In this document: positions 1-37,635 of the stretch, piece by piece | How positions within the stretch are numbered: position 1 is the stretch's first letter | Layout of the letters: every line of letters begins with the position of its first letter | Source: Holosporales bacterium | Lineage (GTDB): Bacteria > Pseudomonadota > Alphaproteobacteria > UBA3830 > JAIRMZ01 | Assembly (NCBI GenBank): GCA_031279495.1 | Contig: JAITIJ010000032.1 | Span: 1 to 37,635, forward strand | DNA: 37,635 nt | Direction: 5' to 3' | The notes under the pieces: generated by a model | What the model was told of the DNA's origin: nothing | The model's database searches: none | Seen by the model: the letters and a program-made list of their open reading frames with translations, nothing else | Program-made: the position numbers and the translations under genes

Positions 1-202
1 GTTGGCATGATGGTCGGCGCAACTACAGTCGCAATGACTTGATCTCTCCCATGCGTAACTAACGTAACATTGCCCGGTAATCCCACCTCATGCGCATGAA
101 TCGTGTCATGAAAATTGAGAAGGGCCGTTAGGTGATTGTCTTTTCGAGAGGTTGCTGCATCGCTTTAAAATCGCTTTAAAGAAGTATCGTATCTCTTGGT
201 CT

Positions 203-907
203 TTATAAACATTTTTTCTCATAAAGATGTAGGTCTGAAATCTGGTCTATTTCTCCCCAAGGATAAGGATTTGGCACGCATTTGATGGGTGTCGCCTCTG
301 AAATCTTCCTTAAAAAATCCGTCATAAAAAGCGTATCGTTCTCTATAGCAGGCAGCGTTCTCCAGAATTCTTTTTTAAAGAGCAGTAAGCCCATATATTG
401 ACCCTGAATCTCTTCAATGGAACTTGGTTTCTGTCCAATTTCCAATAATCTTCCTTCAACAGACATTCTAAAAGTTTCAGCATCCTGCAATGGGTCTGCA
501 AAACGCTGACGCCAAAGGTCAAGCCAATTAGGGTCGTACGCAAGCAAGACCAGTGTTTCAGTAGAAGACTCAATCAAATCGCGCACTAAGCGCGTAGTAT
601 AAAAGATATCGGCGTAGCTCACGATGCAATCATCTTCTTTCAACCAAGAAGCGGCGCAAAGCATAGAATAGACCATATTCGTTTCCGCCCATCGCGGATT
701 GTGGATACGGCAAGTACCGTAAGGTTCTAAGCATTGGGATTGGTACCCTGTGACAACGCAGATATCACGTATTCCAGCTTCTTTCAATGCGGTAAGCTGA
801 TGTTCAATGAGAGGCTTTCCGAGCACAGAAACCAAGCTTTTTGGTTGTTCCTCTGTTAAAGATCCCATACGAGATCCGCGTCCAGCAGCCAGGATCAATC
901 CGCGCAT
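203..907 (-). CDS. Nucleotidyltransferase (NTP_transferase fold); candidate CTP:phosphoglutamine cytidylyltransferase (Cj1416-like)
   Basis: 234-aa ORF. The N-terminal 'GLILAAGRGSRMG...QPKSL' is the nucleotide-binding signature of sugar/phospho-nucleotidyltransferases. It is the last gene of a packed minus-strand operon and overlaps the upstream gene by 13 nt. Confidence 0.75.
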   Translation of the reverse strand: MRGLILAAGRGSRMGSLTEEQPKSLVSVLGKPLIEHQLTALKEAGIRDICVVTGYQSQCLEPYGTCRIHNPRWAETNMVYSMLCAASWLKEDDCIVSYADIFYTTRLVRDLIESSTETLVLLAYDPNWLDLWRQRFADPLQDAETFRMSVEGRLLEIGQKPSSIEEIQGQYMGLLLFKKEFWRTLPAIENDTLFMTDFLRKISEATPIKCVPNPYPWGEIDQISDLHLYEKKCL

Positions 908-1668
908 ATATCTCCAAGAAGAGTAAAGTTTTCGAACTCCAAACCAGATCGATAGGCGACAAAGGAATTATTGCGTATCGAAGGGTTGTTATAAACAGGA
1001 GGGCATCGTGTTTTTAAATCAATGATAACGCCTCCAGATTCCGTCAGAATCAGGTGTCCTGCTGCAATATCCCATTCCTTAGACCCTTCGAAACGAGGGT
1101 AGATATCGGCTTCTCTTGTTGCCAATTTGCAGAATTTCAACGCAGAACTCATTTCTATAATTCGATCAATCGCGTTTAACGAAAGAAAACGCTGCGTCCG
1201 GGGAGAATGATGTAGGCGGCTAACAATGGCGCACAATCCGTTTTCTTGTGAGGCTTCCCTTGAAAGAGATGATCTCACACAAGTTACGCCCTCTCCTTTG
1301 GCGGCATAATATAGTGCGTCTAATATGGGCGCATAAATAGCCCCCACTATAGGCGTTCTGTCTTGTATAAGGGCGACATTAACACAGAAATCATCGTGGC
1401 CCTTAAGAAATCCCTTTGTCCCATCCAAAGGATCAACAAGCCAATATCGTGTGTAGTTCTTGCGCACCTCATAAGCTGGCTCCGCTTCTTCAGAAACAAC
1501 TGGAATAGCCTCAAGCTTTGGCAGTGTTTCTGAAAGATAGGCATGAGAAGCTTTGTCGGCTTCTGTTAAAGGGGAGAGATCTTCTTTCTGAACACTTGTC
1601 GTATCTCCCCAGTACGAGGCTATAATTTTCCCCGCTTCTTGGACGATTTCGACAAGTTCATTCTTCAT
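895..1668 (-). CDS. cysQ: 3'(2'),5'-bisphosphate nucleotidase, CysQ / inositol-monophosphatase family
   Basis: 257-aa ORF with the CysQ-type motifs 'YWLVDPLDGTKGF', 'SALKFCKLA...ADIYPRF' and 'WDIAAGH'. Its ATG overlaps the upstream stop as ATGA at 1665-1668. Confidence 0.8.
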   Translation of the reverse strand: MKNELVEIVQEAGKIIASYWGDTTSVQKEDLSPLTEADKASHAYLSETLPKLEAIPVVSEEAEPAYEVRKNYTRYWLVDPLDGTKGFLKGHDDFCVNVALIQDRTPIVGAIYAPILDALYYAAKGEGVTCVRSSLSREASQENGLCAIVSRLHHSPRTQRFLSLNAIDRIIEMSSALKFCKLATREADIYPRFEGSKEWDIAAGHLILTESGGVIIDLKTRCPPVYNNPSIRNNSFVAYRSGLEFENFTLLGDICAD

Positions 1669-2261
1669 GACAGAAAATGTCCCTTAAACAAAGCGATATC
1701 CTGTGCATCAACTGGAGAAGTTCTCTCAGGATGCCACATAATACCATGAATGGGTAGAGTCCTGTGCGCAATTTCCTCTATAGTATCGTCTTCTGCGCAT
1801 TCTTTAATCTCGAACATGGATGCAGTAGTGCGCAGTCCATAATCGTGGTAGCTGTTGACCGTTCTTCCAGAACTCAGGCGATGGTGTTGCCCTATGTGAT
1901 GAGGAACTTTTTCCAAAGGCCCATGGAAATAATGCTGTATCACTTGCATGCCGCGACAAACACCTAAAACGGGAAAAGAAGCAGATACAGCATACGCTAG
2001 AATTGCCCTTTCTGTCGCATCACGCTCTGGAGCTGTTCCTCCATGGTTTTGTAATGTATTTCCTCCACTAAAAACGACGCCCACCAAAGGTGCTGTTTTT
2101 ATCAGGATAAGAGCAATATCTGGATTGTTGGGAATAAGCACAGGAACAAGGGAGCACAAGGCCAAAAAAGAGTTCCATTGCTGGTCAAGAGCATCGCGAC
2201 GTTCTGTCGTGTTTTCGTATGCGTGCTCTTCTACCCGTGTTGTAATGCCGACGAGCTTCAC
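1665..2261 (-). CDS. Class I glutamine-amidotransferase-like hydrolase (peptidase C26 family); candidate gamma-glutamyl-CDP-amidate hydrolase (Cj1417-like)
   Basis: Catalytic 'GVCRGMQ' Cys motif and 'WHPE' His/Glu motif. I moved the start to GTG at 2261, which overlaps the upstream TGA (2258-2260) as GTGA and gives about 198 aa. The 261-aa track ORF would overlap the upstream gene by 193 nt. Confidence 0.75.
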   Translation of the reverse strand: MKLVGITTRVEEHAYENTTERRDALDQQWNSFLALCSLVPVLIPNNPDIALILIKTAPLVGVVFSGGNTLQNHGGTAPERDATERAILAYAVSASFPVLGVCRGMQVIQHYFHGPLEKVPHHIGQHHRLSSGRTVNSYHDYGLRTTASMFEIKECAEDDTIEEIAHRTLPIHGIMWHPERTSPVDAQDIALFKGHFLS

Positions 2262-4564
2262 CGTATTACTTCGACTTTTTGGTTGGCGCAATCTATATGA
2301 AGGATTTGTGCGTGCGCCCATTGCGTGTAGAGTTTTTCTCCTGCTCCGATAATTGCTGGTAAGCCTAATTCTCCTGCGCGGATTGCCATATGAGAATTCA
2401 CCCCGCCGTAAGTCGTCACAAATCCGGCAATACCGTGCGTAAAAATCCAATCGAATCCAGGATCTGCACTGGGGATAAAAAGAATTTTTCCATGTAATGC
2501 GTGCTCACGCGCTAAATCTTTAAGAATAGGCGCTGTAACAGATTTGCGGGTGATGAAATTGGGATGATCCTCTGACAAGGCAAAAGAGTAGAAATCTTCC
2601 GTCTTTGTAATGAGTGGAGGTAAGAGAATCTGCGATGCGATCGTGTACCGCTTTTTGCCTAACTCTATACTCTTTTGTATCGTTTGAAGTATATCCCAAG
2701 AAGAGGCGTACATTTCTAGAATGCTTTTTATGTCGACATAAGACAGTTCTTCTGCATCAAGGCCATGTTGCGCGCCGAACCCCTTGAAGAGGGATAATAC
2801 GTTGCTGAGCGTTTTGGTGAAGACGAATTTGGCATACTCGCGCCCCTCGATTGCTGCTTTCATGAAGGTGAAAATACCTACGACATTATGGTCTAGTTTA
2901 TGCTGTTCTAGCAGATGTTCTACTCGTTGCATCTGAGAAATGGACAATGTAAAGGGCATTTTTTCTGTAAAATGTTCGTTTCTGACTTTAGTCCAATCGA
3001 AATACAAGCTCGGCGCTTCGTCATAACGTGGGGAAAGGATATCATAGGTTCCTGGCCGTAAGTGCCCATATTTTTCAAGGAATACTCCTTGCGACTCTGT
3101 TGCCAGATCATGCGCCATTTGAGAGCTAACCGAATTGAGGCTATTAAGGAAATCCGAACGCTGGTCTTTTGAAAGAATGCCGATGGACACCATCGAATTT
3201 AGGATCTGTACCGCGATAAACCCTGCACGCGCGAGCCCCGCAAAAGGCAATGTGCCATACCTTCTGCAATCTTCTACCATCCAATAGATTTTTGTTAAAA
3301 AATCGAAGTCTTTGTTGTGCAAAATGGTGTCGTGACGGTGTTTTAATTCTTCAATCTTTTGAGCATCCGTCACCCAAAGACCAGTATCATTTCTGATAAT
3401 CGTGTTTGTTAGTTCTCTGAGCGATTCCTGTAAATGCTGAAGATCTTGCTTGGAAAATCCAGCTATTTGCAGAGATTTAAGACGTTCCGGTGTATCAAAA
3501 GTGTAACAAGAATGCGCAATCTCGAATTCGATTTTATCGTGTAGATGAGGAGTTGTTTCCAATGTATCCAGATAATAATCTGCTAACCTATCAGAGAGAG
3601 ATTCGTCAAGCGTTTTCGGCAGAAAGGAGTTGAAGCTTACGCGCACATCGACATAAGGAAGACCGATAAAATCAACAAGAAGGGGAAAACTGCGCAGGTT
3701 CCTGTATCCATAATTATCGCGCTGATAAGCCCACGTACTGTCCGTAATCAGTGTTTTATATAGGCTGAGCGCTAAAGGCTTTGGGCGCACTCCAATGATT
3801 TCCGCCGGATTCCAATCTGGCATAACGCCAAAAAGTGCTCTTCTACCTTTTAGATATGGATGCGGCTTGTTGAGAATATCAAATCGCTTGGCAGCCATAT
3901 CAAGCCAAATCTGTTGATTGGTTATGGGAGAAAGCGTGCAGACTAGTGGTCGGACCTGGAACAAGAACAAATCTTCTTGCTGGTCGAAAGCAAATTCGAT
4001 GTCAAGATTTTGTGTGTCTAAGCGCTTTTCCAAAGTGTGCGCGAGGAGGAGAAGCTTTTTTAAACGTGTGTCTTGATGATGCGTGACACATCTGGCGATA
4101 AATACAGTATTTAGATGCGCTGTTGCTCCCGCTGTAACAGCAGTCGTATCTTGTGTCGTGGAAAAGTTGATGACGTAATACGGAGCCCCGCTATTAGGGT
4201 CTTTCGTGAACAAAACGCCACTCATAGCAACGTCTTGCAGCATCGGTTGCAACAAGACTTCATCTTTAGAAGAAAGAGCATCGCCGTAGGAAGCAAAAAC
4301 CGTCTCAATCGCTTTTCTTAGGCCGGAAAAAGGAACATTCAGCAGAGATGTGTACTTTCCGGCATTAGAAGTGTTTTCTTGATCTTCTGTTGTGGCACTG
4401 CTGCGCACAATAAAAAGAGGCCAGTTTTTCTGGCACGCTTCCTCTAAAAACACTCCTGGCGCTCGCTCCCACATTTCATGAGAGCAAACAAGCATTTCTA
4501 GAATCTTCGCTTCGCAAAGATCTGTAAGAAACTTAAGCGTCTGGGCTTTTGTACTGCACTGCAT
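2258..4564 (-). CDS. PEP-utilising / pyruvate-phosphate-dikinase-like phosphotransferase (N-terminal ATP-grasp PPDK_N domain plus C-terminal phosphohistidine swivel domain); candidate L-glutamine kinase (Cj1418-like)
   Basis: 768-aa ORF. The C-terminal 'GGVNSHMAIRAGELGLPAIIG' is the phosphohistidine mobile-domain signature. The N-terminal 'STKAQTLKFL...FIVRSSATTEDQ' resembles the PPDK_N nucleotide-binding domain. No PEP/pyruvate TIM-barrel domain is evident. Confidence 0.75.
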   Translation of the reverse strand: MQCSTKAQTLKFLTDLCEAKILEMLVCSHEMWERAPGVFLEEACQKNWPLFIVRSSATTEDQENTSNAGKYTSLLNVPFSGLRKAIETVFASYGDALSSKDEVLLQPMLQDVAMSGVLFTKDPNSGAPYYVINFSTTQDTTAVTAGATAHLNTVFIARCVTHHQDTRLKKLLLLAHTLEKRLDTQNLDIEFAFDQQEDLFLFQVRPLVCTLSPITNQQIWLDMAAKRFDILNKPHPYLKGRRALFGVMPDWNPAEIIGVRPKPLALSLYKTLITDSTWAYQRDNYGYRNLRSFPLLVDFIGLPYVDVRVSFNSFLPKTLDESLSDRLADYYLDTLETTPHLHDKIEFEIAHSCYTFDTPERLKSLQIAGFSKQDLQHLQESLRELTNTIIRNDTGLWVTDAQKIEELKHRHDTILHNKDFDFLTKIYWMVEDCRRYGTLPFAGLARAGFIAVQILNSMVSIGILSKDQRSDFLNSLNSVSSQMAHDLATESQGVFLEKYGHLRPGTYDILSPRYDEAPSLYFDWTKVRNEHFTEKMPFTLSISQMQRVEHLLEQHKLDHNVVGIFTFMKAAIEGREYAKFVFTKTLSNVLSLFKGFGAQHGLDAEELSYVDIKSILEMYASSWDILQTIQKSIELGKKRYTIASQILLPPLITKTEDFYSFALSEDHPNFITRKSVTAPILKDLAREHALHGKILFIPSADPGFDWIFTHGIAGFVTTYGGVNSHMAIRAGELGLPAIIGAGEKLYTQWAHAQILHIDCANQKVEVIR

Positions 4565-5840
4565 TGCTGATATCCAAAAATCTTAAGCGTTTGAGCTTGA
4601 TGTATTCTTTGAGAAGATCCGACAAATAATGAGGGCGTTGAATTAAACGTTTACCGAGTATGTCGTCCATTTCCGGAGTATCGGCATCAGGCTTGATCGA
4701 TCTTTTCCTTACAACAAGGTGCAGAACATATCGCAGACTTAGTCGTGCTACTCGCAAAACATCGACAAGACTTAATTTGGCCTCTTCTGGAAAGAACTTA
4801 ATCAAAACATCATGATAGAAAAGCCGGGCAACGGCTTCCTGATCTGCCGTAAGGATCCTCTCCCCTTTCTCGGTAAAGTTCTTATTTACAGAAGCCGTGT
4901 TTTTTCGCTTTCCAGAGAACCCTACCCAAGGATTTCCATAGAAAGTCGCTTGTTTTAGCGTAGGATCATACCGAACACCTAAAAAGGCACATACATGCGC
5001 CATAACAGCATCAAATTCCTTGTGTAATCCAGGCAGATAAAGAAGATAAATACTTTTTGGGATTTTCCACATATCATAAAGAGCGGATACCCTATGCGTC
5101 CGAACATCTTCTCTGTTGACGAGACTAGATTCGTAGGATTCACGCATGGAAGCGATCAATTGCGCATTTTTTACCGGGTCTTTTTGAAGAATGGCTAATT
5201 TTCTCTTTGATGCTCTTTCCGAACTGAGAGCCGATTCCAGAGTCTCTACAGGATTCCTCAGTAGAGTAATAAAGCTCGCCTTTGGAAAGTCTTGAAAGAA
5301 TTTTTTATGCTGTCTAAAGACGTCTTTTCGTGGCCCTTTCCGAGTAGTTGTCATGACGTGATGGCTATGAAGATGAAGAAGAATGAGCTTTAGATTCCTC
5401 AATGATCTATTGCATATTAGAAAAAAAGCGATATGGATCAGCAGAAAGTATTCTTTGCGTCCGCAATCACCATATAATTGACATAACTGGAAAAAGATTC
5501 TGCAGAACGCGCTCTTATCAATATTTCTCAGACTCTGTGGAGGATCTTCACAAGCAGCGGGCCTGAAAACCCCCCTCGCGAGATCGAACAATCCAGAAGA
5601 GTTCTTTTCAAAGAGTTCCAGGTATTCTTCTGGAGAAAATTTCTCTTCTTCGTTTGCGTAAAAATCATATACGTTTGTCTCTATAGGCAAGCTAGAAACT
5701 TCTTCGTGTTGATCAAAGAGTCCTTTGAAAAAAGTAGACCCCGCTCTTCCATAAGGCGTCATAACTGCGCACTGCACTCGAGAAAGAGCGTCAACTAACT
5801 CCTCACGCGTTAAATTTAGATCTTCAAGCATTCCAGACAT
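4533..5840 (-). CDS. Sulfotransferase-fold protein (binds a 3'-phosphonucleotide donor); acceptor and transferred group unknown
   Basis: 435-aa ORF. It has an N-terminal P-loop-like 5'-phosphosulfate-binding motif 'YGRAGSTFFKGLF' and a 3'-phosphate-binding type motif 'LLRNPVETLES'. It overlaps both operon neighbours. Confidence 0.6.
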   Translation of the reverse strand: MSGMLEDLNLTREELVDALSRVQCAVMTPYGRAGSTFFKGLFDQHEEVSSLPIETNVYDFYANEEEKFSPEEYLELFEKNSSGLFDLARGVFRPAACEDPPQSLRNIDKSAFCRIFFQLCQLYGDCGRKEYFLLIHIAFFLICNRSLRNLKLILLHLHSHHVMTTTRKGPRKDVFRQHKKFFQDFPKASFITLLRNPVETLESALSSERASKRKLAILQKDPVKNAQLIASMRESYESSLVNREDVRTHRVSALYDMWKIPKSIYLLYLPGLHKEFDAVMAHVCAFLGVRYDPTLKQATFYGNPWVGFSGKRKNTASVNKNFTEKGERILTADQEAVARLFYHDVLIKFFPEEAKLSLVDVLRVARLSLRYVLHLVVRKRSIKPDADTPEMDDILGKRLIQRPHYLSDLLKEYIKLKRLRFLDISNAVQYKSPDA

Positions 5841-6304
5841 TTCTCCGTTACCAAGCGCGCTTGTTGCTCCAAACTTGTCCTTTCATCAAAACAAAAATCC
5901 GAATACCACGGCTCTTCGTAAGAGTTATCCACCATATCCAGATTCCGCTTATACAGTCCCTTTGCATCGCGCAGTTCCCGCTCTTGCTGGCTAATACGCA
6001 AATAAACCTCGATGTACTGTTTGTTGTTATCGCGGTTCCACCGTCGAACTTCTTCAAACATCGAAATTGTAGCAACTATCACAAGAAACCCTTGCTCCGA
6101 TAGTAACCTTGCCAGCCTAGAGTAAACATGGGAAAGCTTCCTCCTCTCTTCATGGGAGACGCCGGACTCTTCCCCTAAAACAGCGCGCATTTCATCTCCG
6201 TCAAGGAGCAAAGGGTGCAGCCCGGTACTACAGAGCTGTTTGCTAACGGCGCGCGCTAATGTCGTTTTTCCTGCCCCTGAAAATCCGGTAATCCAGACAA
6301 CCAC
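5816..6304 (-). CDS. Adenylylsulfate (APS) kinase family protein; candidate cytidine diphosphoramidate 3'-kinase (Cj1415-like)
   Basis: 162-aa ORF. It has the Walker A motif 'ITGFSGAGKTTLA', plus 'LDGDEMR' and 'RDAKGLYK' motifs typical of CysC-type kinases. It is the first gene of the operon. Confidence 0.8.
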   Translation of the reverse strand: MVVWITGFSGAGKTTLARAVSKQLCSTGLHPLLLDGDEMRAVLGEESGVSHEERRKLSHVYSRLARLLSEQGFLVIVATISMFEEVRRWNRDNNKQYIEVYLRISQQERELRDAKGLYKRNLDMVDNSYEEPWYSDFCFDERTSLEQQARLVTEKCLECLKI

Positions 6305-6394
6305 AAAACCGCAACCCTCCCAAGCAAAATCTTTCTAGCATATCCTTTCAGGCAAAGATACACTCTGCCCGCCAAAACAACCAGCCTCAACAAA

Positions 6395-6781
6395 CTAGCA
6401 AGAGGTCGTTAGTTGCCCCGGAAAGAGAATCTTAATAATACCTCCAAACGCGCACATCAATTGAGAATCATTGGTTAAGGCAGGAGAAGCTCCTACAAGA
6501 ACAACGGGATTTCCTACAATCCATGGCGGAATAAGGGCAAGAGTGCACGGCATTGGTGTCAGCACTCCAAAGGCCGCTGCGGTAGCGGCAGCCGTTGCGG
6601 GGTTCGCCAAACTTGTACATACCCCAAAAGGAGAAACATTCAAGAAAGGAACAGAGTCCATAATCGTTCCCATCGGCGGACCACCGCAAAAAGCACAAGA
6701 AGTGGGCAGAAAATTCAAAGGCGTTGGCACCATTCCCATTGAACATTTGCATAAAGCACCCTGAACGACAGGAAGACCCAT
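6395..6781 (-). CDS. DUF4280 (PAAR-like) domain protein
   Basis: Near-textbook DUF4280 pattern: 'VVQGALCKCSMG', 'PFGVCTSLANPATAAATAAAFGVLTPMPC', 'PPW', 'LMCAFGGIIKI..PGQ'. The start is set to ATG at 6781; the track uses TTG at 6787. Confidence 0.8.
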   Translation of the reverse strand: MGLPVVQGALCKCSMGMVPTPLNFLPTSCAFCGGPPMGTIMDSVPFLNVSPFGVCTSLANPATAAATAAAFGVLTPMPCTLALIPPWIVGNPVVLVGASPALTNDSQLMCAFGGIIKILFPGQLTTSC

Positions 6782-6783
6782 GT

Positions 6784-7503
6784 TCAACCATTGTCCTGTG
6801 GAGGACAGACGTTGCCCTTACGATCAAACTGTACACTGTTTTGAAGCTTTCCAGCGTTGAAATAGGCGACTTCCTTGATGCCTCCATCATCGTAGTATTG
6901 GCGTCTCTCTCCCTCCAAAAGATCCGCATGATAGAGAGCTTCTTCCAGCGGCTGACAATTGGGATAGTATGTGACGCTCGAGCCTTCTAATTTACCAGCA
7001 ACATAGGAAGAAGTGCGAACAATAGTCCCACCGTCTCTGAAGAAAGTAAACATTCCTTCAAGTTTTCCGGATACATAAAACGCCTCAGCAGCCACCTCTC
7101 CAGTGGGATTGAAATATGTTGCTTTCCCCTCTTGCAAGCCGTCAACATAAAGCACCTCTAACGTCTTACAGCCATCTTTATAAAAAGTGGCGAGTCCATT
7201 AAGGGTATTGTTTGCGTAAGTTAGGGTTTGTGTAACGTTACCATCTTCAGCATAAATAAAAGCGCTGCCAGAAAGTACCCCACCAACAAACATCAGTTTC
7301 TGTGCGCATCCTCCAGATGAAAAAAACACCTCAGTTGGTCCATCCAGACATCCCTCTCTGTAAGTCATTTTTTGAAGGAGCGTTCCCTGCGTATCGCAGA
7401 TATCCACAACACCATTTAAAGAGGCCTGCTCTTGATCCGTATCTGCTTGCACAGAAGAGAGGTCAGCCATCGAAGAATCTCTCACAAATCTGTAAGAAAA
7501 CAA
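6784..7503 (-). CDS. MORN-variant repeat protein (YwqK-like repeat architecture)
   Basis: 239-aa ORF built from about 23-aa repeats of the form 'G.L.G....YY..G.......Y..GKL.G'. Its stop lies 2 nt before the DUF4280 start. Confidence 0.6.
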   Translation of the reverse strand: MFSYRFVRDSSMADLSSVQADTDQEQASLNGVVDICDTQGTLLQKMTYREGCLDGPTEVFFSSGGCAQKLMFVGGVLSGSAFIYAEDGNVTQTLTYANNTLNGLATFYKDGCKTLEVLYVDGLQEGKATYFNPTGEVAAEAFYVSGKLEGMFTFFRDGGTIVRTSSYVAGKLEGSSVTYYPNCQPLEEALYHADLLEGERRQYYDDGGIKEVAYFNAGKLQNSVQFDRKGNVCPPQDNG

Positions 7504-7761
7504 GAGATATTTTATTTAAATAAAACCAATGTAGCAATACCTGTTGCCGTGGTGCGACGAACAACAAAAATCTAGTTGTTTTTTATTGATTCTTTCGCAT
7601 CCCTCCTCTATCAAGGAATATGCCACGTAAGTGACGAGGGTGAAAAGGTAAAGGTGGGATTTTTTCAGAATTATCTCTGTTCAGAACCCTTGTAGGATCA
7701 TAGTGCGCGGAAGATGATAGGGTCTTTAGCGAAATCCGGAAAGGCGTTGAATATAAGGTAT

Positions 7762-8265
7762 ATGAAAAGACTCAGTAAACGAGAAAGGATATGTATGCGT
7801 AGTAACTTGTTTGTATCTGTGGCGCTATTTGCGTGTACGGCTATGTATGTCAATGTAGTATTAGGACAAGAGGATTCTGCAACTGCTACGGTCCCGACGG
7901 CAGAGGCAGCAGCAATTCCTGGGGCAGGTGCAGAGCCTCCAAGAGAGGTACCAGCAGCAGAGCCTACTGAGGTTCCTGAAAGCACAGCAGTAGGTTCTGC
8001 ATCTCCTACATCTGAAGAAAAGAACATGTTGGCGGCACCAGAACCAGAGAAGAAAGGTCGCCACAAGAGAAGGCGGCATAAAAAGCGGCATCGTCAGACA
8101 GATCCGGGGTCGCTGCCAACCCCAGAGACACTAGCAGTAGATCCTGCATCTGGAAAGGATCCATCGGCGACACCAGAACCCGAGAAGAAGGGTCGCCACA
8201 AGAGAAGGCGGCATCGTCACGAGGAATCCATCACACCGGCTGTGGAATCTCCTAGCCCAAATTAA
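7762..8265 (+). CDS. Secreted Pro/Glu/Ala-rich protein with two copies of a basic 'PEPEKKGRHKRRRH' motif
   Basis: The signal-peptide-like N-terminus is 'MKRLSKRERICMRSNLFVSVALFACTAMYVNVVLGQ'. The start could be ATG 7762 or ATG 7795, and both have AAGG-type RBS. A stem-loop follows at 8281-8314. Confidence 0.55.
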   Translation: MKRLSKRERICMRSNLFVSVALFACTAMYVNVVLGQEDSATATVPTAEAAAIPGAGAEPPREVPAAEPTEVPESTAVGSASPTSEEKNMLAAPEPEKKGRHKRRRHKKRHRQTDPGSLPTPETLAVDPASGKDPSATPEPEKKGRHKRRRHRHEESITPAVESPSPN

Positions 8266-8280
8266 TAGTTTTTGTGTCGA

Positions 8281-8314
8281 AGCAAGGGGAGAGGCGTTTG
8301 TCTCTCTCCTTGCT
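8281..8314 (+). terminator. Stem-loop downstream of the secreted-protein gene
   Basis: AGCAAGGGGAGAG / CTCTCTCCTTGCT forms a 13-bp stem with one G-U pair and an 8-nt loop. It is followed by TGTTG. Confidence 0.5.
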
Positions 8315-8646
8315 TGTTGAAGGCTCTCCTGGCTCAGAAAACTCCATGCGGAAATTGATAGAATAGTTGGAGGTATGAAGTAGAGAGGATCGCCTTCTCG
8401 ACAGAGAAAGGACCTGTCCTAGCAGATGTACTACACGCTACTTACGAGTACTCTATTGCTAACACTCGTCCGAGAAGACCTGTGTCGCATTAGGAACACA
8501 ATACAACCGATAAGGACAACAAATAGTTATGCTCTTCTTCCTTGCGCAGGATTTAGATGGAGGGAATGAATTTCCTTTTATCTATTCCGTTCCTGAAGCG
8601 TTTCGCAACGCGTTCTGACGTTTCCTTGTAACCGCATCCGTAAGAT

Positions 8647-8677
8647 GGAGAGGCCCTCTCCCAGCCTCTTTTTTTTG
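8647..8677 (+). terminator. Rho-independent-type terminator with no annotated upstream gene
   Basis: A GC-rich hairpin (AGAGGC...GCCTCT, or the alternative GGAGAG/CTCTCC) is followed directly by a run of 8 T. Confidence 0.5.
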
Positions 8678-9096
8678 TTTGTTGACCAGTTTGGTTAGAA
8701 TCTTAGAAAGACATAATTTTGCTAGTCTGGAGTCAAAACTTTTTGGATATCTATATAAGTGGTATGCTTTCAGTTTTCTGCGTAAGCGTTATGTCAGTGT
8801 GGCCGCGCCCTCATGACTGTATTTAATAACAGGGAAGACATGAGAGCCCCGCGACACTACGCCGCGGCTATTCCTAATTGTCGCAAGGGCGTAGATGCAC
8901 CTACACACCACTTACGCATAACTTCTCAAAGTACGCACTTGTACTAAGGTTGCTGCGCATACCCCCGTTACAAAAAGGTAGCCACACTAACATCACTCTT
9001 ACGAATAACGTTCCACGAAAAGACTCGTCCGGAAAGACTTTTCGGAATGGAAATAATGAATGGAAAAAAATAATAAAAAGTGGAAAATAAGAAAGA

Positions 9097-9421
9097 TTGA
9101 GAAGTGAGAAAGAACAATTGCTCTTTAAGGCAGAAAATGCCCCATTCTTCCTAGGAGGAAAGGAGAGCAATAAAAAAACAAAGAACACAAAGAGAAACAT
9201 GAAAAGCAGGAAGGAGAAACATGAAAAGCAGGAAGGAGAAACAGGGAAAGATGCTTGGGAAAAAACCAGAAGAAAAGGAGAAAAAGCAATTGCTCCTTGA
9301 GGTAGAGCATTCTTCCTCTTCTCACCAAGAAAAAATGGGGTGGAGGATAGACACCGCAGATCTACTGGTGTCTGAAGACCCCGGCGCTGTAAAAGAAAAA
9401 GACCCACCCCTTTGCAAATAA
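9097..9421 (+). pseudogene. Small Lys/Glu-rich ORF split by a 22-bp tandem duplication
   Basis: ORFs 9097-9300 and 9221-9421 are in different frames. Removing one 22-bp repeat unit joins them into one reading frame of about 100 aa. The start is TTG and the composition is low-complexity, so coding status is uncertain. Confidence 0.25.
9192..9246 (+). repeat. 22-bp direct tandem repeat, 2.5 copies (GAGAAACATGAAAAGCAGGAAG)
   Basis: Exact copies lie at 9192-9213 and 9214-9235, with a partial third copy. They sit in a purine-rich tract. Confidence 0.9.
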
Positions 9422-9770
9422 ATCCCAATAAGTCATATCTACCAACTTCTTGTCTAAAGCGTCATACTTTTTTTATTTGCTTTCAGTTGTCATGGGAGCA
9501 ATGCTGGACTCATTTAGGTTTTGTCCGTGAATTCTAACCACATTCTAAACGCAAGATCAGAGTTCAGTTGCACTGACTCATGAACCAACCACCGCTCCAA
9601 CTCCAACTTTATTGAAACTTTAACAATGTCATACCCGTGTGAATTAATAGCCCTTTTGCAAAATGGCCTCTTATCCTTAGAAATATGCTCAGAAACTCTA
9701 TAATTTCCGTTATCTACTTTCGAGAAATCAAGAAATCTCTACGCAATGGTTTCTTAGCAGAAATCAGATT

Positions 9771-9797
9771 TTACAAATTTTGTAAAAAGTGTATAAT
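9771..9797 (+). promoter_or_regulatory. Possible sigma70-type promoter of the BI-1 family gene
   Basis: TTACAA (9771-9776) and a perfect TATAAT (9792-9797) lie about 30 nt upstream of ATG 9827. The 15-nt spacer is shorter than optimal. Confidence 0.35.
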
Positions 9798-9826
9798 AGA
9801 GGATGTTTAGTACAAGAGTATAAACA

Positions 9827-10540
9827 ATGGAGAGAAAAATGAGAGAATATCCTTACACGAGCGAGGTTGTAGAGTCAGTTGATGCTGGGCTACGACGTTA
9901 TATGCAGCGTATTTACGCTTACATGGGTATAGGGCTTGCTTTAACAGGAGCTATGGCCTTCTTAGTAAGCCATTCGATAACGCTGCTGACTTTGTTTCTG
10001 GGAACACCCTTGCGTTGGGTTGTTCTGCTAGCTCCGTTAGGTATTGTGATGTTTCTAAGTGTGCGTCTGCCGCATCTATCGTTTACGGCTGCTCAAGCAA
10101 CATTCTGGAGCTACGCTGCAATGATGGGGATTTCGTTATCCTCGATCTTTTTGGTGTACACCCAAGAGAGCGTTGCCTTGACGTTCTTTGTCACGGCCTC
10201 GACATTTCTGGCGATGAGCCTTTATGGCTATGTAACACAGAAATCGCTTATAGGCATGGGAGCCTTTTTGATGATGGGTGTATGGGGTCTTGTTATCGCC
10301 TCGCTTGTCAATATGTTGTTTCAAAGTTCTGCGTTTCAGTTCTGTTTATCTGCTCTTGCTGTAGTCATTTTCTCAGGATTGACTGCTTATGACACGCAAG
10401 AGATGAAACATCTTTACTATGAACTGGATTCTCATGAAACCTCTGGCAAGAAAGCCATCTGGGGAGCACTTCGTTTGTATTTGGATTTCATAAATATTTT
10501 TGTGAGTCTATTAAACGTTCTTGGAGATCGACGCTCCTAA
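9827..10540 (+). CDS. Bax inhibitor-1 / YccA family inner-membrane protein
   Basis: 237-aa polytopic membrane ORF. The N-terminal 'DAGLRRYMQRIYAYMGIGLALTG' and C-terminal 'LYLDFINIF' are typical of the UPF0005/BI-1 family. Confidence 0.8.
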   Translation: MERKMREYPYTSEVVESVDAGLRRYMQRIYAYMGIGLALTGAMAFLVSHSITLLTLFLGTPLRWVVLLAPLGIVMFLSVRLPHLSFTAAQATFWSYAAMMGISLSSIFLVYTQESVALTFFVTASTFLAMSLYGYVTQKSLIGMGAFLMMGVWGLVIASLVNMLFQSSAFQFCLSALAVVIFSGLTAYDTQEMKHLYYELDSHETSGKKAIWGALRLYLDFINIFVSLLNVLGDRRS

Positions 10541-11144
10541 CGGATGAACGGCGCTCGTTAATATTTGGGGCTGGGCCTTGGTTGGTTTGGCTCCTTTTCA
10601 ATCTCACGAGCGCCATGTTTTGCTTTGAGTTATCTTGAATAAACGTAGTTCTGAAGAATGGTGGTCTTTTATTCTGTGCTCAGTTGCGTTGAACTCCTGA
10701 GTTAGGATTAACACAATTGCATTGTGCTAGCATCTTTTTCGAAGAAGTAAAGGAGATGGACAGGACCAGACGCGTATTAAATTAATCAGATCCTATTTGT
10801 GAAAAGATAAATGAAGAGATAGAGTTAAGATGACAAGGAAGGTGTGCAACTGGTCCTGCTAATTAGTCTTGCCAATTAAAAAACTTGTTAAAAACTTGCT
10901 GAACTTGACGGAAGAAGAGGGAATCCTTTCTCCCTTTATCTTCCTCTCTTGCAAGAGGGGGGCATTGGTTCTACGTGAGAGACAATGCGTCAATAATCTT
11001 CCTTCAATTTACAATACCTTCTTTTTATTATAGTCTTGATTTTACTTTCTCAAAATAGAGTATTATTTGCTTAACAGGAGCTTCGAGAGAGGCTATATGT
11101 TTAATTTAGGTGATAGTTTTTCTATTGAAATGAGGAGATAAAAA

Positions 11145-11576
11145 ATGAAACATACGTCTAGTTTATTAGCATGTATGTTTATACTTGCAGCTTCTGGAAC
11201 GAACGCAATGAACGATGGAGGGAATCTCAGCATTTTAGTGGAGCGTCTAGGCGCAGGCGATCGTGGAGCGGCAGAAGCCCTTTTGAGACTTCCTGATGCA
11301 ATACCGCCTGATATCTGGGCTCGAGCTGTTCTTTTTGTCGGTTGGAGGAACCTACCGCCTCGGATGATGACACCAATAGAACCAAACTTGCCATATATCG
11401 CTGCTAGCAGGTTCTTTCAGGATCAGGAGCTCTTTAGACAAGCGGCTGCAGGAATGGCAGACCCTATGGCCTTCGACATGTTTCGGGATGCAGTGGTTCA
11501 ATACGCCCTCGCTCATGAAGCAGAAATGCCTCCAGAGCACGTACAAAAGGCTCGGCAACTGGCTAAAAGGCAATAA
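11145..11576 (+). CDS. Hypothetical secreted protein
   Basis: 143-aa ORF with a strong RBS (GAGGAGATAAAAAATG) and the signal peptide 'MKHTSSLLACMFILAASGTNA'. I recognise no family. Confidence 0.5.
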   Translation: MKHTSSLLACMFILAASGTNAMNDGGNLSILVERLGAGDRGAAEALLRLPDAIPPDIWARAVLFVGWRNLPPRMMTPIEPNLPYIAASRFFQDQELFRQAAAGMADPMAFDMFRDAVVQYALAHEAEMPPEHVQKARQLAKRQ

Positions 11577-11737
11577 GACCTTTGCGAGAATGAGAGGATA
11601 GGGAGAATAAAGGAGGAGGATAAGACGCTCATCAGTTCAAAGGCAGGCGAACAAAGCTTTCCCTGAGAGAGTCAAACAATCCTTCCCTCCTTTTCTCCCC
11701 TTTGTCTGCTCAACAAAGGACCCAATGCAGACGCGCG

Positions 11738-12136
11738 TTAGCTTTTGCAAATCTTCCCAATGCACGCTGGAAAGCAGCTCGCGCGACACGATGCATTGAT
11801 GCAAGCGAGCGTTACTAACGAAGTAAAAAGCTTCTGATCATCACGGAAGATGTCTTGTTTAAAGGTAAGCCGCGTAGAGGTTTTAGAATCAACAATGGTA
11901 ACAATTTCCAACTGATCATCAAGGTAAGCAGGAGAAATGTAGGTCATGCTGCACTTGGCGACAACAAAAAAGGCACCGTGTTCTTGCGCCAGCATGCGGT
12001 GATGTATGCCATTCGCTCGTAAAAATTCTGTCCGTGCACGTTCGATAAACCGAAGATAATTGGCGTAATAGACAATTCCCTCTGCATCCGTGTCTTCATA
12101 ATAGACTCGACAAGAAAAACGGTGTTCTGTGGTCAT
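11738..12136 (-). CDS. ybgC: YbgC / 4-hydroxybenzoyl-CoA thioesterase family acyl-CoA thioesterase
   Basis: The 'RVYYEDTDAEGIVYYANYLRFIERARTEFLR' hotdog-fold signature is present. The start is set to ATG 12136, which overlaps the gap stop as ATGA. Confidence 0.8.
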   Translation of the reverse strand: MTTEHRFSCRVYYEDTDAEGIVYYANYLRFIERARTEFLRANGIHHRMLAQEHGAFFVVAKCSMTYISPAYLDDQLEIVTIVDSKTSTRLTFKQDIFRDDQKLFTSLVTLACINASCRASCFPACIGKICKS

Positions 12137-13149
12137 AGAATCTGTGCTGCCCAAAAGCGTGCAACGTCTAACATACGGCAAGCAAAGCCCCATTCATTGT
12201 CATACCAAGCCATGACGCGGCAAAGAGAGTCAACCACGACCTGTGTGCTTAGTAGATCCACGGTAGCACTTGCTTGCGCATGGATAAAGTCGCTAGAAAC
12301 CAAGGGCTCATCCGATAATGCTAAAATACCCTTTAAATTGCTCTCTGCTGCACGCACAAAGGCGTTGTTTACATCTGCAGCCGTTACAGACTGACTAAGA
12401 ACAAATACACCATCAATCAGAGAGACATTGGGCGTAGGAACACGAATCGCTGTACCGTCTAATTTCCCTTGCAAAGTCGGAATAACAAGCCCAACAGCTT
12501 TTGCCGCTCCTGTTGAGGTAGGAATCATATTTACAGCGGCAGCGCGTGCACGCCGGAGGTCTTTATGTGCAGCATCAACCGTACGTTGATCGCCTGTATA
12601 AGCATGTATCGTTGTTACGTATCCTTTTTCTATCCCAAAGGCTTGCTGCAAAACAAACGCAACAGGAGCCAAACAATTTGTCGTGCAAGAGGCATTTGAG
12701 ACGATCTGATGTTGTGCAGATAGTCCCGTGTGGTTTACTCCATAGACTGTTGTATAATCCACCTCTTGCCCCGGAGCAGAGATAAGCACACGTGTGGCGC
12801 CAGCTTTAAGATGTCGCGCTGCCTCAGAGCGTTTGGTAAAGCGTCCGGTGCATTCAAACACCATATCGATGGCGTGTGCTTTCCAAGGAAGTTCCTCTGG
12901 GGTAGAGATACTGGTTAGAGCGATGCAAGCGCCATCAACGCACAATGTACAGCGATCTTTCAGTTTGATATCGGCAGGCAGAATGCCGTGTACAGAATCG
13001 TGTTTGAGCAAAAATACGGCAGCTTCTGGCGTGATAACATCGTTGACAACAACAACTTGGATATCAGTGCAACGCGTCTCTTGAATGGCGCGTAAAATAA
13101 GGCGTCCGATCCGACCGAATCCATTAATAGCAACGCGCAACGGCATCAA
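12133..13149 (-). CDS. gap: Glyceraldehyde-3-phosphate dehydrogenase, type I
   Basis: 'VAINGFGRIGR' NAD-binding motif, 'SNASCTTNCLAP' active site and 'WYDNEWGF'. Confidence 0.95.
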   Translation of the reverse strand: MMPLRVAINGFGRIGRLILRAIQETRCTDIQVVVVNDVITPEAAVFLLKHDSVHGILPADIKLKDRCTLCVDGACIALTSISTPEELPWKAHAIDMVFECTGRFTKRSEAARHLKAGATRVLISAPGQEVDYTTVYGVNHTGLSAQHQIVSNASCTTNCLAPVAFVLQQAFGIEKGYVTTIHAYTGDQRTVDAAHKDLRRARAAAVNMIPTSTGAAKAVGLVIPTLQGKLDGTAIRVPTPNVSLIDGVFVLSQSVTAADVNNAFVRAAESNLKGILALSDEPLVSSDFIHAQASATVDLLSTQVVVDSLCRVMAWYDNEWGFACRMLDVARFWAAQIL

Positions 13150-13253
13150 CCTCTTCCTTTCTGCTCATTTCGATAGACAGTGGCCATACTACCTCTATTC
13201 AGAGGTTTTGTCGTTAGTGTCTACAATACGCCTCTTCGGTGATCATCTTCTCG

Positions 13254-14054
13254 TTAGAATGGGAAGAGAGCATCTAACAGCTGGGTGCCATAGCGTGGTT
13301 CTTGAACATTTGACATAGCACCTCTCCCTCCATAAGAAATACGCGCTTCTGCGATACGATTGCAGGGAATCGTGTTATCAGAATCGATGTCTTCGGGGCG
13401 AACAATACCGGCAATAACCAACTCTCGACATTCTCGATCGACTCCAAATTCTTGGCGTCCAAAAATAACTAGATTACCGTTTGGCAAGATCTGAATAACC
13501 GTTGCTGCAACATAGGTTGTTATTTTCTCATAGCGATTGATTTTCGCTGTTGCATTGTGCTGTGGCGTACTAGTGATATCTAAAAGCTCTTTGCCGCTTG
13601 CACCAACGGGCATCACTTTCTTAAGAAGAGTGTCTTTTCCCATAAAACCGCTTGCGTCAACTTTTTCAGAGTGGCTACGATTGAGTGTTGTGTTGTTCTG
13701 CAGATCTGCTTTGTCCTCGAGTTCTACCTTGACTGTAAGAATATCCCCAACTCGGCATGCACGCTGATCCTTAAAGAAAGACCGAGAACCCGCTATCCAT
13801 AAAGAATTCGGCATCTTTTTCGATGACGACGGTTGCGGCATAGGCATCGTTATTTTTTTGTAATCGGGGAGTGTTGCCGGATTACGAATCTTTGTCAATC
13901 GAGGTTTGTCTCCGATTATGGCCAGACGGTCTTGCACTCCCACACAAGCACTTAGGATAAAAAAAACATTCCCAAAAACAAATCTCCTTAGAGCTGTTTT
14001 GAATTTCCATGTATATTTTTTTTTAAATAGGAGTGATGTCGATAATTTTATCAT
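13254..14054 (-). CDS. flgH: Flagellar L-ring lipoprotein FlgH
   Basis: Lipobox 'ILSAC', plus 'SLW..GSRSFFKDQRA.RVGDILTV' and C-terminal 'ISYGG.G' FlgH motifs. Confidence 0.85.
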   Translation of the reverse strand: MIKLSTSLLFKKKYTWKFKTALRRFVFGNVFFILSACVGVQDRLAIIGDKPRLTKIRNPATLPDYKKITMPMPQPSSSKKMPNSLWIAGSRSFFKDQRACRVGDILTVKVELEDKADLQNNTTLNRSHSEKVDASGFMGKDTLLKKVMPVGASGKELLDITSTPQHNATAKINRYEKITTYVAATVIQILPNGNLVIFGRQEFGVDRECRELVIAGIVRPEDIDSDNTIPCNRIAEARISYGGRGAMSNVQEPRYGTQLLDALFPF

Positions 14055-14691
14055 TATACACTATGCCTTCTATGATCTTCCCCGATTGCGTGTTTACAAC
14101 GCGAATCGTATCGCCACAGCCTCCATCCTCAAGAGCTTTTCCGCGTATAGTTGCCTGTAAATTCTGCATTTGTACGCGCAAAACGACAGAAGCGTTCCGC
14201 CGAATGACAACAGGATTCCGAATATCCGCAAAACGAATTGGGACTGTAGCACGCATAGCAAGACGTGCTATTTTTCCTATGACTTCCTCCGGATTTCGGA
14301 TCACATCTTGCCTGATGTGGTTTTCGCGGACTTCTGTCCAGTCAAGGTCTTCCGTGAAAATAGTCTCTCCGGCATGCTTAGAAGCCACTAGAGTAGGAAC
14401 TCGCACAGTGCGGACAACTTGTGCATCAGCTGGGGATGCTGCTCTTTCAACCCATACGGAGCACATATTCTCACACGATAAGCGATACCGCTGTGCCAAT
14501 GTTTTTAAAAAAGAAACGGGAATTTCTTGACGCTGTCCACAAGAAGGTGCTGGCATGACGGCAACATCTTGGGTTCCCTCTGGTAACTCAAAAAGATCGC
14601 TCAAATATACCTCTTCTTTGTGCACAATGATATCTGCATGTCCAGATACCTGGAGAAACAAGAACAACAAGGAAACGCAATATCTCGCCAT
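14023..14691 (-). CDS. flgA: Flagellar basal-body P-ring formation protein FlgA
   Basis: Signal peptide and SAF-like region, with C-terminal 'GDTIRVVNTQSGKIIEGIV'. It sits between flgG and flgH. Confidence 0.75.
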   Translation of the reverse strand: MARYCVSLLFLFLQVSGHADIIVHKEEVYLSDLFELPEGTQDVAVMPAPSCGQRQEIPVSFLKTLAQRYRLSCENMCSVWVERAASPADAQVVRTVRVPTLVASKHAGETIFTEDLDWTEVRENHIRQDVIRNPEEVIGKIARLAMRATVPIRFADIRNPVVIRRNASVVLRVQMQNLQATIRGKALEDGGCGDTIRVVNTQSGKIIEGIVYNDKIIDITPI

Positions 14692-14702
14692 TTACAATCT
14701 GC

Positions 14703-15488
14703 CTACATTTTCGGAATGAGTTCCATCATCTTGTCTGATGTTTCAACGACCTTTGAGTTGAACTCGTAAATCCGCTGCGCAGCAATAAGCTCCGTTAGCT
14801 CTTGAATGATGTTAACGTTAGAGGATTCCACAAAACCCTGTAGAACCGTACCCATGCCATTTGCGCCAGGATAAGCTGTAACTGGTGACCCAGAAGCGCT
14901 TGTTTCTGCATAAAGATTCTGCCCAATGGGCTTTAATCCGCCAGCGTTTGGAAATGTCGCGAGCTCAATCTGTCCTAGATTTTGCATAGCAGTCTGTCCA
15001 GGAAGTTTAGCAAAAATCTGACCATCGCCGTTGACTGTGATCTCTAAAGCGCCTTCAGGAATCGTGATATGAGGAGAAAGAGGATACCCCTCTGGCGTTG
15101 TTAGTACTCCATCAGGATTAACTTCTAAGGTGCCTGCACGTGTATAAGTAACGATGCCATCGGGTTGTTCTATCTGAAAAAAGCCGCGACCTTCGATAAC
15201 AATATCTAAAGGCCTGTCCGTTTTTGTTATCATGCCAGGTTCATGTGAACGGATAACAGATGCTAGTTTTACACCAAGCCCTTGGACACGTCCCGACAAG
15301 TCTAATGTATTATCTGATGTAGGCGCTCCCACAGCGCGCTGAACTTGATAAGTCAAATCTTGGAAAAGAGCCATAGCTTTTCGAAAACCAGGTGTATTGG
15401 CGTTAGCGATATTGTTTGCAATGATATCGACACGCTGTTGTTGTGCTGCCATGCCTGTTGATGCAATTGTTAACGACCTTGAAGACAC
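14703..15488 (-). CDS. flgG: Flagellar basal-body distal rod protein FlgG
   Basis: N-terminal 'ASTGMAAQQQRVDIIANNIANANTPGF' and C-terminal 'LQGFVESSNVN...ELIAAQRIYE' rod-protein motifs. 261 aa. Confidence 0.9.
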   Translation of the reverse strand: MSSRSLTIASTGMAAQQQRVDIIANNIANANTPGFRKAMALFQDLTYQVQRAVGAPTSDNTLDLSGRVQGLGVKLASVIRSHEPGMITKTDRPLDIVIEGRGFFQIEQPDGIVTYTRAGTLEVNPDGVLTTPEGYPLSPHITIPEGALEITVNGDGQIFAKLPGQTAMQNLGQIELATFPNAGGLKPIGQNLYAETSASGSPVTAYPGANGMGTVLQGFVESSNVNIIQELTELIAAQRIYEFNSKVVETSDKMMELIPKM

Positions 15489-15499
15489 GCGATCCTCCC

Positions 15500-16267
15500 T
15501 TAAGCAATCTTTACTAAACGGTCTATGGAATCATCTTGCCGCTCTTTATGGGAATTCATGGCGTACTGAATTTCTTGATAACGGCGCAAAATTTCTATCA
15601 TTTTTGTCATTTCATGAATGGGATTTATGTTGGCTTGTTCAAGCATACCTTGTAGAATTTCTGTGCTATCGCTGGTAGAGGGGTTCTCTTTAGCACTAAA
15701 TAAGTTATGTCCTTCTGGAACAAGATCTTGTTCGTCTTTGAAGGTATAAGCTTTGATCACCCCTATAACATGCTGATCTGCTGAAACTGTTCCGTCTCGC
15801 GTTATTTCTATAAGCTTGGTCCCTTCTGGAACAACGATAGGCATGCCATCTTCTGCAAGAAGAGGGTCTCCGGAAGCTGTAACGATCTCGGATTCAGCGT
15901 TAAGCTCGAATACGCCACAGCGCGTATAATAAGTTCCCCACTTTGTTTGTATAGGAAAAAATCCCGAGCCATGAATCATCAAATGCAGAGGATTGCCAGT
16001 GTTTTTTCCTGGCCCTTCTGAAAAATCACGAAGGACCCCGCGCTCGACAACATAAGACAGGTTGTGATCGACACCCGCTGCTTTGATATGGTTGCCGAAA
16101 CACAGCTTCTCTCCTTTGTATCCTGGTGTACCGGCATTGGCGAGGTTCTGGGCGACAACTTCCATTGAGCGCCGCAGTGCCTTTTGTTGAGAAAGAGCAA
16201 CAAGAGATCCGCTATCCATGTACTGCACACTTTCAAAATAGATTACTTCTCTAAATGCAGGTTCCAT
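15500..16267 (-). CDS. flgF: Flagellar basal-body proximal rod protein FlgF
   Basis: Rod-protein N-terminal motif 'VAQNLANAGTPGYK' and C-terminal motif 'LEQANINPIHEMTKMIE..R.Y'. An alternative start at ATG 16219 gives the more typical N-terminus 'MDSGSLVALSQQ'. Confidence 0.8.
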   Translation of the reverse strand: MEPAFREVIYFESVQYMDSGSLVALSQQKALRRSMEVVAQNLANAGTPGYKGEKLCFGNHIKAAGVDHNLSYVVERGVLRDFSEGPGKNTGNPLHLMIHGSGFFPIQTKWGTYYTRCGVFELNAESEIVTASGDPLLAEDGMPIVVPEGTKLIEITRDGTVSADQHVIGVIKAYTFKDEQDLVPEGHNLFSAKENPSTSDSTEILQGMLEQANINPIHEMTKMIEILRRYQEIQYAMNSHKERQDDSIDRLVKIA

Positions 16268-16426
16268 GCCATTTCATAATACATTGAAAAATAATGAATA
16301 TTTTAAGGATGCGAGCTTGTGCCAGGAAAAAATGTCTACGCCATCAACTAATTGTTAACTTGATCGATACTATTTTTCTCCTCTGAAACAGCAGTACCGG
16401 AAACTGAGTGTGGCAAGGAAAATCTT

Positions 16427-17383
16427 ATGTCTGGAATATCTAGAAGCTCTTCGAGGTCATCTGTCCAATCTCCGTCGTATACTACAAAAACTCAAGCATC
16501 TAGCGCAAAAATTGATGTTCTTAAGAAAACCAACAGCCCATCCAATCATCTTATCCTGGGGTTAGAAAGTGTATTCGATAAATTCTTAAGAAAAACGACT
16601 GTGAGTCTGCGAGATCTTGCTCAAGGTCATATTGACGCAAAAGAAGAACGCATTCACGACATGTCTTTTGGAAAGTACATTGAGACGCTGCCATCCCCCT
16701 CTCTTATGGCCATTTTTTATGTTGCAGAGTGGAATAGTTTCTCTGTTCTTCGTATGGACGAGCAATTGCTCGAGCCATTTGTGGACTCTCTTCTGGGAGG
16801 GAGTGTACATGAGCAGCGCAGCAAGAAATCTTGCGCAGTTACGCGGATAGAACGGGTACTTATTGAAAAAATTGTCAATGTTATGCTCTCTGATTTTTCG
16901 GCAACTTTCTCTGGGTTTACACCACTGCGCTGTACTTTAGAGCGCATAGAATTCATTCCAAATTTTGCAAAGATTTCTCACCCTGCGCGCGAGGCAATCG
17001 TCATGCAAGCACGCTTTTCTGTTGGAACCCAGAAAGGTACGGTCGAGTTCGCTATTCCCCATACGGCTTTTGCCAGTATTCAAAAAGATTTTCCAGCTCT
17101 ATCAGCAGAAAAGGACCTCGCGTTAGTATGGCGCAAACATCTTGAGACTGAGATATTGTCTGTTCCCTTAGAGATACATGCTGTCTTAAGAAATATGACC
17201 GTTCCTTTACAAGAAACACTTAAATGGAGAGTTGGTACGTACGTTCCTTTAGGAATGACGCCAAGTAGTCTCGTGAATATTTCTTGCGAAGAAAAAATAT
17301 TCTTTGCTGGTGTTCTTGGACGACAGGCACAGTGTGTCGCAATTCAAATTCAGAAAGTCTGTAAATGTGGAGAATTTTTATGA
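16427..17383 (+). CDS. fliM: Flagellar motor switch protein FliM
   Basis: 318 aa, divergent from flgF. FliM-like central region with 'LLEPFVDSLLGGS'. Confidence 0.6.
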   Translation: MSGISRSSSRSSVQSPSYTTKTQASSAKIDVLKKTNSPSNHLILGLESVFDKFLRKTTVSLRDLAQGHIDAKEERIHDMSFGKYIETLPSPSLMAIFYVAEWNSFSVLRMDEQLLEPFVDSLLGGSVHEQRSKKSCAVTRIERVLIEKIVNVMLSDFSATFSGFTPLRCTLERIEFIPNFAKISHPAREAIVMQARFSVGTQKGTVEFAIPHTAFASIQKDFPALSAEKDLALVWRKHLETEILSVPLEIHAVLRNMTVPLQETLKWRVGTYVPLGMTPSSLVNISCEEKIFFAGVLGRQAQCVAIQIQKVCKCGEFL

Positions 17384-17883
17384 CAGAAGTAATGTTTATA
17401 GGGGGATTTCTTTTTCCGTTAATGGTAACACTGTTGTGTTTTTCCATAATAAGCAGACGTATGAGAAGCCTAAAAAAGCTAATCGATAGCTCAACAAGTG
17501 AAGTTCAAAAAATAGAAAGATCTATTGCGCATAATATGTTAAATGCGCAAAAAGTATTCTCTTTGTTCTGTGAAAAGAGCGCATCTGTTGAGCGACAATT
17601 GAAACAAGAAACAAGAAATGCAAAACACCTCGTTAAGGAGATGCGATCTCTGATATTTAAGACAGGCTGTTTGGCAGAAGGCCTTGTACGTCTAAAAAGT
17701 TTGTGCGCAACGAATGAGCAAAACGCGCCGAAAGAAAAAGAAGAAAGAGCCGTTATTGAGTTTCCAAGAGTCGCTCATCAATCAAAGCAGAACACGCACG
17801 AGACCACATCGTCGCGGAACGCAGAAAACAACCATTTTTTTCTGGGAAAGAATCTATCGAAGCTCTTAAAAGGGGTACGTTAA
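17380..17883 (+). CDS. Hypothetical membrane-anchored coiled-coil protein (flagellar gene neighbourhood)
   Basis: The start is set to ATG 17380, which overlaps the fliM stop as ATGA. It has an N-terminal transmembrane segment 'FIGGFLFPLMVTLLCFSII'. Confidence 0.45.
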   Translation: MTEVMFIGGFLFPLMVTLLCFSIISRRMRSLKKLIDSSTSEVQKIERSIAHNMLNAQKVFSLFCEKSASVERQLKQETRNAKHLVKEMRSLIFKTGCLAEGLVRLKSLCATNEQNAPKEKEERAVIEFPRVAHQSKQNTHETTSSRNAENNHFFLGKNLSKLLKGVR

Positions 17884-17886
17884 GGC

Positions 17887-18570
17887 ATGACGACGGAAAA
17901 ACGTATGTCAGAAAACTATTTGACATCTTGTGTCTTAGGAATAATGCGACATGCGCCTTATCTTATTCTTGCGGGATTGCTTCTATCTTTTGCAGGAACA
18001 GCAGAAGAAAATGCTTCTCAAAAACCCATCGCACAGGTGAAAACAAGCCATGAGTCTGCAAAGAAACAAAATGCTTTTGATTCCATACACTATTCACCTG
18101 CGGTGATCGCAGCGCTTGTAGCCGAAGTGCAAGAATCCAGAGAAACAAAAAAGAGGGGCTCAAAGGAGACAGCTTCAGGAGAATGGCACACGCAGCAACT
18201 CAAAGTCCTTAACAAACGTATAGCGGTTCTTGAGAAAGTACTTGCAACTTTAAAAGAGCACTTAAAAACTTATGACGAGAAGCAAAAGACAGACCTTAAA
18301 AAAATGGTGCAAATCTTTGAAATCATGCGTCCGAAAAGGGCTGCTCTTATTCTCGATGAAATTCCTCACGAGATATGCCTTATGGTTCTCACTGCTATGA
18401 AAGCGAGTAAGGCGGCTTCCATCCTTTCCTATATGAACACTCAAAAGGCTTCAAAAACCACGGAAATTATATTATCTTCGCCCCCTGATACGCTTTCCCA
18501 TCCGCTAACAAACCCTTCTGAAGTTTTACATAAAGTAGAGCATTTGCTAACGGTTAAGCAGAAATCGTAG
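17887..18570 (+). CDS. MotE / FlbB-like flagellar protein (MgtE_N-type domain)
   Basis: N-terminal transmembrane or signal segment and coiled coil. 'IFEIMRPKRAALILDEIPHEICLMVLTAMKASKAASILSYM' resembles the MgtE intracellular N-domain found in MotE/FlbB. Confidence 0.5.
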   Translation: MTTEKRMSENYLTSCVLGIMRHAPYLILAGLLLSFAGTAEENASQKPIAQVKTSHESAKKQNAFDSIHYSPAVIAALVAEVQESRETKKRGSKETASGEWHTQQLKVLNKRIAVLEKVLATLKEHLKTYDEKQKTDLKKMVQIFEIMRPKRAALILDEIPHEICLMVLTAMKASKAASILSYMNTQKASKTTEIILSSPPDTLSHPLTNPSEVLHKVEHLLTVKQKS

Positions 18571-18959
18571 GAATCAGAAAAAAACAGATGGACTGGCAAA
18601 AATTGAGATAGCGCCCTCTGCACGTAATGATCTGTGTTAGATTCAGAAGAATTGATCACTCCCAAAGAAAGTTTCTCAGAATGCTTCGTTTGTGCGTTGA
18701 TTCCCTTAATTGTTGAACTTTCTAAAGAAGAACTATTATAAGATCCCCCTTTTCTTCTGCTAGAGGGGTTTCTCGTTGTCATTTATAGGGCATACCGAAT
18801 GCTCCGAGGGAGGGGAATAGGTGGGCTAAAATAGTATAGGAGAAGAGGATTACTTTACTAACCATTTAGTAAAAACATGGACGGATCTCTCTTTAAATTA
18901 ATGTCTCTTCTATTTCATCGTTCCTCCTCCATCTTCCTTACCGTTTCACAGAAGATTGA

Positions 18960-20891
18960 TTACGCCTGTTGATTAGGAATGAATATGGAAAATGTTGATC
19001 CTTTGTGAACAGTTGATTCAACGGTAACATACCCTCCTAGGGCTTCTGTATAGGCCTTTGCCAATGTCAGACCGAGGCCAGCTCCTCCATACCGTCGCGT
19101 GGAAGAAGGATCTGCTTGGTAGAACTCATCAAAGCAGTGAGACATTTCTTCTTGCGTCATGCCGATACCATTATCTTTTACCGCCAATTGAACCCATGGC
19201 TTGCGTTTCTTTTGTATCACTTGTGCGGAAAGAACAATTTCCTTGCCATCAGAGAATTTTATCGCATTTGAGAGTAAATTGCCGATAATTTGTTGCAATC
19301 TGAGAGGATCCGACCTCACTTCTTGTAACGCTTCTTTTTCTATTTCAAGCCGTAAGGCGTTCTTCCCTTGGTTTAAACTCTCTTGTGCGCTAGCAATAAC
19401 CTGTTCGATGACATCAGATAAGCTAAAGGCGGTAATGTTGATTTGCAGAGATCCTTCTTCAAGGTTAGAGACATCAATAAGGTTTTCAATCATTCCTAAA
19501 AGATGCCTGCCAGAATTTGTAATTTTTTCGATATCAGGCAAGAGCATTTTCATGTCTGAATCGGCCACTTCTTCAGCTACAATCTCTGCATAACCTATAA
19601 TCGCGTTGATAGGCGTTCTTAGCTCATGACTCATTGTAGCAAGAAAAAGGCTTTTTGCCTGATTTGCAGCTTGTGCTTCTTCTTTCGCTATACGCGTCTC
19701 GTTGATTTCTCGGTGGAGATTTTCTTGGGTCTTGCAAAGTTCCTCATGCATATGCGCAAAGGTTCGAGCGAGATCTCCAATTTCATCCTTCCTTTCTTGC
19801 GCCGGGACATCTTGCGCCTTTAATGCACGCGTTCCCAACCCTTGCATGACCCCTTTAAGCTGTAAAATCGGGCGGGAAAGAAAGCTTCCAACCATCCATG
19901 CCAGAATGGTGGCCAGAATAAGGCCAAGGCTGCTAAAACCTACAGTAGACCGTAAAGTTCTCATATATGCCTTAAAGGCTGCATCCGCTGGAACGCATGC
20001 GTACGTCTCCAAATCAAGGGAATGACCAGAAATGCCTCGCAGAGCCTTCTTCCCGAAAACGAATGATCCATGAGGAAATTTCACCTCATCCATTTTCTCA
20101 AGAAATTTGCGATTTAAGGCAAAATAACGTGCGATTTTTATAACATCAACATCCATCTTTGCAGAAACATAAGTAAGAGGGCTATCTGTATCATGATCTA
20201 GAACCAGAATAAAACCTCCCCCTAAGCCAGACTTGACAAGGGTCTCCATCGCCGTTTGTATGCGCTGTTGGAACAACGCCATGTCTAAGAATAAGACCAG
20301 GATACCGATGCGGCGTTTTTCTTTATCTAAGATAGAGTGTGCTAAGACAAGGGCGGAATGCTCTGTTCCGTAAAGAGTGTGGAGAAAGGAATTATTTGCC
20401 GATGGAAACACAATTTCGTTGTATTCTGTAGAGGTCTTTTGATTTAAAAGAGAATGTACAGACGGAAGATCTGACAAATCCATACCTGTTGGAATTTCTT
20501 TGAGCTCTTTGCCGTCAGGACCAACTCTATTTGTTGCAATAACGTGACCAGACCCATCTAAAAGGACAAATGCAGCATAAAATTCGTTGTTTCTTACGAA
20601 AGCATCAAAGACATTAGAGACATCTTCTCGAGTTGCAGTTTGTTGTAACACATTGCGCACCACAGGAACGTTAATCTCTATCATGCGAAGTTGCCAAAGT
20701 CCGTGAGTGGTCTGCTGGTGTATCAAAGAATTTACTTGTTCTGTAATGCCATCAAGACGCTCAAACGTTGGAGCGCGAAACTGTGTTCGATTCTCTAAAA
20801 GAACACACAAACTCACACACAAAGGGAGCAATCCGGAAGCAACGATTGAAACAAGAAGGCGAAACCGAAAGCTCGAAAAGAAAGAATGCAT
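18960..20891 (-). CDS. Sensor histidine kinase (periplasmic sensor domain, HAMP, HisKA, HATPase_c)
   Basis: 643 aa with two transmembrane segments. It has an H-box 'MSHELRTPINAIIGYAE', an N-box 'NLLSNAIKF' and G-boxes 'DNGIGM' and 'GGAGLGL'. No receiver domain or adjacent response regulator is present. Confidence 0.85.
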   Translation of the reverse strand: MHSFFSSFRFRLLVSIVASGLLPLCVSLCVLLENRTQFRAPTFERLDGITEQVNSLIHQQTTHGLWQLRMIEINVPVVRNVLQQTATREDVSNVFDAFVRNNEFYAAFVLLDGSGHVIATNRVGPDGKELKEIPTGMDLSDLPSVHSLLNQKTSTEYNEIVFPSANNSFLHTLYGTEHSALVLAHSILDKEKRRIGILVLFLDMALFQQRIQTAMETLVKSGLGGGFILVLDHDTDSPLTYVSAKMDVDVIKIARYFALNRKFLEKMDEVKFPHGSFVFGKKALRGISGHSLDLETYACVPADAAFKAYMRTLRSTVGFSSLGLILATILAWMVGSFLSRPILQLKGVMQGLGTRALKAQDVPAQERKDEIGDLARTFAHMHEELCKTQENLHREINETRIAKEEAQAANQAKSLFLATMSHELRTPINAIIGYAEIVAEEVADSDMKMLLPDIEKITNSGRHLLGMIENLIDVSNLEEGSLQINITAFSLSDVIEQVIASAQESLNQGKNALRLEIEKEALQEVRSDPLRLQQIIGNLLSNAIKFSDGKEIVLSAQVIQKKRKPWVQLAVKDNGIGMTQEEMSHCFDEFYQADPSSTRRYGGAGLGLTLAKAYTEALGGYVTVESTVHKGSTFSIFIPNQQA

Positions 20892-21178
20892 TTTTAATGC
20901 CCTATTAGATGTGTATAAGTCACATCTCTCACCCGTGCATAATAACGAAAAAGCGTTGAGAAAAAGATAATAAAACGACTCTCACGTCTGTAAAGACAAT
21001 GGGAATGCGGCGCTTACGAATTCGTTGTCTACTTGTAGATTTAGCTGAAAGATTCGACAAGACCGATTGCGAGTGGAAATGCCATCCAAGGGCATTTGTC
21101 CGGGTAGTATCTTCTTCAGCCCAATAAGGCCTCTACATAAAATCCTAAAGGATAAAACAGTACAGTCTGTTGTGGCTG

Positions 21179-22225
21179 TTACGAGATTTCTTGGTTAAAA
21201 GGGAGAATATCAGATTGGTATGGGATCTTGTTTGGCTTTGGTTCCTCTCCAATAGCCTTATACCCTGCAGCTGCTAGTAGACGCCCACGCGGAGTGCGTT
21301 GAATGAAGCCTTGCTGAAGCAAATAGGGCTCAATGACGTCTTCTAAAGTGTCACGTTCTTCCGCAAGAGCGGCCGCAAGGGTTTCAACACCTACAGGTCC
21401 CCCGTCGTAAAAATCGGCGATGGCGCGCAAGTAGCGTCGATCCAAAAGATCGAGACCGTTAGCATCCACCTCAAGCTCATGCAGAGCGCGATCTGCAACA
21501 GCAGAAGTGATCATCTGCTCTCCTTGAACAAGGGCAAAATCGCGTACGCGTCGTAACAATCGACCGGCAATACGAGGGGTTCCACGAGAGCGCCTAGCGA
21601 TTTCCTCCGCCCCATCCTCTGTAAGAACCATTTTCATAAGACGTGCGCCACGTGCAATGATCTGCTGCAAGTCCCCATGCGCATAAAAATCCAAGCGCAA
21701 AGGGATGCCAAATCTATCGCGCAAAGGAGAAGAAAGCAGTCCAGATCGCGTTGTTGCTCCAATCAGAGTAAAGGGCGGCAAGGTCATACGCACAGAACGT
21801 GCGGCGGGTCCTTCTCCGATCATGATATCCAACTCAAAGTCCTCCATAGCGGGGTACAACACTTCTTCCACAGCAGGATTCAAGCGATGAATCTCGTCAA
21901 TAAACAAGACGTCATGCGGGTGTAGGTTCGTTAAAAGTGCCGCTAGATCCCCAGAACGCGCAATCGCTGGGCCAGAGGTCGCTTTAAAACAAACACCTAA
22001 CTCTTGCGCGACAATCTGCGCAAGGGTCGTCTTACCGAGGCCTGGAGGACCATAAAACAATACGTGATCCATCGACTGATGTCTTGTTTTTGCCGATTCC
22101 ACAAACACATGCAGGTTCCGCTTGAGGTTTTCTTGCCCAATGAAGTCAGAAAACGCGCGAGGACGTAGTGCGACATCTTGGATATCGTTTGGTGTTTCTG
22201 TTTCAGACAAAACATCGCGAGGCAT
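21179..22225 (-). CDS. ruvB: Holliday junction branch migration helicase RuvB
   Basis: '[12 protein letters not shown]', Walker A 'GPPGLGKTT', 'LFIDEIHRL' and '[17 protein letters not shown]'. Confidence 0.95.
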
Positions 22226-22233
22226 GAAGGGTC

Positions 22234-22845
22234 CTATACATCAGGAGTTATGCTCTGAGAAAGACGCTTTAAACTTTCCCGAAACAGCTCTTCGAACGAA
22301 GCTTGTTGTGATTCTGCGCCTGCTTGACGAACTACCTCAAATGCTTCAGCCCGCTTGTACCCAAGATTGGAAAGCGCTGAAAGAACATCTTGCAGAACGG
22401 GGCGTGAAGTCTGCGTATCTAACGCTATCGTTGAGGAAAGGTTTGGTAGAGCGCATTTGTCTTTCAACTCGTTTATCAATCGGCGGGCGAGTTTTGGGCC
22501 AACACCTTCTGCTTGACACAAAACCGCAGATTCTTGATGGAACAGCGCTTCATAAAAACGTTGAACGCCAAGTGCAGATAGGATCATAAGCGCTACTTTT
22601 GGTCCAATACCTTGAACAGAAGTCAATAATCGGAATGTCTCGCGTTCATTCTCATCAGCGAAACCATACAGAAACCACCCATCTTCGCGAATGATCATCT
22701 CTGTCAACACAAATAGCGTGGTTCCAAGCACTGCGTTCTCCATCATCTGGCGTGTGCATGTGACTTTATGTCCAACACCATAAACATCCAAGATGAGCGT
22801 ATCTTCTTTTTGCGCAACGACTGTTCCCTTAAGATGCACAATCAT
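22234..22845 (-). CDS. ruvA: Holliday junction DNA helicase subunit RuvA
   Basis: 'MIVHLKGTV', HhH motifs 'L..V.GIGPK.A' and 'GVGPKLARR', and position between ruvC and ruvB. Confidence 0.9.
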
Positions 22846-23402
22846 CGACGGCTCCCTGCTGCGGTTGCAAGACGTCCATAGGATGTACTTTGGTGATGAG
22901 CGTGACAGATGGCGATAGCCAAGGCATCAGCAGCATCTTTCCTGACAACCCCTGCATTTGGCAACAGCATCTGCACCATTATCGCTATCTGATCTTTTGT
23001 AGCGTGCCCTACACCAACAATAGTCTTTTTTACCTGGGTTGCAGCATATTCAAAAACGGAAATCTTCTGTTGTGCAGGAGCCAGCAATACAACACCCCGA
23101 GCCATGCCTAATTTTAGGGCAGAGGTGGGGTTAACGTTAACAAATGTCTTTTCGACAGCAGCGACATCAGGCGTATAACGTTTCAAAACTTTGATAAGTC
23201 CTTGATAAAGAAGATTAAGACGCTCCGCAAATGGAATATCTGTACGCGTTGTTATTATGCCGTGCTCTATAGATGTCAGACCAGCAGAACGCATAGCAAT
23301 CACTCCCCACCCTGTTATATTCAGTCCTGGATCGATACCGATAATGATCGTTTGCTTTTTATCCGTCGAGGTCACACAAGAGCTCTTGCGGAAAATTCGC
23401 AT
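22842..23402 (-). CDS. ruvC: Crossover junction endodeoxyribonuclease RuvC
   Basis: 'IIGIDPGLNITGWGVI' catalytic N-terminus. The start is uncertain: ATG 23402 or GTG 23375, both overlapping the yebC 3' end. The track start at 23444 is probably too long. Confidence 0.85.
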   Translation of the reverse strand: MRIFRKSSCVTSTDKKQTIIIGIDPGLNITGWGVIAMRSAGLTSIEHGIITTRTDIPFAERLNLLYQGLIKVLKRYTPDVAAVEKTFVNVNPTSALKLGMARGVVLLAPAQQKISVFEYAATQVKKTIVGVGHATKDQIAIMVQMLLPNAGVVRKDAADALAIAICHAHHQSTSYGRLATAAGSRR

Positions 23403-24108
23403 CTGTTGTAACAGTCTGCACATCATCGTTATCTTCAAGTGCATCGATCAACTTCAACAACGTGCGCCCCGCTTCTGTCGAAACTGGAACGAGCACTTTT
23501 GGTCTCCAAAGAGGACGCGCCGCTTGAGGTTCACCAAGTTTCGTTGCGCAAAAATCGCGGACAATGCCAAGCCCTTCCAAGGCGCAAAACACTTCGAATC
23601 CGTCTTCTGTTTCTAAAACATCGTCTGCACCTGCTTCAAGAGCTACCTCGAAGACAGCTTCCATGGAAAGGCCCTCTTTAGAGAAGACAAGATATCCGAG
23701 GTGGTCAAATTTATAGCTGACGCTGTTTGTCTCTCCAATTGATCCACCGAATTTATTGAAATAAGAGCGGACTTCTGCGGAAGTGCGATTGCGATTATCG
23801 GTTAGACTTTCAATGATCAGTGCGCTACCGGCAGGTCCATATCCTTCGTATCGCATCTCTTGATACGTCGTTGTGTCGTCATTCCCAAGCGCTTTTTTAA
23901 TCGCACGTTCGACTGTGTCTTTGGGCATGTTGGCTTCTCGTGCCGAAATCAAAGCTGTGCGCAACTGCGGATTGCTTTCTTTGTCTGCTCCACTTGCTTT
24001 AACAGCTACAGTAATCTCGCGAATCACCTTGGTGAAAATTTTAGCGCGCTTTGCATCCTGCGCTCCTTTGCGATACATGATGTTTTTGAACTGAGAATGC
24101 CCCGACAT
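23359..24108 (-). CDS. yebC: YebC/PmpR family transcriptional regulator
   Basis: 'MSGHSQFKNIMYRKGAQDAKRAKIFTK' is the canonical YebC N-terminus. The start is set to ATG 24108. Confidence 0.9.
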   Translation of the reverse strand: MSGHSQFKNIMYRKGAQDAKRAKIFTKVIREITVAVKASGADKESNPQLRTALISAREANMPKDTVERAIKKALGNDDTTTYQEMRYEGYGPAGSALIIESLTDNRNRTSAEVRSYFNKFGGSIGETNSVSYKFDHLGYLVFSKEGLSMEAVFEVALEAGADDVLETEDGFEVFCALEGLGIVRDFCATKLGEPQAARPLWRPKVLVPVSTEAGRTLLKLIDALEDNDDVQTVTTDANFPQELLCDLDG

Positions 24109-24319
24109 CCGTCTTTCCCCTTTATCAAACAGCACAACAGCGGAGAATAAGCCGATTATGGCGCAAAAAAGGCCTTAGAAAAAGATGTATAAGAAAGGGT
24201 CGAGGCATTAGATCATTCGACTTTGGTGCAAGCGACGTTTTGAAAAGCGTTGACTTCTTCTAACAACCCTATAAAATTATCTTCGATTTTACGGATCTTC
24301 ACGAAATGATGGAAAGAGT

Positions 24320-24934
24320 ATGACGAAAAGAGTTCAGGCAAAGTACAAAGTTGATCGTCGTCTTGGGGTGAATCTGTGGGGGCGTGCAAAAAGTCCCGTG
24401 AATCGTCGCGAGTATGGTCCTGGTCAACATGGAACGCATCGTAAGAAGCCAACAGATTATGGCGTTCAACTTGCTGCAAAACAGAAACTGCGTTTTTACT
24501 ATGGAAATATTGGAGAACGTCAATTCCGCAATCTTTACCAAGAGGCTTCTCGGCTGCGCGGAGATACGAGTGAGAATATTGTTTCTCTTCTAGAGCGCCG
24601 TTTAGATGCGGTGGTCTATCGCATGAAATTTGCGGTAACTGTTTTTGCCGCTCGTCAGTTAGTTAATCATGGACATGTTTTTGTCAATGGGAAAAGGGTA
24701 AACACCTGCTCTTATCGCGTAAAGGAAGGTGATACAATCGAAATTGCGCCTACAATGAAGGAAAATGCGATTTTATTGCTGGCTTTAGAGTCAAATGAGC
24801 GCGATATCCCAGATTATATGGAAGTCACTCCGAAGGAATGCAAAGGGGTGTTCACACGTGTGCCGAAACTAATGGATATTCCTTATCCTATAGTCATGGA
24901 GCCCAATCTCGTTGTTGAATTCTATTCTCGTTAG
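24320..24934 (+). CDS. rpsD: 30S ribosomal protein S4
   Basis: '[15 protein letters not shown]', '[16 protein letters not shown]' and the S4 RNA-binding domain 'RLDAVVYR...ARQLVNHGH'. Confidence 0.95.
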
Positions 24935-24947
24935 GGGAAAGAGTTTC

Positions 24948-25433
24948 ATGGAACAGCTCTTATCAATGTGGAATACGTGTGTTCTCTTCGTTCGCAATGT
25001 GTTGAGCATTGCGCAGCGTATTTTTGCTTGGCAGCCTCCTTCTAGAAACGTCCTAGAATGTGGCCGGTATTATACACAGTGTTTTAAAGCGCGCATCCAC
25101 GCTAAATTAAAGCCGTACTCTAAGGTTGACGCCTTTATCACTGGTACAATGACGATGATGACGGTAACGCTCATTTTGCTGGTTCAGCAGACGAACTACT
25201 ATGAGCACGATGTGTGCAATTTGACAAATGATCGTATAGACTTGGTAAAACGCATTGCGAAAGAAATGAAAACGACAGAAGCTTTGCGCACGACTATTGA
25301 GCAGTTGGAAACGCAAAACACCTCTCTGACGCAACAGGTTAAGCGACTTGAGGATCAAAACACTTCCCTTTCTCAACAAGCACGAAACGCGGCAGATGCG
25401 CAGGATACAGGCTCTGTGCCCCCCCCCCCCTAG
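24948..25433 (+). CDS. Hypothetical membrane/coiled-coil protein ending in a poly-Pro tail encoded by a C12 tract
   Basis: ATG 24948 follows a GGGGAAAGAG RBS. The protein contains the internal repeat 'LETQNTSLTQQVKRLEDQNTSLSQQ'. The stop codon directly follows the C12 tract. Confidence 0.45.
   Translation: MEQLLSMWNTCVLFVRNVLSIAQRIFAWQPPSRNVLECGRYYTQCFKARIHAKLKPYSKVDAFITGTMTMMTVTLILLVQQTNYYEHDVCNLTNDRIDLVKRIAKEMKTTEALRTTIEQLETQNTSLTQQVKRLEDQNTSLSQQARNAADAQDTGSVPPPP
25419..25430 (+). repeat. Homopolymeric C12 tract
   Basis: I counted 12 consecutive C directly in the sequence. It lies immediately 5' of the TAG stop at 25431-25433. Confidence 0.95.
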
Positions 25434-25710
25434 GAGAGGCCTCTATCGCGCTAGAAAGAAGTTCTAGAGAATGATTTGTAAGGAAGAACGTTCTTTTCTC
25501 TCATCACAAATGCAGTTCCAGGTGTTTTGAGGCAGGTTTGAGTCGTCTTGATAACGTGCTTGGCTAAGAGCAAGAGTCTTGACGCATTGTGGTTTTCGTC
25601 AAGAACAGATGAAGGCTCTATCTTTCCACCTCGGATTAGAGATAAGATCCTGCAAGGCTTTGTCCTCCTAAGGGTGTGCCTTTGTTTTTTGTTAGAAAGC
25701 GCGAATTTTA

Positions 25711-27537
25711 ATGTGCGGTATCTGGTTCTCTGTTGGGTGGGGCAATCTGCCCTCTTCTGTTATTGATGTTGTGAAGCATCGCGGGCCAGACGGTCGAGGA
25801 TGGCAAGAGTTTTCGTCTGACCAAGGTCCGGTCATATTGGCGCACAGGCGGTTAGCGATTATTGATCTGAGCTCTTCTGGTTATCAGCCCATGTCGTCTT
25901 GTGATAAGCGGCTTTGGATTACCTTTAATGGCGAGGTTTATAACTACATCGAAATCCGGAAAGAGCTAGAAAATCTCGGATGTTCGTTTATTTCTCAGAC
26001 AGACACAGAGGTGGTTTTGCAAGCCTATGAGGTGTGGGGTCCAGCCTGTCTGCACCGTTTTAATGGCATGTTTGCTTTTGTAATTTGGAACGATCAAGAG
26101 AAAACAGCTTTTGTTGCGCGTGATCGTTTTGGCGTGAAACCTCTTTATGTGCACCAGGATGGCCAGAAGATTGCTTTTGCTTCGGAGATCAAGCAATTCT
26201 ACGAGATTCCTGGATTTCACGCTCACATTCATGCTGGAAATGCCCACGATTTTCTTGCACATGGTATGACTGATCACAATGAGGGAACCTTTATCGAGGA
26301 AGTGTTTCGTGTGCCTTTTGGTGGAGCGGGGGTGGTAGCCTCCGGAACGTTTGAGCCTTACATTTGGTACACGCTTCCTACACAAGAGATTAGCCGTCCT
26401 TTAGAAGAAGCTGCTGCTTTGTTTCGCGAGATTTTTCTGGATGCAGTACGCTTGCGCTTCCGCTCTGATGTGCGCGTTGGAGCGCTTTTGTCAGGAGGGC
26501 TTGATAGCTCGGCTATTGTTTGTGCTGCACGAGAGTTTTTCCCGCCTTTTGACACGTTTAGCGTATGCTATCCTGGCGAAAGTGTTGATGAGAGTGTTTA
26601 TATTGATGCTGTCATACAAGAGAAAAACACCATAGCGCATAAAATTTCGCCAGGGACAAATACGCTGCGGGATGAAATAGATAAACTGCTTTACCATCAA
26701 GAGGAACCTTTTGGCGGAACGAGTCTTTTGGCTGAGTGGAGCGTTTTTAAACTTGCTCATGAGCAAGGCGTTTCCGTAACGCTTGGTGGACAGGGACCAG
26801 ATGAACAATTGGCAGGTTATCATCCAATGTTTGGTGGATTTTACGGGGAGCTTATTCGTACAGGACGTTTCATACGCCTTATAAAAGAAGGATGCGCACG
26901 CGTACAAAAACATCGCGTCCCTCTACGTCGTCTTTTGGCGGACACGTTATCTATGTCTTTTCCGGAAATCCATTCTCGTGTTTTGTCGCTTTTGCATCCG
27001 CGCGGTCCATGTTCGTGGCTCAAATTAGATCCTCAGCAAAAAACCAGGTGGTTTACGGACTTTATTGCTGTTGACTCGCACAAAACCCTTTCAGACACTT
27101 GTCGGTGGTACATGAAGACAAATTTGCAAGCTCTTGTGAAACATGAAGATCGCGACAGTATGGCCTTTGGAATAGAATCTCGTTTGCCTTTTTTGGATTA
27201 CCGGCTTGTTGAGCTTATAGCTTCTTTACCAGCACATTATAGAATTCGCAACGGACAGACAAAGTACATTTTACGCGACGCTTTGCGCGGCATCCTCATC
27301 GAATCAGTTCGAACGCGTCAGAGCAAAATCGGATTCGCGACTCCAGAAGACAAATGGTTTACGAGAGATTTCCGTTCCGATTTGGATAAGGGAGTTGCTT
27401 CTTTTGCCGTAAATAACCGTAGAATCATTGATGAGAAAGAGTTAAAGTCAGCTTCCAGTGGCGATACGCACTTAGCCTGGCGTGTATATATTTTCGATAA
27501 ATGGATGCGTCAGTGGAAGGTAAAGTGGGCGCAGTGA
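25711..27537 (+). CDS. Asparagine synthetase (glutamine-hydrolysing) family amidotransferase, glycan-cluster type
   Basis: 608 aa. 'MCGI' N-terminal nucleophile Cys2, 'HRGPDG' and PP-loop 'LSGGLDSS'. It is the first gene of the glycan island. Confidence 0.85.
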   Translation: MCGIWFSVGWGNLPSSVIDVVKHRGPDGRGWQEFSSDQGPVILAHRRLAIIDLSSSGYQPMSSCDKRLWITFNGEVYNYIEIRKELENLGCSFISQTDTEVVLQAYEVWGPACLHRFNGMFAFVIWNDQEKTAFVARDRFGVKPLYVHQDGQKIAFASEIKQFYEIPGFHAHIHAGNAHDFLAHGMTDHNEGTFIEEVFRVPFGGAGVVASGTFEPYIWYTLPTQEISRPLEEAAALFREIFLDAVRLRFRSDVRVGALLSGGLDSSAIVCAAREFFPPFDTFSVCYPGESVDESVYIDAVIQEKNTIAHKISPGTNTLRDEIDKLLYHQEEPFGGTSLLAEWSVFKLAHEQGVSVTLGGQGPDEQLAGYHPMFGGFYGELIRTGRFIRLIKEGCARVQKHRVPLRRLLADTLSMSFPEIHSRVLSLLHPRGPCSWLKLDPQQKTRWFTDFIAVDSHKTLSDTCRWYMKTNLQALVKHEDRDSMAFGIESRLPFLDYRLVELIASLPAHYRIRNGQTKYILRDALRGILIESVRTRQSKIGFATPEDKWFTRDFRSDLDKGVASFAVNNRRIIDEKELKSASSGDTHLAWRVYIFDKWMRQWKVKWAQ

Positions 27538-27571
27538 ATCGCGTTGATTTTGAAAGTTATGAAAATCTCCA

Positions 27572-28174
27572 ATGATTGTTATCGTAGATTACGGAGTGGG
27601 AAACTTAGGATCTGTTGCGTCTATGCTCCGTCGCGCTGGAGGAGATCCTGTCGTAAGCTGTGATCCAGATGTGATTTCGCGGGCAGATAAATTGATTTTG
27701 CCTGGTGTGGGAGCATTTGATAGAGCTATGAATGGATTGGAAGAGCGCCATCTTCTTCCTGCTTTGCAAGAGGTCGTCGCGCGAGAAACACCGGTGCTAG
27801 GCATTTGCTTGGGGGCTCAAATCCTTGGAAGGAAAAGTGAGGAGGGTATATGCGCCGGCTTAGGGTGGCTAGATATGGAAGTGAAGAAGTTTTCTTCTAA
27901 GGATCTCCGTGTTCCTCACATGGGGTGGAACACGGTTACTCCAGCTAAAAATTCCTTGTTGTTTGACGCTATTTCTACCGAAGAGCAGCGTTTCTATTTC
28001 GTTCACTCTTACTACATGCAATGCCGTAATGAAGAGAATATTCTAGCTATCTCTTCTTATGGAAAAGACTTCGCTTGCGCCGTAAGTTGTGGCCATATCT
28101 ACGGAGTGCAATTTCATCCAGAAAAAAGTCATCGCTTCGGGATGAATTTATTTAAAAGATTTCTCGATGTTTAG
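27572..28174 (+). CDS. HisH-like glutamine amidotransferase subunit (WbuY type)
   Basis: 'IVIVDYGVGNLGSV', 'GICLGAQIL' and 'VQFHPEKS'. It is paired with a HisF-like gene and an N-acetyl sugar amidotransferase, not with his genes. Confidence 0.85.
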   Translation: MIVIVDYGVGNLGSVASMLRRAGGDPVVSCDPDVISRADKLILPGVGAFDRAMNGLEERHLLPALQEVVARETPVLGICLGAQILGRKSEEGICAGLGWLDMEVKKFSSKDLRVPHMGWNTVTPAKNSLLFDAISTEEQRFYFVHSYYMQCRNEENILAISSYGKDFACAVSCGHIYGVQFHPEKSHRFGMNLFKRFLDV

Positions 28175-28934
28175 AAGGATTATTCCTGTGCTTCTTCTTT
28201 CTGACGGTGGTCTTGTAAAATCAAAAAATTTCCAAGATTGTAGGTACGTTGGTGATGCACTTAATGCTGTACGTATTTTTAGCGAGAAAGAGGCTGATGA
28301 GCTAGTGTTTTTGGATATAGAGGCGACACGCCGTGGCGCATCTCCAGATATAGAAATGATCAAGGCTATTGCTTCAGAAGCTTACATGCCCTTTGCTTAC
28401 GGAGGGGGAGTGCGAACACTTCAACAAGCTGAAAATATTCTTCGAAATGGTGCAGAAAAGATTGTTTTGAATGATGCTATTTTTTCAATACCACATATTG
28501 TTGAAGAAATGACGAAGGAGTTTGGTTCTCAAGCTGTTGTTGCGTGTATCGACGTGAAGAGGATCATTTTTGGCAAATATGCGATTTTTTCTTATAAGGA
28601 TAGGACGCTACGTAAACCAGATCTTGTCACCTCTATTTCTCTATGCGAGAACCTTGGATGCGGAGAAATTATCGTGCAGAGCGTTGATCACGATGGCCAA
28701 AGGACCGGATATGACGTACCCTCCATTCAGCGCACACGAAAAGCGACCTCACTCCCACTTGTCGCTTTGGGGGGCGCTCGGAGCGTAGAGGATTTTCGTG
28801 CCGCCTTTCAAGCGGGAGCAGATGCAGTTGCGGCAGGATCTATGTTTATTTTCTGGGGAAAGTATCAAGCGGTTCTTATTAATTACCCAACCAGTCAAGA
28901 AATAAGGAGTATTCTACATGCAGATATGCACTAA
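28167..28934 (+). CDS. HisF-like cyclase subunit (WbuZ type)
   Basis: 'RIIPVLLL.DGGLVKS', 'ADELVFLDI' and 'GADAVAAGSMF'. It overlaps hisH-like by 8 nt. Confidence 0.85.
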   Translation: MFRRIIPVLLLSDGGLVKSKNFQDCRYVGDALNAVRIFSEKEADELVFLDIEATRRGASPDIEMIKAIASEAYMPFAYGGGVRTLQQAENILRNGAEKIVLNDAIFSIPHIVEEMTKEFGSQAVVACIDVKRIIFGKYAIFSYKDRTLRKPDLVTSISLCENLGCGEIIVQSVDHDGQRTGYDVPSIQRTRKATSLPLVALGGARSVEDFRAAFQAGADAVAAGSMFIFWGKYQAVLINYPTSQEIRSILHADMH

Positions 28935-30093
28935 GTGCGTCATGGACTCCACAGCAGAAGAGATTACGTTTGACGCGCAAGGCGTGTGTAGCTTCTGCCG
29001 ACATTTTGAAGAAAAAGTTCGCCCCTATTGGCACCCAGGAACGCAAGAAAGTCTGGCGCAACTTGAGAATCTAGTCGCCAAGATAAAATGCTCTCAGCGC
29101 AGCAGTGAATACGATGCCATTATTGGTCTTAGCGGAGGTGTGGATAGCTCTTATTTGGCTTGCTGGGCTGTAAAATCCGCCGGCTTGCGGTTGTTAGCGG
29201 TTCATGTCGATGGGGGATGGAACTCAGAACTCGCTGTCCAGAACATTGAGCAGATTGTTAAAAAATTAAACATAGATCTACATACATACGTCGTAAATTG
29301 GCAAGCTATGAAAGAAGTGCAACTAGCTTTTTTTAAGGCAGGCGTGGCAAACCAGGATACACCTCAAGACCATGCGTTTTCCAGTGCGCTCTACAGGTTT
29401 GCGGTGGACAGCAAAATAAAATATATCTTGAGTGGAAGTAATATCGCAACGGAATCCTGTCTTCCTGTTTCTTGGGGGCATAACGCAGGAGATGTAGATC
29501 AAATCTTGGATATTTGCAGGACCTACAAAGCACAATGTGTCAACAAATTCCCTCTGGAATCTTTTTTCGGGCGTTGTATTTATTTCCCATATATTCGAAA
29601 AATGGAAGTTGTTACTCCCCTCAATTATTTGGATTACAGCAAGGAAGAAGCTATTCAGACGTTAGAAAAGGAACTTGGCTGGAAGTATTATGGTGGGAAA
29701 CACTATGAATCTCGGTTTACGAGATTTTTCCAAAGTTACTGGCTTCCTAAAAAATTTGGTTTCGATAAACGAAAAGCACATTTTTCAAGTCTTATTTTAT
29801 CTGGACAAATGACGCGAGATTTAGCTTTGGAAGAGCTCCAAAAGCCCTCTTTCGATCAGTCTAGTATAGAAAGCGATATTGAATACGTTGCTAAAAAGCT
29901 TGGAATAAGCAAGCAGGAGTTTTTAAAGCTTATGGAAGAACCGAATCGTATTTATAAGGACTTCAGAAACAATGATTGGAAAAGGCGCTATTTGCTGAAA
30001 CCATTTAATTGTGCGTCCACAGCTTTAAGAGAACCACAGCGGGTCTTTGGGTGGCTTGGGATAAAGAAGACGTCGTGCGGCGCAAAGAAATAA
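28918..30093 (+). CDS. N-acetyl sugar amidotransferase (WbuX/WbpG/PseA family, PP-loop)
   Basis: N-terminal Cys cluster 'CTKCVMDS......GVCSFCRHF' and PP-loop 'LSGGVDSS'. An AAGGAG RBS lies before ATG 28918. Confidence 0.8.
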   Translation: MQICTKCVMDSTAEEITFDAQGVCSFCRHFEEKVRPYWHPGTQESLAQLENLVAKIKCSQRSSEYDAIIGLSGGVDSSYLACWAVKSAGLRLLAVHVDGGWNSELAVQNIEQIVKKLNIDLHTYVVNWQAMKEVQLAFFKAGVANQDTPQDHAFSSALYRFAVDSKIKYILSGSNIATESCLPVSWGHNAGDVDQILDICRTYKAQCVNKFPLESFFGRCIYFPYIRKMEVVTPLNYLDYSKEEAIQTLEKELGWKYYGGKHYESRFTRFFQSYWLPKKFGFDKRKAHFSSLILSGQMTRDLALEELQKPSFDQSSIESDIEYVAKKLGISKQEFLKLMEEPNRIYKDFRNNDWKRRYLLKPFNCASTALREPQRVFGWLGIKKTSCGAKK

Positions 30094-30112
30094 ATGCGAG
30101 CGTGAAAAGCAA

Positions 30113-30790
30113 ATGACACGCATTTTATGTCTAGCGCCGCACACTGACGATGCTGAGCTTGGTGCCGGAGGGACTCTTGCGCGATTTGTCGAATGGGGGG
30201 GGGGGGCGCATGTCTATGTGGCAGCGTTTTCTCCTTGTCGGCAGTCTTTACGTGAAAGTGGATTGCCGGAGGATGCCTTAGAAAAGGAATTTCACGCATC
30301 GATGGATCTTTTAGGGGTTCATGGTCGTGCGATATACGATTTTCCAGTACGAGAATTTCCCACACATCGGCAAGAGATTCTTGAAGAAATGGTGCGTTTA
30401 CGAAAAGACACGAAGCCGGATCTTGTTTTAATCCCGTCTCCTGGAGATGTTCATCAAGATCATCACGTGATCCATCAGGAGGCCTTACGTTGTTTCAAAT
30501 GCGCCAATGTATGGTGTTATGAGCAGCCTTGGAACCAAAAAACAACAACGTGTACGATGTACATGCCGCTTACCGAGGCGCATCTGCAGAAAAAATGGGC
30601 AGCCATCGCGCAATACAAAAGCCAGATGACATTAAAGCGATCTTACTGTACGTTGGAGTTTGTTGCAGGATTGGCGCGCGTTCGTGGTGTACAAGCCGGT
30701 TGTGCCTTTGCAGAGGCTTTTGAGGCGGTGAGGCATGTGTGGGCACCCTCACCGGAGGTGCAAAAAATAGGATCTGAGGGGAGATTGTGA
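30113..30790 (+). CDS. PIG-L / LmbE family N-acetyl-sugar deacetylase (contains G12 tract)
   Basis: 'ILCLAPHTDDAELGAGGTL' and 'HQDHH' metal-site motifs. The G12 tract at 30195-30206 encodes 'WGGGA' and is in frame in this sequence. Confidence 0.75.
   Translation: MTRILCLAPHTDDAELGAGGTLARFVEWGGGAHVYVAAFSPCRQSLRESGLPEDALEKEFHASMDLLGVHGRAIYDFPVREFPTHRQEILEEMVRLRKDTKPDLVLIPSPGDVHQDHHVIHQEALRCFKCANVWCYEQPWNQKTTTCTMYMPLTEAHLQKKWAAIAQYKSQMTLKRSYCTLEFVAGLARVRGVQAGCAFAEAFEAVRHVWAPSPEVQKIGSEGRL
30195..30206 (+). repeat. Homopolymeric G12 tract inside the PIG-L deacetylase gene
   Basis: I counted 12 consecutive G directly in the sequence. Confidence 0.95.
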
Positions 30791-31548
30791 GTCTAAGAGA
30801 GAAGTTGTTTGATTGTACTTTGTCGTTGCACGCGTGGGCTGCTAAGAGAAGTGGGCTAAATGTGCTTCATTGCCAGCGGGACGATTGCACCCCTATGAAG
30901 GCCATGAGGTACGATAAATACGTAAAAACGTCCAGAGATCTGTACGATAAATTCGGAGATTACTCTCGGTATCGTATCCTCGAGCTTGTTGCTGAGCAAA
31001 TATACGCGAAGAAATTGGAAGGAAGTGTTGCTGAGGTTGGTGTTTACCTTGGTGATCTTGCTTTCATAATTAACAGTTGCTTCCCTGATCGAAAATTGTT
31101 TCTGTACGACACCTTTGAGGGATTTCACGAGGCGGATGTTTCTTATGATTTAGAGCACAGCTGTTCTCCAAAATGGTTTTTTACGCATAACGATAATTTC
31201 AAGCCACCAGAATCCGTGACAGATCCCATTGCTCTTGTAAGATCAAAGATGCGATTTCCTGAGCAATGCATTTTCAGAAAAGGATATTTTCCGGAAACCG
31301 CCTCTGCTGAGGAGGAAGAGAAGTTCGTTTTTGTATCGCTGGACGCGGATTTGTACAAACCTACGCGAGCGGGCCTCGAATTTTTCTACCCGAGATTATC
31401 GGAAGGAGGGTATATGTTCCTCCACGATTACAATCGTGATGGATTGCTTGGGGTAAAGCAAGCTGTACAGGATGTCGAAGAAATCCTCGGCCCCATCAAG
31501 AAATGTCCTATTTCCGATCGAGGAGGAACATTGATCGTGATGAAGTGA
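30787..31548 (+). CDS. TylF/MycF-like class I SAM-dependent (O-)methyltransferase
   Basis: 253 aa. 'GSVAEVGVYLGD' SAM-binding loop, 'LFLYDTFEGF' and 'FVSLDADLY..T' motifs typical of macrocin-O-methyltransferase-like proteins. The GTG start overlaps the upstream TGA as GTGA. Confidence 0.65.
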   Translation: MSLREKLFDCTLSLHAWAAKRSGLNVLHCQRDDCTPMKAMRYDKYVKTSRDLYDKFGDYSRYRILELVAEQIYAKKLEGSVAEVGVYLGDLAFIINSCFPDRKLFLYDTFEGFHEADVSYDLEHSCSPKWFFTHNDNFKPPESVTDPIALVRSKMRFPEQCIFRKGYFPETASAEEEEKFVFVSLDADLYKPTRAGLEFFYPRLSEGGYMFLHDYNRDGLLGVKQAVQDVEEILGPIKKCPISDRGGTLIVMK

Positions 31549-31736
31549 GAGATTTTGGGAGCTAAAATGCAAGAATGGTTGCCTATATGTGCGCGAATGA
31601 GAGAAGGCTAGAGCATATTGAAGGCTTTACCAAGCTCTGGAGAGGACTGTTGATAAGAAGCGAAGCAAAGTCATCTTGTCGCGTGATTATTAATGGAAGC
31701 CTTAAAAAAGGATAGCTCTATGGGGGGATAAGCGTC

Positions 31737-32417
31737 TTGGAAAGTGTGACTGTTTATGTTCTAACAGAAAGGCCTGAAAGGTTTGATAAAGTTGCTTCTA
31801 TTGGTAGACAGAAACGACCAGAACTAGAATTTATTCATTGTCCGAGCATTCGGGAATTGCTCCAGTTTGCTTCTCTCTTCAAAGAGAGAGATGTGTTGTT
31901 ATCCTACTGTTTCCACGAGCTTATTCCGGTATCTGTTTTTAAGTTTTTCAAGACTGCATTGAATATTCATGTCGCGCCACCTAGTCGTCCGGGTTTAGAC
32001 GGACATTTTTATGCAGCATACGAAGGTGAGGTGACAGAATACGGGGCGACAACGCACATTATGAACGCAAAATTTGACGATGGAGAGATTTTGGATGTAG
32101 AGCTTGTTCCTGTCGATAAAAACGCTAGTGGTTGGGATTTAGCGGCCGTTGCTCGCGCTTGCTCGATTAAGCTGATAGAACGCCTTTTTGAGAATGGATT
32201 CAAGAAAAATCCAATTATCGGCAATATATCCTGGGGAGGCAAAAAAACGAAGAGGACAGATTTTTTGTCAGTTGCATGCAGAATTCTCCCAACAGATAGT
32301 ACAGAGGAAGTAAAACGTAAATTTCACGCTTTCCAGGAAGGGGTTCCTTTTAAGAATCTCTATATTGATTTGCATGGGCTCAGGTTTCGCTTTGAAAAAG
32401 TTATTGAAGACGGTTAG
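31737..32417 (+). CDS. Formyltransferase-like domain protein (paralog 1)
   Basis: 226 aa with a TTG start. 'LNIHVAPPSRPG' and 'THIM....DDGEIL' resemble the formyl_trans_N catalytic region. It is clearly paralogous to the N-terminal half of ORF 33816-34928. Confidence 0.6.
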   Translation: MESVTVYVLTERPERFDKVASIGRQKRPELEFIHCPSIRELLQFASLFKERDVLLSYCFHELIPVSVFKFFKTALNIHVAPPSRPGLDGHFYAAYEGEVTEYGATTHIMNAKFDDGEILDVELVPVDKNASGWDLAAVARACSIKLIERLFENGFKKNPIIGNISWGGKKTKRTDFLSVACRILPTDSTEEVKRKFHAFQEGVPFKNLYIDLHGLRFRFEKVIEDG

Positions 32418-32440
32418 CCAGTGAAACGAGAAATGACCCC

Positions 32441-33433
32441 TTACAGTAACAAATTCACTGCCTCTATTACTTTGTTTTGGTCGACTAATGTCAGTGAGGG
32501 GTAGATAGGAATCGATATAGAGCCATTAAAAGCTCTTACTGCGTTCGGATATAGGACATCTGGATATCCGAGGAGTCTGTGAATAAGTCGATCCACACCG
32601 CGCCGCACAACAATGGCTCGCTCGAAAAATCCTCTGCAAAGGCTTTCAAAGGATTTTTTATTTTGAATGAGAGGAAATCGGAAAAAGACGTTACCCGTTT
32701 TTTCGATAAACTTCGTATATTCTGATGGTATACAATTGAAATATCTTTCCGCTATTTCTTGTCTCCTCTGCTTAATATCTTCGTAGTAAAGGAACTGCTC
32801 CTTTAGGATAGTCAAATTTAGATGAGAGGGGCAACCGCCGAAACGGTAGCCGAAAAAATCCTCTTCTATATAATTTCTAAATTTAATCTCTGTGTTGCAA
32901 ATTGAAAAAGCCCCACCTCCACCAGCATGCAAAAGCTTTGTCGGACCGAATGAATACAGGATAAAATCGCCATGTTCTCTATCTGGAACACTCAAGACAT
33001 CGCAACTTTGACAAAGGTCGTTTATCAGCACAACGCCAGGTATCCTGAATTGCGAACAATCTAAAAACGTACCAAATAAATTGACAAGAACAACGACTTT
33101 AGTATTTTTACTTACCTTGCTCTTTACCGTTTCTGGGGATACATGCCAGTATGTGCCAATGTCACATAGGATAGGTTTGCATCCTGCGTTCACTACTGCC
33201 AAATAAAGTGACCGGCACACGTACGTGGGAAGGATGACTTTGTCTTGAGGAGACAAACTCAACCCCTTTAGAATCCAATGAAGCGCGTGTGTTCCGCTTT
33301 GTGTGAAATGCAAGTTTTTCCGGTGGAATTTGGCTTCAAAGACGCTTCTGACGCACTCTTCCATGGAAGCTGAAACAAAAAAAACCACTTTCGACGCAAG
33401 AGCGGACCTTATCAGCAAGAGACGGAGGAACAA
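32441..33433 (-). CDS. DegT/DnrJ/EryC1/StrS family sugar aminotransferase, 5' region frameshifted at an A8/T8 tract
   Basis: 'SGTHALHW' and 'YSFGPTKLLHAGGGGA' (PLP-Lys region). The expected N-terminus 'MILHSQPFVPPSLADKVRSCVESGFF' lies in another frame from ATG 33455 and joins if one T is removed from the run at 33377-33384. Confidence 0.75.
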   Translation of the reverse strand: MFLRLLLIRSALASKVVFFVSASMEECVRSVFEAKFHRKNLHFTQSGTHALHWILKGLSLSPQDKVILPTYVCRSLYLAVVNAGCKPILCDIGTYWHVSPETVKSKVSKNTKVVVLVNLFGTFLDCSQFRIPGVVLINDLCQSCDVLSVPDREHGDFILYSFGPTKLLHAGGGGAFSICNTEIKFRNYIEEDFFGYRFGGCPSHLNLTILKEQFLYYEDIKQRRQEIAERYFNCIPSEYTKFIEKTGNVFFRFPLIQNKKSFESLCRGFFERAIVVRRGVDRLIHRLLGYPDVLYPNAVRAFNGSISIPIYPSLTLVDQNKVIEAVNLLL

Positions 33434-33678
33434 ACGGCTGAGAATGAAGTATCATCAACACAAAACCCAAACCTCACCTTTTCAAGAGGAGGACTACTAT
33501 CTTAGTGTACTACCCTTTAGGCCCCTCTTGCTATATCACGCTTACGTTGCAAACAGAATTATTTTCGTATTTTTGTGGGAGGTGGAGTATTTCTAACGGG
33601 AACAGGGGCGTATTGTCGCATATAGGCTTGTTAGTGGAAGCTTTCAATGGTCGGAATTCTGTTGTGCAACATTATACG

Positions 33679-33808
33679 ATACAAAAGCCAGATGACATTA
33701 AAGCGATCTTACTGTACGTTGGAGTTTGTTGAAGGATTGGCGCGTGTTCGTTGTGCCCAAGCTGGTTGCATCTTTGCAGAGGCTTTTGAGGTAATTAGGC
33801 ATGTGTGG
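33679..33808 (+). pseudogene. Duplicated 3' fragment of the PIG-L deacetylase gene
   Basis: By hand alignment these 130 nt match 30613-30742 with 13 mismatches and no indels. The first 53 nt are identical. The fragment would encode 'YKSQMTLKRSYCTLEFVEGLARVRCAQAGCIFAEAFEVIRHVW'. Confidence 0.85.
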
Positions 33809-33815
33809 TGACACT

Positions 33816-34928
33816 ATGTTAGATATTCAGACGCTTTATGTTCTAACCAAGAGAACGGAAATTTTCGATAGAATTTTCGCCATTGGGAAGGAGAAATCTC
33901 CAGGATTAGTTCTGGTCCACTGTGCAAATGTTCGGCAATTATGTGAATATGTACCTCTTTTAAAAGAAAATGACATGTTGTTGTCTTTCGGTCACGGAGA
34001 TATTGTTCCTCCTTCTGTTTTGTCGTTATTTAAAACGGCAATTAATGTTCATCCAGCGTCTCCCGCCTATCCCGGACGAGACGCGCATTTTTACGCGGCT
34101 TATGACGGTGTAACAGAGTATGGGGCGACAGCGCATGTCATGACCCCAAAAGTCGATGATGGGGAGATACTGGATATCGAACTGGTTTCAGTGAAGAAAG
34201 ATTCAAGCGGGATGGAATTGTTGGAGATCGCAAATTCTTGCGCTTTTGCTTTAATGGAGCGTCTATTTATGTGCGAGTTTAACAAAGACATAAGAAAGAA
34301 AGGGATCTCTTGGGGTGAACGGAAAACAAAGAGAGCAGACTTACCGGTTACTTGTAAGATTCTTTCAACAGATTCTGCGGAAGAAGTCGAGCGTAAGTTT
34401 CGGGCTTTTCAGAAAGGGTCTCCTTTCAAGAATCTCTATATTGACGTATACGGTTTTAGATTTCGCTTTGAAGACATTGTTAGTTGTCGTGAGAGGGGGG
34501 GGGGGGTAATTGTCAAGATGGCGCATAATTTTCTTACAAAAGCCTTTCCATTCGTAGAAAAAGTAGAAGAAACTATTGAAGCAGAACCTCTGTGGTTGCG
34601 AGAGAATTTCTTTATCGATCTTCCTGAAAAGTGGAACTTATCTCTTTCTTTTTTGGTTGAGGGGATAGTAGCAGGATTCGCGATTGTCTCTCAGAAAACA
34701 CCTTTTTGTGCGCATTTGCACCGTCTTTGTGTTTTGCCTTATTACAGAAACCAAGGCATTGCCGGCGATTTAATTTCTTCCTTGAAGAATCTCTGCAAAA
34801 ATTCTTACAAATTCTTGACTTTATCCGCTTACGATAACAAAGAAAATCTTCTCAAATTTTATCAAAAAAGAGGGTTCTTTCCAATGCGTGAGGAGGAAAA
34901 GCAAACGCTCATGATTTGTCATTTATGA
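33816..34928 (+). CDS. Formyltransferase-like domain (paralog 2) fused to a GNAT N-acetyltransferase domain across a G12 tract
   Basis: The N-terminal half aligns with ORF 31737-32417. The C-terminal half has GNAT motif A 'YRNQGIAGDL' and 'KFYQKRGF'. The track start at 33801 lies inside the duplicated deacetylase fragment; ATG 33816 aligns with the start of paralog 1. Confidence 0.7.
   Translation: MLDIQTLYVLTKRTEIFDRIFAIGKEKSPGLVLVHCANVRQLCEYVPLLKENDMLLSFGHGDIVPPSVLSLFKTAINVHPASPAYPGRDAHFYAAYDGVTEYGATAHVMTPKVDDGEILDIELVSVKKDSSGMELLEIANSCAFALMERLFMCEFNKDIRKKGISWGERKTKRADLPVTCKILSTDSAEEVERKFRAFQKGSPFKNLYIDVYGFRFRFEDIVSCRERGGGVIVKMAHNFLTKAFPFVEKVEETIEAEPLWLRENFFIDLPEKWNLSLSFLVEGIVAGFAIVSQKTPFCAHLHRLCVLPYYRNQGIAGDLISSLKNLCKNSYKFLTLSAYDNKENLLKFYQKRGFFPMREEEKQTLMICHL
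34495..34506 (+). repeat. Homopolymeric G12 tract at the formyltransferase-GNAT domain junction
   Basis: I counted 12 consecutive G directly in the sequence. They encode 'RGGGV'. Confidence 0.95.
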
Positions 34929-35593
34929 AAACGATTGCTATTCATCAGCCGAATTTTTTGCCGTGGAGGGGATATTTTCAGAAAATCCATCAGGCCGATG
35001 TTTTTGTGTTCCTGGATGATGTGCAGATTTCGTTACGACATAACGCAATAACCCACAGAACTCGTTCTTTGCGGAATGGAACACCCCAATGGCTTACAAT
35101 GCCAGTTATAAGAGCAGAAAAGATTTTGGATGTTCAGATTGGAGATAGAGCACGTTTGTGCAAATTAGAAAGAAAAGTCCGTGAGTGGTACTGCAAAGCA
35201 CCGTATTTTAAAACGATTTTTCCGATTCTTGAGCGCGTATTTGCGCATGAAACAGACTCCTTAGCCGAGTTTAATATCAATGCGATCACACTTTTGTGCC
35301 ATCATTTGAATATACACACGCCGCTGATGCGCTCTAGCACGCTCAACATTTCTTCCACAAAGCAAGAACGCATTCTCGACATTGTGACAGCTTTAGGTGG
35401 AGACCGATATTTATCCGGCAAAGGTGCTATAGATTATCAGTCTGAAGATGCGTTCAAAGACCGCAACATTACCCTTGAATATATTTCCTATAACCTTGCG
35501 CCTTATCCACAATTTAATAGCAACACATTTGTTCCTGGCCTTTCTGTTATTGATCTTCTCATGAACTGCGGATTACCTCCTCCACATCTATAG
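34925..35593 (+). CDS. WbqC family protein
   Basis: 'MKTIAIHQPNFLPWRGYFQKI...DVFVFLDDVQ' is the WbqC-family N-terminus. ATG 34925 overlaps the upstream TGA as ATGA. Confidence 0.8.
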   Translation: MKTIAIHQPNFLPWRGYFQKIHQADVFVFLDDVQISLRHNAITHRTRSLRNGTPQWLTMPVIRAEKILDVQIGDRARLCKLERKVREWYCKAPYFKTIFPILERVFAHETDSLAEFNINAITLLCHHLNIHTPLMRSSTLNISSTKQERILDIVTALGGDRYLSGKGAIDYQSEDAFKDRNITLEYISYNLAPYPQFNSNTFVPGLSVIDLLMNCGLPPPHL

Positions 35594-35595
35594 AA

Positions 35596-35874
35596 TCACC
35601 GAAAAAACGACTTTTCTTGCAGCTCTTGTCCAGTGCTTTTATCTCTTAACCAGTTTGACAGCAGACAGAAAGACCTTAGAATAGAATTTTCTAAGATTTG
35701 AAAAAGAGCAATTATTGTGGCAACAAGAGAACCTTTCCGCCAATTCGGAGAGTAAATCTCTGGTAATAAAAGCCGCGCCTTATGACCTGGAACGAAACTG
35801 TTGCTCTTATTCATAGCATTGAGAGTATTCCGCTCCTTTCTTTCCATAATTGATCCGTTGAGTTTGCTTGCCAT
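35596..35874 (-). CDS. Hypothetical small protein (doubtful)
   Basis: 92-aa ORF with no recognisable motifs, in a 490-bp gap. Confidence 0.2.
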   Translation of the reverse strand: MASKLNGSIMERKERNTLNAMNKSNSFVPGHKARLLLPEIYSPNWRKGSLVATIIALFQILENSILRSFCLLSNWLRDKSTGQELQEKSFFR

Positions 35875-36084
35875 GTACTCTCTAGGACTCTAATCTCTGG
35901 CCTGTGTTTTTATGGGAGTATTCGTTCGCTGTTGTAGAGAGGTTTCATTGCAACCGTATGTATTGGGGGTGCTAAGCTACTTACGATTTTTTAACTGAGC
36001 TTCTGAAAGATGGCTGAGTATTCTAGATGATTGAGCTAGAATCCAAGCATATTTACGCTTATACTAAAAAAGAATAGGAAGTTC

Positions 36085-37047
36085 ATGCGTTTCTTCTTTC
36101 TTGTATTTTTTATACTATTTTCCTCCTTTAGTATTGCTGCTCCCCCTTATGGTGCAATTGTTATTGATGCTACCTCAGGTCGTTCTTTGCACGAGAAAGG
36201 AGCGGATATTCCGACGCAACCCGCATCTTTGACAAAAATGATGACCCTTCTTCTCACGTTTAAAGAAATAGAAAGTGGCCGCCTGACATGGAACAAGCAG
36301 TTAAAAATCTCTTTACGTGCAACACGTCAAGCGCCGAGCGTTCTTGGGATTCATCCGGGGCAGAGATTAACGGTGCGTCAAGCAGTTCTAGCTCTTATTA
36401 CTAAATCAGCTAACGATGTCGCAGTTGTTCTTGCGGAAAATATCGCTGGGTCAGAGGCTGCTTTTGTTGCGCGTATGAATGCAGAGGCACGTCGCCTTGG
36501 TATGCATGCAACAACTTTTCGCAATGCCTCTGGTCTGCCAAATGTGCAACAAGTCTCAACAGCGCGAGATATGGCATATCTGTCAAAAGTAATTGTGCGG
36601 TATTATCCAAAATATTACTCCTTATTTTCCGCGCGAAGTTTTACTTATAATGGTAAAGTCTATCAAAATCATAACAAATTACTTGGGAAAACAGTTGGTG
36701 GGGTCGTCGTCGATGGACTGAAAACGGGATTTGTTAATGCCTCGGGGTTTAATTTGGCAGCTTCTGCCGTAAAAGGCAAACGTCGTCTCATTGTCGTTGT
36801 CTTGGGAGGTCCAGATCGTTTGTGGCGAGATGCACGCGTCAGTCACCTGTTTCGTTGCGGATTCGACGGGTGTTTCCCTCTTCGCACGCCTAAGGCGCGT
36901 ACGGCGAACCACTCACACGAAAAGACACTGCAAGTACTTGCAGAAGACGATGAGATCGAAGAGCTTATTCATAGCTTGAACCTATCTGAATCTGCGGAGC
37001 CAAAGATTCAGAGATCTCTTTCGCCCCCAAAAAACAAAGGTCTCTAA
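36085..37047 (+). CDS. D-alanyl-D-alanine carboxypeptidase (peptidase S11, PBP5/6-like)
   Basis: Signal peptide, SxxK 'ASLTK', SxN 'SAND' and KTG 'KTGF'. An AGGAAG RBS is present. Confidence 0.85.
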   Translation: MRFFFLVFFILFSSFSIAAPPYGAIVIDATSGRSLHEKGADIPTQPASLTKMMTLLLTFKEIESGRLTWNKQLKISLRATRQAPSVLGIHPGQRLTVRQAVLALITKSANDVAVVLAENIAGSEAAFVARMNAEARRLGMHATTFRNASGLPNVQQVSTARDMAYLSKVIVRYYPKYYSLFSARSFTYNGKVYQNHNKLLGKTVGGVVVDGLKTGFVNASGFNLAASAVKGKRRLIVVVLGGPDRLWRDARVSHLFRCGFDGCFPLRTPKARTANHSHEKTLQVLAEDDEIEELIHSLNLSESAEPKIQRSLSPPKNKGL

Positions 37048-37391
37048 AACGTCAAAGAAGAAAAGACGAGCATCAAAACAGCATATAGTTTCAGGCCATA
37101 AACTAGAGAAATTGAGGCGGTTAGGCTAAAGTATCTTCCTGACAACCGTGTCTTATAAACCTTTGCGAACAGCGAGAGAATATCTCTCAGTAGTAGAGAC
37201 CTGAATACTTTGGGCTCTCGCAAAAACTGGATAATTTCCCCTTCACCCAACCGTATTCTAGGGGTGCGCGTATCGAACTTATGTTTCGGCAATGGATCCA
37301 GTCCAAGCTCAGTGCGAACTTCATAATTGCTTGGGCCATTTCCCAGCAAAATAGAGTAACTAGAATGAAATATGTTGGAATTCAAATACAA
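37044..37391 (-). CDS. Hypothetical protein (doubtful)
   Basis: 115-aa ORF with a C-terminal hydrophobic segment. I recognise no family, and it converges on and overlaps the carboxypeptidase stop. Confidence 0.2.
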   Translation of the reverse strand: MYLNSNIFHSSYSILLGNGPSNYEVRTELGLDPLPKHKFDTRTPRIRLGEGEIIQFLREPKVFRSLLLRDILSLFAKVYKTRLSGRYFSLTASISLVYGLKLYAVLMLVFSSLTF

Positions 37392-37550
37392 ATTGTTGCG
37401 CGCTTAATAAGAGCAACAAAGCATCGCCAGCTTGCTCATAGGTTTATACCTGCGATCTTGCGTGCATAATTTCAGAAAAAATGCTGAAGCGTTGCAAAAA
37501 ACATCACAAGCTTCTTATCCTTTCTGTCGAAAAACGATCAGTTTATTACT

Positions 37551-37585
37551 AAAAAAACGACCAGAGAGCTCTGCTCGTTTTTTTC
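37551..37585. terminator. Bidirectional Rho-independent-type terminator
   Basis: A7 run, then ACGACCAGAG / CTCTGCTCGT forming a 10-bp stem with 1 mismatch, then T7 run. A minus-strand reading frame entering from the window edge appears to stop at about 37615, just upstream of it. Confidence 0.6.
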
Positions 37586-37635
37586 TTCTACCTATTAAGA
37601 ATCGTTTCTCAAAATCATGAAAGAGAATCCTTCTG

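Follow-up and report, generated by a model that had tools for sequence, protein, structure and literature searches.

Gene content and arrangement of the operon

Six genes run in the same direction on the minus strand between positions 203 and 6304 of a 37,635-nt stretch of DNA, hereafter the window. Read from the 5' end, they encode an APS-kinase-family protein, predicted to be a cytidine diphosphoramidate 3'-kinase of the Cj1415 type (5816-6304, 162 aa, GTG start); a sulfotransferase-fold (ST) protein, predicted to be a phosphoramidate transferase (4533-5840, 435 aa); an L-glutamine kinase homologue of the Cj1418 family, with ATP-grasp and swivelling phospho-histidine domains (2258-4564, 768 aa); a class-I glutamine-amidotransferase-type hydrolase (GATase), the predicted Cj1417-like gamma-glutamyl-CDP-amidate hydrolase (1665-2261, 198 aa, GTG start); a CysQ-family 3'(2'),5'-bisphosphate nucleotidase homologue, the predicted 3',5'-CDP (pCp) phosphatase (895-1668, 257 aa); and a nucleotidyltransferase, the predicted Cj1416-like CTP:phosphoglutamine cytidylyltransferase (203-907, 234 aa). 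From the kinase end to the nucleotidyltransferase end, the junctions overlap by 25, 32, 4, 4 and 13 nt; the two 4-nt overlaps, GTGA and ATGA, were confirmed by direct reading of the sequence, and a ribosome-binding-like GGGAGGG lies about 9 nt 5' of the GTG of the first gene. The operon is intact and all six genes are translationally coupled. For the GATase, a longer TTG-started ORF, reaching to 2450, was rejected, as it would run about 190 nt into the upstream gene and finds no support in the Cj1417 alignment. A gene caller placed the start of the ST protein at Met4, giving 432 rather than 435 aa.

The co-directional overlapping arrangement given in the preliminary description was reproduced from the ORF list together with direct sequence reading, and its family assignments, made by eye, were all recovered with Pfam and NCBIfam: APS_kinase, Sulfotransfer_3/1 (weak), PPDK_N plus PEP-utilizers, Peptidase_C26/GATase, Inositol_P/CysQ and NTP_transf_3. 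The same gene set, at 38-70% identity per protein, recurs on a contig of a Holosporales metagenome-assembled genome (MAG; locus L083), and the arrangement is therefore conserved rather than a product of chance. The alphaproteobacterial host that had been guessed is also correct: the window RuvB proves to be 86% identical to that of a Holosporales MAG, and the host is Holosporales-like. The operon lies outside any kps capsule locus, and the ORF scan of the window found no glycosyltransferase or polysaccharide-export gene adjoining it. Flagellar genes and a sugar-modification cluster are found 7-30 kb away.

Donor-pathway proteins and their Campylobacter counterparts

The reference for this gene set is the Campylobacter jejuni O-methyl phosphoramidate (MeOPN) locus, Cj1415-Cj1422, known from work by Taylor and Raushel that is cited in PMC11800397 and PMC6429109. 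The same four families occur in both loci (glutamine kinase Cj1418, cytidylyltransferase Cj1416, amidohydrolase Cj1417 and 3'-kinase Cj1415), with full-length identities of 43%, 36%, 30% and 34%, respectively, and both keep the order glutamine kinase-GATase-(x)-nucleotidyltransferase, whereas the kinase is first in the window operon and last in C. jejuni. Cj1418, Cj1417 and Cj1415 share their best NCBIfam models with their window counterparts, and catalytic motifs are intact throughout the donor-pathway proteins.

The 768-aa protein is, as had been proposed, of the Cj1418 type and not a PEP synthase: it scores 956.6 bits on NF004508/PRK05849 (cutoff 501; Cj1418 itself, 1173), against only about 62 bits on PEP-synthase models, and is 43% identical to Cj1418 across 778 residues. 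The candidate phospho-carrier histidine, residue 725, lies in a GGVNSHMAIR segment that aligns with GGANSHMAIR of Cj1418. For the GATase, likeness to Cj1417 holds up, in that the gamma-glutamyl-CDP-amidate hydrolase model (NF045546, GCDPHdlase) ranks first, though its 126.6 bits fall short of the cutoff of 250; the second-ranked model reaches 36.8. The protein shares 30% identity with Cj1417 over 203 aa, keeps the nucleophile motif GVCRGMQ and the His/Glu motif WHPE, and occupies the position that its equivalents hold in about 76 of 80 cassettes. The nucleotidyltransferase, likewise assigned to its Campylobacter counterpart, matches NTP_transf_3 with 80.7 bits and Cj1416 with 36% identity over 252 aa (E 1.9e-50), carries an LAAGRGSR motif, and has as its nearest solved structure the CTP:phosphocholine cytidylyltransferase 1jyk.

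The case of the kinase is less clear-cut. Its assignment to the Cj1415 type is upheld insofar as it passes PRK05541, the best model of Cj1415 as well (139.1 bits, cutoff 127), and falls, like Cj1415, under the cutoff of the TIGR00455 apsK model. Moreover, it has the DGDE[ML]R, TISMF and NR motifs common to Cj1415 and the cassette kinases, and motif comparison did not find the DGDNVR, ENIRR or ISPH of CysC. The gap to true CysC is modest, however: a cassette-kinase HMM gives 165.8 bits to the window kinase and 146.9 to Escherichia coli CysC, a difference of 19 bits, and in pairwise alignment the window kinase scores 98 bits with Cj1415 and 79 with CysC, at about 34% identity to each. The sequence thus appears nearer to Cj1415 than to CysC, with modest discrimination.

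The ST protein and the CysQ-like phosphatase

The composition of the module departs from that of the Campylobacter locus, as initially noted. The genetically proven Campylobacter transferases belong to the O-methyl phosphoramidate transferase family NF058596/DUF2972, whereas the window enzyme is of the ST fold; since it has no NCBIfam match it falls outside that family, and an hhalign probability of 18.6% leaves homology between the two unproven. Its score on Pfam Sulfotransfer_3 is 24 bits, under the 27-bit cutoff. An AF2 model with a pLDDT of 90.7 confidently predicts the sulfotransferase fold, and the top 19 Foldseek matches in the PDB are all PAPS sulfotransferases, with modest TM-scores of at most 0.53 (normalised to target); among the relatives of solved structure are sulfotransferases that act on proteins (TPST) and on polyketides (CurM). 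Conserved positions are G31-R32-x-G34-S35, H158, R195-N-P197...S203 and H273, and the GRSGS motif, H158, R195 and H273 are invariant or nearly so over more than 120 diverse family members. The R195 block aligns with LRNPVDRAFS of sulfotransferase 3rnl, and GRSGS, H158 and R195-x-P..S sit where sulfotransferases bind the phosphates of PAPS, resembling 5'- and 3'-phosphate sites. The ST subfamily is small: a search of 1.84 billion representatives gave 13 clusters at E<=1e-30, and its members were found exclusively in metagenomes and Holosporales MAGs.

The CysQ-like protein scores 215.3 on TIGR01331, below the cutoff of 228.8, and 166 bits on Inositol_P; identity reaches 37.5% with E. coli CysQ and 42-54% with the nearest cassette-linked CysQ-like proteins, and the protein retains the metal-site motifs EE, DPLDGT and WD.

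Linkage of both proteins to the donor pathway is evident in other genomes. In 22 (by HMM) to 32 (by BLAST cluster) of 80 genome loci, ST-superfamily genes occur no more than 10 kb from the cassette, as compared with none of 80 control loci (no match in 536 kb), and close relatives adjoin cassette genes at L081, L082, L083 and L084. Two natural fusions were found, both within cassettes: in P0082 a Cj1416-like nucleotidyltransferase is joined to an ST domain within the complete cassette of L085, and in P0144 CysQ is joined to ST directly 3' of a Cj1417-like gene (L086). CysQ-like genes lie in or adjoin cassettes at 7 of 80 loci (about 9%) and, in a set of 120, at 9. Neighbourhood counts and fusions support the predicted roles first put forward for these proteins, the ST protein as phosphoramidate transferase and the CysQ-like protein as phosphatase of the 3',5'-CDP by-product.

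A predicted phosphoramidate-transfer module

Together, these features are best read as a self-contained five-step module for phosphoramidate transfer, a reading to which a probability of about 0.6 is given. The first four steps are modelled on the characterised Campylobacter enzymes. After the glutamine kinase step, the Cj1416-like nucleotidyltransferase would couple phosphoglutamine and CTP to give CDP-L-glutamine, from which the Cj1417-like amidohydrolase would release glutamate to leave cytidine diphosphoramidate; the Cj1415-like kinase would then add a 3'-phosphate, yielding 3'-phospho-cytidine-5'-diphosphoramidate, an analogue of PAPS. The fifth step, including donor specificity, acceptor and methylation state, is suggested by context. 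The ST protein would use the phosphoramidate donor as a sulfotransferase uses PAPS, its GRAGS loop contacting the 5'-phosphate and R195/S203 the 3'-phosphate, and would move -P(O)(O-)NH2 onto an acceptor hydroxyl, most likely of a surface glycan. The donor nucleotide is predicted to be cytidine, though the evidence fits adenosine equally. The by-product, cytidine 3',5'-bisphosphate, would be converted to CMP and Pi by the CysQ-like phosphatase.

The scheme parallels PAPS sulfation (CysC, sulfotransferase and CysQ): in each, an enzyme of the APS-kinase family supplies a nucleotide donor bearing a 3'-phosphate, the transferase has a sulfotransferase fold (in the window ST, with motifs like the PSB loop and the 3'-PB), and the 3',5'-bisphosphate left over goes to a phosphatase of the CysQ family. 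It is nevertheless improbable that the operon serves genuine sulfation, with PAPS made by the kinase from APS that a sulfurylase encoded elsewhere supplies, a glycan sulfated by the ST protein, pAp removed by CysQ, and the glutamine kinase, GATase and nucleotidyltransferase acting separately. The ST fold, the CysQ-family neighbour and the near-equal similarity of the kinase to CysC and Cj1415 are compatible with sulfation, and the sulfurylase search was confined to the window and cassette loci. Within that scope, CysDN-type sulfurylase genes are absent from the window by tblastn, in agreement with the original observation, and from 206 cassette loci, and the scanned window ORFs (a few, such as 34916-35593, were left out) gave no suggestive Pfam match. 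Furthermore, the kinase, besides its subfamily features, is always part of the cassette, also in loci that lack ST, such as that of C. jejuni, in which it serves as CDP-amidate kinase, and P0082 ties the ST domain to a cytidylyltransferase-like enzyme. Given the translational coupling with the three enzymes of CDP-amidate synthesis, phosphoramidate rather than sulfate is the group expected to be transferred.

Similarly improbable is that the ST protein is no transferase, for example a regulator that binds or hydrolyses a 3'-phosphonucleotide, with transfer left to an unrecognised enzyme elsewhere. Its catalytic residues are inferred, in 48 of the 80 cassette loci (60%) the 10 kb around the cassette hold no ST gene, and a different family, likewise without annotation, is found repeatedly, in 26 of 80. 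Against this, the near-invariant residues argue for a conserved catalytic site, the fusions join ST to pathway enzymes, and tandem ST paralogues (L035, L055, L062) mirror the paired Campylobacter transferases Cj1421 and Cj1422, which have different acceptors. An unlikely variant, though one with a real share of the probability, keeps the proposed donor and directs transfer to a non-polysaccharide acceptor: a protein (such as flagellin or its glycan), a lipid or a small metabolite. The missing glycan genes next to the operon, the flagellar and sugar-modification genes of the window, a subfamily member (P0008) adjoining flagellar hook/rod genes, and TPST and CurM among the solved relatives are in its favour. 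Proximity to flagellar genes may, however, be coincidence; the cassette of the closest genome locus (L001) is embedded in a Wzm/Wzt ABC-transporter and GT2 glycan cluster, and in the only characterised system the sugars of the capsule are modified (PMC11800397).

The preliminary description implied that the four-gene cassette is rare, which is wrong: at least 584 species from many phyla carry it, and archaea do as well, and the order kinase-glutamine kinase-GATase-nucleotidyltransferase, shared by the window, is kept by about 76 of the 80 genome loci. Cassettes with an intervening methyltransferase (kinase-methyltransferase-glutamine kinase-GATase-nucleotidyltransferase) are widespread in Acidobacteriota, Pseudomonadota, Planctomycetota, SAR11, archaea and others, and a Borg example is described in bioRxiv 10.1101/2024.11.05.622173. 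ST-superfamily genes accompany 40% of these loci, the window ST belonging to its own small subfamily. A Methyltransf_11 gene of the Cj1419/1420 type, overlooked in the initial account, is present in 77 of 80 cassette loci and absent from the window, and the transferred group may therefore stay unmethylated. What is truly unusual in the window operon is this lack of a methyltransferase together with the insertion of CysQ. The donor pathway is already known and widespread; the operon most likely makes its product, and pairs it with an ST-fold enzyme and CysQ in place of the transferase and methyltransferases of Campylobacter.

The operon and its predicted donor pathway

The six minus-strand genes lie where the preliminary description had placed them, as the ORF listing agrees. 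They encode an APS-kinase-family kinase (5816-6304, 162 aa), a sulfotransferase-fold (ST) protein (4533-5840, 435 aa), a glutamine kinase, GlnK (2258-4564, 768 aa), a GATase-type amidohydrolase (1665-2261, 198 aa from a GTG start), a CysQ-like protein (895-1668, 257 aa) and a nucleotidyltransferase, NTP (203-907, 234 aa). Because successive genes overlap by 25, 32, 4, 4 and 13 nt, a Shine-Dalgarno-like GGGAGGG lies 5' of the first gene (kinase), and the six-gene set is conserved on a second contig (L083), these genes form a genuine, translationally coupled operon; the GTGA and ATGA overlaps are seen directly in the sequence. A longer form of the GATase, from a TTG start (to 2450), was rejected, since it would overlap the GlnK gene by ~190 nt and since the alignment with Cj1417 begins at residue 2-3 of the GTG-started form. 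On the same strand, 90 nt upstream of the operon, is a DUF4280 (PAAR-like) gene (6395-6787), overlapped by a MORN_2-repeat gene (6784-7503). A promoter/terminator scan was uninformative, with 11 promoter-like sites against 12.4 expected.

Comparison with Campylobacter drew on the C. jejuni locus (L200), which was recovered via AT-biased back-translation of the most conserved GlnK motif, MPDWNPAEI, and in which the genes stand in canonical order: transferase, two methyltransferases, Cj1418, Cj1417, Cj1416, Cj1415. Aligned over essentially their full length, the window proteins share 43%, 30%, 36% and 34% identity with Cj1418, Cj1417, Cj1416 and Cj1415, respectively, and the best NCBIfam models of Cj1418, Cj1417 and Cj1415 are also the best models of their window counterparts. 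The phospho-carrier His motif of GlnK, the Cys/His/Glu triad of the GATase, the G-rich loop of NTP and the P-loop of the kinase are all intact. In PDB sequence searches the four proteins matched generic PEP synthases, GATases, APS kinases and nucleotidyltransferases and none of the Campylobacter MeOPN (capsule O-methyl phosphoramidate) enzymes.

The assignments are not equally firm. The proposal that the 768-aa protein is of the Cj1418 type and not a PEP synthase is borne out by 956.6 bits on NF004508/PRK05849 (cutoff 501; Cj1418 itself scores 1173) versus only ~62 bits on PEP-synthase models, by 43% identity to Cj1418 over 778 aa and by retention of the GGxNSHMAIR motif. The likeness of NTP to Cj1416 also holds (36% identity over 252 aa, E 1.9e-50) and the gene sits in the cassette, the four-gene donor-pathway set; the protein is a predicted CTP:phosphoglutamine cytidylyltransferase. 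No curated specific NCBIfam model exists for either protein, and the same generic model is best for both. The GATase is a candidate counterpart of Cj1417: its best model is NF045546 ('gamma-glutamyl-CDP-amidate hydrolase'), at 126.6 bits far ahead of the second (36.8) yet under the cutoff of 250, and it shows 30% full-length identity, the Cys-His-Glu triad motifs and a syntenic place in the cassette. The kinase, a predicted cytidine diphosphoramidate 3'-kinase, passes PRK05541, as expected of the Cj1415-type subfamily (139.1 bits, cutoff 127), and, like Cj1415, falls under the cutoff of the apsK equivalog (112.8 against 138.7). It shares the motifs DGDE[ML]R, TISMF and NR with Cj1415 and 59 other cassette kinases, and has none of the motifs DGDNVR, ENIRR and ISPH that E. 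coli CysC carries. Its claimed separation from true APS kinases is nevertheless modest: a cassette-kinase HMM gives it 165.8 bits versus 146.9 for E. coli CysC, a margin of only 19 bits, and it is equally ~34% identical to Cj1415 and to CysC. The kinase assignment thus rests largely on context. Taken together, the four enzymes very probably constitute the donor pathway, which would lead from Gln, ATP and CTP to 3'-phospho-cytidine-5'-diphosphoramidate.

The sulfotransferase-fold protein and its association with the cassette

Sequence models place the ST protein only loosely. Its Pfam matches to Sulfotransfer_3/1 are sub-threshold (24.0 versus a gathering score of 27), although relatives do pass, and no NCBIfam model matches at E<=0.01. 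A word-indexed search of 5.8 billion clusters returned three relatives, and exhaustive profile searching across 1.84 billion representatives yielded 1028 clusters at E<=1e-3 and only 13 at E<=1e-30; the protein is thus a member of a small subfamily within a large superfamily. An AlphaFold2 run with 4 sequences was unusable (pLDDT 43.7), and a 123-sequence alignment was used instead, yielding a confident model (pLDDT 90.7, pTM 0.90). The top 19 Foldseek matches of this model in the PDB are all PAPS-dependent sulfotransferases, among the matches being the CurM and OLS ST domains, TPST1/2, Stf1, Stf9 and NDST; since the TM-scores are modest, the modeled fold is a divergent one.

Superfamily-wide conserved positions are G31-R32-x-G34-S35, D43, H45, H158, R195-x-P197, H273, T299 and G302, and the conserved blocks are GRAGS (31-35) and R195-N-P...S203, the latter aligning to 'LRNPVDRAFS' of the solved sulfotransferase 3rnl. 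The GRSGS position matches the 5'-phosphosulfate-binding loop of sulfotransferases (PKxGTT / PRSGTT), and R195...S203 their 3'-phosphate-binding Arg/Ser motif. By predicted fold and phosphate-binding motifs, the protein belongs to the PAPS-type sulfotransferase superfamily. Because the GRSGS-type loop and the R195...S203 motif are conserved, it probably binds a nucleoside 3'-phosphate 5'-X donor, adenine and cytosine not being told apart by these features.

The Campylobacter transferase belongs elsewhere. In C. jejuni, the ORF preceding the methyltransferases scores 407 bits on NF058596 ('O-methyl phosphoramidate transferase', CJJ1420_fam) and 133 bits on DUF2972, whereas the window ST protein matches neither model in Pfam or NCBIfam and so falls outside the Cj1421/Cj1422 family. 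Hence, while the donor enzymes are of the same four families in both loci, the module composition does differ from that of Campylobacter, as had been proposed. HMMER found nothing between the ST family and the Campylobacter transferase ORF, and a word-indexed search based on 44 aligned ST sequences gave just 17 proteins, without a Campylobacter name among them. With hhalign, the ST family matched the single Campylobacter sequence at a probability of 1.3% and a 16-sequence DUF2972 profile at 18.6% (E 1.3e-3), the RDP and C-terminal blocks being collinear in the profile comparison; a deep homology between ST and DUF2972 is suggestive but unproven.

Gene neighborhoods connect the ST superfamily to the pathway. 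Among 80 genome loci fetched with glutamine kinase, an ST-superfamily gene occurs within 10 kb in 22 by a local HMM and in 32 by BLAST clustering, three loci carrying tandem ST pairs; the same HMM found none in 536 kb around RuvB genes, used as a control. Close relatives of the window protein directly follow an APS-kinase-like gene (L081), directly precede a glutamine-kinase gene (L082, L084) or end a GlnK-GATase-CysQ-NTP run (L083). Moreover, there are two natural fusions: P0082 (L085, 10001-12535) joins a Cj1416-like nucleotidyltransferase to an ST domain and closes a kinase-methyltransferase-GlnK-GATase cassette, and P0144 (L086, 667-2640), encoded immediately behind a Cj1417-like gene, combines a CysQ-like with an ST domain. 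Both fusions are located within phosphoramidate cassettes. Neighborhood and fusions are the strongest arguments that the ST protein acts in the pathway and that the CysQ-like enzyme acts on its product. In the closest genome locus, from an alphaproteobacterial MAG (L001, 3502-12765; GlnK 57% identical), the cassette lies inside a Wzm/Wzt ABC-transporter and GT2 glycan cluster, in the order ST-like, kinase, methyltransferase, GlnK, GATase, CysQ, NTP.

Two other members of the window ST subfamily adjoin flagellar hook/rod genes (P0008; L289, 2409-3557) and a MurJ/MOP-family flippase gene (P0007; L288, 152-1306); no cassette genes are visible on either contig. An unannotated family of ~365 aa, without Pfam match, occurs in 26 of the 80 cassette loci (e.g. 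L074, 3299-4396; L037, 6195-7292). Its comparison with ST gave a probability of 12%, and it shows no clear relationship with ST or DUF2972; several members, being long minus-strand ORFs in GC-rich DNA, may be spurious.

The CysQ-like protein scores 215.3 bits on TIGR01331, below the cutoff of 228.8. Its identity is 37.5% to E. coli CysQ and 42-54% to the closest CysQ-like proteins from cassettes, and the metal-site motifs EE, DPLDGT and WD are present. CysQ-like genes occur in 7/80 and 9/120 cassette loci; because some of these loci have a DUF2972-type transferase, the CysQ-like gene is a recurrent minority accessory of cassettes that is not tied to ST.

Phosphoramidate transfer versus sulfation

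In the favored scheme, to which we give a probability of about 0.6, the operon would be a self-contained phosphoramidate-transfer module: the four enzymes would build 3'-phospho-CDP-amidate, the ST-fold enzyme would move the phosphoramidate from this donor onto an acceptor, and the CysQ-like enzyme would recycle the by-product, cytidine 3',5'-bisphosphate (pCp), with no methylation encoded locally. The main rival is true sulfation, with PAPS as the ST donor. A cysDNC-type sulfate activation operon would have an adjacent ATP sulfurylase, and the reported lack of cysDN in the window stands: tblastn with E. coli CysN and CysD, covering CysDN-type enzymes, found no match, either in the window or among 206 cassette loci, and the window ORFs scanned gave no sulfurylase-like Pfam matches. 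Furthermore, the kinase is constant even in cassettes without ST, and ST is linked to the CDP-amidate pathway by the NTP::ST fusion. On these three grounds sulfation is disfavored relative to phosphoramidate transfer.

The most unusual trait of the operon, overlooked in the preliminary description, is the absence of a methyltransferase. L200 has two, and the Cj1419/1420-type (Methyltransf_11) family is present in 77/80 genome loci, whereas tblastn with six cassette methyltransferases found none of this type in the window or in L081-L083. The sole methyltransferase in the window, encoded by a TylF-type gene (30787-31548), belongs to a separate cluster.

Host, distribution and implications

The alphaproteobacterial background supposed earlier is confirmed by the window RuvB, which shares 86% identity with its counterpart in a Holosporales MAG, the next best match being 71%. 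One ST relative is annotated as Holosporales, and P0007 comes from the MAG with the best RuvB match. The window is chromosomal; besides ruvABC and rpsD it contains flagellar genes, with flgH/A/G/F and fliM at 13254-17383, and near these a sugar-modification cluster (25711-35593), which encodes an AsnB-like amidotransferase, a HisH/HisF-like pair, a PP-loop amidotransferase, a PIG-L deacetylase, the TylF-type O-methyltransferase, two formyltransferase-like proteins, a DegT aminotransferase and a GNAT protein, and which may assemble the glycan to which the phosphoramidate is added. A plus-strand ORF of 183 aa (7714-8265), without Pfam match, starts with a signal-peptide-like stretch and contains, twice, a basic motif, 'PEPEKKGRHKRRRH', that resembles a eukaryotic nuclear-localization signal; its product could be an effector secreted by an intracellular Holosporales-like symbiont. 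At ~24000 a cumulative GC-skew minimum coincides with a flip in gene orientation (yebC-ruvCAB leftward, rpsD rightward). DnaA-box-like 9-mers number 17 in the window versus 8.0 in shuffles, with no cluster near 24 kb, and there is no evidence of an origin at the skew minimum.

The four-gene cassette was found in at least 584 species, including Acidobacteriota, Alpha-, Beta- and Gammaproteobacteria, Planctomycetota, Gemmatimonadota and others, to which an AT-biased scan adds Helicobacter, Pelagibacteraceae, Prochlorococcus, SAR86, Legionella, Shewanella, Woesearchaeota and Methanosarcinales. Loci L167-L286 carry Cj1418-type GlnK genes of diverse low-GC bacteria and archaea, abundant marine plankton among them, and most of these genes neighbor Cj1417- and Cj1416-like genes; examples are C. 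jejuni (L200), Legionella tunisiensis (L188), Pelagibacter (L229), Prochlorococcus (L192), Woesearchaeota (L225) and Methanosarcinales (L179). Among cultured organisms, Chitinilyticum litopenaei DSM 21440 and Legionella tunisiensis carry the cassette. Published accounts call MeOPN unique to Campylobacter or state that it is only known there (PMC6429109, PMC9561416), and gene knockouts are the sole basis on which donor-to-sugar transfer has been assigned (PMC11800397). The only non-Campylobacter mention found in the searchable literature concerns a Borg element (bioRxiv 10.1101/2024.11.05.622173); no paper in that literature, which does not include the primary Raushel papers, joins 'diphosphoramidate' with 'sulfotransferase'.

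The distribution suggests that phosphoramidate decoration is taxonomically widespread, from soil Acidobacteriota, SAR11 and Prochlorococcus to Helicobacter and archaea, which would bear on phage-receptor biology, immune recognition and the inventory of natural P-N compounds. The chances are about even that ST-fold enzymes represent a second and far more widespread class of phosphoramidate transferase, using 3'-phospho-CDP-amidate as sulfotransferases use PAPS. The operon and its relatives supply a compact, probably soluble candidate with a well-understood fold, and the ST neighbors and fusions independently point to a 3'-phosphonucleotide donor; with a tractable candidate and a context that points to its donor, both the PAPS-like donor role and the transfer chemistry are directly testable in vitro. 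The main interest of the operon is twofold, a tractable candidate for an uncharacterized transfer step and the indication of a much wider P-N glycan chemistry. If the proposal is true, P-N-modified surface glycans, so far regarded as peculiar to Campylobacter, would occur commonly in bacteria and in some archaea, and the Holosporales-type operon would be a methyltransferase-free version that installs free phosphoramidate and has its own pCp phosphatase. For the window, the prediction is that an uncultured lineage of intracellular symbionts carries a specific surface modification.

What the first reader, a model, noticed from the sequence alone, without database searches (positions are those of the whole stretch)
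4533..5840. Sulfotransferase-fold protein as a candidate phosphoramidate transferase of a new type
The ORF carries the two nucleotide-binding hallmarks of PAPS-dependent sulfotransferases. These are a P-loop-like 'YGRAGSTFF' near the N-terminus and 'LLRNPVETLES' in mid-protein. It sits between the CysC-like kinase and the glutamine-kinase-like gene and overlaps both. The predicted donor, 3'-phospho-CDP-amidate, is built like PAPS (a 3'-phosphonucleotide with an activated 5' group). A sulfotransferase scaffold is therefore a chemically reasonable but, to my knowledge, uncharacterised solution for phosphoramidate transfer. The roughly 200-aa C-terminal extension has no motif I recognise and could be the acceptor-binding part.
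Basis: inference. Interest (0 to 1): 0.75.

Follow-up and report, generated by a model that had tools for sequence, protein, structure and literature searches.

The report
Sulfotransferase-like candidate phosphoramidate transferase
A gene that looks like a sulfate-transferring enzyme sits inside an operon that makes a sulfate-donor look-alike carrying a phosphorus-nitrogen group, and the same pairing recurs in many bacterial phyla, so it probably attaches that rare group to a cell-surface sugar.

Summary
Window 4533-5840 (-) is a 435-aa ORF with a sulfotransferase 5'-phosphosulfate loop (YGRAGSTFF, 30-38) and a 3'-phosphate motif (R195...S203). Its AlphaFold model matches only sulfotransferases at the top: CurM ST, TPST, Stf9 and NST.

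It overlaps both neighbours in a six-gene operon: Cj1415-like kinase, this ORF, Cj1418-type glutamine kinase, Cj1417-like hydrolase, CysQ-like phosphatase and Cj1416-like cytidylyltransferase.

- The wider family lies within 3.7 kb of the glutamine kinase gene in 18 of 80 loci from many phyla.
- 8 of 13 family members looked up independently sit beside pathway genes, often abutting the kinase.

The protein does not match NCBIfam NF058596, the Campylobacter O-methyl phosphoramidate transferase family (Cj1421/Cj1422 type). No searchable paper links the two ideas.

The best reading (about 0.6) is a sulfotransferase-fold enzyme that uses 3'-phospho-CDP-amidate in place of PAPS, with the CysQ-like enzyme clearing the nucleotide by-product. 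Nothing here shows donor specificity. A true PAPS sulfotransferase remains the main rival.

The "200-aa" C-terminal extension is really about 110-135 aa.

The parts
5816..6304 (-). Cj1415-like P-loop kinase (APS-kinase fold). Inferred to be a cytidine diphosphoramidate 3'-kinase that makes the PAPS-like donor.
   Evidence: Pfam APS_kinase E=4e-30. NCBIfam NF004041/PRK05541 scores 139.1 bits against a 127 cut-off, whereas canonical apsK TIGR00455 scores 112.8, below its 138.7 cut-off. Its stop lies 25 nt inside the next ORF.
4533..5840 (-). The finding: a 435-aa sulfotransferase-fold protein. It has a 5'-PSB-like loop (G31-R32-A33-G34-S35-T36), D43/H45, a conserved His at the end of strand 152-158, a 3'-PB motif (R195-N-P...S203), L272-H273 and T299/G302. 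The helical C-terminal extension covers about 325-435.
2258..4564 (-). L-glutamine kinase homolog (Cj1418 family).
   Evidence: NCBIfam NF004508/PRK05849 scores 956.6 bits against a 501 cut-off, full length. Pfam PPDK_N and PEP-utilizers both match. Its ATG lies 32 nt before the stop of the sulfotransferase-like ORF.
1665..2261 (-). Cj1417-like gamma-glutamyl-CDP-amidate hydrolase (class-I amidotransferase / Peptidase_C26). The likely start is the GTG at 2261, which overlaps the upstream TGA (GTGA).
   Evidence: NCBIfam NF045546 'gamma-glutamyl-CDP-amidate hydrolase' scores 125 bits, E=3e-36, below its 250 cut-off. Pfam Peptidase_C26 E=7e-22. Start read.
895..1668 (-). CysQ-like 3'(2'),5'-bisphosphate nucleotidase. 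Inferred to hydrolyse the by-product cytidine 3',5'-bisphosphate, as CysQ does for PAP.
   Evidence: TIGR01331 bisphos_cysQ scores 215 bits against a 228.8 cut-off, E=1e-63. Pfam Inositol_P E=1e-48. The same gene sits in the same position in L004, L007, L013, L014, L021 and L094.
203..907 (-). Cj1416-like nucleotidyltransferase. Inferred to be a CTP:phosphoglutamine cytidylyltransferase.
   Evidence: Pfam NTP_transf_3 E=2e-22. It follows the hydrolase in nearly all of the 80 related loci.

Best explanation
The ORF encodes a sulfotransferase-fold group transferase. I infer it uses cytidine 3'-phosphate 5'-diphosphoramidate in place of PAPS and moves the terminal amidophosphoryl group onto a hydroxyl of a surface glycan.

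**Shown**
- The fold and both nucleotide-phosphate motifs are present.
- Five genes surround it in a tightly overlapping operon. Four are homologs of Cj1418, Cj1416, Cj1417 and Cj1415; the fifth is a CysQ-like phosphatase.
- This protein family recurs next to those genes in many phyla.

**Inferred pathway**
1. The Cj1418, Cj1416 and Cj1417 homologs make CDP-amidate from glutamine, ATP and CTP.
2. The adjacent kinase adds the 3'-phosphate.
3. The loop G31-T36 (with R32) holds the 5'-diphosphoramidate. R195 and S203 hold the 3'-phosphate.
4. The conserved His at the end of strand 152-158 acts as the base for the acceptor hydroxyl.
5. Cytidine 3',5'-bisphosphate leaves and is cleared by the CysQ-like phosphatase.

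No homolog of the cluster-type methyltransferase is in the window. The product may therefore be an unmethylated phosphoramidate, as reported on Xanthomonas and Shewanella LPS. The helical, partly hydrophobic C-terminal region may bind the acceptor or the membrane; this is speculative.
For: **Operon.** There are six genes with overlaps of 25, 32, 4, 4 and 13 nt. The pathway genes are identified by NCBIfam and Pfam.

**Fold.**

**Forward co-occurrence.** 18 of 80 loci anchored on Cj1418 homologs carry a family member 200-3656 nt from the glutamine kinase gene, and none at 6-10 kb. These loci come from Alphaproteobacteria, Gammaproteobacteria, Planctomycetota, Acidobacteriota, Cyanobacteria-related lineages and Coxiellaceae.

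**Reverse co-occurrence.**
- Present: window, L003, L004, L005/6, L088, L093, L094, L095.
- Absent: L001, L002, L089, L090, L096.
- Sources.

**Kinase adjacency.** The kinase and the sulfotransferase-like gene are immediate neighbours or overlap in the window, L003, L007, L026, L027, L076, L093, L094 and L095.

**Expected by chance.** The family is rare, with 1028 representatives at E<=1e-3 among 1.84 billion. Chance adjacency is therefore negligible.

**No sulfate activation nearby.** No CysD/CysN lies near any sulfotransferase-linked locus or in the window.

**Literature.**
- Cj1415-1418 make 'CDP-phosphoramidate 3'-phosphate', described as the 'likely donor' (PMC11800397).
- The enzymology of the transfer step is still open (PMC12409886).
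- Unmethylated phosphoramidates occur on Xanthomonas and Shewanella LPS (PMC3907429).
Against: - There is no biochemical or structural evidence on donor choice.
- The family is unambiguously homologous to PAPS-dependent enzymes.
- 10 of the 18 sulfotransferase-linked loci have no Cj1415-like kinase within 6 kb. Overall there is no association with the kinase (Fisher p=0.79).
- 5 of 13 independently examined members are not next to pathway genes.
- 62 of 80 pathway loci lack this family nearby, so it is at most one of several solutions.
- The window protein itself is below the Pfam gathering score.
Confidence: 0.6

Rival explanations
1. It is an ordinary PAPS-dependent sulfotransferase. On this reading the APS-kinase-like gene, this ORF and the CysQ-like gene form a sulfation module (PAPS synthesis, sulfate transfer, PAP recycling). 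That module merely shares an operon with phosphoramidate-biosynthesis genes because both decorate the same glycan.
For: - It is homologous to CurM ST and TPST, with both PAPS-phosphate motifs kept.
- Kinase, sulfotransferase and CysQ together are the textbook sulfation toolkit (established knowledge).
- Some family members lie in polysaccharide loci without phosphoramidate genes (L089, L090, L096).
- L093 also carries a Sulfotransfer_2 gene.
- NCBI names relatives simply 'sulfotransferase'.
Against: - No ATP sulfurylase (CysD/N) lies in the window or in any sulfotransferase-linked locus. Sat-type enzymes were not searched for.
- The three genes are interleaved with, and translationally overlapped by, Cj1418-, Cj1417- and Cj1416-like genes.
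- The kinase scores above cut-off for the PRK05541 subfamily and below cut-off for canonical apsK.
- In C. jejuni the homologous kinase belongs to the phosphoramidate pathway (PMC11800397).
- The recurrence next to glutamine-kinase genes across phyla is hard to explain by shared glycan targets alone.
Confidence: 0.22
2. It belongs to the phosphoramidate pathway but is not the final transferase. For example, it could bind the 3'-phosphorylated nucleotide to present it to a methyltransferase, transfer the group to a carrier, or act as a hydrolase or editing enzyme. The real glycan transferase would then be encoded elsewhere.
For: - Co-occurrence shows pathway membership, not the step catalysed.
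- A methyltransferase is next to the sulfotransferase-like gene in most loci.
- Other candidate transferases accompany the pathway elsewhere. These are TagF-like proteins in Vibrio and Pseudomonas loci, two 413-aa proteins in L092, and a second P-loop-like family in 20 loci.
Against: - The window operon has no methyltransferase and no other transferase candidate.
- The sulfotransferase fold is a group-transfer scaffold with a conserved His, Arg and Ser set.
- All biosynthetic steps up to the donor are already assigned to the other genes (PMC11800397).
Confidence: 0.12
3. It is a degenerate or non-catalytic sulfotransferase-like protein, kept for structural or regulatory reasons.
For: - It is below the Pfam gathering score.
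- The 3'-PB Ser is S, A or T among close relatives, and R32 is not invariant.
Against: - G31, G34, S35, D43, H45, R195, P197, T299 and G302 are invariant or nearly so across 26 sequences at 15-20% identity.
- The model is confident.
- The ORFs are intact in several distant lineages.
Confidence: 0.05

Closest known systems
Campylobacter jejuni MeOPN transferases Cj1421/Cj1422 (CJJ81176_1420/1435; NCBIfam NF058596 CJJ1420_fam)
   Same: Both are encoded next to Cj1415-Cj1418-type genes. Both are proposed to take the phosphoramidate from the same 3'-phosphorylated CDP-amidate donor to a surface glycan. Neither has been characterised in vitro.
   Different: - There is no detectable sequence relationship. 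The window protein and 15 relatives give no NF058596 hit at E<=10, while a Campylobacter fragment scores 243 bits over its first 127 positions.
- The Campylobacter enzymes are about 590-625 aa, phase-variable through a poly-G tract, and were first annotated as glycosyltransferases.
- Their fold could not be examined here, because no full sequence was obtainable.
PAPS-dependent sulfotransferases of the Sulfotransfer_3 type (CurM ST 4gbm, olefin synthase ST 4gox, TPST1/2, Stf9)
   Same: The fold is the same. The 'RSGS/T...LD.HP' 5'-phosphosulfate loop, the 'FP.AKF...VRDP....S' 3'-phosphate motif and the 'R.EDL' strand-helix are shared.
   Different: - Identity is only 10-15% and TM-scores are 0.3-0.5.
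- There are large helical insertions and a C-terminal extension.
- As I recall it, the CurM and TPST catalytic base is a Glu after the HP motif. No Glu is conserved at the aligned position here; a His at the end of a strand is conserved instead.
- The genomic context is phosphoramidate synthesis rather than sulfate activation.
The sulfate activation and transfer cycle CysC (APS kinase), sulfotransferase, CysQ (PAP phosphatase)
   Same: The three protein folds are the same and the logic is the same. A kinase 3'-phosphorylates a nucleoside 5'-diphospho-type donor. A transferase recognises that 3'-phosphate. A phosphatase removes the 3',5'-bisphosphate by-product.
   Different: The activated group is inferred to be amidophosphate on a cytidine nucleotide. 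It is built by glutamine kinase, a cytidylyltransferase and an amidohydrolase rather than by ATP sulfurylase.
TagF-like CDP-glycerol glycerophosphotransferases (Pfam Glyphos_transf)
   Same: They transfer a phospho-group from a CDP-activated donor. Weak members of this family sit directly after the Cj1416-like gene in the Vibrio plasmid and in Pseudomonas and Chitinilyticum loci. They are therefore alternative candidates for the same step.
   Different: The fold is unrelated. The Vibrio plasmid locus has no kinase gene in the stretch examined. The Pseudomonas and Chitinilyticum loci have only a lower-scoring APS-kinase-like gene on the opposite strand, 2-4.6 kb away.

Membership tests
Sulfotransferase superfamily (Pfam Sulfotransfer_3 / Sulfotransfer_1) | 5'-phosphosulfate-binding loop after strand 1 (xRSGS/T-T). 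| tested here: met
   Y30-GRAGST-F37. It aligns to CurM 'PRSGSTLL' and TPST 'RSGTTLM'. G34 is invariant, and G31 and S35 are nearly so.
Sulfotransferase superfamily (Pfam Sulfotransfer_3 / Sulfotransfer_1) | 3'-phosphate-binding motif: Arg at a strand end, with Ser eight residues later on the following helix. | tested here: met
   R195-N-P-V-E-T-L-E-S203. It aligns to CurM 'VRHPYSVIES' and TPST 'VRDGRASVHS'. R195 and P197 are invariant in 26 sequences. The Ser is S, A or T in close relatives.
Sulfotransferase superfamily (Pfam Sulfotransfer_3 / Sulfotransfer_1) | Overall fold. | tested here: met
   AF2 model pLDDT 79.5, pTM 0.83. The top 19 Foldseek PDB hits are all sulfotransferases with probability 0.91-1.00, although TM-scores are only 0.3-0.5.
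Sulfotransferase superfamily (Pfam Sulfotransfer_3 / Sulfotransfer_1) | Score above the Pfam gathering threshold. | tested here: not met
   24.0 bits against 27, and 20.2 against 22, for the window protein. Relatives P0008, P0153, L082 and L077 do pass.
Sulfotransferase superfamily (Pfam Sulfotransfer_3 / Sulfotransfer_1) | Uses PAPS and transfers a sulfuryl group. | not testable with these tools
   This needs an enzyme assay or ligand-bound modelling. Context argues against it but does not test it.
CJJ1420_fam O-methyl phosphoramidate transferases (NCBIfam NF058596; Cj1421/Cj1422) | Match to the 596-position family model (cut-off 600 bits). | tested here: not met
   No hit at E<=0.01 or E<=10 for the window protein. 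There is also none for P0002-P0005, P0008, P0153, P0158, L043, L076 or L082. Positive control: the L087 Campylobacter fragment scores 243 bits.
CJJ1420_fam O-methyl phosphoramidate transferases (NCBIfam NF058596; Cj1421/Cj1422) | N-terminal helical region with repeated HL(A/S)Y.LG motifs, and a poly-G phase-variation tract. | tested here: not met
   phmmer of the 130-aa Campylobacter fragment against all six-frame ORFs of the window and 96 loci finds only itself. No such tract appears in the ORF as read.
CJJ1420_fam O-methyl phosphoramidate transferases (NCBIfam NF058596; Cj1421/Cj1422) | Same three-dimensional fold as the window protein (remote homology). | not tested
   No full-length Cj1421/Cj1422 sequence could be obtained.
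Phosphoramidate (MeOPN-type) biosynthesis gene cluster, Cj1415-Cj1418 | L-glutamine kinase (Cj1418 family). | tested here: met
   NF004508 scores 956.6 bits against a 501 cut-off.
Phosphoramidate (MeOPN-type) biosynthesis gene cluster, Cj1415-Cj1418 | gamma-Glutamyl-CDP-amidate hydrolase (Cj1417). | tested here: inconclusive
   NF045546 is the best hit (125 bits, E=3e-36) but is below its 250-bit cut-off. Peptidase_C26 and GATase are clearly present.
Phosphoramidate (MeOPN-type) biosynthesis gene cluster, Cj1415-Cj1418 | Cytidylyltransferase (Cj1416) and 3'-kinase (Cj1415). | tested here: met
   NTP_transf_3 E=2e-22. The kinase scores 139.1 bits on NF004041 against a 127 cut-off. Substrate specificity is inferred from the C. 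jejuni work.

The most novel reading that the evidence does not exclude
Sulfotransferase-fold proteins form a widespread, unrecognised class of amidophosphoryl (phosphoramidate) transferases. Together with a Cj1415-like kinase and a CysQ-like phosphatase they would make a cytidine-based mirror image of the PAPS sulfation cycle. This would be a case of the sulfotransferase scaffold moving a phosphorus-centred group; I know of no precedent. It would also mean that phosphoramidate decoration of glycans, so far known from Campylobacter capsules and a few lipopolysaccharides, is common across bacterial phyla, including protist-associated Holosporales-like bacteria.
Probability: 0.5. Interest if true: 0.75.

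Novelty: new variant of a known kind. Interest (0 to 1): 0.62.

Why it matters
The step that puts the phosphoramidate onto the sugar is the one part of the MeOPN pathway with no enzymology. The Campylobacter transferases are known only from knock-outs. As of 2025 the leading laboratory still describes this step as something to be worked out.

A compact protein of about 400 aa with a well-understood fold gives a directly testable candidate. It sits next to the kinase that makes the PAPS-like donor and near a phosphatase for the by-product. It also gives a mechanistic rationale for why the donor carries a 3'-phosphate.

If confirmed, two things follow:
- The known chemistry of the sulfotransferase fold is widened.
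- Proteins now labelled 'sulfotransferase' in many genomes are re-annotated.

The wide spread of the glutamine-kinase family, with at least 543 hits in a species-level genome collection, suggests the modification is far less rare than assumed.

Tried and rejected
**1. Obtaining Cj1421/Cj1422 for a direct comparison.** This did not succeed.
- A word-based search with five sulfotransferase-like proteins of about 600 aa found no Campylobacter protein.
- A published primer sequence (PMC3907429) found one 1134-bp metagenome contig, holding only the first 130 codons and a poly-G frameshift.
- There was no match in plasmids and no PDB entry.
- Three Raushel papers (PMC5938747, PMC6643271, PMC5938751) are not held.

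**2. A link between the kinase and the sulfotransferase-like gene.** I expected one across loci. Fisher p=0.79, so I do not claim it.

**3. A second neighbour family (20 loci).** It has 'GLFGSGR' and 'YRHPLDSLLTNW' motifs, and I tested whether it is also sulfotransferase-like. The result is not established.
- hhalign against the family gives probability 3%.
- There is no Pfam or NCBIfam hit.
- The only PDB hits are Teg12 sulfotransferase at E=1.5.

**4. The two 413-aa proteins in plasmid locus L092.** They have no P-loop motifs and no family hits.

**5. NF058596 among neighbours of pathway loci that lack the family.** I scanned 107 unannotated neighbour ORFs against NCBIfam. NF058596 is not among the 25 most frequent families, but the tool lists only those, so one or two hits cannot be excluded.

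**6. Literature.** No searchable paper contains MeOPN or diphosphoramidate together with sulfotransferase.

**7. Kinase motifs.** Differences from PDB APS kinases were seen (for example ISMF in place of ISPY). I did not use them as evidence.

Full report
**What is there**

The window is a whole 37,635-bp contig; the database copy of the ORF's product sits on a contig of exactly that length. Its left end carries six minus-strand ORFs that overlap or abut.

| Coordinates | Product |
|---|---|
| 6304-5816 | APS-kinase-like protein |
| 5840-4533 | the finding, 435 aa |
| 4564-2258 | PEP-utilising enzyme, 768 aa |
| 2261-1665 | class-I amidotransferase-like protein |
| 1668-895 | inositol-monophosphatase-family protein |
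| 907-203 | MobA-like nucleotidyltransferase |

Reading the junctions shows:
- The kinase stop lies 25 nt inside the finding's ORF, or 16 nt if codon 4 is the start.
- The next gene's ATG lies 32 nt before the finding's stop.
- There is a GTGA start/stop overlap at 2261-2258.

**Identity of the neighbours**

- The 768-aa protein matches NCBIfam NF004508 (PRK05849) end to end at 957 bits against a 501 cut-off. From memory, this is the Cj1418 L-glutamine kinase family.
- The amidotransferase-like protein's best hit is NF045546, 'gamma-glutamyl-CDP-amidate hydrolase'. It scores 125 bits, below the 250 cut-off.
- The kinase passes the PRK05541 subfamily model (139 against 127) but not canonical apsK (113 against 139).
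- The phosphatase is CysQ-like (215 bits, just under the 229 cut-off).

- The motifs are at residues 30-38 and 193-203.
- Pfam sees Sulfotransfer_3 and Sulfotransfer_1 just under threshold. Relatives pass.
- A profile of four close homologs reaches a bacterial sulfotransferase structure, 3rnl, at E=0.008.
- A profile of 26 pathway-linked relatives reaches CurM ST at 3.6e-14, the olefin-synthase ST at 8e-13 and TPST1/2 at about 1e-11. In these hits 'RSGS..LD.HP' aligns to the 5'-phosphosulfate loop and 'FP.AKF...VRDP....S' aligns to the 3'-phosphate motif.
- An AlphaFold2 model built on 20 sequences has pLDDT 79.5 and pTM 0.83. Its top 19 PDB matches are all sulfotransferases: CurM, OLS, Stf9, TPST, NST, Stf1 and SULT1C1. 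TM-scores are low, 0.3-0.5, because of insertions.
- The core ends near residue 300-325. A low-confidence loop at 310-325 follows, then five helices to the C-terminus. The 'extension' is therefore about 110-135 aa rather than about 200.
- Its helices are moderately hydrophobic in the window protein (KD19 1.25) and more so in several relatives (up to 2.4). This is compatible with membrane or acceptor contact but does not show it.

**How rare is it**

- Word-based searches of 5.8 billion proteins found only five other close relatives. At least two are from Holosporales MAGs.
- An exhaustive profile search of 1.84 billion representatives found 13 at E<=1e-30, 207 at E<=1e-10 and 1028 at E<=1e-3.
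- The window protein is thus a member of a small subfamily inside a modest, largely unannotated branch of the sulfotransferase superfamily.
- NCBIfam has no model for it. Sources call relatives 'hypothetical protein' or 'sulfotransferase'.

**Co-occurrence, forward**

- I anchored a scan of one genome per species on an alignment of three glutamine-kinase homologs. At least 543 relatives were confirmed, and the best 80 loci, with up to 10-kb flanks, were kept.
- Local HMMs show the core Cj1418-Cj1417-Cj1416 trio almost everywhere. A class-I methyltransferase is in 58 loci, a Cj1415-like kinase in 40 and a CysQ-like gene in 5.
- A member of the sulfotransferase-like family is in 18 loci, at 200-3656 nt from the glutamine kinase gene. 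There are no hits in the 6-10 kb zone.
- The carriers span Alphaproteobacteria, Gammaproteobacteria (including a Coxiellaceae MAG), Pirellula, Bryobacterales/Acidobacteriota and Obscuribacterales.

**Co-occurrence, reverse**

I looked up 13 family members without reference to the pathway.

| Locus | Neighbouring pathway genes |
|---|---|
| window | full operon |
| L003 | kinase directly upstream |
| L004 | follows Cj1418, Cj1417, CysQ and Cj1416 homologs |
| L005/L006 | heads a complete cluster |
| L088 | inside a complete cluster |
| L093 | followed by kinase and methyltransferase |
| L094 | ST, kinase, MT, Cj1418, Cj1417, CysQ, Cj1416, almost the window's order |
| L095 | kinase and ST overlap; divergent from the rest of the cluster |
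| L001, L002, L089, L090, L096 | none |

With about 1000 representatives in 1.8 billion proteins, adjacency by chance is negligible.

**Is it the known transferase family? No, at sequence level**

- NCBIfam holds NF058596, 'CJJ1420_fam, O-methyl phosphoramidate transferase' (596 positions).
- A 130-codon Campylobacter fragment was recovered with a published primer. After repairing its poly-G frameshift it scores 243 bits on positions 1-127.
- The window protein, five close relatives and ten wider relatives give no hit to that model, even at E<=10.
- Cj1421/Cj1422 were originally annotated as glycosyltransferases (PMC9561416). They are 592-603 aa in strain 81-176.
- I could not obtain a full sequence, so a shared fold at very long range is untested.
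- No paper in the searchable library mentions MeOPN or diphosphoramidate together with sulfotransferase.

**Mechanism proposed**

*Shown:* the fold, the motifs, the operon and the co-occurrence.

*Inferred:*
- The donor is cytidine 3'-phosphate 5'-diphosphoramidate.
- R32 and the G31-T36 loop hold the diphosphoramidate. R195 and S203 hold the 3'-phosphate.
- A His conserved at the end of strand 152-158 (HLH in the subfamily, 'YAQH' in the wider family) activates the acceptor hydroxyl. This is the position where, as I recall, cytosolic SULTs carry their catalytic His.
- From memory, CurM ST and TPST use a Glu after the HP motif as base. No Glu is conserved at the aligned position here.
- The leaving group is cytidine 3',5'-bisphosphate, which the operon's CysQ-like enzyme would clear. 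That gene recurs in the same slot in L004, L007, L013, L014, L021 and L094.
- No cluster-type methyltransferase is detectable in the window. The product may therefore be the unmethylated phosphoramidate known from Xanthomonas and Shewanella LPS (PMC3907429).

**What weakens it**

- The family is truly homologous to PAPS enzymes.
- Kinase, sulfotransferase and CysQ are also the standard sulfation kit.
- Ten of 18 sulfotransferase-linked loci lack a nearby kinase, and there is no overall association (p=0.79).
- Most pathway loci (62 of 80) lack the family. Other candidate transferases sit there.
- Against the sulfation reading, no CysD/CysN is near any sulfotransferase-linked locus. The three 'sulfation' genes are also interleaved with and overlapped by phosphoramidate genes.

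**Organism and acceptor**

- The contig also encodes flgH, flgA, flgG, flgF and fliM, together with ruvABC.
- It carries a cluster resembling nonulosonic-acid or flagellin-glycosylation genes: AsnB-like, HisH/HisF-like, PIG-L and formyltransferase-GNAT.
- The closest relatives of the finding and of the glutamine kinase are from Holosporales and other Alphaproteobacteria MAGs.
- The acceptor is unknown. LPS, capsule and flagellin glycan are all possible.

**Verdict**

- I file it as a new variant of a known kind: a sulfotransferase-fold enzyme recruited to the known phosphoramidate pathway, distinct from the Campylobacter transferase family.
- Interest is 0.62.

Noticed in passing
L036, L040, L042, L047, L048, L050, L056, L057, L060-L062, L065, L066, L070-L073, L081, L085, L086 (for example L047:14544-15482:-): A second unannotated family lies next to Cj1418-type clusters in 20 of 80 loci, mostly Acidobacteriota. 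Its roughly 270-aa domain carries 'GLFGSGRxY' and 'YRHPLDSLLTNW' followed by 'LRLEDF', which looks like another sulfotransferase-like motif set. The domain is sometimes fused behind methyltransferase plus GT2 domains. There is no Pfam or NCBIfam hit, hhalign to the finding's family gives 3%, and the only PDB hits are Teg12 sulfotransferase at E=1.5.
   Followed up: partly
window 895-1668 (-); also L004:3196-3969, L007:11225-12049, L013:12894-13652, L014:12902-13717, L021:12851-13678, L094:14272-15054: A CysQ-like 3',5'-bisphosphate nucleotidase is inserted between the Cj1417-like and Cj1416-like genes in several distant lineages. This fits a dedicated phosphatase for the 3'-phospho-CMP by-product. 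I found no mention of it in the papers read.
   Followed up: partly
L008, L009, L010, L012, L016, L018 (Pseudomonas), for example L018:6446-8497 and L009:8230-9909: In Pseudomonas the Cj1418-Cj1417-Cj1416 cluster lies directly beside flgK and a flagellin gene. PseC/LegC-type aminotransferase and formyltransferase-like genes are nearby. This suggests phosphoramidate decoration of a flagellin glycan.
   Followed up: no
L091:12927-14009 (Vibrio alfacsensis plasmid pYa108); L021:17448-18518; the Pseudomonas loci: A weak TagF-like CDP-glycerol glycerophosphotransferase homolog follows the cytidylyltransferase in the Vibrio plasmid cluster, where no kinase gene was found. Homologs also lie near the Pseudomonas and Chitinilyticum clusters, which have only a weaker-scoring kinase-like gene on the opposite strand. 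They may be an alternative transferase that uses unphosphorylated CDP-amidate.
   Followed up: partly
L092:7568-8809 and L092:12764-14005 (Deltaproteobacteria bacterium Smac51 plasmid): Two 413-aa hypothetical proteins flank a complete cluster that includes a kinase and a methyltransferase. They have no P-loop motifs and no Pfam or NCBIfam hit, so they may be a further candidate transferase type.
   Followed up: partly
Genome-contig scan; plasmids: The Cj1418 glutamine-kinase family is far more widespread than the Campylobacter literature implies. Hits come from Pseudomonadota, Planctomycetota, Acidobacteriota, Gemmatimonadota, Verrucomicrobiota, Bacteroidota, Nitrospinota, Spirochaetota, Bacillota and others, and from 14 plasmids.
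   Followed up: partly
L091:5472-7877 and L011:3473-6306: cysD and cysN (cysNC in Dongia) lie next to the phosphoramidate cluster in two loci that have no sulfotransferase-like gene. None of the sulfotransferase-linked loci has them.
   Followed up: no
L087:745-1134 (metagenome contig OAWR01002527.1): A Campylobacter-type MeOPN transferase gene lies just downstream of an hddC-like heptose nucleotidyltransferase. It is frameshifted at its poly-G tract, that is, in the phase-variable OFF state.
   Followed up: yes
window 6395-7503 (-) and 7714-8265 (+): Directly upstream of the operon are a DUF4280 (PAAR-like) protein and a MORN_2-repeat protein. On the other strand there is a 183-aa ORF with a repeated 'EPEKKGRHKRRRH' motif.
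   Followed up: no
window 25711-35593 (+): This gene cluster resembles nonulosonic-acid or flagellin-glycan modification. It holds AsnB-like amidotransferase, HisH/HisF-like pair, NAD-synthase-like, PIG-L deacetylase and formyltransferase-GNAT fusion genes. Flagellar genes flgH/A/G/F and fliM are at 13.2-17.4 kb. It is a possible source of the acceptor glycan.
   Followed up: no

Follow-up and report, generated by a model that had tools for sequence, protein, structure and literature searches.

Three 12-base G/C runs as candidate slipped-strand contingency loci in and beside a surface-glycan island of a termite-gut Holosporales bacterium

Three runs of exactly 12 G or C bases lie within or at the ends of genes on one contig of a Holosporales bacterium, and the question is whether they serve as contingency loci that switch those genes by slippage, as the initial annotation proposed. 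The whole 37,635-bp stretch (the window) was analysed. The positions of C12, of both G12 runs and of an A8 run on the plus strand (T8 on the minus strand) were exact (Table 1). Apart from the C12 and the two G12, the longest G/C run in the whole contig was 6 bases. Dinucleotide shuffling gave an expected number of 0.02 for G9 on either strand, with the observed count reached in 0 of 100 shuffles, while a first-order Markov model of the contig gave approximately 0.0003 expected G/C runs of at least 12 bases and none in 200 simulations, which bears out the claim that such runs are very improbable by chance. A/T runs of at least 8 bases were not enriched in the contig (4 observed against 7.3 expected), so the A8/T8 run, which had been counted as part of the same architecture, is statistically ordinary. 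All three G/C runs were located within ORFs and no long G/C run was found in the inspected intergenic DNA of the window. Their placement in surface-glycan genes held for two of the three; C12 lies in a clade-specific gene for a membrane coiled-coil protein. That all three runs have a length of exactly 12, which the contingency reading does not account for, counts against it.

Table 1. Features of the window around the three G/C runs, with positions in the window.
Feature	Position	Strand	Evidence or remark
Membrane-anchored coiled-coil protein gene, clade-specific, directly 3' of rpsD	24912..25433	+	Longest ORF, 173 aa
C12 run at 3' end of coiled-coil gene	25419..25430	+	Last four codons PPPP, then TAG directly
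Asn-synthase-like glutamine-dependent amidotransferase, first sugar-modification island gene	25711..27537	+	Pfam Asn_synthase 6e-65; NCBIfam TIGR01536, 407 bits
HisH-like glutaminase subunit (WbuY-type partner)	27572..28174	+	TIGR01855, 239 bits
AglZ/HisF2-family acetamidino-modification protein (WbuZ-like)	28167..28934	+	NF038364, 311.9 bits (cutoff 310)
WbuX-family N-acetyl sugar amidotransferase	28918..30093	+	TIGR03573, 295.7 bits (cutoff 203)
PIG-L/LmbE-family sugar de-N-acetylase, in frame (ON) as assembled	30113..30790	+	Pfam PIG-L 6.8e-17
G12 run, codons 28-32 (W-G-G-G-A) of PIG-L	30195..30206	+	Frame analysis, ortholog alignment
TylF-family O-methyltransferase	30787..31548	+	Pfam TylF 1.8e-17
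Formyltransferase-like protein 1, paralog of N-terminal part of 33801-34928	31737..32417	+	Pfam Formyl_trans_N
DegT/DnrJ/EryC1-family sugar aminotransferase, split by +1 frameshift	32441..33455	-	Reading frames, structure alignment
T8 run (A8 on plus) at DegT frameshift	33377..33384	-	T7 or T10 restores frame
Formyltransferase-like protein 2	33801..34509	+	Pfam match; ortholog on L242
G12 run, formyltransferase-like/GNAT junction	34495..34506	+	Fuses both genes as assembled
GNAT N-acetyltransferase	34518..34928	+	Own ATG 11 nt past run; Pfam Acetyltransf_1
WbqC-family protein, last island gene	34916..35593	+	Called start 34925; Pfam WbqC 1.5e-63

The PIG-L gene encoded its full 225 aa with G12 and was reduced to 46-56 aa in silico with G11 or G13. 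Residues H10, D12, D13, H114, D116 and H117 were conserved in the alignment and the AlphaFold model had a pLDDT of 91. The closest ortholog (L241), from another sample and 74% identical, carries G16 at the same codon and is also in frame. Both G12 and G16 amount to a 2-residue poly-Gly insertion which is absent from 12 other homologs and which maps in the AlphaFold model to a surface loop that joins helix 13-27 to strand 33-38. Being near the 5' end of the gene, the run would serve as a translational ON/OFF switch. An additional C14 was found on L241 ten codons into the gene next after PIG-L. PIG-L homologs outside Holosporales, of which the best matches were approximately 55% identical (Balneolaceae, Paenibacillus), did not have the run; since these lack it, the putative switch architecture is one that arose inside the Holosporales lineage and was not imported.

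At the formyltransferase-like/GNAT junction, the assembled G12 produced a single ORF of 375 aa. In silico, G11 ended the formyltransferase-like protein 2 at a TAA stop (34507-34509) after 235 aa and G13 moved the stop 21 nt further (242 aa), and the GNAT protein is translated separately whenever the run length is not a multiple of 3. The same junction in a relative (L242) has C8 and two separate genes of 238 aa and 136 aa, which C7 or C10 would fuse in silico. The junction run would thus toggle between two separate enzymes, the state of the relative, and the fused protein, the assembled state of the window. Where the window has this run, the relative has a Shine-Dalgarno-like AGGAAGGA. The two formyltransferase-like copies of the window are 55% identical.

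The coiled-coil gene sits between rpsD and the glycan island. In the database the gene is called with 161 aa, so that by length its start would fall near 24948. Pfam gave only weak coiled-coil matches, and orthologs were restricted to three termite-gut Holosporales MAGs, among which the transmembrane motif PYSK..F..G...TL..L..Q was invariant. A change of one base either way in C12 gave another C-terminal tail in the in-silico frames (173, 184 or 187 aa). In the window genome a length change would therefore swap this tail, and C12 would be a weak switch because only a short tail changes. The orthologs have their runs elsewhere in the gene: L082 has G17, and L081 has G14, which is out of frame and truncates the product to 156 aa; in silico it reaches 552-553 aa with G12 or G15. 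In such a relative the run would turn the whole gene off. On L083, a G8 was located 160 bp downstream of the gene.

Overall, four related Holosporales had runs recurring in the same genes, one of them out of frame. Long G/C runs were approximately 70-fold enriched in the clade compared to other bacteria at homologous or syntenic loci (4.95 Mb); for runs of at least 12 bases the counts were 7 in 82.5 kb of clade sequence, a small sample, and 1 in the 4.95 Mb.

The gene reported as frameshifted at an 8-nt A/T run proved to be so. The first 26 codons of the DegT gene, from 33455, and the remainder, from 33433 down to 32441, are in different frames. With one T removed, the 337-residue product aligned to DegT-family enzymes of solved structure (7b0d_A, E 3e-15) with no break at the site. 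T8 may be a plain frameshift, since its length is ordinary and the run comes from Gly-Phe-Phe codons.

The suggestion of a possible horizontal acquisition was not supported for any recent transfer, because the base composition of the island (GC 43.8%, GC3 40.8%) equals that of the core genes (GC 44.9%, GC3 39.6%). The MeOPN-like genes noted initially are real, and their closest relatives were alphaproteobacterial, Pseudomonas and Azospirillum sequences; the best matches of the Cj1418-like kinase were alphaproteobacterial and Pseudomonas.

Taken together, the comparisons make it probable that the three G/C runs are slipped-strand contingency loci in a small Holosporales clade of lower-termite guts. 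The core of the initial reading is strengthened by the PIG-L run at the same codon (G12 and G16), the recurrence, the enrichment and two contigs of an independent assembly that end right at run edges, and it stands, while its extension to A8/T8 and to a glycan role for the C12 gene does not. During replication, slipped-strand mispairing would often lengthen or shorten a run by one G:C pair. The glycan enzymes concerned would strip N-acyl groups from amino sugars and put others in their place. Beside them are an acetamidino module (WbuX/HisH/HisF2), a methyltransferase and the DegT protein, whose frame is broken at T8. Since the switched enzymes change amino-sugar N-acyl groups, switching would vary a surface glycan epitope (O-antigen, capsule or flagellin) from cell to cell. 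We infer that switching is frequent and reversible, and that any benefit would be to evade recognition by phages, the host or protists. Random surface-sugar switching of the Campylobacter style has not been described in this symbiont group before.

Non-adaptive genome decay would account for the runs differently, and we regard it as unlikely. With mismatch repair weak in a host-restricted lineage, slippage would expand short G/C seeds under relaxed selection, and the runs would be mutation hot spots that mark dispensable genes becoming pseudogenes and are not selected as switches. The island of a relative is decaying, with remnants of hisH, hisF2 and wbuX beside the intact PIG-L gene on L241, which fits relaxed selection equally well as adaptive switching. 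The DegT frameshift at an ordinary T run, the out-of-frame coiled-coil gene on L081 and the occurrence of runs on either strand and at differing positions among orthologs, as independent expansions would give, also agree with decay. However, the PIG-L run is uninterrupted and in frame at one codon in two organisms whose proteins have diverged to 74% identity, and the same three loci were struck repeatedly instead of random dispensable DNA. The confinement of the window runs to ORFs and their absence from the inspected intergenic DNA also argue against decay, and in genomes with an AT bias (38-44% GC), G/C runs should erode rather than build up.

Less probable still is that the runs are kept for what they encode, as flexible Gly or Pro linkers, or as sites where RNA polymerase or the ribosome slips to give two products from unchanged DNA. 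The PIG-L run does encode a loop, and the junction run is at the linker position of a fusion, over the relative's Shine-Dalgarno-like sequence, with one frame that fuses the genes in both species. Pure runs are nevertheless not expected from selection on the protein, because just 20% of Gly codons are GGG and just 15% of Pro codons are CCC. The junction is coded as Gly by G12 in one species and as Pro by C8 in the other, so no particular peptide is conserved, and the 12 other PIG-L homologs function although they lack the insertion. Most known sites of transcriptional slippage are A/T runs.

Contigs of the independent Logan assembly of run SRR14710901 were 100% identical to the window. Contig L330 has the same C12 and stops exactly at its last C, and contig L332 begins at 34507, the first base 3' of the third run, and encodes the exact 222-aa WbqC-family product. 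A third contig, away from the runs, ends in ordinary sequence, and other contigs of SRR14710901 are also short. Homopolymer-related sequencing error or thin coverage could be an alternative cause of the breaks at run edges. Related MAGs were assembled with MEGAHIT (k-mers 21-119) from NovaSeq 6000 2x150 reads (PMC11257099), an origin which the window probably shares. If so, consensus run lengths are possibly off by one, and a one-base error alone could yield the fused G12 junction or the OFF state on L081. Among the window genes examined, none other than DegT appeared frameshifted, which indicates that the assembly is not riddled with homopolymer errors. Poly-G runs from dark cycles reach read ends and would not restore the frame of a gene. 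That the runs or their exact lengths are artefacts of two-colour Illumina poly-G calls or of assembler behaviour is very improbable even with the sequencing platform, the common length of 12, the contig breaks and the one-base departures of the junction and DegT from canonical architecture in its favour, because each run is flanked on both sides by continuous, in-frame, homologous gene sequence, a run recurs at the same PIG-L codon (as G16) in an organism from a different sample, C12 was reproduced by a second assembler, and a 12-base repeat is shorter than the k-mers and would give no chimeric join. Only the exact run lengths are open to error.

One of the nearest parallels to the proposed contingency loci is Campylobacter jejuni, with its poly-G/C phase-variable capsule, LOS and flagellin-glycosylation genes, for example Cj1295 (PMC3068675), and the wider Campylobacter phasome (PMC6321876). 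Both have a moderately AT-rich genome with G/C runs in or ending the ORFs of enzymes that modify sugars. Also shared are a 5'-proximal ON/OFF switch in a gene, run lengths that merge or split adjacent ORFs, and an acetamidino-sugar module with a MeOPN-type phosphoramidate gene set on the window contig. In the annotation of C. jejuni NCTC 11168, ORFs are merged or split by run length, as in Cj1325/26. Runs typical of C. jejuni are G8-G11. The Holosporales of termite guts are an unrelated alphaproteobacterial lineage whose candidate switch runs, at 12-17 bases, are longer, and their PIG-L and Cj1418-like kinase genes are not Campylobacter-derived by best matches. Glycosyltransferases of Neisseria and Haemophilus, such as gonococcal pgtA, also vary in phase by poly-G (PMC2193922). 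There too a homopolymeric G run inside the ORF of a glycan enzyme sets a sugar modification, but taxa and niche differ, and it is documented that some strains have the run and others do not, and how this is linked to phenotype.

The initial annotation was not aware of such runs as typical of alphaproteobacteria; Bartonella, also host-associated, provides a precedent in that class. The badE adhesin gene of Bartonella krasnovii is a mononucleotide SSR contingency locus, in which frameshifts arise from A9 and G9 runs close to the 5' end and both ON and OFF states occur among isolates; these SSRs are conserved across species and switching was shown experimentally by passage (PMC11466379). The Bartonella runs lie in an adhesin and have 9-10 bases, mostly A/T, whereas those of the window are G/C, 12 bases and mainly in glycan-modification genes, with comparative evidence. 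In the insect endosymbionts Buchnera and Blochmannia, frameshifts at poly(A) tracts are rescued by polymerase slippage. These are likewise host-restricted bacteria with decaying genomes and homopolymers that interrupt genes, and T8 in DegT could be a frameshift of the same kind. Their tracts are A/T, result from mutational bias and are spread over many genes, whereas the G/C runs of the window are conspicuous against its base composition and occur at only a few loci.

The window had a G+C content of 44% over the whole 37,635-bp contig and contained only three G or C runs longer than 6 bases, one C12 and two G12, all of which sat inside ORFs. A first-order Markov model gave approximately 0.0003 expected runs of 12 against the 3 observed, and the expectation for G9 was 0.02 per dinucleotide shuffle. 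The initial annotation, which had judged three 12-nt G/C homopolymers improbable by chance, was thus borne out and its coordinates were exact. The exact length of 12 was common to all three runs, and it is possible that each reported length is off by one base.

Coordinates of the features and matching contigs in the window
Feature	Coordinates	Strand	Description
MeOPN-type phosphoramidate gene set	203-6304	-	includes a CysQ-like phosphatase
L-glutamine kinase	2258-4564	-	MeOPN-type set
435-aa protein	4533-5840	-	weak sulfotransferase-like match
DUF4280 and MORN-repeat proteins	6395-7503	-	two proteins in succession
ORF with signal-like N-terminus	7714-8265		no family match
Tandem repeat	9192-9250		22 nt, 2.7 copies
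Matching Logan contig L330	23476-25430		100% identical
Cumulative GC skew minimum	~24200		divergent junction
C12 run	25419-25430		membrane coiled-coil protein gene
Surface-sugar island	25711-35593	+	asparagine-synthase-like amidotransferase, HisH-like, AglZ/HisF2, WbuX, PIG-L de-N-acetylase, TylF methyltransferase, formyltransferase-like protein, DegT aminotransferase (opposite strand), second formyltransferase-like protein fused to GNAT, WbqC-family protein
Acetamidino-sugar module	27572-30093		three consecutive genes
G12 run	30195-30206		PIG-L gene
Matching Logan contig L331	31629-33279		100% identical
First formyltransferase-like gene	31737-32417
A8 run	33377-33384		T8 in the DegT gene
DegT start	33455	-	first 26 codons in a different frame
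Second formyltransferase-like gene	33801-34509
G12 run	34495-34506		formyltransferase-like/GNAT junction
Matching Logan contig L332	34507-37625		100% identical

The contig also carried ruvCAB, rpsD, gap, a flagellar gene block (flgH, flgA, flgG, flgF and fliM), a histidine kinase, a DUF4280 protein and the MeOPN-type gene set; the gene beside ruvCAB was presumed, from its sequence, to be yebC. The GC skew minimum lay where the putative yebC and ruvCAB (minus strand) diverge from rpsD and the island (plus strand), and may reflect gene orientation alone or mark a replication-related strand switch. RpsD was 85%, 82% and 75% identical to that of the Holosporales MAGs Ct408_bin51, Gx481_bin16 and Cd354_bin124, which derived from hindgut samples of three lower termites (Calcaritermes temnocephalus, Glyptotermes sp. 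and Cryptotermes dudleyi) and were assembled from NovaSeq 6000 reads by MEGAHIT, with k-mers of up to 119 (PMC11257099). The sample of the window was probably of the same kind.

The G12 run in the de-N-acetylase gene occupied codons 28-32 (W-G-G-G-A) in frame, 83 nt from the start codon. The protein was assigned to PF02585 (PIG-L) with 62.6 bits against a gathering cutoff of 28.2, its metal and catalytic residues (H10, D12, D13, H114, D116 and H117) were invariant in the alignment, and the AlphaFold model was a confident Rossmann-like fold (pLDDT 91). In silico, the 225-aa product obtained with G12 was reduced to 46-56 aa with G11 or G13. The closest homolog in a search of 5.8 billion proteins was 74% identical and was located on a 2.7-kb JGI contig of a relative (L241, sample 3300042596), where a G16 run was found at the same codon, likewise in frame. 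Both proteins had a 2-residue glycine insertion that was absent from 12 other homologs. A single JGI metagenome scan with PIG-L returned no contig of the same species, the best matches being approximately 55% identical. L241 carried a further C14 run (2608-2621) in the following gene, which lies at the end of the contig and has ten codons ahead of the run. In one of its alternative frames that gene enters a signal-peptide-like hydrophobic stretch (KRHVRVLIGVCFFMPLALLHL), and the assembled frame may represent an OFF state.

The predicted products of the island are nucleotide-sugar tailoring enzymes. A WbuX/WbuY/WbuZ-type acetamidino-sugar module was identified with every gene above its NCBIfam cutoff: WbuX (TIGR03573, 295.7 bits, cutoff 203.2), HisH-like (TIGR01855, 239 bits, cutoff 105.4) and AglZ/HisF2 (NF038364, 311.9 bits, cutoff 310). 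No glycosyltransferase or flippase was found on the contig, and the target glycan could be O-antigen, capsule or flagellin. In L241, positions 1-898 upstream of the intact PIG-L gene held a frameshifted hisH, a hisF2 with an internal deletion and the first 54 codons of wbuX. Judged from these remnants, the module is being lost in that organism, in which the run-bearing deacetylase is retained. The two formyltransferase-like paralogs of the window were 55% identical. They belong to a very small family: just 5 proteins reached E ≤1e-10 in the 5.8-billion-protein search, two of which were the window's own copies. By eye, both paralogs retained the formyltransferase motifs N-x-H and Asp.

The second G12 run of the island was located at the boundary between the second formyltransferase-like gene and the GNAT gene, whose own ATG lies 11 nt downstream of the run. 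With G12 the two are joined into a 375-aa fusion. In silico, G11 placed a stop directly after the run and gave a formyltransferase-like protein of 235 aa, G13 gave one of 242 aa, and GNAT was then separate in either case. On the relative's contig L242, from the same JGI sample as L241, present in an NCBI Holosporales MAG and identical in Logan run SRR14710884, the formyltransferase-like protein (238 aa) and GNAT (136 aa) were separate with a C8 run at the junction, and C7 or C10 would fuse them likewise. Since G11 or G13 separate the genes and the relative has them separate, the junction of the window is one slip from the canonical architecture.

The frameshift reported for a fourth gene at an 8-nt A/T run was real, as the reading frame of the first 26 codons of DegT differs from that of the remainder. 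Removal of one T gave a 337-aa protein whose alignment to solved DegT enzymes ran through the site, with the PLP lysine context kept. The run itself did not stand as evidence of a switch. It was one of 4 A/T runs of at least 8 bases in the window, where 7.3 were expected, and consists of the coding run GGT-TTT-TTT with a single T added, so it was rejected as an evolved tract. A phase-OFF state, a pseudogene that is already fixed and an error of the assembly could each account for the frameshift.

The C12 run formed the last four codons (PPPP, followed by TAG) of the gene directly after rpsD, which encodes a membrane coiled-coil protein of 173 aa. The initial annotation had placed all three tracts within or at the ends of glycan genes, which held for both G12 runs and failed for this one. 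A one-base change in C12 replaced only the tail, with products of 173, 184 or 187 aa in silico. The gene was confined to the window and the three related MAGs: a homolog search with the protein returned only itself, and an alignment-based genome scan found only those MAGs. Each of the four genomes with the gene had a G or C run in or beside it. In Ct408_bin51 a mid-gene G14 was out of frame and left 156 aa, where 552-553 aa would result from G12 or G15; Gx481_bin16 had a G17 near the 3' end; and Cd354_bin124 had a G8 160 bp downstream. The only OFF state observed was that of Ct408_bin51, which is a different species. The 277-bp gap after C12 was considered as an RNA element and rejected, as Rfam had no match anywhere in the window.

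Overall, the window and 44.9 kb from its relatives contained 7 G/C runs of at least 12 bases, a density of 8.5 per 100 kb vs 0.02 in other bacteria. The latter comprised 4.95 Mb of PIG-L, rpsD and Cj1418-like neighbourhoods with 6 runs of at least 9 bases and 1 of at least 12; the genome scan with the Cj1418-like kinase matched no Holosporales MAG, and its loci served as a control set. Four features of SSR contingency loci were present: runs of at least about 8 bases in genes, products altered by one unit, over-representation, and conservation at orthologous sites with a difference in length (PIG-L G12 vs G16 in L241, junction G12 vs C8 in L242). Slipped-strand mispairing at such loci was the best-supported explanation, of which the switching rate, the reversibility and the benefit are all what we infer. 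The PIG-L run would act as a translational ON/OFF switch, the junction run as a split/fuse toggle, and the run of the coiled-coil gene as a tail swap in the window and an ON/OFF switch in a relative. The combined outcome would be variation in one membrane protein and in the N-acyl groups that decorate an amino-sugar glycan. Transcriptional phase variation through promoter spacing was rejected, as no sigma-70-like site overlapped or flanked any run, and Tandem Repeats Finder showed no further SSR arrays in the island that could serve as switches.

Neutral expansion of runs in a decaying genome would be in keeping with the gene remnants in L241; the runs of the clade were restricted to three gene loci and one neighbouring gene, and we regard this explanation as unlikely. 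Recoding, or selection for a linker, is less probable still. In its favour, the PIG-L model places the inserted glycines in the loop that joins the first helix to the second strand. Against it, GGG and CCC make up a minority of the codons for their amino acids (20% for Gly, 15% for Pro), so selection on the amino acids does not account for pure runs. That the runs are artefacts is very improbable, as the independent Logan assembly (SRR14710901) reproduced the complete C12 in L330, which ends at its final C. L332 contained none of the G12 and begins at the first base after the junction run. The contig edges at these runs indicated that the reads contain the runs and that the k-mer graph is ambiguous or thin there; L331 ended in ordinary sequence. 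The two breaks fit length heterogeneity and equally homopolymer-related error and are not proof of switching, and a length polymorphism that simply branches the de Bruijn graph would not predict the lack of all G12 in L332. Exact-product look-ups in the gene index found neither PIG-L, TylF (two versions) nor the TTG-start WbqC, and the missing intact PIG-L product fits a Logan break at the PIG-L run as well. Chimeric assembly at the runs was rejected on the basis of continuous homologous flanks and a length of 12 bases, far under the k-mer sizes of the related MAG assemblies.

The initial annotation had also suggested that the island was possibly acquired horizontally. Its GC and GC3 equalled those of the core genes and recent import was rejected; as homologs outside the clade also had no run, the switches would have arisen within the Holosporales lineage. 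A tRNA-flanked island was dismissed too, the window having no tRNA genes.

The proposed MeOPN-like operon was upheld for its kinase, which scored 956.6 bits (cutoff 501) with NF004508, a family that we take to be of the Cj1418 type. Its closest relative came from an alphaproteobacterial MAG (57%), followed by those of Pseudomonas and Azospirillum (approximately 52%). The peptidase-C26 hydrolase reached 125 bits with the gamma-glutamyl-CDP-amidate hydrolase model NF045546, below the cutoff of 250, the nucleotidyltransferase had generic matches only, and the APS-kinase-like kinase matched subfamily PRK05541 (139 bits, cutoff 127). The MeOPN transferase and methyltransferases are phase-variable in C. 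jejuni; the longest run in the 435-aa protein was just G6. The adjacent DUF4280 protein (98.8 bits), presumably PAAR-like, was followed by a MORN-repeat protein resembling the LIC20035-family adhesin, and the two may form a secreted effector pair. Further along, an ORF carried PEPEKKGRHKRRRH motifs repeated twice, and the 22-nt tandem repeat lay in a stretch without a convincing gene.

Phase variation driven by homopolymers is characteristic of host-adapted pathogens confronting immune systems or phages. We give about even chances that the kalotermitid termite-gut Holosporales clade maintains its own phase-variable gene set (the sugar de-N-acetylase, the formyltransferase-like/GNAT junction and the clade-specific membrane coiled-coil protein), in which G/C runs are kept or re-invented at varying position and strand in the same few genes. 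If true, this would be the first contingency-locus set described in Holosporales and would imply that stochastic surface switching has long been under strong selection in symbionts usually pictured as simply losing functions. If the runs switch, they would point to fluctuating selection on surface glycans through protist or termite hosts, phages or grazing, change the picture of the lifestyle, and mark a few genes, that of the uncharacterised coiled-coil membrane protein included, as likely host-interaction factors. As G/C runs interrupt short-read assemblies and change gene calls to fused, split or truncated forms, annotations of such MAGs should be read with run length in mind. The terms homopolymer, phase variation and slipped were all absent from a recent review of Holosporales (PMC11909080). 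The observation of the initial annotation was confirmed and its interpretation, a Campylobacter-like stochastic glycan variation, partly supported: the architecture and the conservation at orthologous sites agreed with it, but the genes of the window were not derived from Campylobacter. The same architecture is known from poly-G phase variation of glycan genes in Campylobacter, Neisseria and Haemophilus (PMC3068675, PMC6321876, PMC2193922), and it also matched the SSR locus badE of Bartonella, which showed that alphaproteobacteria can use SSR switching (PMC11466379).

Follow-up and report, generated by a model that had tools for sequence, protein, structure and literature searches.

Can a run of twelve G residues, placed between a formyltransferase-like domain and a GNAT acetyltransferase domain, act as a genetic switch that joins the two into one protein or releases them as two? 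This question is raised by the window, the whole stretch of 37,635 nucleotides that was analysed and one whole contig, in which flagellar genes (flgH, flgA, flgG/F and fliM), ruvABC and rpsD are found together with a cluster of sugar-modification genes. In RuvB, the window shares 86% identity with a MAG labelled Holosporales and about 70% with other Alphaproteobacteria, and the host is an uncultured Holosporales-related alphaproteobacterium. The reading favoured here, to which a probability of roughly 55% is assigned, is that the G12 tract is hypermutable through slipped-strand mispairing and brings about a reversible fusion and fission of the formyltransferase (FT) and the GNAT protein, a form of "C-terminal phase variation".

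Three 12-mers at a sugar-modification cluster

The genes on either side of the tract belong to a cluster with the following contents.

25.7-35.6 kb (about 10 kb): sugar-modification cluster
within the cluster: gene for an AsnB-type amidotransferase
within the cluster: HisH/HisF-like and WbuX acetamidino genes
within the cluster: gene for an intact PIG-L deacetylase, with a second G12 tract
within the cluster: gene for a TylF-type methyltransferase
31737..32417, + strand: stand-alone FT paralog (223-226 aa), free of homopolymers and 55% identical to the FT of the fusion
32441-33433, - strand, opposite to its neighbours: gene for a DegT-type aminotransferase
33671..33808, + strand: remnant of a PIG-L C-terminus, directly upstream of the FT; 83% identity in tblastn to residues 165-210 of the intact PIG-L
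34925..35593, + strand: WbqC-family gene (Pfam WbqC, E 1.5e-63), the last gene after FT-GNAT

The PIG-L remnant forms one copy of a direct repeat (D1, 33671-33808 vs 30613-30749) that is 88% identical as DNA, and as it abuts the FT start while an FT paralog lies at 31737-32417, a segmental duplication of a PIG-L/FT module is indicated. The stop codon of GNAT and the start codon of WbqC share the sequence ATGA, and translation of WbqC is thus probably coupled to that of GNAT. Such overlapping stops and starts are used throughout the operon, in which most starts are without a good Shine-Dalgarno (SD) sequence. A literature search on the function of WbqC returned nothing useful. The DegT-type reading frame encodes only 330 aa and leaves about 30 positions at the beginning of the Pfam model uncovered; either a truncation or a wrongly assigned start may be the reason. 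Elsewhere in the window, at 2258-7503, genes for a PEP-utilising enzyme-like protein, a sulfotransferase-like protein, an APS kinase and a MORN-repeat protein form a cassette that points to the sulfation of a product and bears no relation to the G12 tract. Rfam and tRNA scans of the window gave no matches.

The original prediction had placed a G12 tract at 34495-34506, at the junction of the formyltransferase and GNAT domains, and both the position and the domain boundary were confirmed. In the 37.6 kb of genome on which clustering of the tracts could be judged, only three G/C runs longer than 6 are present, each of exactly 12, and the next longest run is 6. Counted on both strands, GGGGGGGGGGGG has 3 matches in the window vs 0.00 expected from 100 dinucleotide-preserving shuffles. 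All three 12-mers lie within or at the edge of the glycan cluster (25.4-35.6 kb), with none in the other 25 kb. To our knowledge, runs this long are unstable in every bacterium studied. The other two are as follows.

25419..25430, + strand: C12 tract in the last codons of a coiled-coil-like ORF (24912-25433), immediately followed by the stop TAG
30195..30206, + strand: second G12 tract, codons 28-31 (WGGG) of the intact PIG-L gene, a classical 5' site for on/off switching; in frame at 12

When the PIG-L gene was rebuilt with 10, 11, 13 or 14 G, translation stopped after 46-56 aa. Its orthologs have two fewer residues at this site, and the tract looks like a two-codon expansion at a conserved Gly. 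For C12, other lengths would merely exchange a tail of 0-15 aa of the ORF 24912-25433; the glycan cluster follows 280 nt downstream with its first gene, and nothing resembling a promoter was detected in the vicinity of the tract. Likewise, promoter and terminator scans around the junction tract gave nothing exceeding background. The hexamer TTGTCG is found 3-5 nt to the left of both G12 tracts (30186-30191 and 34484-34489), with a register that differs by 2 nt; it was considered as a common motif and rejected, as it is out of register and probably due to chance. That all three tracts are exactly 12 long is an odd coincidence and counts against the favoured reading; an equilibrium length common to the tracts, chance or a bias of the technique may stand behind it.

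Predicted products at each tract length

The features that matter at the junction itself are given below.

33816..34494, + strand: sugar N-formyltransferase-like domain or gene (FT), left complete by each of the three states of the tract
34489..34491, + strand: GTG, candidate start of a complete stand-alone GNAT (MRGGGGVIVKMAHNF...), in the GNAT frame only at 10/13/16 G; its use is presumed
34495..34506, + strand: G12 homopolymer, putative slipped-strand mispairing tract, encoding Gly228-230 of the fusion
34507..34517, + strand: 11-nt spacer, containing the TAA (34507-34509) that ends the FT at 11/14 G
34518..34928, + strand: GNAT acetyltransferase domain or gene from its first ATG (136 aa; Pfam Acetyltransf_1/7/10)

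The open reading frame extends over 33801-34928, but its start is more likely the ATG at 33816, which gives a protein of 370 aa. In this protein the Pfam domain Formyl_trans_N is matched at residues 58-137, and the best match of the FT family profile to a solved sugar N-formyltransferase is 6nbp (E 4e-12). The AlphaFold model of the 370-aa protein has a mean pLDDT of 87.7. With its FT part, Foldseek ranked WbkC, WbtJ, 6v2t, VioF, Rv3404c and 6nbp at the top (E about 1e-12; TM 0.6-0.73 normalised to the target), and the same part of the model covers WbkC, WbtJ, VioF, Rv3404c and 6nbp along their whole length. Residues Asn77, His79 and Asp114 are invariant in the FT family alignment and are aligned with the catalytic residues of a solved formylation domain (INLHP...VDTGDIL). 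By fold, size and catalytic residues the protein would be sugar N-formyltransferase-like, with formyl transfer itself as a prediction. The GNAT part is recognised by Pfam at residues 260-359, with Acetyltransf_1 above the cut-off (E 3.9e-10), and its translation contains the acetyl-CoA motif RNQGIAG (R/Q-x-x-G-x-G/A type).

The tract lies between the two domains in the protein as well. FT homology extends to about residue 222 and codon 227 is the first of the tract, which leaves the FT complete in all frames. According to the family alignments, the tract-encoded GGG (228-230) falls between this end and the GNAT Met 235, and hence in a linker. These glycines belong to residues 221-230, the block in which the AlphaFold model is least confident (pLDDT 66).

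To test the frames, the gene was rebuilt in silico with 8-16 G. With 9, 12 or 15 G an FT-GNAT fusion of 369-371 aa results (370 aa at 12 G). With 8, 11 or 14 G the FT ends in '...CRERGGG*' at the TAA 34507-34509 straight after the tract, and with 10, 13 or 16 G it ends in '...GGGGNCQDGA*' at the TAA 34526-34528, which overlaps the GNAT start. A change of one unit thus alters the product, with three distinct outcomes for 3n, 3n+1 and 3n+2 G. The original prediction had described a fusion at 12 G, an immediate TAA at 11 G and a stop soon after the tract at 13 G, all of which the rebuilt gene reproduced, and its statement that the cut-off forms resemble a stand-alone FT agrees with their match to the paralog at 31737-32417 and to the orthologs.

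Where a separate GNAT could start is less straightforward. An ATG at 34517 had been proposed, 11 nt after the tract; the spacer of 11 nt is correct, while the codon itself occupies 34518-34520. Pairing of the G-run with a generic anti-SD was predicted at -11.6 kcal/mol with a spacing of 9, the strongest value among 13 starts. This makes the proposed role of the run as a Shine-Dalgarno-like element plausible, and with it initiation at 34518 in all states. A product that starts at this ATG would, however, be without its first beta-strand, which is encoded by 34507-34517, and the proposal of a separate GNAT from this codon has to be amended accordingly. In the GNAT frame, V-I-V-K is encoded by codons 34506-34517, which begin with the last G of the tract. 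In the AlphaFold model a strand is formed at about residues 230-234 (VIVK being 231-234), followed by a helix at 237-253. Furthermore, IVKM aligns with IAPL/IIPL of stand-alone GNATs, which start two codons further upstream, at a point corresponding to the 3' end of the tract. Based on the model and these alignments, the state of the tract probably affects the integrity of GNAT as well.

According to the favoured reading, the G12 tract would occupy the short and variable stretch that separates two genes in an operon for the modification of surface glycans, and gain or loss of a single G would lead to one of three states. With 3n G, the assembled state, one FT-GNAT fusion of 370 aa with a Gly linker would be made. 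With 3n+1 G, the arrangement of the nearest relative, the FT would end at the TAA 8 nt inside GNAT, and GNAT would be made separately through translational coupling, through the G-run as a ribosome-binding site, or from the GTG at 34489. With 3n+2 G the FT would end right after the tract and GNAT could be started only from the ATG at 34518, without the first strand, or from a weak ATT, as in this state a TGA closes the frame of the GTG. The FT would be intact in every state, while GNAT would be tethered, free or impaired, and the level of WbqC would perhaps change through the ATGA overlap. Variation of the tract in vivo, a difference in phenotype between the states and maintenance of the tract by selection are inferred. 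Whether formylation or acetylation of a sugar depends on the state is speculation, and as GNAT is perhaps translated in every state, the switch could also be phenotypically silent.

Alternatively, the tract could act as an expression-level switch for the downstream genes by setting how many ribosomes reach GNAT and, via ATGA, WbqC; ribosomes would read through in the fusion state and re-initiate in either of the remaining states. The overlap of the GNAT stop with the WbqC start, the rarity of good SD sequences among the starts of the operon and the unchanged FT in all states would fit this explanation. The strong SD-like G-run could, on the other hand, render GNAT initiation independent of the tract state, and such a role is considered improbable. 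Several products could also arise from a single DNA template, if transcriptional slippage or ribosomal frameshifting on the G-run yielded the FT alone next to FT-GNAT. In other bacteria, polymerases can slip on long homopolymers, mainly on A/T runs, for which the process is far better documented than for G/C runs. As nothing in the data indicates slippage or frameshifting, this origin is regarded as very improbable.

The junction in a relative and in other genomes

The nearest relative of the locus was found in the Holosporales MAG Ct408_bin51 (contig JAIRST010000060, here L001), where FT (238 aa, 68% identical), GNAT (136-139 aa, 53%) and WbqC (66%) are separate genes in the order FT-GNAT-WbqC and the FT stop overlaps the GNAT start. 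In a DNA alignment with the window, the coding blocks flanking the junction align well, whereas the spacer of approximately 30 nt between them does not. This spacer holds C8AC3 in the relative, and the C8 is the only G/C run longer than 6 in its contig of 11.5 kb; a Logan assembly of the relative, made independently, contains this C8 too. Just as the frame at 12 G passes without a stop into GNAT in the window, so it would in L001 at C7 or C10, with a fusion of 371-372 aa. An orthologous fusion that lacks a homopolymer had been named as a finding that would speak against the switch, and the nearest ortholog instead turned out to be split, with a homopolymer (C8) at the same junction. A tract thus occupies the corresponding site in a related genome, with a different base (C vs G), and the two would not necessarily descend from one ancestral tract. 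A small inversion was considered as an explanation for G in the window and C in the relative and was discarded, as the part outside the homopolymer does not match. In Cd354_bin124, which is closer by RuvB (86%), no such locus was found.

The split arrangement in L001 is also the starting point for the alternative that two separate genes are the native state. In that case 13 or 10 G would be the true or predominant length, with G12 as a miscount in the consensus or a minority variant without function, and the tract would be tolerated in a spacer, maybe as the ribosome-binding site of GNAT, while the fusion would be without a role. The FT stop of the window at 10/13 G is the homologous TAA of the relative (ATGACGTATAA vs ATGGCGCATAA), from which it follows that the split, overlapping arrangement is likely ancestral. 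The overlapping stops and starts of the operon and the strong pairing of the G-run with the generic anti-SD fit two genes, and long poly-G is hard to size in short reads. Two genes are likewise suggested by the rarity of the fusion. No protein matching both halves was found among the best 150 of 1.84 billion protein representatives in an exhaustive HMMER search. Among these 150, FT homologs are about 215-240 aa long, or approximately 470 aa with an unrelated C-terminal region, and GNAT homologs are 136-149 aa long. With such longer homologs and no second fusion among the best 150, FT-GNAT does not represent a fixed architecture; on this sequence comparison, the fusion is peculiar to the assembly of the window and not an established architecture.

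Against two genes as the only native state stand the distribution of the tracts and the starts of GNAT. Three 12-mers in one 10-kb cluster, with none of 7-11 in 37.6 kb, are unlike the outcome of neutral drift, and as PIG-L is in frame at 12, this length is at least not systematically wrong. In addition, the upstream ATG of the relative is lost in the window, which has ATT (34509-34511) instead, and translation from a canonical codon would include the first GNAT strand in two cases only, the fusion frame and, at 3n+1 G, the product of the GTG at 34489. A purely two-gene locus is thus judged to be rather unlikely. It is also possible to regard the tract as an artefact of sequencing or assembly, for example dark-cycle poly-G or a join of chimeric origin. 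Two-colour Illumina instruments often produce false poly-G, and only one assembly spans the G12 tract: a Logan contig of the same strain, an independent assembly with 100% identity, ends there, beginning at the first base after the tract with no G at its end. Such a break would fit a variable tract, but it may be purely technical, since the assembly is fragmented anyway (L004 ends at ordinary sequence) and a contig end with zero G is unlike the effect of length polymorphism alone. The gene order across the tract is that of the relative, two assemblies of the relative contain a tract of its own at this junction, and 12 nt are shorter than any assembly k-mer, which means that reads must span the tract. 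An artefact is accordingly hardly credible, and the reversible switch stays the preferred explanation.

Close homologs amount to only a handful. Genome scans with FT, GNAT and WbqC alignments revealed no genome closer than the 68%-identical relative, and a metagenome scan with the FT alignment returned one distant fragment only (27% identical); neither kind of scan yielded another strain. The original prediction of a slippage switch between fused and split forms, or with loss of GNAT, is borne out for the three frame outcomes. Variants in tract length were not found in exact look-ups for G8-G16, as neither the predicted FT products nor the stand-alone GNAT had an exact entry in a collection of 15 billion proteins. 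The switch is partly supported: judged from the sequences, it would be mechanically possible, and comparative evidence is in its favour.

Beyond the nearest relative, the partners of the junction occur in other combinations. In 19 of 24 other genomes (loci L006-L029), an FT-like gene and a WbqC-family gene are no more than 4 kb apart, and often they are direct neighbours. Related GNATs stand alone in PIG-L-GNAT-WbqC operons without an FT, both on a Logan contig (L031, 4364-6096) and in a gammaproteobacterial MAG (L113, 2328-3949), and GNAT-WbqC would appear to be a conserved pair as well. In L113, a C10 run is additionally present at 6277-6286. In L012 (CALBMH010000039), an alphaproteobacterial MAG with 45% GC, a G11 run (3752-3762) and a G7 run are situated between gatB and a stand-alone FT-like gene (3848-4528), whose start they precede by 86 and about 50 nt; this may be a promoter-located tract. 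The FT homologs of approximately 470 aa were examined as possible FT-WbqC fusions, and this was rejected as their C-terminal region has no similarity to WbqC or GNAT. The same region is without a Pfam match.

Comparison with known systems

If the tract varies, an uncultured Holosporales-related bacterium would use stochastic switching of surface glycans as is the case in Campylobacter, Helicobacter and Neisseria, and strong, fluctuating selection on the surface would be implied, e.g. by a host, grazers or phages. The locus would also offer a clean, natural and reversible fusion and fission of two recognisable enzymes with a split ortholog, and could inform on the effect of tethering consecutive or competing acyltransferases. 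If the tract is invariant, the finding becomes an annotation caveat, as the "bifunctional" protein would probably be two genes. A more far-reaching interpretation would be that the homopolymer between FT and GNAT has been selected in two diverged Holosporales-like species, that fusion and fission switch the N-acylation of a surface or flagellar amino sugar between formyl and acetyl, and that stochastic glycan variation operates in host-associated, protist-dwelling bacteria. This would be the first contingency-locus system in the lineage and the first in which both fused partners are defined enzymes; taken as a whole, it is considered unlikely.

Poly-G contingency genes are well known from the flagellin-glycosylation and LOS/capsule loci of Campylobacter jejuni, which belongs to the epsilonproteobacteria with about 30% GC, and they are mostly 5' on/off switches. 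The window resembles C. jejuni in that several G tracts are found in sugar-modification genes, beside flagellar genes and an acetamidino (PseA/WbuX-type) pathway.

Closer in mechanism is Helicobacter canadensis, in which C-terminal phase variation was defined by Snyder et al. 2010 (PMC2823697) with eight genes that carry a 3' poly-G of at least 10. One of them, HCAN_0643, is annotated as 'Met-tRNA formyltransferase' and has a 3' (G)11, and HCAN_0660 merges with HCAN_0661 in one frame, with length variation shown in reads (PMC2823697). H. canadensis and the window have in common a 3' poly-G of at least 10, a location in a glycosylation region, a core protein that is made in all frames and one frame that merges with the next gene; in both, a formyltransferase annotation is found among the tract genes. 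In H. canadensis, however, the fused partners are hypothetical proteins and variation was seen in reads, whereas in the window, which comes from an alphaproteobacterium, each partner can be recognised as an enzyme and variation is a prediction.

Fusion across a homopolymer is known from Neisseria as well. NGK_1211 and NGK_1212 are fused by a G-tract in N. gonorrhoeae (Zelewska et al. 2016, PMC5320596), and in N. meningitidis pglB2 is described, as cited in PMC5320596, as fused to a downstream glycosyltransferase gene via a poly-A tract. In these cases a homopolymer at the gene boundary sets whether one or two polypeptides are made, as proposed for the window, and pglB2 also encodes a protein-glycosylation enzyme. 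The Neisseria cases differ in that they involve other enzymes and another base and rest on a comparison of several strains.

A final comparison concerns the enzymes themselves. WbkC, WbtJ, VioF, Rv3404c and the Pantoea enzyme 6nbp share the fold, the size of about 240 aa and the catalytic Asn/His/Asp with the FT of the window, at an identity of only 16-22%. Unlike those stand-alone enzymes, the FT subfamily of the window is usually found beside WbqC, as in the 19 of 24 loci. A boundary tract as such is already known in kind from H. canadensis and Neisseria (PMC2823697, PMC5320596); the window adds a new lineage, two partners that can each be recognised as an enzyme, and a tract position that is common to a relative.
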